Source: Phoronis australis
Lineage: Eukaryota; Animalia; Phoronida
Assembly: GCA_002633005.1 (NCBI GenBank)
Contig: NMRA01000364.1
Coordinates: 393,853-457,852 of the forward strand
Length of the DNA stretch: 64,000 nucleotides
Direction: 5' to 3'
Positions 1 to 64,000 of this stretch are shown here, in pieces; the stretch's first letter is position 1, and each line of letters begins with the position of its first letter. Under the pieces are notes generated by a model that saw nothing but the letters and a program-made list of their open reading frames with translations, was not told the DNA's origin and did no database searches. A program made the position numbers and the translations under genes.

Positions 1-500
1 ACTCTGTTAGAAATTGATGGGTAAAACAAGTTATTAAAGCAGTCTTTGGATCTTTTGGACCAATTTTCTAGTTTTCGGGGCTGGAACCTAATCCACTATG
101 GACAAAACTCATTGTATATGGATCGGCCTGCCAGGATATCGAGTAACACGCGTTTATGTCCCGAGGTTAAACTCTCATGGCATTAAGGTCAATTAATGTT
201 TTTGGGAATAAACTTCAGCGTCAATCTATCCACTATTCCTGGTTTAAATTACACTCGGAAAATTAAAGAAATTCAAAAAGACTTGTCGACCTGGTTGCCT
301 CTCGGCAAAATTACTGTCATAAAATCTTATGACTCCCGCTGCCATCACCATCAAGAGAAGAAGTCCATCTATTAGAACGTAATGCCTTTCAAATTTATTT
401 CACAGAGTAAACCGGATAAAATTAAAAGGGTCGAAATTGTTCAGAATTTCTTGCATGGTGGCTGCAAAATGATTTATATCGCACTCTTTTTTAAAATCAT
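1..500 (+). mobile_element. Highly decayed L1/Tx1-clade non-LTR retrotransposon fragment (C-terminal half of RT region)
   Basis: Broken frames read TL.IDG..LLKQSLDLLDQFS..G...KT..IWIG, LGKITVIKS and FI...KPDKIKR...Q....GG.KMI, the motif order typical of Tx1/L1 ORF2 downstream of the YADD motif. Many frameshifts and stops. Confidence 0.6.
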
Positions 501-2234
501 TGAAATTATCTTGGTTCAGATAACAAACCATGAATATAAGTGGGAAACTGACCTAGCTATTAATGCGTCTCCTCAACCCAAATGTTTGTCGGAGATAGCT
601 TCTCCCCAATATTCGAGGTGTTAATAAAAATAAAATAAAATTGAAAATTTAAAACGCTCCCCACCCCCCAACCATCAATTGTCACGGTTTCCTACGGCCA
701 TTGTCGAAAAACTACTCTCTTACGAGATCCGAAAAGTGGTCCAGATCTTTGTTTCAAAAACTAACTCTTTACGACATCATAGGGAGGTCTGGACCCCCTA
801 GGTCCTTGCCTGATGGAGTCTGAAAAGGGTACCCATTTCAGATCCCATCAGCCGACTGGGGCTGTGATGCGGTCAGTGAAACCGGGGCATCCGGGTAGAG
901 GGTTGAAAACCAGTGAGGGATGCAATTCCTGCCTGCATTCCAGTAAACCTATATATTTCATGTGCCTTAAGCAAACAAAAGATTCCCATTCAAAACACAG
1001 TAAGCCTAGTGCCTCTCTTGATGCCCTCCAGTTCTGTAAACCAAATAAAAGTCATCATATTTACCAACTCACATTTTATTAAGACATATTCAAGCCAACA
1101 TTTACGGATAAAAAATGGTCAATTTCAAAGCAACTAATATCAAAATGCCTTATATAAGACCAGTGTCAAAAGAAAAATTAATAAAAGCGACATCGTCACC
1201 AAGTGTAAGATATTAGGTCCAAAGGCAGTGTATGAACTATAAGCCATTTCAATCTGATCAGCCATTTTTGAGGTACGATGTTCCGAAGTCAATCAAATTT
1301 GGAATTTTTCTAGGGTCTCCCACAACCTGAATTACCAACAGCAATGTCACTCTCATCAAAACATATCGAGATTCAGAACTAGTATACTATTCCCGTTTTG
1401 GGAGTTGTACTGCGATATCTTTATGCCCATGCAGTTGTACAGTTGTCAGCATTCGAAAATGAAAAGGCGGAACATCTGGATCTAGAAGTCATCATGCAAG
1501 GAGCAAATATCCGGCGCAATATCCAGAAACACTCCCGACGGCGTTTTATTTTAGTTGTGCCTGTAATATGAAGCAAGTAAAAAAGTGTAAATCGTATGGG
1601 AAAGCACTAAAATATATGATCGACGTTAATCGCCTCGTATGCTAAAAAGCGGGACAATCTAATGCTGTAGCAGGGCGTGGGACAAAGCTTTTAAAAATTG
1701 GACGGTACCGCCAGAAGCGTTACAGTTATACACGTGCTGCTGAACAACTATAGAAATGCAGCATTGACACACGTATAACAATCGCATTGCCACGGCTGCC
1801 GTCACAACATCTATTGATAATCTGCCGTCTGAGCTAGACTAAGCAATATAGTATCAGATTTAGTGACTACAAACTCCTTATTCCGTGACGCAGCAGGTGG
1901 TGATCTGCACGGAGATCCCCTCCGGGTCCGCACCTGGTCACAGTTGGACTAAAAGACCCACAAGAACTCAATGTCTTAGTTTATAAACATTACGGAAACC
2001 ATCAAGACAACTGAATTATTCGTGGAAACCATAGAAACATATATAAAAAAACATTTGGTCGACACTGAACAGAATGCCAACCTAGACGCTACCTACAGTA
2101 TGCCTACATTTGTGCTACCTACAGGTTATATTGGATGTAGATTTCATTGATCGTTATAGTTGACATGACAAGGTTTGTGAAGGCTATGGGTCTAAGACGG
2201 TCTAGTGTGATTAAAACCAGCAGACAATGGAAAG

Positions 2235-2913
2235 ATGCAACTAACCTGGTCTGCTATAAACCCACCGACGAGAAGTTGTAGCACCATTGATTATTTTCTT
2301 GCCGAGACATCGTTGTTCGAGTACATTCAAGATTTTAAAGTATTGCAATGTTATTTATTGTTGCATTTTCCTTTTATCTGTACCGTCACTACCCCTGCAA
2401 AATTATGTCAGAAAGTTACTGGTGAACCTTATATAGTATTGCAAAAACGAGTAAGATATAGATGGCCTAATGAGAAAGGTGTATTTTTAGAAAAATTACA
2501 AAGCCAGGAAGGAAACGACAAGTGTCGAGAAATTATGAGCTGTGTTGATATTCACATAAATGAGAGTGTTAAAGGAATAGTAGATTTGCTCCAGTCATGT
2601 GGAGCGGGCATGTACGTGAGGCAAGACAGGTGTGTAAGTAAACCCCGTAGACCTGCATGGTTTGACAGTGAATGTAAAGAGATGCAACTACAAAAGAAGC
2701 ATCTACTGCGAAAATTTAGAGTGTCTCGGAGTGACTTAGACCTGAGAAATTATCTTTCTAGTAGAAATGAGAACAAAAAGTTATGCAAGAAGACGAAAAC
2801 GCTATACTATACCGATAAACAAAGTGAGCTTTGTGAGTCAGTGGGCAATCCTAATAGATTTTGGAATATTATAAAACAAAGCTTGTCAGAGCGAGTACAC
2901 ACTACAAAGACTG

Positions 2914-2955
<42 letters not shown>

Positions 2956-4931
2956 TTACTGAATTGGAGTGGTTTAGATATTTCAGTAACCTGTATGATA
3001 TTAACAGAACAGAAGGTCGCCGTGAAACTTTTGATGACCTAGTTAGACAAACTCTTGATGAGCATGACGCACAGTGTGAGCGTTGTAAGCACCCACAGAG
3101 TGAGCGTGATGTAACCACTGCCCTTGACATGGATGAACTAAATGCCGGTATTAGCGCAGATGAAATAGTAAAGGCCATTAAGAAACAAAAGAATAATAAA
3201 TCTCCCGGAGAAGATGGCATACCGGCTGAATTCTATAAGTGCTTCCCTGAGGCCCTAGTAGAACTTCTCCACAAACTTTTTAATAGAATTTTCAATACCG
3301 GGCATTATCCATCCCGATGGTCAAAAAATATTATTGTGCCGTGTTACAAAAAGGGAGACAAATTTAATCAAAATAATTACAGAGGGATCTCCGTTATAGA
3401 TAGTATTTATAAAATTTTTACAACTATTCTTTATTCTCGTATAATTGAATGGTCGAATAACACGAAATGTATCCCGGAGGAACGAGCAGGCTTTAGGACT
3501 GGGTACTCTACAATCGATAACATTTTTAACCTACAGTGTATCATCCAGAAGCATGTCACTAAATGGAAGGGAAAAGTACATAGTGCATTCGTTGATTTTA
3601 GTAAGGCATTTGATAGTGTAGATATTTCCCGTTTATTTTATGCCCTTTTAACCAAAGGTTTGCATGGAAGAATATTTAACATTTTACGCAGTATGTACGA
3701 CTCTATACAATCGTGTGTTATGGTACAGTCTCAGACCACACCATATTTCAACTGTACAGTTGGTGTCCGGCAAGGATGTGTTTTAATTCCCTGGCTGTCT
3801 CGGTGTTTGTTAGCACACTAGTGTCTGATATTAGAGAAAATGTAGGCAGAGTAATACGTGTCTCTCCGGGTTGTGATATAGTCTCTCTGTTTTTTTTTGC
3901 TGATGACTTTAGTGCTGGGGTCGAATACTGTTGCTGGGCTACAGATGAAGCTCAATATCCTCGAAAAGTTTTTTCGAAACTGGAACTTGCAAGTTAATTT
4001 GGAGAAAACAAATGTTGTGGTATTTAAGCGAGGGGGCATACTTTCAAATAATGAAACGTGGGTTTTTGACGATAAGAAAGTAGATACCAAATCGTACTAC
4101 AAGTACCTAGGAGTCACATTCTCCTGCAGACTTAAATGGACAGAGTGTTGTAGAGTACTTGCAAGCCAAGCTCGAAAAGCAATGAACGTTATTAAAGCCA
4201 CTCTGTCAAAACTTAACTGTATTTCCCATGGAATGCATTTTAAACTCTTTGACTCTATGATAATGCCCATATTAAAATATGGTGCAGAAATATGGGGAAC
4301 ATCAATGTGTGAATCTATTGAAAAAGTTCATAATGATTTCTGTAAATATGTTCTGAGATTGAGTATTAAAACGCCTAATGCTATGGTTCGTGGTGAATGT
4401 GGACAATTTTGTTAATTACAAAATATATGTGTAAACCAATTGTCTATTGGACAAAATTACTGGATATGGAAGAACATAGGTACCCACTGAAGTGTTATAG
4501 TATGCTTAGGGAACAAGGTGAAAAATGGTAAATATAACTGGGCTCACCGTTTCAAAGAATTTTTGTACAGGTACGGTTATGGAGATGTGTGGTTATTTGG
4601 CCCATGTAATAGTGCTGAATTTATTATGGTATTCAAACAGAGATTACTGGATTGTGGCGTGCAGGAATGGCAACTGGAAAGAGGTAGCTCAAATAAATAT
4701 GAATTTTACAGTCTTATTAAACGTGATCTTGTTAGCGAGCAATATGTGAATTGTTTAAGCGCTTATTCGAGAGGAATACTTGCGCAATTTCGGTGTTCAG
4801 GTCACTCACTTAATATAGAGAAAGGGAGACATATGGGTATTCATAGAGGTGAGAGAATATGCGGCATATGCTGTCTGGGTGAAATTGAAGATGAGCCTCA
4901 TTTTTACTCAAGTCGTTCATCTCGAATCTAG
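2235..4931 (+). mobile_element. 5'-truncated, frameshifted non-LTR retrotransposon ORF2 (end of APE endonuclease + reverse transcriptase + C-terminal Cys/His motif), RTE-X-like
   Basis: ORFs 2235-3821, 3713-3997, 3897-4415 and 4518-4931 give STIDYFL (end of APE), KSPGEDGIPAEFYK, NYRGIS, AGFRTGYSTIDNIF, FVDFSKAFDSV, GVRQGC, FADD, YKYLG, LKYGAEIWG and FRCSGHSLNIEKGR..RICGIC..EIEDEPHF. Frameshifts/stops near 3785, 3900 and 4415. Clade assignment is inference. Confidence 0.92.
2916..2954 (+). repeat. (AAT)13 microsatellite, in frame within the LINE ORF (poly-Asn)
   Basis: Perfect AAT x13; translates as N13 in ORF 2235-3821. Confidence 0.97.
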
Positions 4932-5544
4932 GTGTCATCAAATGCGAACATGGATTATAATTTCATGAACTTGCATAAACCATCGAGCGCACGATGATAG
5001 ACACTTAACTTGTTCATTCCAAAGTGGAATGGAAAATGCCAAAAATAATCTCAAGCTCGATTTGGAGTAGAAAAATTGGATCTCGGCGCCATAACATTTC
5101 ATTAAGACCACTTACCATTATAGGAATGTTTAGCTTGACGTCATTATGACGCTTTGGACCCAGTGTGACAGCATGTTTATTCTTATTTCCGGGTCCACTA
5201 CGTCATCTACTGTCATGAAACGTCATCACTAAACATCCGCATACAACTGGTCCCAATATGTTCCATACTCATATTAGCAACTAATTCTGGGCTTTGGGAG
5301 AACTGATAACTCGTTGTTGCTCGAGACCATAATCGACGAACAAAATGACTCTCCGCGACAGGTCAACTTGCCCAGTCATCCTGACAAAAGCGATCAGTAC
5401 CTTCCCCTCAAGTTTAGACTCCAGTTCTAGGCTGTGTGAAGAGCATAATCAAAACCAGAGATAAGGGGCAGGAATTGAAAGTATTTTTTGGGAAACTGGG
5501 TTTATGTTGCACCTTTAAGGTAACTAGCCTACCTTTTTCCTAAA

Positions 5545-8500
5545 TTATTTCTTTTCAGAAAGGGGTAGAAATAGGTTCTGATCAATGTAGTACGATGATT
5601 GATTTTCTGTGTTCCCTGATTCCGGCAACAAAGTGCTTTGATCTTCCTGTGCGTTATGGTCAAAGTTATCGGTTGATTCAGGAGAATTTGATGTTGTTGG
5701 CGAATCCAACAGGTTGGTATGCTCCTCTGGCGTCACTCGACTACCGTGGTAGTCAGACCGTGTGCCGTTCTGGGCTTCCAATCCAGAGAAAGGTTTGTCC
5801 GGCTCTTCCACAGTCCCATCAGCGGCAACAGGGTCACACAGTTGTTCGTTGTCAGTTAGCTCAGGAAGCTTTACTTCGTTAACAACCAAATTCTTGTCGT
5901 CTGAAACGAAGGACTCGGTGTTTTAGTTTTCTCAGTGGATTCAGTAACGTAATTTACAAACTGGGCGTTAGGTTATAATGAAGATGCTTATCTTTGTTAA
6001 TACGAATGACAATCAATTTGTGTCATTTATGTAACTATATATTGGAATTTGACACCATGCAGCTCTTTGAACAGCAAGCAGTCGCCACGTGCACTATCAA
6101 GCCGTGTCTAATGGTCACCGAAATACTATTGCGCGTGACGCAGTATCGAAGTTGTTCGACCCTGTTGAAAATTTACTCACCGTCTGCACGGACAGCATGA
6201 TTGTTGATATCGTTACCAGGGAGGACAGGATTTTGTAATCGAGTGGCTTGCGGAGTTAAAGACGACGGCTCCATATGACTTTTCAGACTTGTCAAGGAAT
6301 CTTCGCTTCGTCTTCTCTTTCTATTTCGTTCACCTAGAAGACAATAAAAGTTGGGTTCTAGTTCCTTGAAACGGACAATCAGAACTTTCTACTGAACTAA
6401 ACAACTTACAACAAACTGCATAAAATTATCTTACATAGGTACCATGCCCACGCTTAGTTCTTTCTTTTTGCACTCCAAATAGTTTTATAATTTAATTTCA
6501 TTTTCATTCTTTCTTTTTTCATCTGAGTATATTATAAGATTAAACAGCGAAAATGCATCATCATCATCGTCGTCGTCGTCGTCGTCGTCCTCATCATCAT
6601 CCTCAGTTGTTTCCATTAGTGAGAGCCCAATTCCTTGAAAATGACTTGATGCTGACACGATTATTAGGCCGGAAAACGTGCGTATTTAAGGTTTGGCATT
6701 GCTTCACGAATAAAAAATAATTACAGAAAAAGAACCGATGGAGTGTTCAAAACAACTTACCCTTCTCTTTTCTGTCTTTACAACAAAGTACGCAGTTGAT
6801 GATTAGGCTAATAAGGAATAAACTACCGAAGGACGCCGCAACAGCCCACGGATAGTTTTGTGCTTGTGGCGCACCAGGTGGCGGACGAATAGTTGTCGGC
6901 CACATGCCTGTGTAACAAGACAATGTGGTTTGTATCAAATCAAACGTTAACATAAGCAACATTCGAGACATCACATGATCTTGCGCTGTCACAAATCAAA
7001 GTGCCAATTCTTTTTAGCACCTGGCCAGTGAAGTTCGACAAACCTTCCTTTCTTTCTGCATGACGTCGATTTCTATAAACTATAAATTCCCTTCTTAAAC
7101 ACTTCAGTCAAAACCTGAGTTCAATGCAGCGCATAATGTCAAGTTAACTCGTTTAAGTCATTAACTTCAGGGTGTTCCATCGAACATTAAAGTGGAACAC
7201 ACAGGGTAAACGAAATAGAGGCAGACCACGAATGACCTGGAGACGTTGCATCACCGATGACATGGAGAGGTTAGGATACTCATGGAGACAGCTAGAAGGA
7301 ATCGCCCAGAACAGAACAAAATGTAAATCTCTGATTCGTGACTTTTTCCCTGGTAGGGGTGACGGGCATTGATTGATTGTTCCATCGAAACAGGAAACCC
7401 GGAGTGCGTTCAGTAACGCTAGGACCTACGCTAGGACCTAGCTAAAATCTAGCCAAAGTCACGTGATCTCATTTAAAATACACGACAATGCCTCACGTAA
7501 ATTCACGAAATCTTGCTTTTTAGCGAGGTCCTGGCGTTACTGAACGGGAGGCCGGTGTGAAACAGATATCCCGGACTCGAAAACAAATTCCCGCACCTTC
7601 AAAACAGCTAACCAGTTCAAAAACAGGAACCTGACCCCGGCCTTTAAAACAGGAACCCCGCCGGATCGGACAGGAAACTAGAATAATTTTTCAAATTTTC
7701 TGAGACCACGTAACTTATATTACATTGATTTTGTTATTAGATTTTTATCGGTAAAACTCGTGCAACGTGTCTGTGGGCGAATTTCAACATAATCTGTGCT
7801 CTCAACACGTTATCTCGGTAAACATTTAGTTAAGTTCAGATTACCGGTACTCAATAGTTTCTCCCTAAGTATTTTCAAAACTGAAAACCAAATATTTAGA
7901 CGTTCGAGTGCTATTGTTAATTAACTTGTTGTGACATGTACGTAACCTCGTTGAAGAAAACAGTTGATTGAAGAATTGGTGACCCAATTTTATGGGCCTA
8001 AAAGCCGACGCAAAAGATCGCATCGCAACTTTAGCAGCAGAATAACATAGAATGCCCATTCGTCACTACTTGCCTGAAATTAAAGGGTACTCTTTTACCG
8101 GAGTCTGCTTTCGACTCTGGGATATCTGTTTTACATCGGGGTTCCTATTTCGATGGAACACCATGAATTTAACATTGTAAAATCTGTCTGAAAGATAACC
8201 AATGACTTATTTCCTGTGATGAAAAACTTTGAAAAAAGCTGCAGATTTCATTACATTTCTTCGCCGAGCCCTATGGACACCCGCATTTTAAGATTCTCAA
8301 ATAAAAATCTGCAAACGTGTCACTAAATAGTCCGATAAGTTACATTCCTTGAAACATTTTCATTAGGTTTTAAAACAGCATCAGCTGCTTGGGATAAATT
8401 TAAACGGGATTGGTTTTGCGTCAAACTTCTTTTATCACTTGTTTAACTGAAAATAAACATAACGCGTATCTAGCCAAAATCGAATTAATAAAAATTTATG

Positions 8501-8682
8501 TAATCCTACTTACTCTGACACGTGTCGTGCTTCACACACTTGTCTAGTCTGCTTTTAATGGTCGTTTGGCAAATTTCGCTGCACGGCCTACAAACTTGTA
8601 AACCGATGTCGTAGTAAGTCCGCGACGGACAATTCTTGCCTTCCATTGAGTTCACTTCCGAATTGAATTTTCTAATTTTCAT
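5545..8682 (-). CDS. TNF-receptor-superfamily-like protein A (single BCMA/TACI/Grindelwald-type CRD, TM helix, no signal peptide), about 274 aa, 4 exons
   Basis: Exons 8682-8514, 6907-6761, 6333-6181, 5900-5545; all GT-AG, all phase 1; total 825 nt. CRD CPSRTYYDIGLQVCRPCSEICQTTIKSRLDKCVKHDTC; TM WAVAASFGSLFLISLIINCVLCC followed by basic KDRKEKGERNRKRRR; acidic disordered tail. Confidence 0.8.
6557..6602 (+). repeat. Compound (CAT)n(CGT)n(CAT)n trinucleotide microsatellite in intron 2 of receptor A
   Basis: catcatcatcatcgtcgtcgtcgtcgtcgtcgtcctcatcatcatc seen directly. Confidence 0.9.
7185..7377 (+). mobile_element. Severely 5'-truncated RTE-clade LINE 3' end with (ATTG)n tail and 12-bp TSD
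   Basis: Encodes LKWNTQGKRNRGRPRMTWRRCITDDMERLGYSWRQLEGIAQNRTKCKSLI, typical of the RTE C-terminus; ends in attgattgattg; flanked by TGTTCCATCGAA at 7173-7184 and 7378-7389. Confidence 0.85.
7407..7546. mobile_element. Small MITE with 21-bp TIRs nested in the larger MITE
   Basis: CGTTCAGTAACGCTAGGACCT (7407-7427) vs AGGTCCTGGCGTTACTGAACG (7526-7546), 1 mismatch. Confidence 0.7.
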
Positions 8683-8763
8683 CGTATATTGATGCACACT
8701 GAGATTCAGTTCCCACTAGGATACTATAACGTGAACTAAAGTGTGAATTATCCGTCCTCTGCA

Positions 8764-8833
8764 TTTTATATAAAATGATGACGACTGTGGTTTTTTGGAA
8801 ATACCAACTAGTTGGCTAACGCGGGGGATTTCC
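8764..8833 (-). promoter_or_regulatory. Putative promoter of receptor A: TATA box plus NF-kB site
   Basis: TATATAAAA on minus strand at 8764-8772, about 80 bp upstream of the ATG; GGGGATTTCC at 8824-8833 is a consensus kB site. Confidence 0.6.
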
Positions 8834-11800
8834 AATAAAAAACCCCAGAGTGTGCTTATTGACGCAAGTCGACTAAAGCGACGTCTTTCGTGAAAACGAT
8901 GCTCGGATCGAGAGAAGTATTTCGTGTTCAGTTTGAAAGTAAATAACGGTTATTTTTTAAGCTGCCTTACAAATTTTATGACAATTCAAAAGACTTTTAA
9001 TTCTTATTTAGTATATTCAAGTTTGTGAGACACCATTTTCATAGTCAAACACTTTCTACGCTGCCCCCATTTGGTCTAGTCAATGTGTCCGATTTGTCGA
9101 AAGATTATATGTAGAAATATTTTGGCCCTATTGACCAGAACACCGGAATGGTTTCCGAAACCATCTCTTTTTACAAACATTCTGCCAATACTTTGTGTAC
9201 TACGATTATTTGCTACAAATTCCACGGTCATGTTTATATCCAGCTTCATTCACAGTTGACCTGAATACGTACGTGGTAATTTCCCACGGTTATTTTTAAA
9301 CAACTACATGAATGACAAAGGAGGAATTCATTCATGTTCACAACAGTTGGAGCTGAGTGGCACAAATAAAAGGAGAAAAGCCTCTACAGATACTTTCATG
9401 GAATTGCCTGGTATTTAAATCTATTTTGATGTCATTAGCGCACATTAGTACAAATACAGATAATTAAAGGACAAATCATAAGCATTCACATTAAAAAAGT
9501 TATAAAAACTGTACAAAACAAACATACATACAAATACAGGTAAAGTCTACTAAATGCTGTGTTAGTGAAATTTGAGTTGAATATTACAAATGATTGCGGA
9601 TACATTGTCAATAAGAAAAAGGTTTAGACATAAATTAGGTCGCTGATAACCGTAAAATACACTATATGAAACTTGTTGATATTTGTAGAAAATGGTAGAG
9701 ATTAGTTGAATTAAGGGTGTCGAAGGCATTATTAGGATCTATTCTAGCAACATGACATTTCAGAAACAACGACTTCTACTCATACATTGAGTCTTAAATA
9801 GTATGTAGAATTGTTTGTGGTCTTGGGAATAGGCCTCAACGCAGTTAATTAACTACTATTTCTTTGTTGCTGTTTAAGTAGCTAGCGCGAAGTTATGAAA
9901 ATTAGACACTAGATATCTGTTAGCACGAAGCTTAAATGAAAATCACGAGTACTAATGCTCGATTGTGTAGGTTCCGTTTTGGTTCTCATGGGACAAGACT
10001 GTGAAACTGAATAATTAATCCTTTCGATGTGTAAAAGGCGGATGTTCACAGTTTAAACTGTGCCTTTCATTACGCAGTGTCTGTATATGGAAATTTGCAC
10101 TTTCGCGGAAATACCAATGAGAACATGAATGAAAATTTCTAACTAATAAATGAATCCATTTCAGTCCGGTTGAAATCACGCCACTCAAGAATCACGTAAA
10201 AGAGTGCTATTTCATGTGGATTGGTTTTTTTTTCACACGATAGTCATACTCGCATTGATACGTTGGACGGATTAGAGATCTATCAATAATCTCACGTGGG
10301 CGGGAGTGCCTATTGATCAGTGCCACAATCAATGATAAGAGGTACTAAGTAGAGCGTGCTCCTTTGAATAATGTGTTTTTATTTTTCTCCAGAATGAAAT
10401 ATAATTTGAGGTGTTCAGGATGTCACACTCCAGTCGGTTTCATAGTAAGGGACCAGAAAATGAAAGGGTCCTCTGATCTGACTTTGTTTTTTACTTGTGC
10501 TGCAAAGAATTCATTATCGTAAGGTGACTTTGTACGATACGTAGGCGGGTAATCTGGAGCATTAACGTGGACACACTTACGTAATAGCAGATATTTGTTT
10601 TAATTTTTAATACGCAATTTGATAGGTAACCAGAGGATTTGTATAAAGGTACTTTGTCACATGGTCATATCTTCGAAGACATAAATTTGACCTAGCGGCC
10701 CTATTCTGAAGTTTCTGTATTTAGATAATATAGAGTCAGTATTTGTGAAAAGTAAGCTAAATGGTAGACTTTGAAGTGTATCCAGTTTACGTTTACATAG
10801 GACTCTTGAAAAATGTTCATTTGGAACATCGTATCTCGGAAATGGCTGAACAAATTCAGAAGAAATTTTCAAATACCATATGCTATGCACAGTTTTCCAA
10901 AGTGATGTTAGACATTGTTTCTAAAATACAACTCATTTGTACGAGGGACTATCAACAATAAAGGAAAAAATAAAAAGTTGCATAATAAAGAAAACGAAAC
11001 GGTAATTTAGAAAACTGTACCAAAGTTTTGAGATTTCATCTTAAACATTTATATCGAATGAAATTTAATCATATAATTAATACCGTTGTTTGTTACCAAT
11101 GTAAATTTTTTCTATAGTAAACATGGGCGGCGCACCATAAGGGGCGGGGGGGCTATAGCCCCACTTTTTTTCAGTGCTGCGCAGCCCATGGTAAATGTAG
11201 CCGCGTCCGGCTAAAGAGATAAATAAAAGAATACAGAGTTGCCGTTTGCATTACACACTCTATTCGGTGGAGCAATTCGAACAAACTTGCACCAGCAATG
11301 CAGTTACAAGAGACGTCACAAGCGATCAAAGTGATACCGCACAAGCGGTTATCTGTAACAAAGACAGTCCAAGTCACAGACAATACTGTAGTGTGATTTC
11401 TACGATCTAAGCAAGCAACCGTAAACAACTAACAAACACCATTGATGAGAGCGCTAGAATACAGGCCAACAAATACTAACTACACCAAGGAACACTATCT
11501 ATTCTCATGGGCGGCGCGTTAGACAACAACACTCTCTAAACTCAGCTTGTTAGACAAACATGCGAGATTCAACTGAAACACTCGACCATTAAAGACTTTC
11601 AACAGCGTGTTCCACAGTCTGTGCTCATCAGAGAAAATACACGATTCGCTCTGCAAACTGCTAAACTCAAGAAACACCAGTCACCAAAACTTTGTAACAA
11701 TACAAAGACTATTGTGTAACAATTAATAGCTGGCCGGTCAAGCTACTATTCATCTATGCAAATGTCACATGTAACAACAGGAATCTGGCTTACTGAAAGA

Positions 11801-12683
11801 AACCAAGTCACAGCGACGAAAGACTGCCACCTATATAGAAATAAACAACGTGATAATAAATGAAACAAAATAACACAACAAGCAATGACAACAGTGATGC
11901 ACGGCATCAACAGTGCTAGTTTTACCAAGAAGACCGGGTCAAATTCAAATTCTACATGCTTTCTACTTTCAAAAAAATACTTTTACTGAAATAAAATTGA
12001 TAGGTTTGTTGATCATTGGCTAACTCCATATACTAGTTGATAAGGTCATACGTAACCTTAATAGTCAAGTTTATAGAATGCAAAGTACAGTACTGAGGAG
12101 AAAAACGCGTCATATTCAAATGTGCAAGGAGACTGCCTGTGAACTGATAAATACACGCTTACAAAAAGTATTTTGCTGTTAACGCTTTAAGTCGCGGAGT
12201 TAGTCGAACCGTGACTCTCCGTGAGTCATAATTTTGCCCAATATCAGAGGTAGGCTTTGTTGTCAGCCTCCTTACTCTAACTACCAGCGCTCTACTGTAA
12301 ACAAGATATTGTGTCGATTCGTTGGGTTTTTCTTTAGTCATGGGCCTATCCCAGAGAGACGGACGACACTCACCCAGTGGAGACAAAGAATCATAAGTCA
12401 AATTTCTTCGCAGCACAGTTTAATTGTAGATTTCGTAATGAAATTCTATTTCACCTCGGTTTCCCCGCGTATTGCCGCCAACGAGTTGCAACTTACTGGT
12501 TAAAGGAGAAATAGCAAGTGCCGTTTCCAACCTCATGTGTGCAAAACAGATTCCTATACATATTCGTTATTTCCGCGTATTGAATACTAGACTGGAATCA
12601 ACTGCCCCGGCGAGGACAGCACAGGAATTCGTGACAGCTCAATCTATCGACTCGGAGGCCTTTCGATCACTGAAGCCTCAAAC

Positions 12684-12845
12684 CAGGGGCGGATCCACTG
12701 TATTTTTGAGTTAGGGGAGGGTAGGGGCAGGGTAGAGTATAGCAAGGATTTAGCCCGTCAGATTCGCACCCCCGAACTGCCGAATGGAATCTGGGAAAAT
12801 TAGGGGGGTCATGGCCCCCTTGGACACCCTCTAAATCCGCCACTG
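12684..12845. mobile_element. Short GC-rich MITE with CAG(T/G)GGCGGAT-type termini
   Basis: CAGGGGCGGATCCA ... AAATCCGCCACTG inverted ends; related termini recur at 57512-57659 and 63953. Confidence 0.6.
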
Positions 12846-13237
12846 CAAATCGCTGCTGTTTTTATTACTATTTTCTCTCCCGGCCCGTTGCCTAGAAGCC
12901 AGCATTTGTTACTGGAACGTAATGGATGGATTCAAATTCAGATCACAGGTTTTGCCTGAATGACAGAAACTGAAGAAAGACTACGACTAACTTTGTGAGA
13001 GAGACATGTCGCTCACAAACACGAGCTCGAACAAGAGTGAGTGTATAGCGACGACTTTCTCAGTAGCGGTCTTTGTCAAAATATAGGGCTAGTTGTTGAC
13101 TTACTATACTAAGATAAAATCTCCGAGCACACTTTTAAAAATGTGCTGCTATAGTAAGTCGCATTAAATCTCTGCCTTGTGACACCCAACATCGAGGTTA
13201 TGACAGATACACACGAAAAGATAATAACATGATTGCC

Positions 13238-15752
13238 TCAGGTAAAGGACATCATGGGGGTAAGACATGAGTCAACTTGCTGTGGGTGAGCCAACTTTGT
13301 CTTTTCCTTGGTCTCCAACCGTATGCTCTCTTCTTGGGGAATCGTGTCCGTCGGAATCGATTCGCGAGAATTTGGCAAAAGCTGAATGTGTTCCCCTGCA
13401 CCAGCAGGATCGCTTGCCGAGCATTTGTCGGTTGGGCTCTGGGGTTTTCCCGCCATTTTCACATCATGAATGTCTGGAAAAATCCGAGAATTGTGTATTA
13501 CACGCATTCGTGTAACAGTTGCAGGCTTGCTTACACTAGTATTGAACATGAAACGACAGTTGTTTCTCCAGTGTTGTTGTTAAATGACATTTTTAACTAT
13601 ATACAACGTACGACGAGTCGGTCTAGTGCACCATCTTTGTACAATGATAATCCCACTGAACCGTGGAAGGTGGCGAGTAAGATAGGGCCAGTTTCAATAC
13701 ACACATCTTTGTACAATGATAATACCAGAACCGTGAAATGCGGCGAGTAAAGCATGGCCAGTTTTGTCGACACACACACGCACACACACACAACGCACGC
13801 ACATATAAGGACTATAGTGGTACGAACTGTGTATAATATGGGTTTTCAGTCGTGACCTTACTCACCATCACTTGTACTGGCGATTCCGGGAAAAACGTTT
13901 ATAAGATTGGTATAAGTTGTATTTGGCATTACGGCGGAATTCAACATCTGCTGCTGGCCTTGCCATGTCTCTTCGATTTTTCTTGTATCGCCATCTAAAA
14001 AAATTACGGTACGTTCAGGCTAATCCTCGTCACAGTTGAGTGGGGGCAGATTACCTTTCCCTCTAAACTCATTTGGCATCAGCCTTCAATGGCTGGTTGC
14101 ATGAAACCGTCTCAAAAAGGGACTCGACTAAGTTCCCTAAAATACCTGCTTATCTGTTGGCTTGTGAAAAGACTAAATGATGTCCTTTCTTATGCTGTTT
14201 GGGGTGTCATTACTATCTCAGTTTGTGGCTTTGATACAAATCGAGAGTGAACTTTACGCTGAATTCTAAATGTTTAGTGAAAATACGTAGTTATCTTTTC
14301 ATTCATAACTTAAAGTCTCCTCTTTTGATCAAATTAAGGGCTCAGTTTTTAGTTATAATTTATTACATAATGTCATCAGTTAATGAGGAGCTCCCTATAA
14401 AGATAAAGTGATAAAAATATTACATATGTGAATAAATATAGGAACAAATACGTGAAAGATTCAGAGAACTGAACCCGTGTTTGGGACTATTTCATGTAAC
14501 CGGCCATTGAGTACCAATATGTCTCAGAATGGAATAAAAGTCAATCTCAATTATAGGTGTCTAAAACTCAAAGGCGTCTTCTTTTTCTACTTCTTAACAT
14601 TCACACTGAAAAGTGTGATCTGAATTTAAGGTCAGCATTATAACGACTCTTTAACTTGTGATACTATGTGCCAACAAACTCTTTCCAAACCTAAAATAAA
14701 TTAAATTTGACCATAGATCTAGTAACTCCATGGTTTGACGAAAATGTACTGGAATTAGACAGTTTTAGAAATAGATTAGGTCATTTTTGTTCTTCATGGT
14801 ACGTAACATGTCTAATACCTTTTGGTGTCCTCTCTCTGATGCAATGTCCAACCAGGCTTATGAAGAGCGCAGCGCCCAGGATGAACACAAGAACCCACGC
14901 AACGGATGTCCCTGGACTCGTTGTTGGTGAAACCGTTTTCATCACAGGAGGTGAACTTGCTGTTGTCGGTGGTGGTGTAAGGGATAGACTCGTTGTTGTT
15001 GTTGTTGTTGTTGTTGTAGTTTTCGGCCACATATCTACAGAAATCGTTTCATAATTACGTTAAAGAACGTCAGTCTTCGCACTAAGTAGAGTCATTGTTT
15101 AACAATACCATTTGCGCATCGGCGAGAGAAGTGATTTGTATAAATCAGCTTCAGCGCAGAACCTGGAACATCCGCGGTCGCAGCCGGCGTGTCGCTCTGC
15201 TTGCGGAGATAAACTCCGCTGTGATAGATGGTAGAGTATTTTTAGCAATGGGATAAATAGCTAGGCAATATTTATCTCATTGAGTTTAAGCTAAATCGCA
15301 CTCAGTAAATGCACTTAAAGTATTTTAAATGTTCTTAAGTGACAGAGTCATCGGCCTTACATCTGCAGCTGATGTCTGGCAGACAACGGCGAGAATTGGC
15401 GACTCGTAATAAAACCACAAATCGCAACAGATTTTGTTATTAAATAACTCTGGTCAAAGCTAATAACTTTAACAAGAGCGTCCCATTAAGAGAAATCTCC
15501 ACAATGATTTTTTTCGACCCTAAATAATATAATGTTCCTTTCCCTATACTCACCCTTACACGACAAATGTTTCACGCACTTGTGGAGTCTGGTTCTGATT
15601 TCTGTTGCACAAATCTCGGAGCACGGACGACAGCTTTCTAGTCCCTCATTATAATATTGAAGGGGCGTGCAGTCCATGATTGGAATTGTCCATGTACGCC
15701 TAACACTGACCACGATACCTATAAAAACTGGTAAACACTTTCCAAAGTCCAT
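13238..15752 (-). CDS. TNF-receptor-superfamily-like protein B (paralog of A; putative signal peptide, single CRD, Thr/Ser/Pro mucin-like stalk, TM, TRAF motif), about 259 aa, 4 exons
   Basis: Exons 15752-15554, 15034-14819, 13994-13866, 13473-13238; all GT-AG, phase 1; total 780 nt. MDFGKCLPVFIGIVVSVRRTWT leader; CRD CTPLQYYNEGLESCRPCSEICATEIRTRLHKCVKHLSC; TM VAWVLVFILGAALFISLVGHCI; tail contains TIPQEES. Confidence 0.82.
13632..13765 (+). repeat. Imperfect tandem duplication (about 70-bp unit, 2 copies) in intron 3 of receptor B
   Basis: CATCTTTGTACAATGATAAT..GAACCGTG..GGCGAGTAA..GGCCAGTTT occurs twice in tandem, followed by a (CA)n tract. Confidence 0.8.
14993..15019 (-). repeat. (ACA)n coding microsatellite giving the poly-Thr stalk of receptor B
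   Basis: gttgttgtt run on plus strand; translates KTTTTTTTTTTS in exon 2. Confidence 0.9.
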
Positions 15753-15883
15753 TATTAAAAGAGGCACACTGACAACGTCTCTCGATCGCTTCTGGGACCT
15801 TCTGGACAGTTGATAAGTAACGATTTTCCTACACGTGTTTTTGCTCGCAACGCGGACTGACGGTCACCGGTAATCGTGACCTC

Positions 15884-15893
15884 GGGGTTTTCC
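15884..15893. promoter_or_regulatory. Putative NF-kB site upstream of receptor B
   Basis: GGGGTTTTCC about 130 bp upstream of the ATG at 15752, equivalent in position to the site upstream of receptor A. Confidence 0.55.
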
Positions 15894-15958
15894 AGGTACG
15901 AGCGACTTCTTTTAGCCGATGAAAACAAATCTGTTAAACTTCAATACTGAATCATTTT

Positions 15959-16102
15959 GGAAGGCGCCTCTTCATTGATATAAACCCCCTTAATAGTTTG
16001 GGCATTATCTAGGACTTCGATAAATTCTTTCAGATACATGATAAACAATAGTGGGCTGATCATACACCCTTGTCTGGTGCCGACAGAACACTCAAAAAAG
16101 TC
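15959..16102 (-). mobile_element. Short internal LINE reverse-transcriptase fragment
   Basis: Minus strand reads DFFECSVGTRQGCMISPLLFIMYLKEFIEVLDNAQTIKGVYINEEAP (RT 'QG..LSP.LF' motif). Confidence 0.8.
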
Positions 16103-19100
16103 GTACACAAGTGAAATCGTAGGGTCGCATAGGTACTGAACGAGATACCGAGATAATAAACTCGGGATCTCGAGATTCTGAGATAATTAGAAAGAAACGC
16201 GCGATGTTATCTTTGGGGCAACGTACATAGGCTATACTTTTCCGTGATGTTTTTTCTCAAGAAATTCTTTGTTAGATTTTTACATCTTTCATTCGTAATT
16301 TTCATTGTTGTCCTCCTTTTAGGTCTAGACCAACAATACTTTATTACTGTCGGTTACGCGTTTATAGGTGGACCTTCGAACTAGACAAGGAAATTGAACT
16401 GAATTACCTGTGCGGCAACTGGAATTCAAACAGGTGTCTTTGTTATGGGCACTTGTCAAAAACTTATCTTCATCAATATTGTGTGCTCAAAGACACGTTA
16501 CAATGACTCATGAGTACAAATCTTTATCACGCCGGTCGCGCCATCGTATTCGTGCCAATATAGAAATATATTACATGTTAACCTCTACAAAGGATATTTG
16601 ATGGCAAACAAGACATTTTGCTGTATAACAACTGCCTTGTAAATCCGCGGTCACGCTGGGAATTTCATGACAAACCATTGTACAGCACTTTCACACGAGT
16701 TTAAGAGACACCTATCGTCTTTTTACGTCTCAATACGCTATTATTTCTGGTTTGGCTAGTGGTCTGTTGCGAATGTATTGCTTGAGTTATGTATACATGG
16801 TATTTTACTCATTATAAATCAACTGAAGACCTTCACATCTTTCGTGTGTGTGTGTGACTATCTAACCTCAGGATGAGATGTGCACTCAACATCAACCAAA
16901 CTGCAGAATTTGACTGAGAATCACACCTTTTCATTTGAACACTATACTCTGTCATAAAAAACGGAAGAGGATGTCACTTTTCTAACAGCGCACCAACGTA
17001 TTGTAAAAGATCACATGACTTAATATTCCTTCATTTATTTTTGCTTGTCGCGTGTAAAGAATGATGAAACATTTGTGCCAAAAATGAATTTCGTTTGATT
17101 GAAGTTGAAAAGGTTAAAGCTTGTGCAAAGACATTGCGCATAATTACAGAAATTACAACAAAAAGCAAACAAACTTAATACGTCTTGTTGGCAAAAAATC
17201 TTAGTTTTTACAGTAATAATAACTACATCTTTCGGAATATACAAAAATACTGTAACAAGTTTGAGCTTATGTGTCAGCATAGTACGTATAACATCATTGT
17301 ATTGGTTTGTAGTAATGATACGGAATGCTCCCCTTGTTGTAAACAAATCTCTTTTGTATTTTCTCTCGATACTTCGACACACTCTGCAGCGGCTGCTACC
17401 CCTCACGTTCCTGTCCCGAAGAAACAAGTCGAGTATGTTGGGAATGTCGCATTTCTAGTTCATCATGTTTGCATGATGCAAACAAGCCCAAATATATTCA
17501 TCGTAATCCCTATCAATGATTTTTTTATCGGGACAGGACCGTATAGGTAAGCACAGCGCCTGTTGACTGCAACACAGTAACGAATGAACAACGGGATTTC
17601 CCGGCGTTGGACCTAGTGTTCTGGCCAAGCAACAATGAGTAAAGACTGTAAGGACTCTGTATAACAAATTTGTAGACCTACGCTAGACAAATATAACGTG
17701 TGTACAATGGGCTTTAAAAACAGGAATACGTCTACGACAAGACTTTCTTACCACTTGCTTTTATAATATTCTGTGAGTCAGCATTTTTGTCAAGAAATCA
17801 ATTCCATACACCCGGTGGAGGTAATTCCGTCCTTCTGACGAGAATTTATATTTTACTTGTGGGAGAAATTAAGTGTGTCCCTAACCCACAGGCCACTACA
17901 AGTAATGCATGTCCAGGCTGCTATGGACAAGAGGGTTACTGATCACAATGAGATCAATTAATACCAACCCTTCCAACAATCCACGATTGCTATCTGTGAT
18001 TATAATGAATTGAGGACCAGTTTGCTCTGGATTCCATTGAATGCCCGGATGCTTTATTCAAATCTGGCAGTCAGGACTTTCCAGTTCAGCGGGACGACGC
18101 CTCCGTCTACCTTGGCATATTTTACATTTCAGGATTGTGCGATTGCCGTTCATGTCAGTGGTGAATCAGTTTCGACCAATCACAGGGCAGCCATTGGACA
18201 ACTAGACGAAACCTGGCATGGGTTTTTACATTACCCCAAATTTAGATTGGAAATTTAACTACGGTAACAACAACGAAGGACAATGACTTGCATTTTGCAT
18301 AGAATAGTTGGATTCAGATTTAAAACCCAGCAAGTCCCAAAAGCAGGAAACGGAAAGATTAGAGAAATAGAATACTTTATTGTTATCAGTAACACAACTT
18401 CACAAATACATTTCAATACATATTAAAATATAAGTGGCTCATTACGCGGTGTAGATTTATTGTATGTCATGGTTGATCTTTAGAAACCTATTCAATCAAA
18501 AAGTGCCCAACGAAAGTAAGGACGTTGATATTACTGATTTAAGTTGAAAAAAATACTAAAAGCCTCAAGTCATGGAGTTTTGAAAACACTAGTGCAACTT
18601 TATACAAAGTGAATGTTAAGCAAACTAGCAATTTATTTATTCTGGTGAGGTTTGGTGAAACTATAGTTCCACCTTGAAGCAATAATCAACAGGAACAGCA
18701 TTTTGAAATGGTTTTCTAAGAATACAAACACGTTTAATATTTGGCAATGAACAATTGATGATTTAAACAAACAGAAAAAACATTTTAGACTTCTTGGGTA
18801 ATTTCTTGAGATTGGGATGATCCATATGAACATGACAAGATGAATCAGCTGGTATAGCTAATAGCACAAATACAGCGCCATCTTTAGGATAAGGAGACAA
18901 ATTATTTTGATGATGTGTTAGCATTCCACATCAAATATTTAGTCACAATGAGACTTGAAGAGCATTCATTGATTGTTTCTGCACCTGTTTTCTTCATAAC
19001 AAATATGACTACCTAATATGTAAAGACAGTAACTTTTTACCTAGACACAGTCACAACAGGCGAGAATGATTATCTATAGCACAGCTCAAAAATGAAGAAA

Positions 19101-19678
19101 ACGGTTGTTTGGGGGAAATTAAACAATAGGTTTGCAACCTCTTTCAGGAAGCTGATGTTGGAAAATCAAAGACAAAGACTGACACAGAATGCAAATACAT
19201 GATCGACAGAAAACATGTGCTCATTATCACAGACAAACTGCAGAGTATGATACGCAGCCTAAAACGCGTAAGACAAACTATGTACAGAAATGATGCCTAA
19301 GGTATGGCTAGTGAACAATTAATCAACTGGTCAAAGCATCCATTACACAGTTCAGCGATGGCATTACATGCTGAGGAGGAGTCGATCAGTTTGGTAATAA
19401 ATGTATTACGTTTTCAAGCCAGACAGGTAAAACTTCACAATCCCTGAAGTCTCAACACATCAGAGCATAGTCACTGTTTTAGAAAAAAAATAAATAAGGA
19501 TATAATAAACTTGTTCAATGACTATTTAAACCATACTAAATACTTTTGCAGCATTCCATGTCAGCCACTGCCCTAGTGAGTTTAAAAGTTCAAGTTCAAC
19601 AACAGGGGTCACTATTTATTTATTGCTTGTGTATTACGCCTGCTTCTGATCACTGTGCACCAACAATTGTGTGTTTCC

Positions 19679-22600
19679 CTAAAGGTCATCGCCATACTCG
19701 GCTCGAATGGCATCGAGAAAGCTGGCCCCTGGTCCCATACTTTGACGACGCTCTTCAAACTGCTTAAATTCCTTCTTCTTTTCCTGAGGAAAAACAGAAA
19801 TACTTTGAATTATTTGCTGGTGACCGCTTAGTCATCTGTCAACAAAATTTACTTCAAAATCATGTCGGTAGCAGCAAGCTCATAAAAACAAAAATGAAAA
19901 GATGCTGCACTATATCTAATATCTAATTAAAAATAACTCAAGTCAGACTGAAAGATTATACAGTCACGTGTCATTTGTTTTAGCTTATTTCATTTCTGCA
20001 TCTTCGTTTTAAGTAAAATCTAGATCAAACCTATATAAAAAATAATTGCAGGCGGTCTGATACACGTTGTACAAGACGTGCGCAGGCCTCGCATGTGCGC
20101 CCATTGCACTGATCACCTGGAAATACTTTTAAGCTTTATTAATATATGGTTAAAACCGAGCTGAGGAGCTAGAAACCTGACTCAAAGGTCTAGCAGTGTG
20201 ACCTGGTGGGACTTGAACCCACGACCTCGAGTAAAGAAAGCGGACACTTATCAACCAGGCCACACTGCCTCCTCTAGATCAAACCTAAGTATTGTAAATG
20301 AATAAAAATACAACTTTTAAGTGTAAGACCGCAAAAACAAGGCCAAACATATTCAGACAAAATGATGCAGAATTCCCCATCATGATGACTGGGGAGAAGC
20401 CAGTTAATTACCAGTGTAGACTTCAATCTCGACCGAAAATGAAGGGAATTAACATGAAAGTTAGTCTGGTGGTTAAGCCCTTCTGAAATTGGAATTTTGT
20501 CGGCATAACAGATACAACCTCATGACAGGGAAATGCTATACTGGTCGATTAGTTATGTCATATATTATATATTCAGCAGCCCACTGCTTCGGGCAGAATT
20601 ATAGTCTTCTTAAATTCTGCAGGAGACGTCTGCAGAGTACAGTTTTTATACAGGTCAATACATCTTCTTACTTTATTTATATGTTACATGCTGACGGTAT
20701 ATTTTTCATTGTACAATATCGATCAAGAGGGTATGGATAATGAAATGACTCTACAACACTATATAGACAACATCTGGCCTTCTCAGAATCACAAGGAATA
20801 GAGAAAGCGGTTTTAGCACTGTCATGGTAAGTCTTTAAAAATTCAAACAATATTATACAATTTACTTCTTCCCCACCCAATAATGTGACTTGTTAGGACA
20901 ATTTTACAGGAGTGGCAGTATTTTAAAGAAACAAGGAACACGTGACAAGTCTACCAGAAAAATTCAATAAACTGAATTATTAGAGGGTGTGAATAAATAG
21001 GATTACCATGCGGCAAATCACACAAACAGTAAATCCAATATATATACGTTTTCAAAACAATCATGCAAAATGTGCTGCAAAGCATTGATACACAACAAAT
21101 CCAATGAAACCAGTACAATTTCCAAGAAACACTCAAACGTCACATCCAAATTTATCTCTTTCTTCATTGTAACAAATAATATGACAACTTTCCATCCACA
21201 ACAATGTAAGAAACTAATAACCAAATTCTAAATCTTACCATCAGTCTGACAAGTACAGGAAATGAATAAAGGCAATTTTCAGCAAACAACAACCAATCAC
21301 AGATGTTTTGCGAGGTCATGTTCTATTCTTTATGTGCATACATTAAAAGCTTCCATCAACTGCACTCATCTGGGTTAACACTCTGGCTTAAACTAAAAAA
21401 TCAGAACGTGGCCATCGAAAAAGAATTTTTAAGCACGCGACGATAGACACTTTTCCAAACAGTCGATTGGCTTAAGGGCCAGGGAGCTACATGAATGGAC
21501 TCAACTAAAACATCAGTTATATGTCTATGTAAGACTGTTTTGAACCATTCGGTAGCTAAAATTCCGAGAGGGGTCATTAGGTTTCCCAAGGGTGTTACCA
21601 CAGACGAGTACAGTAAAAACAATTTGCCATGCAACTTCTTGTCAACAATCACTGTGAACAATATACTCAAAGCCATGAGACACCAGGCCGCCACAGGAGA
21701 ACATTAAAATTCACTTGAGATTCATCTCCAAATTAGACCAATTACGTCATGTGAATTTTAAAAATTTACTTGAAGAGTACTACATGCTTAATCAATTTTT
21801 GGTAGACTTTCGGAACAAACAAACTATTGAGTTCTTCCATAGCCCAGAAATTACTTCTATGCTTGGTAAGGAACATAACAAGGCTAATTTTATATTAGTG
21901 TTCCGTACACACAAAACAGAGAAGGGTGTTTTGTGACTTGAAGAAATGAAATGCATTTAGTGACAGTTGTCTTCTTTCACATACTTAAAATGGCATGAAA
22001 AACAATCACCACATTCACTACAAAGAAAAATTTGCAATTTTAAAAATTGCAAAGTAATTGAAAAAAACAAGAGCATATACCATTGCCAGTTATTTTGAAG
22101 TCAAAAATCCTACCGGCAGGCAGATATTTTCAAGAAATATCAACACCACAGGCTTATTCTAAATTATAGTGTTCTCATTTTTGATGAAATAGGACTAAAA
22201 AACCCGCAACCCCTCCCCTCGCACCAAACTCCTCTACAAAGTAGGTCAACCATACCTCTTTTTCTTCTTCCTCTCGTTTCTTCTTCTCAATTTCAGCCGG
22301 AGTAGCGGCATCTTCGGACTCTGACAGCGTAGTATCGTCAGCCTCAGTTTCAGTGTCGGTCGCTTCACTAACGGAGCTAATCTTACGAGCTGGTTTCACC
22401 TCGGTCTCCTAAAAAGGAAAGATTTTCAATTAAAGTTACGTAAAACCATAGGAGAATGTACAAATTAGGCTACCGTAACGTCGGAGTGACGTATATCAAA
22501 ATGGCCAATCAGATTCATTTGAAACTCTTGGATACTATGTTTCATGCACTGTTTTCTAAAACGCTGTTAGAAATTGTTTTCACCATGTATATGAGGGACT

Positions 22601-25600
22601 ATTAAAAATAGAACATTTTTATGACATTTATGACACAACTCGAAAGTTGCATGAAACAAAAACAAAATATTTTTATTACTTTGATATTAAAAATTTTTGA
22701 GATTTTATTTTGAACATTTATATCATACGAAATTTGGTCATGTAACTGATACTGTTGATTAGCTATTAAATGTACCAGTTTCTTTTTGGCTACACTTAAC
22801 TAAAAAGTCACGTAACCCAATTGATGAAAAATCAGTATAAAGCCAATCTGGGTGGCATTCAATAGACCTAGTTTGTTGTGAGACAAGCAAGATCATGTAC
22901 AGACCGTGCAAAATCATGCAAGGGAAAAGCGAGAGTTTCTCCAGCATGACAGAGACCTTACAAGCATAACTTAGCACTAAAATGATTGGTCAGTGAGGTT
23001 GGAATGTTGAATTACGGGATATAATTCATAAATTATGGGATAGAATTCACATTGCCATTCTATAACCAAAGATTTTTCGCTACCACTGCACCGCTAATAT
23101 GTTGCATATACAGAACGCAATATCCTGATGTTTATGATTAGATCAGCCAGTGCCGGCTATTGGCCACATCTGAAACTACCAACTGACCTTCTTGTCATCA
23201 CTCCAGGTACTGCTAGCGGACAGTGGACGACTGGAGCCTTTGTTGGCTACCACTGACGAATCATTACCATCGGACGCATCTCTGTAGAAAAAAGTAACAA
23301 AAGTCAAGACAGAGGTGTACAAATACAACAGCCACGTGAGATTATCAAATTTTACTAGAGTCTCCACTCAAAAATTGACCAATCAAGTTCTGGGCAATTT
23401 TCGAGTGAAATTTACAGTAGTTTGGTACATGGTTCACTGTATTATTGGACAAGTAAGTGGGGATGTCAGTGACATTTTTAATATGTTGACCTGACACACA
23501 CAACTGCAATCGGTTTCAAACTTTATGACCCACTTATGGCAAAGACAATTTTACATTTATTTAATTGCTTTAAAATAATTCAGTGTAAATTTGAAAATGA
23601 TACAAAAAAGTGTCACTGTTTAGCAACTTACGGCACATGACTATTTTTCCTCATCATGGAAATGCTGCTATCGGGGTTTCTCTGTTCATCTACACACTTC
23701 TTCAGGAAGTCAAAGACCTCTTCATGTTCGTACTCGTCTGCCACATCAGCTGGAGTACGCCCCATTGAGTCTTCCTGCTCCAAATCGCACCGGTTGGCAA
23801 CCAGCCATTTAACAGTCTCCAGATGACCTCTGGTGGCATAAAACGAAATTAGTTTTAATATTCATACCGCATTAAAATACCTCGACTTACTGTTCCAAAT
23901 TTTTCTAAAATATTCATGGGAAGTTCACCATTACAAAATAAAGTTGTTCAGTTGGCGGGGGATTTACACAACTAAATGTCCTAGTAAATGCTATAAAGCA
24001 CGTCTGCTGCAATCTGTTATACAGAATAATGATCTGAATGTGAACACTTTGCAGGACATTGCATACAATGCTGAGGTTATTTATTCTGACACGTGAACTG
24101 CCCGAGTCACACGATTGCAACTCACAATTCTGGTGAACTCCTTCGGTCCAGCCTAATTTTGGAGATTTTCAATCATGGCATTAACCTAGAAGACAAATGC
24201 AATACTAGAGCTGTTCTTACTACCAGCTCTAACCACAAACCCCGCAGTCACTCACCGCATGCTGGCCAGATGTAGTGGAGATTGCTGGTCAATGGAGAGA
24301 GACAGGAGTGCACCCATGGCATGCAGGACCATCATGCACTGCACGTGCCCATTCAAACTTGCCAAGTGCATGGCAGTATAACCTGAGGAAACAACGAAAG
24401 CAGGTTACAGGTACAGAATATCAGTTATCTATAGTGTATTAGGTTGGGACATGCGTGCATTTCATTACTGGTATCTTCATGAATAGACAAAAACTGATGC
24501 CTGAGCATCCCAGACTAGATCCTTGAGGGATATCATGCCACCTGTTAAGTGGAAATATAGACGTTTCCCCCCACTGCAACAATTTCCCACAATCCATTGC
24601 AAACGTGACATTTGCTTCTACCCAAAAATGTTGAATCTTGTTTTGATTTTTCATTTTTCAGCAAAAACAATAATTTGAAAACTGATCAAAAGAAAGAAAG
24701 AGAACACTTTATACTTTTCCATTATTGTAAGGAATGCCGGCTGGAGTTCAAAGGCAGTATGTTTGGTGCATTCGATTCTCATCTTTGCTTAAGTTGCAAA
24801 TTTTTGGACATCTTAAAGTTCACACTTTAACCTCTAATCCTAGACAACAAGGCACAGTACCTGTTTGAGTCTCCAGTTCAAGGTCAGCTCCATTGGCTGC
24901 CAGCCAGCGCACCACCTCCACGTGACCGTGAGTGGATGATATGTGAAGGGGAGTGAGAAGCTTCTCGTCGAATGAACTGCAACAAGAACCAATGAGGTAA
25001 CTGCCAGAACCAACGACATGCCAATATACACTTGGTGATCAAATTAAAGGCATTTTGTTACAAATATATACAAAGGAGATTATGAAGATGATTTGAAAGG
25101 GCAAATATGCCTGTGAAAAGTAATTTTTTACTCCATAACATGGTGTATAGTGACCTTAAAAGTAAAAATCGTAGTAACATGTCCAGCTTTCCTCTCAGAA
25201 CTGTAGCAATTTTCCTCAGGAAATTCTTACCTGGGGTCTGTTTCATGAAAAGAGACTTAAGTCAGAAATTCAGTGCCCCGCTTCACACAACTATTTCAGA
25301 AAAATAATTTAATTTCATATTGAGAAAACGTATAAACGCTATGAGAATATACACATAGCCTCAGAACAACTTCACAAAAGTAATAAATCTTACTTGGGCA
25401 AATGTACAAAGTTTCTAAGAATATCAGCGTAATGTCAAGTTTCTGGTATAATTTCTATAAATTATTTTTAGACTATGATGCACTCATAATTACTTGGCTA
25501 AACTTTTTTTCCAGAAATTCTGAAGACCAAATTTTTGTCTTAATTCTTAAGTCACTTTCATGAAACATACCACGGGGGTCTTTTATATACACTAAACTCG

Positions 25601-28600
25601 TACTTTGATGGGTTTATTTTCACAATTCACTTTCACCATTGTCACTATTACAGTTATTCTTTGGGAGTTACGACGTGGGATTAGAGAAAATAAAATAAAA
25701 TAAAATAGAATAAATATAACACATCCCTACATTAGTGAGTAAACACAAGGAGACAAATAAGTCGAAGTAATTTAGTTAAATTCTTAAATTCTCCAAAGGA
25801 ATAATAGCGCTAAATTTTAATGAACAAATTTAAAGTAGCACTTACTTGGTTAGTTTACTATTATGATTGCACAGTTCTTTTACTCGCTCCAGGTTTCCAG
25901 ATTTTGCTGCTTCGTGGACATTGGGTCCACGCATAATTTTCAGCTCTTCATCTTCTTCCGCTTCTGATTGGTCGGTTCTGGAATCGATCTCTTGTTGCGC
26001 CTGAGCTTTCTTGGCAGCAGCTAACCCAGCCTAAAGTACACAGAAAGTGATGATGTAATCAAAAGAAGTTGATGAGGAAATTCACTTAATATGCATTGTC
26101 ATGGAGTTACATTTGCATATTGCATTAGTCATGTAATTACATTTGAGCAAAACAGCATGGCAAAAAATGTTTTTAATTGGATGGTGGACTTCTTATACAG
26201 GCAAAAAGTCAATCAAAGTTTATGAGGGAATATTTTCAACACATGAAATTTATTTCATAGATATCGCACACTAAAACCAATGAGGAATGCAAAAAAGCCA
26301 GAATGCTTGTCAAGTCTTGAAATCTTCTAAAGCTGAAGAAAGCTTTGTCATAATAGCAAGGAAATTAAGCAAAAAGTGCCCGTGTGTGAAGCATTTTGTG
26401 TTGGAAGCAGGGTTGCTAAGTGGGACATCTGCACTTGGTGTTCGTCAAAAGCTACAGAACCAAAAGTTCAAACAGATATAAGTTAACTTGTTTTATTCTC
26501 GAAGGTAAATGTCATGCTTTGTGCTCCAGGTAATATTTCATACCTGTACACAGCAATATTTGAAACCATAATCAAGTGATGACTGATTTAAAAACACAGA
26601 AATGTGAATGAACAAGGGTCAAAATATGTTTATACTTTACTTTAACTATATACTATGAGCACACTAACTGATAATCAGAGTGTCCGTAATTTCCACTAAA
26701 ATATAAACTGGCAGGCAACAAAAATCATAAATCATAAAATGATACAGAGCATCACACAGGCATTACACACTACCTCTTCATCCTCAAAGTGAACCTTTTT
26801 CTGAAATTTTCACCAAGACATAGACTTAAAAAGTATTGCCAAAAAAGTATCTATACTTCAGAAAGGCAGCACAGCGAATATCACACGGTGGGTAATTGGT
26901 ATCAGGGCAAAAGATTTTCATCATCTACACTTCAATAGTGACGCAAACAAAAATAGCATATTAAAGTTATCAGATGTGGCAAAAAATGACCAATCGTAAT
27001 CCTTAAACGCATTCACTAAGTCCCATGTTAGTGCAAAGTCAAGCTGTAGTTCAAACTTCAAACTGGAAAAAGTAAGTTCACATGCAATCGATGTACTCTA
27101 TTCAACTCGCGTTGTTATCATGCGTACATATGATTAACTGTCAAAGGCAAAGTAGTTCTCAACCATGGTGCTGCATTTGGCTTAACTCAAGTTCAAAGTC
27201 TCTGACTCATCACTTCATGTAACCAATACACGAAAATTGCTGGGTGCTTTTTAAATAAAACTTACCAGAAACCCAGACATGTAATCGTCCTTCTTTAGAC
27301 TGCCAGAGTCAGACAATTTGCCATCTCCCTCAGAATCTGACACAGCTGGTTTTTGTTCTTGTTCAGAATCCGACTTGCCCCTTTCATTTTCCGAGTCCGA
27401 AGTGGCGCGCAGGATACCCTTCTTTTTCTCTGGCACTTCAGGATTATCTATTATCGCTGTTTCTCCTTCAGTCTCTGAGTCGCTCGGTGCTGCCTCACTT
27501 TCACTAGCATCAGATTTCACAGAGAACTGTGGTTTGTCTGAGTCAAATTCTGATTTGTCATCTGACTTCTCATCTGATTGTTTATCTTCCCGCTCGCCTT
27601 TATTGTGCAAAAAACTGACATCTTTCTCAACAGGCTTACTATTGAAAAAGTCATCCTCATTTTTTGCTGACTCAGCCTCTGAAGCATTGTCTTTGACCTC
27701 AACCTCGTATTTTTTCTCAGGTTCATCAACACTTCGATGAGAAGTGCTCCGACTAGTACTCAAATCCGTATCCGTTTCTGTGTCGGTGACGGTATCCGAT
27801 TCCCGACTTTTGTCCTCGGTCACTGATTTTTTCTCGTCCGCACGGTAACTGTCATTACCCTGTAGGCTGGTGTTCACTGACTCGTTGCCTTGTGACCTAG
27901 CAGTGGATGGTGCTGACCGCGGTGTCATTGAAGCTGAAGTGGCAGTACTGGTGGTGCTACGAGCAGACGACATTGAAGTTGAGCTCCTGGGACTGTCGAG
28001 CTTATTGCCAGGCTTCGCCTCTTCACTTGCAGCGGGTGATGCACTCCGTGCGGTGCTACTGTCGCCATCTGTTAGGCAAAAAGAAAAGTTTCTAATTTAC
28101 CACAGCATTTACGATAACAATTAATACATATCTCTCTCAGTGTGCATATGTTAATCAGAGCATTATACACGATTTTAGAAAGGCGAGATTATAGAATGCT
28201 TCAGCAGGTTTTAGCTAAACTTCAAGATTCAAATACGAAACAATTTTTTAAAAAATTGTGTAAATGTATCCAACAACTAAGCCCACAAATAGGTATCTTG
28301 TATTATTTAATACGTTAGACTCAGGGAGAAGTCTTGCATAAAATTCTCCCATGTGACAAACTTCCAAGTCGTTTACAGAAATATACCAATTGAATGGAGA
28401 ATCAAGATTTCAATCTACACTTTATCTTATCAACCACTCATTACACATACCTGATGCGATATTCCTTTGTGTAACTGGCTTAAGTTCTCTCATAGTTATG
28501 CCTTCCCCTTCTCGAGCAGACAACCATTTGTCGCAAGGAAACTCGTAGCTTTGCCGCAAGATAGGGTCTCGAACAGTCACGCTTCCCAAAAACCAGCCGG

Positions 28601-31600
28601 ATCCTGAAAGCAATTGATGACTGATTGCCTCATATTCAACAGACGTAAAGATTACAGATAAGAGTAAAATACGTCGCTGCATACACAAATAGCCACAACC
28701 ATGCTGATAGTACTTTACATTTTACTATGTTTCAATCAGCATTGATGGCTCAATTAGATACATTTAGTAAACTCTGCGCATGTGTTCATTCAAAGAAACA
28801 AAACTCATCCCACGCCATTAACAGCCACGTTGCATCAGATGGGCACACTGAGTAAACATTCGGGTCTGCCCCTGTAACATCATGTAATTGCACATTAAAT
28901 TAAAGGGACATCATTAGTGAGAAAAGTCGTTTTTTGAGACAAGTCATAACATGGAATAAAGCTTACAATATCAGCGGCGAGTGCTACACCCCAGGATGCA
29001 TGGCAGGTTAATTTTGTTTTTAATCGGTGAAAGTCGCCAGCCTCAATTTCAGCAAAATGACTGGCAGAAAATGGCAAATATTGGCAGTTTATAATGAAAT
29101 CAGAAAACTCTGACTACAGATTTTGTAGTTTCGTTGCTCTGGCCAAAGTTAATGACTAAAAAATGAAGTTTATCTCATCCAACTCAAAAAAGCATTTTTC
29201 AGTCACAGTACAAGCCTCTTAGGGACCGTTCACTAATCGCTGTATGCACGAGTGTACAAAACACCCACTTAATGCGATGCCCCTCCAGATAGAAAAAAGC
29301 ATACATTAAAAAGCAATCCAAAAGCCCCTCCCACACATTAAAGCAAATAATTTTTGTAAAAAAAAATGTTTTCATAGAATGAGAAATTAAGGACTTCAGT
29401 TATATATCCAGTCAGATTTCGAAGCAGCCATGACAGATGAAATTTAAAAAATAACACAAGCCACAACACTCACCTATCTCTGTTCTGTGGTGGCCTATTT
29501 TGATTTTGTCCAGCTTCCCAAGATGATAGAACGTAACCATGAAGGTGTCCTTTTGTCCTTTCTGGAATTTGACTTTGTGATTCTTTGATGTGAGCAGCGG
29601 GAGTTCTGGAGAGCGGCCTCGTTCACCATACAGGATAAGGAAGATGTCTGCTTTGGTACTGGCACCAATACGCGTCCCTGTGCGAACTATGACCTTATAG
29701 GTCACCTCTTGACCGTCAGCCACAACTGTCTCCGACTGAAAAGGGAAAAATCGACCACGTCATGCACAATGGAGTTGCACCCCTGTGAATATTTTTATTG
29801 GATAAATAAATTATTCAGGGTCCATATCGTGCAGATGCAAAATATTGTCAATACTTGATCAGGAGATAGCTGCTATAATTGTTGAAACTTAAAGCGGTAT
29901 TTCATTGTTGTTTAACTGTCAATGTAGCATTCTTAACCAAAGTGCTTTGGGGTTTAAAAACATTATCACACTCATCGGATCTTCAGTTGTTGCTGAATGG
30001 GCCATCAACTAAAGTCACAGGCAATTAAAATGCATTCATGCCCATTTCTGAATTTTAGGGTTGACCGCCCATCAATCTTTTTTTGAGTCGCTGATGGTTT
30101 CGATATTCTAATTAATCACAGAAGTAAGACTCCTATCACAGTAACGTATATTACAAGGCTAATTTTATGAGTGGCGAAAAACCTAGTCCAATTTTTATTT
30201 TTTAGCCAGCTAAACAAGACAAAGTTCAACTTTATAGCTACTAATATCCACAGGTTCAGAGTCACTGGGATCAAACAAAACCTTACATGGTCATATTGTA
30301 GCAGCAGCTCCCTGCCTGTCTGACACCCCGTGTCCTCAACCAATGGGATATCCTCATCGGTCATCAATTCTTGGTCACCAGCCTCATCACCTACACCAAG
30401 AGATTATCATTAGGACATTTAAGCAGCCAAAAGGTTAAGACACATTGTGTGAGAAGCTCGGAATTCACTATGTTGCAATAGACAAAATTTGTTGGACAAA
30501 CAAACAACAATGTTCATGATTAATAATCTTCATCTCATCAGTATTTGCTCAAGCTCTCTGTATCTTTTTCAGTAATTCGCAGCACGTCAATAAAGCAGAC
30601 GGCATAAGAAAGCTAATGATTAAAATGACAGCTGCTATAAATCGAGACTGTTCTTGTCTCATCCTCTGGCAAAAATAAAATGACACAGGGTTACTAATCA
30701 TGAAAAATCGTTGCGTGTTCAACAAATTTTTTCTATGGGAAGGGATGCTGCCAAATTATTGCAACAGCGCAATAATCAAGTCAAGAAGAATAATTCCATG
30801 GATTCTGGTGGCAGGGATCTTGAACGCTGTCATCAAGGTGAAAGGGTTTCTGCTCAGAAAATAAGACCAAAGAGCACAGTTGATTCCCGGCCGATTCCCT
30901 GGTTCTAGTCTCAAACCAGCTTCAGTGGTGGAGTGATGTGATATTGTTGAGAGAGGGTGACCAAAAGAAGTATGGTTTCAAAATAAGTTGAGACACAGAC
31001 CAGAACCAGCTATGCTTTCTTTAAACTAATAACAAGAGGTTGTTTCTCCATTAACACAACCTAAAGAATATTGTATAACATAGCATAACAGGCAAGCTAT
31101 GCTACTATTGACATCACATTCAACATTGCAAAGAATTACGATACGACCCCAGTTTTAGCTTGAAATAGGAGTTGGGTTAAACTGAGATTCTTCACAATAA
31201 TTTCTTGATACACTCTCAAAGACGACACTGTCATTTTTTGACAAATCAAAGGGAGATCATAAAGTTTGAATTTAGACAGCCATTGTGAATTGAATAACAC
31301 AATGTTTAAAAAGACACCAGTAGACTATAGCCACAGCATTACCCATGCTATGAATGGTCCAAATGAATTTCATATTTTCATTACTAGCTGCAAAGCGGCA
31401 GGATTCAATGATGACATAGGACCAGTACTAGTCCCAATTAACTTTTATGCATCATACATAATCGAAAAGGTGAAATTATAAATGGAAAATGGGAACTAAT
31501 TCCTGTCCAACTTGCCTGAAGAGAGATCTACATCCTGCCTAGGGATCCACTTGCGTCTGGTTGTCTGTGACCTGGGGGGTTTTGACGACCATGGCCGCAC

Positions 31601-34600
31601 GTTGGCACGCTTTTCGTTGCCACCAGTCTCATTGTCACTAGCATCACTGAAATCATTGAAGTTTTTGGGCTGGTCCAGTCTTGGCTCTGGCATTGCCCTG
31701 GGGGTCCCTAAGTCAACGTCGTCACCCACATAGTAGTCACGTGGCGATGGGTCAGCCGACACCCCGTTCATGCTGGGGGTGCCTACTCCGTTCATCCCGG
31801 GGGTGCCTGCCCCGTTCATCCCTGGGGTACCTGCCCCACTCATGCTTGGGGTGCCTACATCGCGATTGTGATCAACACTCATAGGGGGAGTGCAAACTAA
31901 AGGTCCATCACCATAACCCGAGCGAGCTTGGTAACCCGGATGTGGTCCAATACTGGACGCTGCTCCTACACTAGATGGCGCTTTGCTTCCACGAACGCTA
32001 GGCGCTTTGACACTTCCTGGACCCTTAGTAGAATGGGCAGCACTTCTAGGTGTATTATTTTGTGACACACTTCGAGGGGAGTTGCCCTGAGCCAGACTGC
32101 GAGGAGTCGGCGATTCATCGCTCTTCATGGATCGAACGCCAGGAGTGGGCGTTCCGTGTGGTCTGACCCAGTTGTTGTGCAGTTTGCGCTCCTCACTTGA
32201 GTCAACTTTTTGCATCTGTTCCCTGAAATTATTAGGCAAAACACATATGTAACAACAGGAGTCTAAGAGTGAAATACTAAATTGTAGATAAGTCTCTCAA
32301 GACAAAATGAAATCAAACATAAATTTTCAAAGCACAAATACACATGGCTTGGTCCAAGAGGCACTGTCAGTGGAAGGGTTGGCACTGGACTTGGTTATAG
32401 CATTTAAAACTGATAAAAAAATGAAAACAACGTTGTAAAATTTTTAAATGTATCAACCTTACATAGTTACTTGTCTGACAGTCTTACGATATATTTTCTA
32501 TCATACAAATCCTCACCAAATCTGCAACATAATCACTTATTACAGATTACGCTTGAGTGTTATCAGCAATTATATTCAGTCAAATATCTACAAAGTCCTA
32601 GGATTAATTCGGCCGGAAGAAAGTAAACATTTTTCAAAAGCAGAAAGCCTCCAGAACTTGAATTTTGACTTCACAGAATGTGCCATTAATTTGGTCATGT
32701 GGCCATGTCTTTTTAGTAAAGTTTAACGAAAAAAAGATGCATTATATAGAAACATCAGCATCAATAAAATGACCAAATTTTGTTTCATAAAAATGTTCAA
32801 GATGAAATTTCAAAAATGCTATAACATTTCAAAAAATCTTCATTTCGTTTTAGCTTCATGTAGGTTTAGATTTTTTGCATAAAAGTAATGGAAATCCTAA
32901 TTTTTGAGGTCCCTCATGCAAAATTGGAAATTTTTAAAAAAATAGACTAACAGCATTTTGGAAAACATTGCATAAAGCCCAGTATCCGAAAGTTTCATAT
33001 GAATCTAATCGGTTATTTCTGAGAAGCCATGTTTCAATCTTAGCCAAATTGTGGGATGCTACAAAATCTTAAAGTACAACCCAGCAAGTTGAAATATAGT
33101 CCACCGTTAACTTTCACAGCGTGCAAGCACTCGTGCTCACGTACCTTAGCCAATGAGGTATGTTTGCTTGATCTTGTTCTGGGGCCACATTTCTCGGTGA
33201 GCTGCCATTCTGTTTGTGCTCATCAGCCGAGTTGTCGTTGGATACATAAGCACTGTCGTCACGGCGCTGAGCTAAGTAAGTGTCATCAAACGACTGAAAT
33301 TGTGAAAGACCACGTCACACTCTTCTGGTGGCACGTGACAATTTCGGTTTCTGCTTCATATTAATAATCCACTTTCCACGTTATAATTATGCTTTTGAAA
33401 TTTTTGATTGTCGAAACACAGCATCTGAACTCACAGAAATCTACATTTTACTTATTGAAAAGAGATACCAGACCAACAAATGAGACTGAATTATTTTATT
33501 CAACATGAAAAGTTGCAGCCAAAGAAACAATTTCTTGTCATGATCTTTGCATTAACTGTTCATTCACTTCATATCTAGCCTGATCGTCTCTTCTTGTGGA
33601 ATTCCTACTATCTTTTCACTTAAACCTACTTTCTGCTCATTTTTAAAACCTTAAAAGGTCCAATGTATCCCATTTGGTAATTTTGATATCAAAACAATAA
33701 CTTTGGAATTAAGATGAATATTTACTAATATAAAATGGATTTCTAGGAAAAATAATGAATTATTGTTGGAGACTGAAGAAAAGGGGTTAAAATTAACCGG
33801 TTGGTCATAATATGTTGAAAGGAATATGTCTGCCAATGGTTGGTCATAATGTGTTGAAAGGAATATGGCTGTCAATAGTTGATCATAATGTATTGAAAGG
33901 AATATGGTTGTCAATGGTTGGTCAAATTGTGTTGAAAGGAATATGGCTGTCAGTGATACCACAACTGCACACTAGATGGAATCACTATATACTGGTCAGG
34001 GACAATTTAAGTTTTATACCAAACAAAAAGAATGCTTGGCATGCTCTCAAAACAAAAATAGTTCAGAAGGTATGAGTAAAAACTCTTATTTCAACTCTAT
34101 AAGAATATAGAGTAAATATATGAAATATCATAAGATGAACATATATATGCAACAGGGGATCAAGCCACAATTATGTGAACAAAGACAATGAAAAGGACAA
34201 GCTGTTAGTACTGAGTCATAAAAACATGTGATTGGGGTAGACCAAGACATTAAGGTTGTTGTAAGGACAAATTTTAAGAGTTTGAAATTAAAGCAACTTA
34301 AGGCCAACACTTTTTAAATTGTGCATGAACGTGCAAGAAATGAGCGGTTACTAGTAAACTGAGTGTTTTTTCAGATGCTTACTCCATACTCAGTGTCCGA
34401 GTACAAACTGACGATTTAGGACAACTGAGCTAGAAAAGCCTTTCGCAAAACTCTGCGTGGCAAATGACATCTGCACCACAATCACATGTTATTTTCTTGA
34501 CCTTGCAGCTGTTAGTACTAAGGGACATGACAGGGGCATTTCTATTACTTACATCCTTTGGGGGCAATTCTGCGGATATCATCTAGAATTGTAGTGAATA

Positions 34601-37600
34601 TCATAAGATAACCAGAAGATGTTGTGGAAAAAGGTTTTGAAATTACGAAACTAGGAAGACAGTATAGGAGAATATATCTGCAAAAAGGATGTCCTCGAGG
34701 TACATCCTGCCAGAAGTAGGAATTTCTTCAAATCATAATAAAGGGAATTGTGCTACAAAACTGGTAACTAGACGAAGCACCAAATGTGATACTCCTATAT
34801 ATGACAGGGATAATTTTAGGAGCATGACCCTGCATCATTGATGCATAGTTGGTACATAATGATTGCAAAACTCAGGCCAAAGCGTGCATTATAACTGTCG
34901 CAACTTCACCTGATTTTGTTTCGAACGATACGCATTGTATTCAGAATACAATGCAGAGCAGGCGACCAAAACAACAATTTTGCGAAGACCAAAACATTAC
35001 CGTAGAGGCAATCTCTGACCACTGACACAGTTTGAAGAAGTTTGCGATTAGTTTTCTATTCACTTTCTTACCTTCTGCTTAATTGGAACTCTTCTGCCAT
35101 GGAGATCATAAGTGTAACGTGATCCTCTACGTCTGCCCATGGGCCCATTAGCACTGACTGGTCGGTGAGGTGGATAGGTCTCTACTTCGGCGAATTGTTC
35201 TTCATCGTTAGTAACTTCAGGAAGTTTATCAGCCTGGATAAAACAATTCAGTGTAAGAGCAGATGGCAAAGAACTCAGCTGAAACTACGGCAGACAAGCA
35301 ACCAATGCAGGGAGCTGAAAGACTATTATTTGGTCATCCTACAGAAGCCACAACTAGCAAATGGTCACACCAGTGCTCGAAAACTCGAAAATGTTGACTC
35401 GAAAATACAAGTAACAGCATCCTAGGATTGGCTGAACTCTTCAAAGCATGGTTTAGTATCCATTTAATATTTAGCTGGCAGTCTTAACATACGTTGACTG
35501 CCACATTCTATTAGCCAAAAGAACAAGACAAAAACATACAATCACATAAAATGAGAGTGTTAAAACATACATCAAACAGAATATGCTAAATTCTATCACA
35601 TTTAAAATAATTAAATCTTACTTGAGCAAAAATGCAGAGTATCTTTGAATACACATAACTTTTAGTTACGTCTATAAACTACTTCTAAGCTGTGATGCGC
35701 TCACAATTATTTGGCTTAACTTTTATTCCGCAATTGAGAAGTTGGAGCCTGAGACCGAATTTCTGTCTCAAGTCTCAAGTCACCTTCCTAAAATGTAAAA
35801 TGAACCCCAGAAGAAGTTAGTGTGAAATAAGTTGCATTTCGCAAGCAGAAACGAGTCTTACTCTGAATCGTGTCTGTGGGGCTGAGGTAATCTTTCTGTT
35901 CATTCCTTCCTTTTTATTGGGCATGTCAACATCAAGGGCTTCCTGCAAAACAGATTGTTAATTAAAATCAGTCATTTTAGTGTCTGGTCAAACAGTTAAA
36001 AAATAGCAGCTTACCCAGGTGGGTCATTGTTAATTGATTTTTAAGTGTAGGCTACGTAATTAACGGAATAAGTCCTCTTCAACATTGTAACTACTTACCG
36101 TAGCACACAATAATTTGGTGGCCACGTTGACCAGTCGATGGGCCTCGTCTTTGGATATGTTGTGAGGGGGCCGGGACCGAAGTAGTGGGTACCCACCTTT
36201 GAACGCCCTGAAATAAAACACACTCAGGGTATTAGAGTTATTTCATTACCATAAAATGAACAAAATAATTGCAGTAATATTTGTTGTTATATTTTTCAAA
36301 GGTTTCTAACGTCTTTAAGAATGATCATAATTTCTCAGAATCATTTTCTGATGATAGCTTTGGCATTGATCTTTAAAAATGACATAACATTTAATTGGCA
36401 TTCAACTTATCTTTCATGAAAAAATGAAAAATTAAAATTTTACTTATCGGTCATATAATTATTGTGTACAAAATGGGCGCTATAATCATCATAAACATAA
36501 ATCATATAATGCATAAACATCATCTTCAATAAAACAGGAAGATGTCACAGTTATTAAAGTTCAATAAAACTGAAAAACAGACGCTTTAGAAATTTTAGTA
36601 CATAAAACAGCCAAAAACAGACTTAGTTTGCCAAATAATACCTTAGTAAAAACAACACAAAATTCAAAGTAATGCAGGCAAGAATGAAAAAAATAATGTG
36701 CCTGTCACAGTTTTAAATCTGAAGTTAACAGGAGCTTAAGTCGCTGGAATCAACGTTTTATTTCTGTAATGCTATGTAATAGTCAAAGTGCATTTTATAC
36801 GATTTTTATCAAAAATGCATATGAGAAGTTAACAATTGCTAAAACATGCTTCCTCGCTTTACAGTAACAATCCAGTAGCTGGACTCACAAACAAAAAACA
36901 CCAATCAGCAATGAGTCTTCAGACGTGTTTAAAGATTACAGCCGTCAGATTTGTCCAGCTGTACTTAAGAGCTAGCCACATGTTGGATCTGCAGGCCACA
37001 GTGTTTCCTGAGCCCAGGATCATATTAGAACGTAAGAAAACCATTTCCCTACCTTGTATATCTGCATAGGTTGCCAAGTTCCAGTAATTTTATTAGTATC
37101 CCTGAACAACCACTTGGACTAATCCTAGCAACACTTCCTAGTTCGTTATAAGTGCCAAGCACATTGACGATATCTATATTAACTTATAAGTTCCCTGATT
37201 TAATGCTTGAGATGGCCTACGAATGAGCGTTCACAAACTAAAGCAAAAAATGCTAACATTTTGAGTAACTGAATGTCATTTAAAAATGTACAAAAATGCT
37301 TCATTGTGTTTCACAAAAACAAAAATGCTCGCTTCCACCCAGTGTAGTTCAGTTGTCACCCCTTTAGAAATCAAGTACTTGAGAGTTGCAGTTCATTTCT
37401 GACAAACTTTTTCACACCCTAAGAGTTTCGGAGAGATATAACATGTTTTAGATATAAACCATCACCTTTTACTTTTCTTCATGGGTACACCGAAGCCAGA
37501 CATTTCTCGCTTCAACCTTGACCCCATTCTTGGCGTGTTCTCATAGCACGCCTCAGGCAGGAATGGATGCTGAAAACAATTGAGAAAAATAAACAACGTG

Positions 37601-40600
37601 ACACATGAAATAATCACACAAAGTCACACAGCAATTTTAACAGCATACGCTCAACTTTCTGTTTTTATTCGATAAAACAAATGCTATTCAAAAGACCAAA
37701 AAATAACAAGTAAGCATTGTGCACAATTTTGAAGAATTGCTTCAAACTTTTTAAAGTAAAATAACAAAAATAGTACATTTACATTATTAGGATTTCTTAA
37801 AAATCCTTTAAAATTGTCACACACAAACCGCAGGCTATAAAATCCCAATAAACTGAACTTTAATTTTTTTCCAACCAACCAAGGTAAATCCAGTACCTAG
37901 CAAAGCGCAGACGTAAATTGCATAGCTAACTTGAGTGTTCCCATCAGCTTCAGTAGATAACACACATTGGAGTTATCAATAGGAGACACAGTCACCATCA
38001 AAGTTATCGTAAGGTGGCGCAATATGACCTTCACCATTGTCACAGCAGTGACACCTGCCGATAACTTTGGTGAACACTGAAGTTGAGCGTTCCCACTGTA
38101 GGGAAGTGTCAACGTTTTGCTGTTAATTTAAACTGTTTATTGTGAAGTAAAGTTGAGATGTTAACTTCCATCCAAGACCAAATTTAAGCAATCCCACTGA
38201 CCAATGCTCTCCAAAACACCGAAGTGTGTGAAAGGTGACCAAACAAAAATTGCGCATAAGCCACAAGCAGAGGTCAGTCCTGTGTTCCTGTCGTATAAAA
38301 AACCGGCAACTTCGAAGACGTGACAAGACAAAAAACAAAATCCATGCAGGCACAACAATTGGATATCAAGTTCTTCACAATTTCACATGACAAAGGAGTA
38401 AACCAACATGAAGCATGATAATTCGAGTCAACTTGACACAGAATGCATCGACGCAGTCACTCTGTCGGCAAGCACTGTAAAACCTCACCAATTTCGGACA
38501 AGAATGATTGTCAAAATTACCCTTCTCTTTTATTTTTCAAGATCCAAAGCTTTTCAAAATATTTTTGATGATAGCTACATATGGTAAAGTATTAATTAAA
38601 TGCTACATATCTTTTACCAATTAATGAGAAAACAAAAGTTCATTTTAGTTCCAATTCAATGCAAGTGAAATTTATGTGTGATGATTTTGTTGTTTCAACC
38701 GTGATGACGTCTAAATGCAAACGGGTGTCAAGACAAAGCAATCATCTCAACAAATTTGCACAACCCCACCATTGTATTACAAGGCATGCGTAAATTTATT
38801 TCAGATTGAACCCCAAGCTCTCTCTGGTCTGACAGTAGTTCTGAAAAATCTAAATAAGGAAGATGCATAGATCACCGAGCAACACTGCCCCTTTTCTTAG
38901 TGTCAACCATGACATATACAGACAATTGTGAAGCGAAAAAGCCAAGTTGGTTCTGGTCTTTACACTGAGACCTGCACTGCCCGTATGTACTTCAGTCAGG
39001 GTTTCATATTTTTTGAAAAGCTACACACAGGAACATTTACCAAAGGTTTGAAATGCCGGAATTTACAAAGAATCAAGTAAAAAACAAACCAATCACCATT
39101 TTTGCTTGTCTCGGTGTATTGTCATTTTTTTGAAAGAGACAACAACTAAAAAAATATCGCACCAGTGACTCTACTTTAAAAAAAAATAAGATCAGAACCA
39201 ACAATGCTTTTTGGTACAAAATAATGGCATGCTCTGTACACTTGCAACAGACTTCTAATAAATACACTCTGAAGAAACAAAATCAATGTAACAAACTTTG
39301 CAGAGACCAATCAACATATTCAATAGTGCATTGAGGGGGTGCTTAGAAGCTAAGCTGAGTGTTGTTGTGAATTCAGCCCACACACAGGTAAATAATATTT
39401 CCCAGAGTACATCAGGGATGGGGCGTTTACCTTCGACTTGTCTCCTTTGCCAGACTGACAATACATCAATTTAAGTAAGAATTATGTTTAGGGACAAAAC
39501 CAATATCTTATGACAACAATTTTAGATCACATAAGCAGAAAGACGTCCTTTGTTTAGCTTAGTAACAAGGTTTGCATACACTAGTGTTGAAAACCGGTTT
39601 TAACCATGCTGCATGCTCGAATGAACACCGAAGAGGAAATTGAAACAAACACAGAGCTTTATAATTTCAATTGAACTAAACCAACTTGTTGGCTGTTAAA
39701 GCCAATCACTTTTACAATTCAGCTCTTATTTATAATCATAACTGGCCATCTAAGAACCAGATGTTTAAACAGATTGAACTCATCAAAGTCAACACTATTT
39801 TCTAGTAACTACATTTAAACTGCAATTTAGTACTATTTTTCAATTAAAAAGTGACAATTGCTTATCGGAATTGATAAATTGTGTTTCACTTCATTGCTTA
39901 TAGTACAAGCAGATGAATACCCAGGGGGCGGGGAACACTTGGAATGTTTACATTACAAGATGGATACGAATGTAAACCCATCAGCAAGAAGATTTACATC
40001 TGGTGCTTATAACAAATTTTGTTTGGAAATAACGGTAATTCTCCACTTTTTTGCACAAAAATAGCTGCCAAAATTGCTGGTCTGTTCAATTTTCAAGGGC
40101 TGATTATTATGCTGGAACTAATGTAAATTTTACCAAATGTTTTAAAAGAAATTTACCCAATAGACTTTAATTTTCTTCAACATTATTTTTGTGGAGAAAT
40201 TCAACAAAATAGTCGATTACATTGGGTGCTAACCTGGTGAAGAACTAGCATAAAATATTAACAGCTTTGTATCCCTAATGAGCAGCGATTAACGAGAGTA
40301 AGACAGGGGCGGTTTTGCTGATCTTGTCACCATGACGACGAGAGATAATACTGAGCAAAGGACAGGTAAAGTACAAACACAGAGCTCAAACTGAAGATGA
40401 ATCATGAACAATTTGGCTCCTCAATGAGACAGGTGTACAGACACTGAACAAAAGGAAAATGAGTCACTCTCACTGCATAAACTCATCCAGCTAGGCCTGT
40501 GGTAATAATGTTTGTTTAGAGGTTGTGACAAATCCCTCGCCTGACTACATTCAAAACAATTGTTGCAAAGAGAGTTGATGAGATGGAATGGCTTCTTTTA

Positions 40601-43600
40601 ATAGATTATTAACTCTTGATGACCTGTGATGAAAGTACACAGGCTGTGAGTTATTTACTTACCACAAAGTGAGTGTTTTTGAGATAGAGATCAACATCTT
40701 TTCGTATTTGGTCCTGGCGATCTGTGTTGGGTTTCTGAAAAAGATTCAACATTAAACACCACACTAGCACCAAAAAGAACAAATCTACGAAAAAAATTAG
40801 GGGCACACATGCCAACACAAAAATCAAAATCATTCCACACAAAATTTTCAATTTCTAGATTCTCAGTTCTGATAATTAATTTTCAAAACAGCAATTTCAA
40901 TTTGATAAAAATCATTAAATAAAGAAACTATAACACTGTTTAACCCACAATATGGCAAACTTGAGAACACGTTATTTGTCAAATATCTAAAAAAGAAAAG
41001 TTAAGTCTAGGAAATTTTAGCCCATCACACAAGCTTGGCGTGTACTGTATAGATTTAAAAAAATATTTTGTGAAATTTACATTATTGTAACAAAGTGATC
41101 AGCAATTGAAAACTGAGAAAAACGAATTTGGAAATTATTTTTGAAGTACAAAATTCTTAGTTTGCATGGACGCAAATTAATTGAAAAACATTCCAATCCA
41201 ACCTGCATTACACAAAACTACACCCTTGAATCTCTCATGCAGTCACTGCAACATTCAATTTCTAGTTGGACAAAGTTCAAAATAGTCACACGTCATGCAT
41301 AGAGGTATACCTTGTTGACACCTAACTGAAAGAGCTCCTCAACCTGGCAGGTGAAAAATAATGATTGACGGGATGAGTGGCAGGCGCATTTCACAGGAGA
41401 AAAAATGTGATTTCATAGTGACAAAATAAAAAAACGTCACCAGACAATGTTGTCCACATCATAAACCTACAATCGCATACCGCGCCCACACTGTTGAGGG
41501 TTTGTATAAAGGACCTCAACCCATACATTGAAGTAATGCCAAATACCAATAAATGTGGGAGACAGTATTAACCAGGGACTAATCTCCTATGTATTCAAGT
41601 GATCAAAACTTGTCGTGGTAACGTCCCAACTCAGTGTTGCAGATTGTGACAGACACTGACACAAGTGAGCTATATAGCTCCACTTTTTGTCATTCAAGCG
41701 TTTCAAAAATTGTTTTCCAGTTTAAAAAGCAACTGAAACGTGACTAGCCGAGTTCCCTGTAGGGTGACCCACAAACACAATATTAAACAAATTTCAAGGT
41801 CTTTTTTCTAGGAGTTTTCGAAGTACGTTCAACAAAATCAGGAAATTTGTATACTATTTTACCGTTGTTACTAAATAAAATTAGCAAATGAATTTTTGCA
41901 CGTGAAAGGGAATGTAATACACACGTATATTTATTTTCTGAAGAATTAATATCGCTGACTCAAATTATCTTCTCGAGACGCCAATTATATTTGATTGGTA
42001 AAATGCAAAATATTAAGAGGTCCTTATTTATTGCGATATTCAACAATTCAAAACATAAATAATGCATGTACTCAAGAATTGAAAAAATAAACAGATAAGT
42101 AAACTAAATTATCTCACAATATGTTTTTTAAGATAACAATTCTAAAATTATTCATGTTCAAGCGATAAAGAGCTTCTAGTTTGTCCAGTTATTTAACAAT
42201 TTGTAGTCAATGTTAAAATTCAGAGATAGGCAGCAGACAAACTAATTAATTCTGACATACGTCACAAGATGTCACTCTATTTCTTTCACAAGACAACCGT
42301 TGTTTTCCTATCAAATTAATCTCTGACTAAATCAAGCAACAATAATGGTTCAGTGCACGGAATATGTCTTGAACTCTACAATTTAAACGGACAAATATCA
42401 AGATATAATTTTTTGCATCTCCACCTAGGCAACGGTCGACAACCTCCCGCCTGACTGGTTGGTAACTAAGGGAGTATGAATATTAGATAAGGCGACTCAA
42501 TCAGTGAGAGGTTCACCTGATCCCGACTTAAGTATTTACATAGACATATTGATCGGGTTGATTTTGTGAGCACTAATACTTTCCCATGTTTGTCCATTTT
42601 TGTCTAGAGAGTCAAAGGTAGGCAATCAAAAATAACAGGACAGTTTTATGTTTGGACTTCAAGATCTCAACATAAATGTTAATACAACTGCTATCATTAA
42701 CACTTATTGCTATCATGATAATTATATGAATGTTTTTTTTTCAGCAACATTTCTTCTGAAAGTACAGACGTCATGAAAATTTATTGATTACCTAACGAGA
42801 GGACCTCATCGATGAGTCTGTGTATTAGCTAAATATCTTCTAAACCCAGTAAAAGTGTATTTTCTGACAGGATAAAACCTGCAGTAAACAGCAAAAAAGC
42901 AAGATATACTGACAATAAAACAGCAGTATCAAAACACGCGACCATGTTTCAGTTGATATAAATGTTCAACATGAAATCTCACAGACATTGTTACAACTTT
43001 CCAAAAGATAATTTCTGTTTCGTTCTATGCAACTTTTTAGATTCTCAGTGAAAACTGTAAAACTCGTATTTTCATAGCCCCTCATGAATAAGTGGGTAAC
43101 TAAAAATAATTCCTAACTCTGTGTTGAAAACCAGCACACAGAGCAGGTTTTAAGTGAATCTAATAAGCCATTTAGGAAATATATTCCGAAGTTAACCAAA
43201 TTTGGACATTTTTCTCAGGCCCAACAAAACCTTAAATTTAAAGTTAACCACAGTGAATGTAATGGACGACAAGAAAACCAGATTATAATACTCTCGTTGT
43301 TCTTAGCTTCTGTATGGTACGGTGGAGATTATTAATAAACAGTCAACATGCTAAGCAAGTCCCGATTTCATTTTACTCCCCATCAGCACATGGCAAACAC
43401 ATTTTTGAAAAGCTTTGATTAACTAGAGGATTATCATGCTTGCTTTTAAGATAAAAGACTGTTGTTAACATGATAGCGTTTCTCTTGACTTAACCAATCT
43501 CCAGGATTTAAATTTTTTATCAGGCAGGTAATGGAAAGAAATGGACATGCCCAAGGCATGCATAGTAACAGCACTTAAAAAAGACAAGCTGGATATGCGA

Positions 43601-46600
43601 ATAACAAATAGAAGATTTAGTGATGGCCAATGATTTATGGAGAAATTTTGATAAGGGCATGGCAAAATTTAAATATACTATAATCATCTCACAAACCTAC
43701 TCTATTTAAACTGAGTAGATCTCAAAATTGAGCACTAACTTGAAAAAATAAAATTTAAAGAGATTTTGCGAGTAGTTGACAACACAGACGATTTGGTCTG
43801 TTGTAATGTCCAGAGACTTGTGAGACTAATCATTAACTTCACCCAGAACACTGTCAACACATGCGTTTTAAGCACCAAGACAATATAAATGAGAATATTC
43901 TATTTCAAGTACGCATCGGCAAAGAAATTGTGTTTGAGAGTAACAAAAATAAGGGCGCACACATGCGATTACAGAAAATTTCAAGCTTAAGATATCCACC
44001 CTATAACCATGTTCGTGAATTTTCGACGATATCCTGCTGAGTGCACAGTTCTGTTGTCCTCGGCTATTTATGCTCAACCACTGATTTTTGAATTTTTTAT
44101 TAAATATAAAAAAGAACCCATACATTGTGTCCATTTGAAATGCGCCGAATTAAAGTTATTCAGTGCCCCTCTGCTATAAAAAATCAGGGGCCATATTAAT
44201 TTGAGTTGTCCCCAGGCATAACAATTCTTCCCCCAGTCTCCGGCCACAATGCTCCTCCCTCCCGATCAGTTCAATTTATAAGCTGTCCCTCAGGTGGTCA
44301 CACTTCTGACCCTCCCCCACTCTGATCATAGCAACTAATGAGCCATCCTCCCACGAGATATCAGTTTTCATTTGTAAGCCCATCCCAGTAACAAGGTGGT
44401 GTGCTGAAGCTGTAAAGGTTCTTATCATAGCTAATAAGGTATAATCCGGCATTGCTCCCTGAACACCTTGAAAATGAACCCTTCTAGGTAAGTATACCTA
44501 CCCCTTTCATATGAGTGATCTGTTGCCGAATAGCTGGGTTGCTGAAGTAATGCTTCACTGGCTTGTCGTGTAGTCCATCATACAGTAGTGTGGGTCGCTG
44601 AAACAAGAGAGAGAATTTTTGGATTGGTTAGAACTACAAGTTTGAATATTTTCAAGTATTTGACATACAGCAACCAAAGAATGAAGAAAATTTTACTAAG
44701 TTTTAGCCAATGCTCAGCCCTTTAACAGAACTGGAGGTCCACCGGTGGGCTTTTCACCACTTGGTGAAATGGATATAAACCTAAAGAATGGGAGGAAAAT
44801 TCTTGTTCAGTGTGTTAGTACTAACCAAATCAAATTCCCCTGGCACATTTAGAGAATCGCAAACAGTCTTTCTGGTTGTATTTCGCCTCATTTTACCTGC
44901 CATCTCCTCTCCTTAGTTTTTTACCTAATAGCCTCATACAGTTACAGTAGCCAAGTGCCAGCCAAGAGCCCAGTGAAGGCTTTACTTCATGAGTTCACCG
45001 GTAGGTTGAAAAATGCAAATGGCGGAGTGAAAAGCAAAAAGTAAAAAATTGAATCTTAGAGTGAATAAGTTCTTTCGAAAGGCTTGATTTCTGTGCAGTT
45101 ATATTTGTTGTATTATTTCTTAAGATAAATGTGTTCATGCGATCGCAATTTTGGTGAATGCGTGTTAATGATTAACATGTGATTCGTGTGTGATGTGTAT
45201 GACACTTGATTCTACACTTTCACTGTGGAGATATCCAACCCTGTTTAAGGGTTGGTTTACCGACTAAGTTGTTGACAAGCCAAATCTGAGGTACACTCCC
45301 ACTGCAAAACATCCCCAGGACAGTGATATCAAAAAGGGAAAATTTCATCGAAATGCGCCTGATTTCCTCAAACGTTACAGTGAAAACTTAAATTTGAAGA
45401 AAACACAAGGAAAAATAAGCTGCAAATTTAGCACAACATCCTCCAATTTCATTTCATCAAATTTTTTAGAAAACCACATTGTCCTCGTTATTATTAATTG
45501 GCAGCCCTTAACTGAGTATCTATAAATTATAAACAATGGCCACATATAAATCTCAAAGAATTCTCATAATGAACTGACACAGAAATGTAAATTGTTAATA
45601 AATATAAATCAAGGCAATTCTTATCATTTAAAGTAATAATTACCTACTCCAAATAAATGCTACAATAAAATATTGACTGACTGACAATGACAGTGAAACT
45701 TTAACACATACTTGCATTTAGACAGAATAACAGGAAATTACATGTTAAGAGTGTCTCAGCGGAATCAAAACCAAATAGCACAAAATTTGAAGAGGGATTC
45801 ATTAAAAATACCATTAAATAATCCATCGGATGACCTCTTAATTAATTACTTAGTGTGAATTCATTGAATAAAGGCCAGTTCCTTAGGATCAATCATTGAA
45901 CTTTGGGAATCATAATTCAATACATACGATTGGATAGATAAGTTATTTATTCTTGAACAAGCTAAACGCAGAGTTCATTTTACAGATCCAAAATAACCTT
46001 ATTTGTATGTGATGAGTGAAACAAGTGATCTTTGAGACACGTCTAAGTAATCTTTCAGTGCAGGGTTCAATTTTGTTAATTTTTTTGTTCGTACCATGAT
46101 GAACAGTAATTATGCTCAATTGTAATATATTTTTAACATAAACCACAAAACGCATTGCTTATAAGATGTTCAGTTAGCAGAAGATAAGCTTGTGCACCAA
46201 ATAATTTTATACAATGTATTGGCAGTCTTGTGAGAATAATCAATAAATCGGTAACTTCACAGATGATCACATCCATGCCAAGACTATAGTGACCAATAAA
46301 TAATCAATGAATTGCCTGGTAACACCAGATTACATCTGCTCACTGTCTGCATCATTAGTTACGATTAACTCGCTTCATCTGCTCGAAGTTCGATCAATTC
46401 TAAGTTTGCTTCTTGGTGACTGCCCGGTAGTAAAGTTGTGTGAACAAACAAAATCACTTCCATGGTTTCCCCTAGGCAATAAATATCAATTTTTGGCTTC
46501 CCGTAGCAGCAATTCAATGAGGATATCAATTAAAATCGTATTATTCATGCGAAGTAAAATGTTTCTCCATTCCCACAACTGTGTGAAATCAATCATAGCG

Positions 46601-49364
46601 TGAAGAAGATTCTAAATACGCAGGCCCCCAACAGCCAAAAAAATTGAAAGTTGAGTTGCAATTTAGAAAAATATAAGCTGTGTGAACTTTTACTTTTCAG
46701 ATTCTCCTGAAAAAATCAATAAACTTCAGGAACTGAAGTTGTCATTAAACTTGTGTTGTCATGGATTTGATAAAGACAACGTTGTTTTGAATGCAAACAT
46801 TGTAATACTACCAGCCTATGAGATAAGAAAGTGACTTTACAAATACACTTAAAAGAAGGCTAAAGTGAAAAACCCATACCATTTCATTGTATCTTGTATT
46901 GTCATCAACATCTCACAAAATAGCAAAATGTTAATTGCAGTGTTAAGCGTAGTTTTGAGTCAACTTACGAACAAGGACAAAAACAGTCTCAAGCATGTCT
47001 GGGGCAATGTTGTTACTGAAATATGATGCATTAAGCTAACACTTGCAGCCTCTAGTAGACAATGTAGAGCAATAAACATGTGTTAGCCGCAGATAATACT
47101 GTTTTTGAATCACCAATTCCGTAACAGCCTTTGTGCGAATATCATCTCAATGAGTATATTTCCACTGAGCATACAAGAAAAGCTATATACTAAATACACG
47201 CGTGTTGTTTGAGCATTATGCTCTCCAAAAGGCCTGACGCTTGGCTTTCCTGGGATTACTTAAAATAATAATTGTAGAAATAACCATTAAACAATATGTA
47301 CGTCCTGAACACACAATGGCCATTCAAATTTGAAAAACAAATAATGTGCTTAATACTAGCGGATAAAGTCATAACAAACTACTTAAGAAACTGTTAAATT
47401 ACTTGAAGCTATATAATGCCAACTAGAACATATACATTTAAAAATGTTATACACTGCCAAAAACATTTTGCAAGGATTTAATGGCATTTATGAGATTTCC
47501 GTCTATAAAATCACATCTGAAAATCTGTTTACACTGCCAAAATAAGGGTGATGAAATATTAAACAGATCCAATTTTAAATCACTAGTGTTGCTTACAAAA
47601 ACCGACATTAATTTCATTAGGCATACACAATACAGAGAACAGTGTTCTCACACATTTAGATAAACTTCCAATGAAAATATGACAAGCCATAACTTGATGT
47701 TACAGTGGGAAATCGTTTTTCAAGTGAAACAAGTTACACAACACTTGAGATTCTTCTGTGCTGTGTTGATTGTCCCACATTGTCAAGGTAATTCTGATCA
47801 TTCACTTTTACCTTGTCTCAGTTTGAGTTCAACGAGAGCTAACATAGAATATCTTGTGCCATGTCAATTTGTACCATGTGAACACAGCATCACAGGAAAG
47901 AGCCCAACAGTTGTGAATTTCTTACCTTTTTCAATGGAGGATGATCGAGTTGGGGTGAATATGGACCTGATAAGTCAAAGCCATCTTCTAATCTTTTGAC
48001 TTGAAAATAATATTGCCTGCAAAGAAGTATTGTTTCAATGATTATGACATAATGTCTTATTTCTTGCAGCTTGGCCTTGCATCCATGATACAAAGCGTAA
48101 TTTCAACAAATAATAGTCATTGCCATCTACATAAAATACTACGTCACAATATTTTAGCAACATGGTTTTTTAACTCTGTATATCCATGATCCTTTCGCAA
48201 TTTCTCATGTGAACGCCAAAATGACAAACCAGGGGAACATTACACTTTTCAAAAAAGAATGGTACGTCAAGTCATTTAAATGTAGGACACGTCCAGTTTA
48301 AGGCAAACTGCAATACATAACTGCTCGTTAAAGTAAAATTGAACATGATCATAGAATTGTGATTAGAAGATGCAAAAGATTTTCATTGGTGAGGTAAAGG
48401 AAACACAATGCAAATGCAATAGCTATAATCACAAATATGCCCAGAAAATGAATTTCCTCAGTATCCGACTAATTTGCTATATACAATGCAAAGCTATTAT
48501 CAGAAGCTACACTATTATAGCAAGCAACAGAAACGAATCTGCCATTAAAAAGAAGATGAAAGACAAGAGTTGATTAATAGCATGTATTTGCATGTTATTA
48601 AGACTTCCATGGTGCTTAATACAGAAATCAATTTTAATGATTACGATGAAACTGTATCCACTCAGTAGGTCTACATGTTATATTATTACTAAACACATAT
48701 TGTATTGCCTCGTATCATAATTCTTATATATATATAGCCCTGAGGTTGCTTAAATTCTCAACACTGTCCGAGTAGCCTACTTATCAATGTAAGGCTTGTA
48801 ACAATTTAAGCAATAAATTTGGAGAACACTTCATGCCAATCCAATTGGCTCACAGCAAAAACATTGTCTCTAGTTTAGTTATGGCTCTGTACTGTTGAAG
48901 CTCATTCATATTAGGTTGACAAATGTGGGTTTTTATGACACAGCCAGGTATAAATAATTAGTTAATTAAGCAAAGGCCATCTGTGCTGAGAACACGTCAG
49001 TCCTCTTACTCTTAAGCCTACTCTTAGACTTAGGCAAGAATGGTGAACCCGACAGTATTTAGTTTACTTGATAGCAGTACAGGTCGGTTTCACGAAGGAA
49101 AGAAGACTTATAACAACTTCACACAAAATGTAAACAATTAGCAACGAAATCAAATTTTCTGGGATCGGCTGTCATCTGTGGCTGAAAGGCTGAGCGGGAC
49201 AGTAAACGCGTTGAGAAACTCATCCGTGGAATGCTACGAGTGAACGACCGAACTTCGTGGCATGAAATCCAGTCAACGACACGAATCAAAACCCATCTAG
49301 TTATGGTCAGAGTAAATACTTACAACTTCTTTGAGACTGATTTGATAATGTCCTGGGACGACAT
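19679..49364 (-). CDS. Large PLAT/LH2- and ankyrin-repeat protein with ERICH3/FSIP2-like N-terminal motif and long Ser/Asp/Glu-rich disordered regions, about 1,310 aa, 22 exons
   Basis: Frame-compatible exons: 49364-49324, 48016-47926, 44597-44502, 40734-40663, 37569-37466, 36207-36099, 35942-35862, 35233-35072, 33293-33145, 32222-31516, 30390-30287, 29735-29474, 28603-28451, 28068-27266, 26800-26774 (micro-exon, optional), 26030-25846, 24976-24861, 24382-24256, 23829-23632, 23281-23188, 22408-22256, 19783-19679. Total 3939 nt with no internal stop; starts MSSQDIIKSV, ends SFLDAIRAEYGDDL*. Confidence 0.82.
20034..20272 (-). mobile_element. tRNA-derived SINE, apparently full length, with 15-bp TSD
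   Basis: Minus-strand head GAGGCAGTGTGGCCTGGTTGATAAG...GTGGGTTCAAGTCCCACCAGG contains Pol III A and B boxes; TCTAGATCAAACCTA at both 20019-20033 and 20273-20287. Confidence 0.85.
23632..26030 (-). CDS. Ankyrin-repeat exons of the large gene (about 4 repeats)
   Basis: GPNVHEAAKSGNLERVKEL; LTPLHISSTHGHVEVVRWLAANGADLE; GYTAMHLASLNGHVQCMMVLHAMGA; QSPLHLASMRGHLETVKWLVANRCDLEQEDSMGRTPADVA, matching the ankyrin consensus. Confidence 0.92.
25230..25578. mobile_element. MITE with TIRs (GGGGTCTGTTTCATGAAA...TTTCATGAAACATACC)
   Basis: Inverted termini; internal sequence is shared with a second copy at about 35600-35810. Confidence 0.65.
28451..29735 (-). CDS. PLAT/LH2 domain exons of the large gene
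   Basis: YKVIVRTGTRIGASTKADIFLILYGERGRSPEL...FQKGQKDTF...LGKLDKIKIGH...GSGWFLGSVTV...YEFPCDKWL, the canonical PLAT consensus. Confidence 0.93.
31760..31855 (-). repeat. Coding 24-bp tandem repeat x4 (GTP[S/G]M[N/S]G[A/V])
   Basis: GTPSMSGA GTPGMNGA GTPGMNGV GTPSMNGV in exon 10 of the large gene. Confidence 0.9.
33799..33954 (+). repeat. Intronic 39-bp minisatellite, 4 copies
   Basis: Unit GGTTGGTCATAATGTGTTGAAAGGAATATGGCTGTCAAT repeated head-to-tail without spacers. Confidence 0.92.
35600..35810. mobile_element. Degenerate second copy of the 25230-25578 MITE family
   Basis: AAATCTTACTTG.GCAAA, GATGC.CTCA.AATTA.TTGGCT.AACTTTT and GACC.AATTT.TGTCT..AAGTCAC are colinear with the first copy. 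Confidence 0.6.
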
Positions 49365-49670
49365 GTTTACTGCACCGTTCTAAATCTACAATGACTCTAG
49401 TCTTTAGAATCACATTTCAGCGATCAATGGTTTATGGTTGTGAAGAACCTATTCACAAATTTGCCATAAACACGTTTATACGCCGGGCACCTGTTTATGA
49501 AATAGTTCTACAGCTAACAGTAAACTAGACTTAATTAAATCCTCTGTTCCACTTAAAAATTGTAGTTATCTTTTATGTAGAAAACAATATATTTTTTAGA
49601 ATTTCTAAAAAAAATCTTAACATATCTTTGTCAACGTTTGCGTAGTAATTATAGAAAAGAAAAGAGCTCT

Positions 49671-49685
49671 GTTACTATGGATGAC
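49671..49685. promoter_or_regulatory. Putative RFX X-box upstream of the large gene
   Basis: GTTACT-ATG-GATGAC fits RTHNYY-N3-RRNRAC, about 300 bp upstream of the ATG at 49364. Confidence 0.4.
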
Positions 49686-52600
49686 CTACCGCAAGGTAAC
49701 CTATTTATTGATTTAAGGGGAAGGTCATGAAATTGAGGTCAGATCATACATAGACCCGGCCCCAAAGACTTTACTGTTAGTTCATCGCCGCGGCCTCAAT
49801 GCTCGGGTGTACGCTCCGCATTGCCACATCAAGTTTGTGGCGACTAATTTGACAAAACATTCATCTGAATTTTTGTTTCACCACCATAAACTACCAGCTT
49901 GACAAGCAAGACTATTTGTCAAACTGTGCTCAATTTTCTTCTAAATTAAATGAAATTGAAATATTACTATCGATATTTTTGTAAAGTGTATTTCTAATCT
50001 TTTGTTTTAGACCACCCATATCGTTATCATGAAATTGTTTTCAAATTGTTCCTTAGTCAACTGGATAAATTCGGACCTTGGAAAGAACTGACAGTTCGTT
50101 ATTGCTGATCAGGGTCATTATTGGGTAATATGCCGGACTGTCAGGTCGTGTCCGGCATTTTCCGCGCCAAGCATGGTCGATTTAAAGTACCATGGGTCCT
50201 CTCCTGCCCAGAACAAAAATTCTCCTTCTGTTCTACTTCAGTCGCCCATTCAGCCTCCTACCAAGTCTCCGGGTCCTAGCTCAGCCCCACCCGTGGTAAG
50301 CGCTCTTACGGCGCGGTGTCGGGCCCTGTACTGAAGTAGAGAGGGTGACAGTGACACTATGGTCTATTCACGAGAGGGACCCCTTTCCCATGCGGGAGTT
50401 GTTGGCCATATAGCAGACGAATGGGAAATCAGGTACTAGAGACATGTACAGCGAATCCTTTCTCGCCGGAAGGTTCCCAACTAAGGGCCACTGATGATTG
50501 GTCCATGCATCGATGTAGGCCTATGTTCCGTAAAGCTTCTCAGAAGTTTCTTGTATCTGTGACGGAAACAAAGGCAAGTTCTGATGGTAACAATTCTGTT
50601 TGCTACTTAGCCTGATGATTTACATTTAAATTGAAAACACGTGCTACCGGATAATCCGAAATGTTTTACTCCCAGAAATGAACAACTCATTTTACCTTGA
50701 AAAGCGGCATTTTCAATTTTCGCCATAAAATCTACCGCTCAGAGAGACGCAGTTTGCTTTTAGCTTCACAATGACACCAAAATCATAGAAATCCGCCAAT
50801 TCACCAAAAAGAAATTTGATGTTTTGTCGGCATAAAATGTAGAACAAATTACGTCCTCAATCCATCTATGCCGCGGGGTAAATTGACTTCATAACTGTTG
50901 GAAAGATGGCGCCACGGTTGTAAACTTCGCACGTGCAAGCCAACTCAGGCATTTCTGACCGATGCGGACTCGGAACAGTCGCGAGATGTGACCGTGCTGA
51001 AAAAGAGGGTTGTTTTGAATTTTACGAAGGCAGGAAAAAATCAACAGTTTTGGAACATTTTCTGGTCGTACTCAAGGGTGTTTTTATGAATTATAAACTA
51101 CGAAATAAGCAACAAAGACGTTGGACTGGTTTTGGTTCGAATGGAGTTGACAAACGTCTGATCAAAGCAGAAATTCATGTTCCACATAGCTTCATAAAAC
51201 TGTTGGAATTCAACAGCCTGTTTCTACATGACTGTCATGAGTGCATTTGCCAGGTGGGAGATTAGTGCCGCATGGGGGGACAATCGACCCCACACGGATT
51301 CGAACAAAACTTACTGAAAATTCGGGCAAACAAAGAAATATTTGGTAAGCGCGGAATTCATTAGAAGAACACGGGAAAGACGACAAAAATACACAGAAAA
51401 CAAGAAGATGGGAGGATTGTCGGGGGGAAGGGGAGGATTCAAGTTGGCTTTGGCCGCAGGAGGTGGTCACGGGTGATGTGCGGCGGAATTTGGTGGAGAC
51501 TGGCCCGGTACTAGTTGTGGCGGCGATCGAGGAGTGAATGTCATGGCGACTATGAGCGGGGGGAGGGCTTCACCACAGGACAAATTGTTATTATATGCTC
51601 AATCCCCGAAATCCAGAAATTATGTCCAGATAGGCATGGGATTGGGGACGTATAAGAAACGCGGAAGAAGCTTGATCGAGGAGCCGGCCTGGCACCCCAA
51701 CTATAGTTTGCAGCAATGTGCAAATGAATTTCGCCACTTTACTTTACACCAAAGGCGCGTATGGGGAATCAAACTTTAACAACGGAAAGGCATAGGCTTA
51801 CATTCACAGGGGCATGTAGGCCTACCTTCATTATAGCAATACAAAAGTGCTCAAGCATACGCAGGGTGTCTGAGAACATCGGATAAATGTATGCTAACTA
51901 GAAACAGTGTTAATTGAGCCAGCATAAAAGCATCTCGAGGCTATAGCTGAATACACATTAGGGTGACACTTGAGACTTGAAAACATCCACCCGAATTGGT
52001 TGTAGGCCCTCACAAATATTCCTCCTCAGGACCTTCAGTTTGATACTCCGATTATTTCCGGGCCCAAAAGAGGGCGTAAAATATCACAGCCTTATGCTTC
52101 GGTGAGTCTTGCAAGTCCCCTCTGCAAATCTTTCCCAAGTTAGAGTATTGATGGCAAGGCTGGGGCTTATTCCAGTGAAAGTGATGAAATCTATATTTTA
52201 ACCCTTTCCTAGTTGCATTACATAACAAGTTTAACTGAAGTTTATCCCAAGTGCAAAGGGCCTCCGTCCCACGAACCAAATTCCAAACAGACTCAATGCG
52301 TTCTGTAGAACACATCACCAAAAACTTGCTATAGCTGCAACGACAGGTCAAAACAATTTGGTTTGGCAATAATTACTGTAAATACACATCTATCATTTAT
52401 ATTCACATTTTTTGGTGTTTCGTTATACAGGTGACACTCCAATTAATTGTACGCCTATCTCCATCAACTTGGAACTTATACATAGAGTTCTATGGAACAA
52501 TACGATCGAGTAAATACGTTAACGTATTTGTTATTCATTTGCTCATATAACGAAAAAAGTGAACCCTCACAAGTGCGCCTCCTTCAGTTGAATGATCAAA

Positions 52601-53668
52601 TGAATTCAGACCCTGGATTCAACTGGTAGCGGTCATCAACTGCGAAAATATATTTATTTTGTCTAAGATGGCCAGGATACGTTGAACGACCTTGCGTTGT
52701 ATTGTGTTTGACAGTTTACTTTGGACGTCTTCCCAATTGACAAGGTTCTGTGTGATTATGGCCTTCACAGGGTTATAATTAAACAGGCCATACGTTAGTC
52801 TTGAACATTGAACCACTTAGTTGATCGCGCGACGTGGCTGAACCGGCAGAAATTGCAAAGGCGCAAACTGCAAGACACGACATATAAGCAGAATGGAAAG
52901 TGACAAGTCAGCGTATCCGTTTTCGCCCTTTTTTATGAAAAAAATTAGAAACGTGTTTCTTGTCTAGGCCTGGATAAATTCCGTTTTCGGCAGTTTTTAG
53001 TATTTTTCGAACGAAAGTCTATAATCGTCGCTTACCGATGTTCCACATTTTGAGGACAAGTTTTATCCAATGAATAATGGGCATCAAATGAAACTGGTTC
53101 TGAACATCCGGGACCCCTGCCGAGTGACTAAAGCCCTAAAAGCCGCGTTTCGTGAACGGAAACTGTATAAGTTATGACATCGAAAGATTCAGAACACGTC
53201 TATATTCAGTTGGCAAGGGGATAGTGAGGATAGTTTACAACATTTCATGATGTGTTTTTTTCACATAGCCACCGAGTTCTGCTTTTGTAGGCCCACTTAC
53301 TTGTGAGAAACACTTATCAGTTGAGTTCCCTGATGCGGAGGTACAGCATTGAATGAATAATCAAAAGGTACTTGATTGGTTGATATAACAATGAGATGTG
53401 ATTAAAAGTAATTTATTTACATTCTATGTACATGTTGTTCTGTATGAAAACAACTACAGCATACAAGAGGGTGATCCTTTGCATGTTGCAGACAGAATTC
53501 TGTGCCCGAATTCCAAGAACAAAAAGGTATCTTCTTTGATTTATTTACAAAAATGCTACCTGGCTCAAACTGCTTCGCAGCACCATCATGAGTGTCTCAT
53601 ATTAAATTAAATAGTTCTCGTATTTACAATATATACAGTCAATATTTATCCGGACTACTTATATTTCA

Positions 53669-56600
53669 CTATGCAACAGTAGAATCGTTTTCCAAACTTT
53701 CCCGCCTGTATTGCTGTTGCCAACGATTTATTTCTCGAGTTTCAATAGTAGCTGCGTAGCAACACTTGTGAAATTCATGCGCATAGCGATTATGCACACA
53801 GTGACGGAAGGTGTTCATTAATCCGCGACCGTAATTCGCGATGCGGCGGCGACCGTACATAGGCAGGCGTCGGTTATGGGAGCGATTGTAGTTCCTTCTG
53901 GTTACACGGGCGGCATAGAGTCGCGCGTGACAGTGGAATCCTTTGTTTCCGGCCAGTTTACCCAGCATGCAACAAGACCAATGTTCTCGAGGTACATCTG
54001 TAAATGAAGATAAAATGTTATATTTCATACCACTTTAGCATTATGTTTGAAAAATGAGACCCAGCTTCATCATGTTAACACACGTGCGTTATAAATTAAG
54101 TCTGTCCGAACTTTTAAAGGTACTTACAAACCCGCATTCTGTCAGAAACTATTTTTTTATTTTTTAACACTTGTCGTTAGAAATTAACTTCAAATAGACT
54201 ATTTCCGAGATCAAAGGCGCCGGATTAAGATTTCCCGGGGCCCTGAGCTACAAGAAACCTAGGCCCTGAATATCTGAGGTGATCTGCAGGCACCTCTTGC
54301 CGTCAACTGCTTCATCCGCCCCTCCCCCTAAACAATCACTTCTAACCCGGCAACTGACATTGAGCAGGCAAATTATAGACACACCTCTGAAATATTGCAG
54401 CAGATCAGGGGTGGATGACTCTGGTCTGTTGGTGTTATTCCCGTGGTGTCCACTTCCTGTTTCTGACGAGTCTGCTGGGTCGCGCGTGGGGGGAGGAACG
54501 CCGGGGTTCAGACGAGCTGGAGGCAGTCTAAGCCGATTTAAATTCACTGTCGACAGAGCACCCACGAGATAGTCTGTAAGAACGAAACGTACAAAGAATG
54601 AGTGATAATAATTGCTAGGGCCTACCTCATGAAACGGCAGGTATGTTATTTCCATTGTGATGTTTACCGTTGCCTAACCTGGTGAGTCGAGTTGTGTTCA
54701 TCGGTTGTTTCTCTCTTGCGTTCTTTAGTGTAATACTACAAACATGGCCATGTTTACCTTTCATCACGTAAATGTTACTCGGCTAAACAACGTACGACTG
54801 TTGATTCCACCAACACTCATTCAGCTATAACTAACTTACGGGTCTCCTGAGGACAAGGTCCATGCATTCATAGGGAGACCAAGTGAAACAAAACAGTGTT
54901 AATTGGCGAATTAGGAGCTATATTAACAGCAACAAAAATACAGAAAAATAGGTTATCATTTAAAAATCTCTAACTGCTTTCATATTTTATCAACTTGTTT
55001 ATTCACTGAATGAAAATCGTGTTATGAATTAAATCTTATCGAGCTATTTAAGTTTGTCCCACAGTAAAGATCGGGTAGAATTTCTTATGCATTGCTTTTA
55101 TACTGAAATTGCAAGTTTATGATATATTTTACAACTGTGTGTATTTTAATTTTGAAATTCAAACACCCGCACGACGGACCACGTCATTCTGCATGATGCC
55201 GGACTCCCGAAATGTAGCAGATTATGTTATTTGGCTCAGTCTCTTCGGCATTATCACACCGAGCAAAATCAGACAATCAGAAGGAATTACGTCACCCCAG
55301 AGTGTTTACGATTTTATACCATTCGCGTTGAATCTGTCGAGGGAAATATGGCCATGTAATAAAGTTTTCCACTAATCACCTCCCGCACTACTTCAACAGT
55401 GACCTCTGACAGGGAAAGTTCAAAACGTAGGTCAATGTCGACTCGACGTCGTTAGCCGGTTGGATCACCAAACTTTCGGAAAATAGTTTAAAGTAATACA
55501 GTTAAAGCGGAGTAAATAACGCTCAACATAGACTCAGGTCTCAATCGTAACATCTGGAACAGGACTGTTAATTATATGACAGTTCTGTCTCAGTTTTCAT
55601 TCGCTAAATATTTTATCGTCTCAGTGCAACTAAGGCGCCACTGAATTCCTGGTGACTACAATATCAAATATTGTTGTTATTTAACTATTTTCAGGAGATG
55701 AAATAAGTTCAATGAAAAGTTACCCTTGTTTTCACCTTTGTTATCTCTTTTCAAGTAATAAATCGTCGCATTTAAATCTGTTACTTTGACTACAGAACAC
55801 TTGCAGCCTAACGCGCAAGTATAGGATGTGATACGCCACGTGAACAGCCTGGGTGAAAAATTTAAGAAACTTAGGAATTCGAAGCGTATGGGATAAGTAC
55901 AAAACGATTGGCGTACATGAAGTAATATCTTACGAGACTTTATTACGCGTATCGACCGAGACCGCCGGGTTCAGGCGTCATTTTTACGGTCACGGTTAGG
56001 CATGAATTCATGTGATATCGCTTCCTTCTTGCTTGCTGCATGAACTTACATTACCTGTATGTAAGTCCATGCTTAGAGTGATAATGCCGAACCCAACAGG
56101 CAACAGGGGGTCTGGCGTCAAGCGGCGACCGGAGCCCACCTTGTGGTTCATAACGATCGCAGTATCTCATGTAGCGCCACCTATGGTCATCTAATGAACA
56201 AATGCGTGGAGACATTTATTTTTAATATGCAAATACAGAGGATTACGGCGAATGCAAACAATTTGAGACATCTAATTTCACACGCGTTTTCGTAGCGTTC
56301 GTCTTAGGTAACATTTCACTTTTCAGGTACATTTTGATTTGCACTCTTAGATCGTAAAACGGAACAAAAAGCGATTACAGCCAGTGAGTTCGTACTTTAC
56401 GATATGACCCGTCATCTCCACAGATAAGAGTTTTGAGTTTACGATAAACCGTTACTCTGGGCGAAGTGACTGACACTGAAACGAAAGATTTACGAGGCTT
56501 CGGGAATGTAACGTCAAAATCTGAAGAACACGGTTTCACATGAACATCATCGCCATCACTATAACTATAGCGGTAAAGAATGAACTCTAAAATTGCCGTT

Positions 56601-58736
56601 TTCCGTGCTATGCAGCACAAGCGTTTGTACGAGACGTCCGGACTTGGCGGCGCACATACACCGTCACCCTCGACAAGGTCGCATTTATTCGGTGGAGTGC
56701 ATTTAAATGCCACTTCGTGCTGAAACACTTTTTTTTTTCAACTTGGTACCGCATGCTTTCGCGTTTTCAATTACCGCGTAAATGTCCCTAACGAAATTCC
56801 ACTTGACCCCTCTCATAAGAACTAAAGGTGGAAACAAAAGAAACCTAACCATCAAAAATCTGGGACCCCGTCGCTGGTTTGTAACGCTTGAATTCCATAC
56901 AAGATAAGGTCTATATGTCGGCATCGTTAAGTGACAGTTTGACACGCAGCTAAACCCGGACCCAGAAGTGAACTATTAACTGATTGCTTTTTTAAATTGA
57001 GATTGTTTATGGCTTTGCTTTTGCCAACTTCGCGGTGGCTGAATTTATTACGAACGAGCGAAAATGGATTCAGTGACGTTTTGGGACTGCAAGTCATAGC
57101 AATGAAAATCTTTGCAGACGCTATCAGTCAGCATTACCTGCATTTTGTTCGTCGCAGTTTGAGTGGTCTCGAGATGGTTTCAAGAATTTGATCTCAAAAA
57201 AATTACATAATGCACTTGAGTGTCGAATGATAAACTTGTTTTGCGTGAACAGCGACGTGTTTACTTGGAAAAGTGAGACTAGAGTGACACTAACACTGAT
57301 TCGTAGTCACTTGCAGCGAGGAACAATAGCATGTTGGTTCTTATACCTGGTGAACACACCATTTTGTACTACTTGAGTTTCGTTTCCATTACAGACAATT
57401 CCACAAGGACATTTTACGTACGATTCTTCAATCGAGATACGCACATGTTAGTCTTGTTGGTAAAGAAATCTTGGTCAAGAACCAATGTTATTGACGACTG
57501 AATAATGATTGCATAGGCGGATCGGGGGGGGGGGGGGTCAAGGAGGTCCAGNTCGGTTTTAGTGATATCAAATCTAGAATTTTCAAATTGTTGACTTGGA
57601 CTCCTCTTTAAAAATCCTTGATCCGACCCCCCTTTTAAAAAATCCTAGATCCGCCCTTCAATTGACGAGGAAAAACCAATGGTCTATGCGATAAGAGACA
57701 CATAGCCTGTGAAATTCCGCGCACAACACAGACTGACATCGTAGTGTATCGGTCATTGTCGTTCTTACAAAACGTCACCAGCCCCTAAATCGATGGCTAG
57801 AACAAAGGCGGTTTCGTTCCAGGTTTTCAGTCTCCGTGGTTTCGCAATGACGGTTTAAAAACACATCGTACGTCATTCACTCTTACTCAACGTGTTGTTG
57901 CGACTCCGCGTTATATTTACACAAGATTAGGTGCAAATGAAGCATTGGATTTCCCTTTCACTGTCAAGCTCTTTGACTTCCTTTGAAACTATTGTTCTCT
58001 GTCCTTTACTAATGCAAGCTTAATCCTCTCTAGATTACGATGGGACCTTTGTGACCGCGATTACCCGTGATAAAGCAAACTCTAGTTGCTCCATTTCAGC
58101 TGCAGGAATAAATATCAAAATTTACTCAACCACCTGCTAGTGCTGGGTGATATCGCGCATCAAACTTCAAACTGTGCGTTGTATTCTGGTTGATTGGTCA
58201 TTTCTAGCACCAATAGTGTGAACGTAAACAAAACTGCTTACGAGATGTCTATTCTTTTAATCACGTTGACGACCACATTCGTCTGAAAAGTTTACATGAA
58301 CAGTAATTCATATTGATAGGATCCAAATACTGATTACAGGCAGTGTTCACGAAAATTCAAAATTGCCCGTTTTCCTTGTCACATGGAAATTTCTACTATT
58401 TTCTAGTCTCGTCATTAGCGTATGTGCAACTTTATAATGGACAAAATCCGTGGTCATGCGTCTTCGTGGTTACGAACTTTTCGGTAAGATTCTCCAGGAC
58501 GTTTTCCATATTTATCGAAAGACAAAACGACGTCACTGTATTCTGCCTGTAGAGGGTAAATTTTGACTTTTACATTTATTTCCCGACGAAAAGCTAAGTC
58601 ACTTACCATCAAAGTGTTGATAGCGCACTTCTCTTACACGTCTCCGATTCACCACAGCATATCCACAGTGGACAATAAGCAAAACAGCAGCAGTGTATTT
58701 GATAAATTTCCTACAGTACACAAAAATTTTCTCCAT
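53669..58736 (-). CDS. Secreted anaphylatoxin(ANATO)-like cationic protein 1, about 215 aa, 3 exons
   Basis: Exons 58736-58607 (MEKIFVYCRKFIKYTAAVLLIVHCGYA signal-like, then RRRVR), 54573-54385 (Pro/Ser-rich), 53997-53669; all phase 1 GT-AG, total 648 nt. Domain CCMLGKLAGNKGFHC-x43-CVHNRYAHEFHKCC; AATAAA at 53412-53417. Linkage of exon 1 is the least certain part. Confidence 0.7.
57512..57659. mobile_element. GGCGGATC-type MITE with poly-G tract (contains one ambiguous base, N at 57552)
   Basis: CATAGGCGGATC ... GATCCGCCCTT inverted ends; same family as 12684-12845. Confidence 0.6.
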
Positions 58737-61112
58737 GGTCAAAGACTAATTTCTTGAAGCTTGTCGGGTCAAGTCGGTCTCCAGTTGGTGTGTATTTACG
58801 CTAGCACGTGCGTGGGTCATTTAATAACATTCAGCGATAATCTCAGAAAGGGGATTGGACAATCCAGTCGAAAGAGTGACGTAGACCGACCAATCGTGTC
58901 GCTTATTCTGTGGTGGTACGATACTCCTCATAGTTCGTAGTATTCGAGGAATGCTCTGTGCGAGGTTATGTTTACAAAACATTACCACGTGTGATAGTTC
59001 AATGGGAAGTTATTTAGGGAGTAAAAAGAAAGTAATTAAAGGGGGGGGGTATCTGACTGGAAATTTAAAAAAAATGATGAGTTTACAAAATTACAACAAC
59101 TAGTAACCCCTTGAATGCTTCCCAGACAAAGGAGAGGTCTATAATTGTCCCAGAGCTACCGATATTCGAACTTTGTTTTGTTGAAAAATATTTTCTGTCT
59201 ATAAAGTGAGAGGAAATGAAAACGATCGTTTTGTTTAGAATAAATTGACGTAAAACTCTAGGGTTTGTTCATTTCACACGTGATTTTCAAAATGAGACTA
59301 AAATATTGTGCTGTGGTTGACTGGCGCTCGGTGTCATCTTCTCTGTCTGTCACCAGGACTGACCTGTGTTAGGAGTTACTGACCTGAACATCGTGTGATA
59401 TTCTGGTACAGATCAGATGATGATCATATAAGTAGTGCAATTATCGCAACGCCAGTCTGGGGAATGTAAACAAAATAACTATCTCCGTACTCCAACCGGA
59501 CAACCCTGGTTTATATAATTAAATTTGCAGAAGACGAATATTTTTTTAACGAAGTGTTGTGTTTTGGTTGAGTGAACCCCGGAAACACTAACACAAAAAA
59601 ACGAATGATTAAGTACTCATAGAAAGTTATGCTGTATGGCCACCCTGCTCATCAATCGTACGACAACCCTATCTAACCAATGAGAGCTTCCGAACGATCT
59701 TATGATTCATTAATTGATGAAACAAGAAGTCGTTAAGTATTAGCGTCATTGAATACAGACAGGAAGAATAATTCACTCGAAAGTATCTAAGGGCATCGTA
59801 ACCGTTACGCTTGCGAGATTTGTTTACGTCAGTCACCGGTACATTGTGTGAACAATAATCATAAAAGTATATTATCATTCTGTATCCACAACAATGCAAT
59901 AATTCACAGAGTTACAACTGTTACAAAACAATATAACACAAGGCATTAGAAATAACCGGCCGCGTAACACCAACAAACCGAACTGCGAATTTAATTGTCT
60001 TGGTATATATGAATATGTAGATCTTTTTAAACCGGCGTGCAGAAAAGACTCAAAGAATGTTTGCGATAACTCGACTTTCCGCACCGCACTTGTCCGACAC
60101 GATGGGATATGCCGTACACCGCAAACTTGGTTCTTATCAAGATTTCACAAGCTTTAGAAATTCCCGAAGTTAAGGACATTATCGGGTTTACGGCCGAAAT
60201 ACACATTTTTGTGGACAATTTTCGGATAGGATAGACTGCATGGAGTTCTTAACTTTGACTAGAGCTGTGAAACGACGGCTGTCTTTTGCGATTTCAATTC
60301 TAAATCCTAATTCTTGGCGTTGTCTGTCAAACATCCGGTGAAATCAAAGCCGGTCACTTTCCCAGTTAAAATACGCTTGTAGTGCATTTCTCGTGTGGGT
60401 CTTAGCTCCGTGAGCAGCAGTGCTGTAGTGGGGCGTAGGCGCACGTAAGCGCAGCCAACCACCTTTTGGCATTTGAACGTAGCGCCTACGCACCGTAAGT
60501 TACGTTCAGTGCTCAAGGTGATACGATGGGCTTTGGGCGCCTATTTACCTCTAATTTTACCACTACACCACTGTCCAGCAGAGCGTTTGGATGCAGCGAC
60601 TGCGGAGATGGCAGGTTTGATGCCGTTGCAGTCGAACTCATAAAATCACTATTCTCCCCGATAATGTCACTTCGACAAACTCTTACGACTGAAAAATAAT
60701 GGAACTAAAGTTGTAATTAAACTGACAAAAATCAAATATTTTTGATAGGTGTTACATGACCTGACTTTGACGGAGTCCAGGATACTTTCTCAAAAATCAA
60801 GTCGAGATCACCTGAGCAAATTTACGCCGTTAACAAAATAATACACGAACGTCGTCAAATGAACCGAAACGTAATTTTGCTTTGCTGTGAAGCGTATTTT
60901 TTGTTTGATCTATGATTCAAAATTAGTTTTAAAAGGTTATATTGGATCTTTGGTTTAACTCAAATATTTCAGTTAACAACTGGATGTAGAGAACTACCTG
61001 TACGATTAGTTTGGTCTATGCAGACCTGTGTATACATAAAGTCCATTTTAGGGCACCCAGATATTTGATTTCTGAGGAGTATTTCAGAGACAACAAGTGT
61101 GGCAACTAGTGT

Positions 61113-63321
61113 TTAGTTATATTTTTGTCGTGTCACTTTCTTGCACCTTTTCCTCTGGAATCGTCTTTCGCCTTTATTTCCATGAACACGCAACCGTCTG
61201 CAGTCATTCATTTCTTTTTCGAACGCCGCTCTAAAATGGCAACATTTTTCAAAATATTTTGAGTAACGTAGGCCACATTTCGCCAATTTCGTCACCATTT
61301 TTAAAACAAAAATGTCTTTGTCTGGATCCACCATCTTCAAATGCGCTTTGTGGATTACGTTTCTGTTCTTCGCTACCATGTGAACATCGACAGTACACGC
61401 CATTTTCTTGCGGGCGGCTTTTTCACCCAATTTGCAACATTTTCGCGAAGTTGGTCTAAACTCCCGCTTGATTTTTGATTTTTCCACCCTTTGCCTGGCC
61501 AATCTTGCTTTCTCGCGTTGCTTTTCCATGAGGCGTTTCCAACTCGAATCCCTTACCCACGAGCTTTGTGGAACCGGCTTAACGCATTCTGAAAAAGACC
61601 CAAAGAAACGAACTACAGTAAACATGCGAAATTCAGTTGAATATCTTTTTAACAGTGAGCAAAAATATTCAGCGAACGGTTACTTGTGAGAAAAAGACAA
61701 AAAGTGTTATTTAATCAGTCAACGGAGATGACGATTATCAATATTTCAAATGATTTTGAGATGAACTTTCTAATTCGTAACGATTTTGTAGGAAAAGTGT
61801 CGAGCTGTCTTTCAGAAATATAAACAAAAACAACACAGCCAGCCATAAGTGTTTCCCTCTGTATAAATAAAAGTGCATTTCCTGGCCGTATGTGTTTGTT
61901 TTCACAGGAAGAATTGAACTCATTCTGGGGACATTAATGTACTGGAGAAAAGCGCATTTCCAGGTGCCAACTTCATCTTAGCTTCATCTAACAGGTGTTT
62001 AACGGCGAAGTTCTTGAAATCATAATAGACTCCCTGTAGCGCAGTTTGTCAACAAAATGTACCACAGTACGAAACTGAAATCGAAATCTGAATAAATTCC
62101 GTGCATCTCTGTAGGTTAGTGACAATAGAGTGCACAAGTCGTTCGTAGTCATATCCCTCTGTTTCGACCGTGATAAAACAATAGACCCAAACACTTTTCC
62201 TAAGTTTCATAAGAAAAGAAATGGTCTACTTTGGCATTGAACCAAATGTTCAAGTACCATACTCCGAGGTACTATTTCTTTGTTTCCATAAAGCAGCGAA
62301 CATACAAAGGAATGGAGGAGTTTATAATCCTGGTTCTTGGCCGAAATCGTTTATTGCATAATTTTGATTTATTTTTAGACCTAATGGATGCTGCAGGCTT
62401 TTGACCACCATATTTAATATGTTCCAGGAAGACGTTGCCAAGGCCTACTAATAACAAATTCCATTGGATTTTATGTAAACATAAGAACTGTTTTTCCTAA
62501 AATTATATTGCCACTGGCTCGCCTTCGCGGTGAGTTCAACACAAGCAATTTGTTTATTGCAAAACGCGGGTATTGTCTATTGCATATTTGCACTCGTCGG
62601 TGCGCAAGACGAGTTACCATCTGTTTTATCTCCTAAATTATAGAAAAAGTATAAGCATCTAGGGTTGGCCGATTACACTTGAAAATATGAGTTGGGGCTT
62701 ATATGTTGTAACCCTTTTCAAACAATGAAAGACAACACTTCAGACGGCGCCCCGCTGGCTCGGAATCTTCATTGTTGAATCTACGGCGTACCTGGGAATT
62801 TGAGGTGCAAAGCGCCGGGAAGGATTAGAGCTGACGTTACCTTTATTGCACATGAAGAACACCCACGAAGATTAAAGGCTTGTAAAAGCATTCCGCGTAA
62901 AGTATACTAATTGATCATTTAATAAATTAGCAACCTTTGCACTTCCAAAAGCTTCATAGGCTGTTGTAATTTGTGGCACATTAAGTTCTCTGAGACTGAA
63001 TCCCACCTTGGTGTGCCTAGCAGTATATATTAGATAGATTCTGTTCATTTATTGTCAAGTATGATGCAGTAAGGTTTGCAACGTCTGTTCGACATGTACA
63101 ACACTACGCAAACTAGTTCACAACATTTTTGTGAAAGAAGCTTCATCCCAGCTTGTGCTGAGCCATTCAAGTCGATTATAACCCCACCTGAGCACAGATC
63201 TCTGTACACGTGGCCTCTAAATGATCAAGGGAGTTTTTAATTGCAGAACCTCAAAAGTTCACTCACCTATTATGTAAATAACGCACAACAGCACAAAAAC
63301 TATCAGCAAAATCTTGTTCAT
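61113..63321 (-). CDS. Secreted anaphylatoxin(ANATO)-like cationic protein 2, 176 aa, 2 exons
   Basis: Exon 63321-63267 gives a textbook signal peptide MNKILLIVFVLLCVIYII, spliced in phase 1 (G|GTGAGT ... TTTTTCAG|AA) to 61588-61113; total 531 nt. Basic pro-segment ending KIKR, then CCKLGEKAARKKMAC-x39-CGLRYSKYFEKCC and a basic tail with two extra Cys. Confidence 0.85.
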
Positions 63322-63952
63322 GATGACTATCGGAAGGCAATGAAAGAGAGCCTGGTCACATGATCTCCAGTTTCAGTTGCATACTTCACGCAATCAGCTG
63401 TTGCCTTTTTCTCCCGGGTCCTTGAAGTACTCAGATACATTTTCAATGCCCTGGTTAGCTAAACAAGCCATTCATCAGTTGTTTGCAGGTCCAATAAAAG
63501 CGTCATCGAATACACGCCAATCACTGACACCGCGAATTCTGCAAGTCAAACCAGCCAATAGCTGACATCGCAGCGGCATTGCTTTGCAGCACATTTCCAC
63601 ACTTCTTGGGATGTTTTCGATCCCTGGTACACGAAAAATAACAAAGACCTTAGGCTACATGCCAGGGTCCGTATGACGTGCCTTGCCTAACAGGACTGCC
63701 TGCGGGTACTATTCCTGGAGGACTTTCGACTGTATTTTTGGCCGCAGAGTGCGGCTGGAAAATTAGGATACCCACCCAACGTTAGACAGTGGTCCTTCAC
63801 TGAAAAATGGAGTTCCCACGAAAATGTCACCCTTTCGTAGAGTTTTAGTAGAGCATTTTGCTTGGGGTTCACTCCATAACTTAACCTCAAACTACTCAGT
63901 AGTTTAAGCAGTGCTTAAACTTCCATAGCCCCCGGCTAGAGATTCATGGACA

Positions 63953-64000
63953 CAGTGGCGGATCTAGGCGGATATCACAAGGGGGGGGGCCCAATATTTT
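63953..64000 (+). mobile_element. Start of another CAGTGGCGGATCT-type MITE, cut by the window end
   Basis: CAGTGGCGGATCTAGG followed by a G-run, like the elements at 12684 and 57512. Confidence 0.5.

Follow-up and report, generated by a model that had tools for sequence, protein, structure and literature searches.

Two adjacent genes of Phoronis australis belong to a bilaterian, apparently undescribed family of predicted secreted proteins with an ANATO-like cysteine framework

Results

We found that a 64-kb stretch of the Phoronis australis genome (64,000 nucleotides; hereafter, the window) carries two adjacent, separately transcribed genes, A and B, on its minus strand, whose products are predicted to be secreted and helical and share a cysteine framework conserved across an old bilaterian family. 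Judged by its sequences, this family is ANATO-like and probably ANATO-derived, without being an ANATO member. Our preferred, still tentative reading is that A and B descend from a fibulin-type ANATO module and act as free-standing, cytokine- or hormone-like receptor ligands.

RNA reads showed that both genes are spliced. Gene A has three exons and encodes 215 amino acids. Its exon 1 (58607..58783, minus strand), which has stranded read cover, contains the 5′ UTR, the ATG at 58736, a predicted signal peptide, an RRR site, and the first part of a conserved RY-x-x-F-x-DYL motif; molecule ends in RNA run X4 cluster at 58783, and an in-frame stop lies four codons 5′ of the ATG. Exon 2 (54385..54573, minus strand; 189 nt, phase 1-1) is an open frame bounded by the joints 58607>54573 (17, 10, and 63 reads in three raw RNA runs) and 54385>53997 (23, 12, and 63 reads), with CT..AC ends on the plus strand. 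It encodes a Pro/Ser/Gly-rich spacer between motifs common to the annelid orthologues P0003, P0007, and P0011. Exon 3 (53467..53997, minus strand; 3′ end approximate), covered by an X1 contig piece at 53467-53997, encodes the six-cysteine domain and a C-terminal helix, followed by the stop (53669-53671) and 3′ UTR. An AG occupies the matching phase-1 position 5′ of the domain in 21 of 21 A-related loci, although in transcript-like L003 and in L004 it may be coding sequence.

Gene B has two exons and encodes 176 amino acids. Exon 1 (63267..63375, minus strand) contains the 5′ UTR, the ATG at 63321, and a predicted signal peptide; here too an in-frame stop precedes the ATG. The X1 contig terminates at 63375, and read cover is absent from 63457 to 64000 (97% likeness). 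The joint 63267>61588 (13, 7, and 65 reads) leads to exon 2 (59900..61588, minus strand; 3′ end approximate), with stranded cover from the bin 59828-60018 up to 61588, which encodes a basic pro-segment and an eight-cysteine domain and continues past the stop (61113-61115) into a long 3′ UTR containing a dispersed repeat. A cysteine-containing ORF at 60307-60540 was rejected as a gene, as it overlaps this repeat.

The GT-AG introns were supported by reads in all three raw RNA runs and by contigs of a fourth, and no joint among those listed connected A to B or either gene to an outside exon. Both genes were highest in the same RNA run. The initial annotation, made from the DNA alone, had thus placed two small genes with a common cysteine framework correctly, while missing the middle exon of A and the last two cysteines of B. 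Its view that they are free-standing and not exons of a fibulin- or C3-like gene also held, given the upstream in-frame stops, the stops after each domain, and the joints listed. Consistently, a stop follows within 90 codons in 20 of 21 A-related loci (the remaining one, L015, is cut by a contig end), and none of the 12 A-type proteins has a cysteine 3′ of the last CC. Ten coding differences separate the window from the RNA reads, five synonymous and five not, too few for a selection test.

The A core (53759..53974, minus strand) reads CC-x2-G-x9-C-x43-C-x11-CC. The B core (61143..61439, minus strand) begins with CC-x2-G-x9-C-x39-C-x10-CC (61439-61239) and continues with C-x18-C on a predicted helical hairpin; these two cysteines, Cys7 and Cys8, are present in 98% and 94% of 50 aligned rows, so that B is an eight-cysteine protein. 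Both proteins end RY-x3-F-x-K-CC. A six-frame search of the window found the shared pattern twice, against no occurrence in 200 triplet shuffles. The profiles of A and B match at P 97%, marking the two as deep paralogues, and no third copy was found in the window, where the best other score was E 0.05.

Hydropathy agreed with the proposed signal peptides, strongly for B (window mean 3.8) and more weakly for A (2.3). The proposed basic cleavage-like sites exist as di- and tribasic sites, namely RRR at 31-33 in A, where Arg31 reads Gln in three raw RNA runs, and KR at 36-37 and 59-60 in B, whereas R-x-K/R-R is absent from both proteins. The Arg/Lys-rich insertion postulated between Cys3 and Cys4 has a clear basic character in A (12 K/R in 43 residues, net +12) and a slight one in B (8 in 39, net +4). 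Net charge is +16 for mature A and +33 for mature B, and +15 and +10 for their cores. The helical fold anticipated by the annotation was recovered in the models of both types: an A-type protein (P0001) with helices at 3-18, 24-38, 55-68, and 72-107 (mean pLDDT 69.5; loop below 50), and B with helices at 7-19, 26-35, 37-43, 48-67, 69-90, and 98-115 (mean pLDDT 85.9). A complex prediction for A and B without alignments was uninformative (score 0.07; mark, 0.34).

We then considered the range of the family using 72 full-frame proteins, 12 A-type and 60 B-type, whose rows were chosen for a Cys2-Cys3 spacing of x12 and a Cys3-Cys4 spacing of at least 20. A-type proteins were found in annelids and a horseshoe crab, and B-type proteins in molluscs, annelids, chelicerates, echinoderms, hemichordates, and amphioxus, a far wider range than the DNA alone could reveal to the initial annotation. 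All 72 consist of a single domain behind a variable spacer (107–370 aa for A-type, 127–341 aa for B-type), and 69 keep the six cysteines in the order CC-C-C-CC, as do A and B. Core identity is 65% between A and its Ridgeia counterpart, 54% between A and the horseshoe crab protein, and 64% between the Saccoglossus and Diadema B proteins. The insert loop of A-type cores is near-invariant (N-x-N-R-A/S-H-N-R ... F/Y-x-G), as conserved as the cysteines; an N-x2-H-x2-K/R-x-x-F-like motif occurs in 11 of the 12 A-type rows and in 21 of the 60 B-type rows, and window B does not fit it as written. The Gly third after the CC is kept in 71 of the 72 rows, and a Phe three residues before the last CC in 66. 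Outside the core, RxxR, KR, or RR occurs anywhere 5′ of the domain in 52 of 79 rows, without fixed position. Echinoderm and hemichordate B proteins have Glu-rich pro-segments, and the spacer of the Tachypleus A protein is a long Ser/Thr repeat.

The Tachypleus A and B genes lie on different scaffolds, and no B-type gene adjoined A in 21 metagenome loci of 1.1–13.8 kb, most of them too short to tell. Among 7994 proteins of 332–2000 aa scored with the A profile, the single match, 370 aa long, has a repeat spacer and lacks EGF domains; this is weak evidence against longer members, the B counterpart having reached proteins of up to 597 aa.

Nearly all named family records are labelled uncharacterised or hypothetical. 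Two Branchiostoma records are labelled 'Small G protein signaling modulator 3', which we rejected: the proteins measure 176 aa and match no Pfam family, and sister records are uncharacterised. We likewise rejected weak Pfam matches to DNA_primase_S, DarP, CNOT1, Cmc1, and others, which were scattered and fell under their own cut-offs. The ESM Atlas gave no usable match and was uninformative on novelty. Searches by accession, sequence motif, and topic found no description of the family among the papers listed, judged by title and abstract, and its motif was absent from the supplements of PMC3374290, PMC4342343 (excluding files 13-17), PMC10448888, PMC11940790, and PMC5627052. The family therefore appears undescribed, in line with the initial annotation.

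Next, we compared the framework with ANATO modules. Gly at the third position past the CC is also an ANATO feature, seen in a Platynereis fibulin-like module. The Cys2-Cys3 spacing of x12 in A and B equals that of fibulin-2 modules 1 and 3 (C436-C449 and C512-C525; PMC11220139). The third module of the Platynereis fibulin-like secretome entry matched the first 15 core residues at 8 positions in A, 7 in B, and 9 in P0005, counted by eye and including five letters of the search motif itself; the nearest visible resemblance is thus to the third fibulin module and not to C3a. Further, Cys2 and Cys5 are both missing in three of the 72 rows (P0025, P0030, and P0065, from one clade) and neither is missing alone; this co-loss, a single event, fits the ANATO pairing Cys1-4, 2-5, 3-6.

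Other features point away from membership. The Cys3-Cys4 spacing (43 in A, 39 in B, 28–51 in the family) exceeds the 9–12 of fibulin-2 modules 1 and 3, and Cys4-Cys5 (x11 in A, x10 in B, 9–12 among the proteins, 10–23 in 21 loci) exceeds their 6 (PMC11220139). Whereas the three partner cysteines of C3a and C5a all lie on one helix (PMC11220139), Cys4 and Cys5-6 fall on separate predicted helices in both the A and B models. PF01821 was not listed for any protein scanned (one scan listed 25 of 28 weak families, and HMMER filters discard most matches above E 0.1), and anaphylatoxin or fibulin chains in the PDB gave no sequence match at E 10. Thus, the C3a/C5a fold proposed in the initial annotation was not established, and its Pfam check came back empty. 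Balancing the cysteine motifs and the Cys2/Cys5 co-loss against the spacings, helices, extra cysteines, and Pfam null, we consider the family ANATO-like but not a member.

Convergence, by which an independent helical disulfide family would have settled on CC-x2-G and F-x2-CC as one good two-helix staple, is a possible but rather doubtful account. It would explain why two of three spacings are unlike ANATO, why the linker between the helices bearing Cys4 and Cys5-6 tolerates up to 23 residues, and why sequence-profile support is absent. The common order of six cysteines, the exact first spacing with its Gly, the Cys2/Cys5 co-loss, and the identities besides cysteines in the annelid fibulin-like module speak against it.

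Discussion

Our findings suggest how A and B, if they are ligands, would work. The proteins would be secreted, and processing at basic sites may shorten their variable N-terminal spacer. Disulfides Cys1-4, 2-5, and 3-6, plus 7-8 in B, would tie the CC helix to those at the C-terminus, leaving the Cys3-Cys4 insert of ~30 residues, with its near-invariant Asn, His, Arg, Phe, and Gly in A, exposed as a receptor-binding surface. The basic surface may retain the protein on sulfated glycans close to its source, and convertase-like release from a large precursor would not be needed. An antimicrobial protein would fit the slow evolution and the invariant insert loop less well than a receptor ligand, and a cytokine role is plausible from the sequences. 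This conservation fits a matrix partner equally well as a receptor.

A matrix or mucus component, in which a freed fibulin-type module oligomerises and cross-links sulfated glycans or matrix proteins without signalling, seems unlikely to us. The nearest motif being a fibulin module, the strongly basic mature proteins, and the Ser/Thr repeat spacer of Tachypleus A would suit such a role, as would the dimerisation of the fibulin-2 ANATO region (PMC11220139). Conversely, the rows seen carry no EGF, collagen, or other matrix domain, and in narrow tests the model number of the Lottia member was not found in 12 supplements of the Lottia shell proteome, nor the family motif in two mucus or spine secretome supplements.

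A cationic antimicrobial or innate effector, silenced by an acidic pro-segment and active once trimmed, is more improbable still: C3a is itself antimicrobial, 71 of the 72 rows have a positively charged core, and Glu-rich pro-segments exist, but antimicrobial families usually evolve fast and expand, whereas these cores are 54–65% identical across phyla or classes, the window holds only two copies, and specific Asn, His, Phe, and Gly residues are retained although core charge varies from -2 to +21. This slow evolution disfavours the antimicrobial half of the initial annotation's proposal.

Returning to the ligand reading, we can sketch a fuller and more speculative history, which we consider unlikely in its entirety: a fibulin-type ANATO module was freed before the protostome–deuterostome split, acquired a conserved loop that binds a receptor, and gave rise to a stand-alone cytokine or hormone pair, kept in lophotrochozoans, chelicerates, ambulacrarians, and amphioxus and maybe lost in the main model animals. 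If true, anaphylatoxin-scaffold signalling would have arisen a second time, independently of any convertase, with A and B possibly acting together.

It is uncommon for a bilaterian-wide secreted family to lack a name, a domain model, and a paper, and tractable hosts (Platynereis, Lymnaea, Patiria, and amphioxus) carry this one. If ANATO-derived, it represents stand-alone use of a module otherwise known within complement C3/C4/C5 and fibulins and bears on the rise of C3a-type signalling scaffolds; if its members are ligands, they are candidate partners of invertebrate receptors that are still orphans. Should the resemblance be convergent, this is still a helical disulfide family that lacks a domain model and is ripe for a new definition.

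Among known systems, the ANATO modules of fibulin-1 and fibulin-2 share with A and B the CC-x12-C start with Gly, the CC-C-C-CC order, an all-helical fold, and an extracellular location, the last two being predicted for A and B; like fibulin modules, the B model lacks a C3a-type first helix. In contrast, fibulin-1 and fibulin-2 carry three modules before calcium-binding EGF repeats and a C-terminal domain, whereas A and B each have a single, stand-alone domain followed by a stop, with ~30 extra conserved residues between Cys3 and Cys4 and, in B, the additional Cys7-Cys8 hairpin.

C3a, C4a, and C5a resemble A and B in being cationic and, for A and B by prediction, helical with a three-disulfide frame of the same order, and C3a has F-x2-CC, as A and B do. 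They differ in cysteine spacing and are cut from a thioester precursor by a convertase, whereas A and B are genes with their own ATG, stop, and predicted signal peptide. A Leu-x-Leu-Ala-Arg (LGLAR-type) tail was found in none of 84 rows, of which five have Arg as their last residue; that residue is Ala in A and Asn in B. PMC10518620 describes the terminal Arg as important for C5aR1 binding. A C3aR-like mode via a C-terminal Arg tail appears unlikely from these sequences.

A and B also share CC pairs, with a further cysteine some 10–12 residues on, with serum albumin, ECM1, and Endo16. These helical secreted proteins have CC-x7-12-C repeats; A and B have no tandem domains and no Pfam or PDB sequence match. 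The albumin cysteine-pairing pattern fits poorly, since Cys7 is retained where Cys5 is lost and A has Cys5 without any Cys7. Finally, GPA2/GPB5 and bursicon are paralogous secreted cystine-rich hormone pairs built as beta-strand cystine knots. A and B resemble them by analogy, as two ancient secreted paralogues without homology to either, and an A:B heterodimer would be a hypothetical counterpart.

Two transcribed genes share a cysteine frame

A six-frame scan found the frame CC-x2-G-x9-C...C...F-x2-CC twice in the window, and it appeared in none of 200 triplet shuffles. Both occurrences lie in read-supported minus-strand genes, A (215 aa) and B (176 aa), as expected from the initial annotation, which had described two small genes with a common cysteine framework. 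RNA evidence came from reads of three raw runs under the same species label, about 18–19% of each being read, and from contigs of a fourth run. Gene A intron 1 (58607>54573, minus strand) was spanned by 17, 10 and 63 reads in the three runs, its intron 2 (54385>53997, minus) by 23, 12 and 63, and the gene B intron (63267>61588, minus) by 13, 7 and 65; all three have GT-AG ends. First mates fell only on the plus strand at both loci, which fits minus-strand RNA. None of the read joints listed for these loci connected A to B or either gene to an outside exon, the B intron being the sole joint among those listed in 58300–64000, and in-frame stops precede both ATGs; the genes are accordingly free-standing, as proposed, rather than parts of a larger fibulin or C3 gene.

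Dispersed repeats (55340–55960, 57557–57613, 60418–60573 and 63952–63987) carried unstranded read pile-ups with many loose ends. Joints at the 55.3–56.0 kb element were on the opposite strand, and the 60.4-kb repeat lies within the gene B 3′ UTR.

Elsewhere, the minus strand at about 15750–15490 and 15050–14740 likely holds a small single-module TNF-receptor-like gene that resembles BCMA- or Grindelwald-type receptors. Its product would have a hydrophobic leader, a Thr-rich stalk, a transmembrane stretch and a lone Cys-rich module with sub-threshold matches to PF00020 (E 0.068) and PF09257 (E 0.09). A multi-exon PLAT/LH2-domain gene may span about 5500–44500 (minus; exon 29415–29759, PF01477, E 1.9e-10), with long acidic Ser-rich exons as candidate parts (27254–28096, 31499–32296 and 5548–5922, minus). 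Frameshifted reverse-transcriptase-like frames at 2211–4928 (plus) appear by eye to be a LINE-type remnant.

A and B are related and widespread

Aligning the A and B profiles over 80 columns (probability 97.3, E 2.4e-11) identifies the two as homologous. A tree of 72 cores (114 columns; 6 fragments of 78 left out) separated 12 A-type from 60 B-type rows with split support of 100/100, the bootstrap not having settled. Tachypleus carries both types, on scaffolds differing in length, so the duplication likely predates the annelid–chelicerate split and A–B linkage is not universal.

With the A domain exon as query, seven of nine candidates were relatives (57–66% identity), including Ridgeia and, as named by a cluster look-up, Lamellibrachia; a search among longer proteins added the Tachypleus A-type protein. 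A-type sequences made up 21 of 161 metagenome pattern matches; in the metagenome loci L005–L021 the A-type domain exon has its Cys4–Cys5 linker extended to 13–23 residues, the remainder being conserved. With B as query, 49 cluster representatives out of 1.84 billion reached an E value of 0.001 or lower, and the B profile matched 17 of 5543 candidates, 13 of them new. Host names were looked up for 20 of the 49 representatives, many being without one; the named B-type hosts were Potamilus, Nucella, Lottia, Pomacea, Lymnaea, Owenia, Pycnogonum, Tachypleus, Limulus, Diadema, Antedon, Anneissia, Amphiura, Patiria, Saccoglossus, Ptychodera and Branchiostoma. The names obtained in this look-up included none from insects, nematodes, cnidarians or vertebrates. 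Named B-type records are labelled uncharacterised, hypothetical or unnamed, save for one functional label, which we rejected.

A and B belong to a real, expressed, bilaterian-wide family that is predicted to be secreted. It is also apparently new, as initially suggested: no description turned up in the full texts searched, and most subscription journals and some supplements, lying outside them, may carry it under a different name. Passages of PMC13365339, PMC2119879, PMC11957666 and PMC4342343 contained nothing on it, and its motif was not found in supplements of PMC3374290, PMC10448888, PMC11940790 and PMC5627052.

A domain with a conserved insert

Members have a hydrophobic N-terminus (in complete records), a variable spacer and a single domain. 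All six cysteines are retained in 69 of 72 rows, the Gly in 71 and, in 66, the Phe at the third position ahead of the final CC; at least two additional cysteines occur in 57 of 60 B-type rows, and none of the 12 A-type rows has any. The insertion initially noted between Cys3 and Cys4 is more than a basic linker: Tyr, Arg, Asn, Asn, Arg, Arg, Gly, Met and Phe are invariant within the A insert, and deuterostome B proteins carry a related stretch, N-x2-H...K-M-x-F-x-G. Confidence is high for the B core model (pLDDT 85.9, pTM 0.71, six helices), with low values in the insert loop; the A model is moderate (pLDDT 69.5).

Directly after the predicted signal peptide, the motif RY-x-x-F-x-DYL straddles the gene A exon 1/2 junction (58607–58630 and 54550–54573). 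A proteins of annelids and horseshoe crab retain this short motif despite the variable spacer that follows, and the motif may act as another functional peptide.

Possible function and comparison with anaphylatoxins

Function we infer throughout. A and B may be secreted receptor ligands, a reading we favour tentatively: the precursor would comprise a signal, a disposable spacer and a compact disulfide domain, the conserved exposed loop would engage a specific partner, and basic residues would tether the ligand to sulfated glycans. The precursor plan, the 54–65% core identity across phyla or classes and the conserved loop are what a ligand with a specific partner would be expected to have. A matrix role is unlikely, and an antimicrobial one less probable still.

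Paired hormones offer an analogy for A and B, and the C3a cysteine motif and albumin-type disulfide pairing served as comparisons. The initially noted likeness to the anaphylatoxin module (ANATO, PF01821) stands, but the family does not belong to it. Whether this likeness arose by convergence, which is conceivable though somewhat doubtful, is a question of origin, separate from the functional alternatives. In C5a, according to PMC10518620, the terminal Arg increases receptor affinity 10- to 100-fold. Because a C3a-like C-terminal tail is present in 0 of 84 rows of the family, and because A and B, unlike C3a, which is released from its precursor by a convertase, come without a convertase precursor, the C3a mechanism is not transferable to them.
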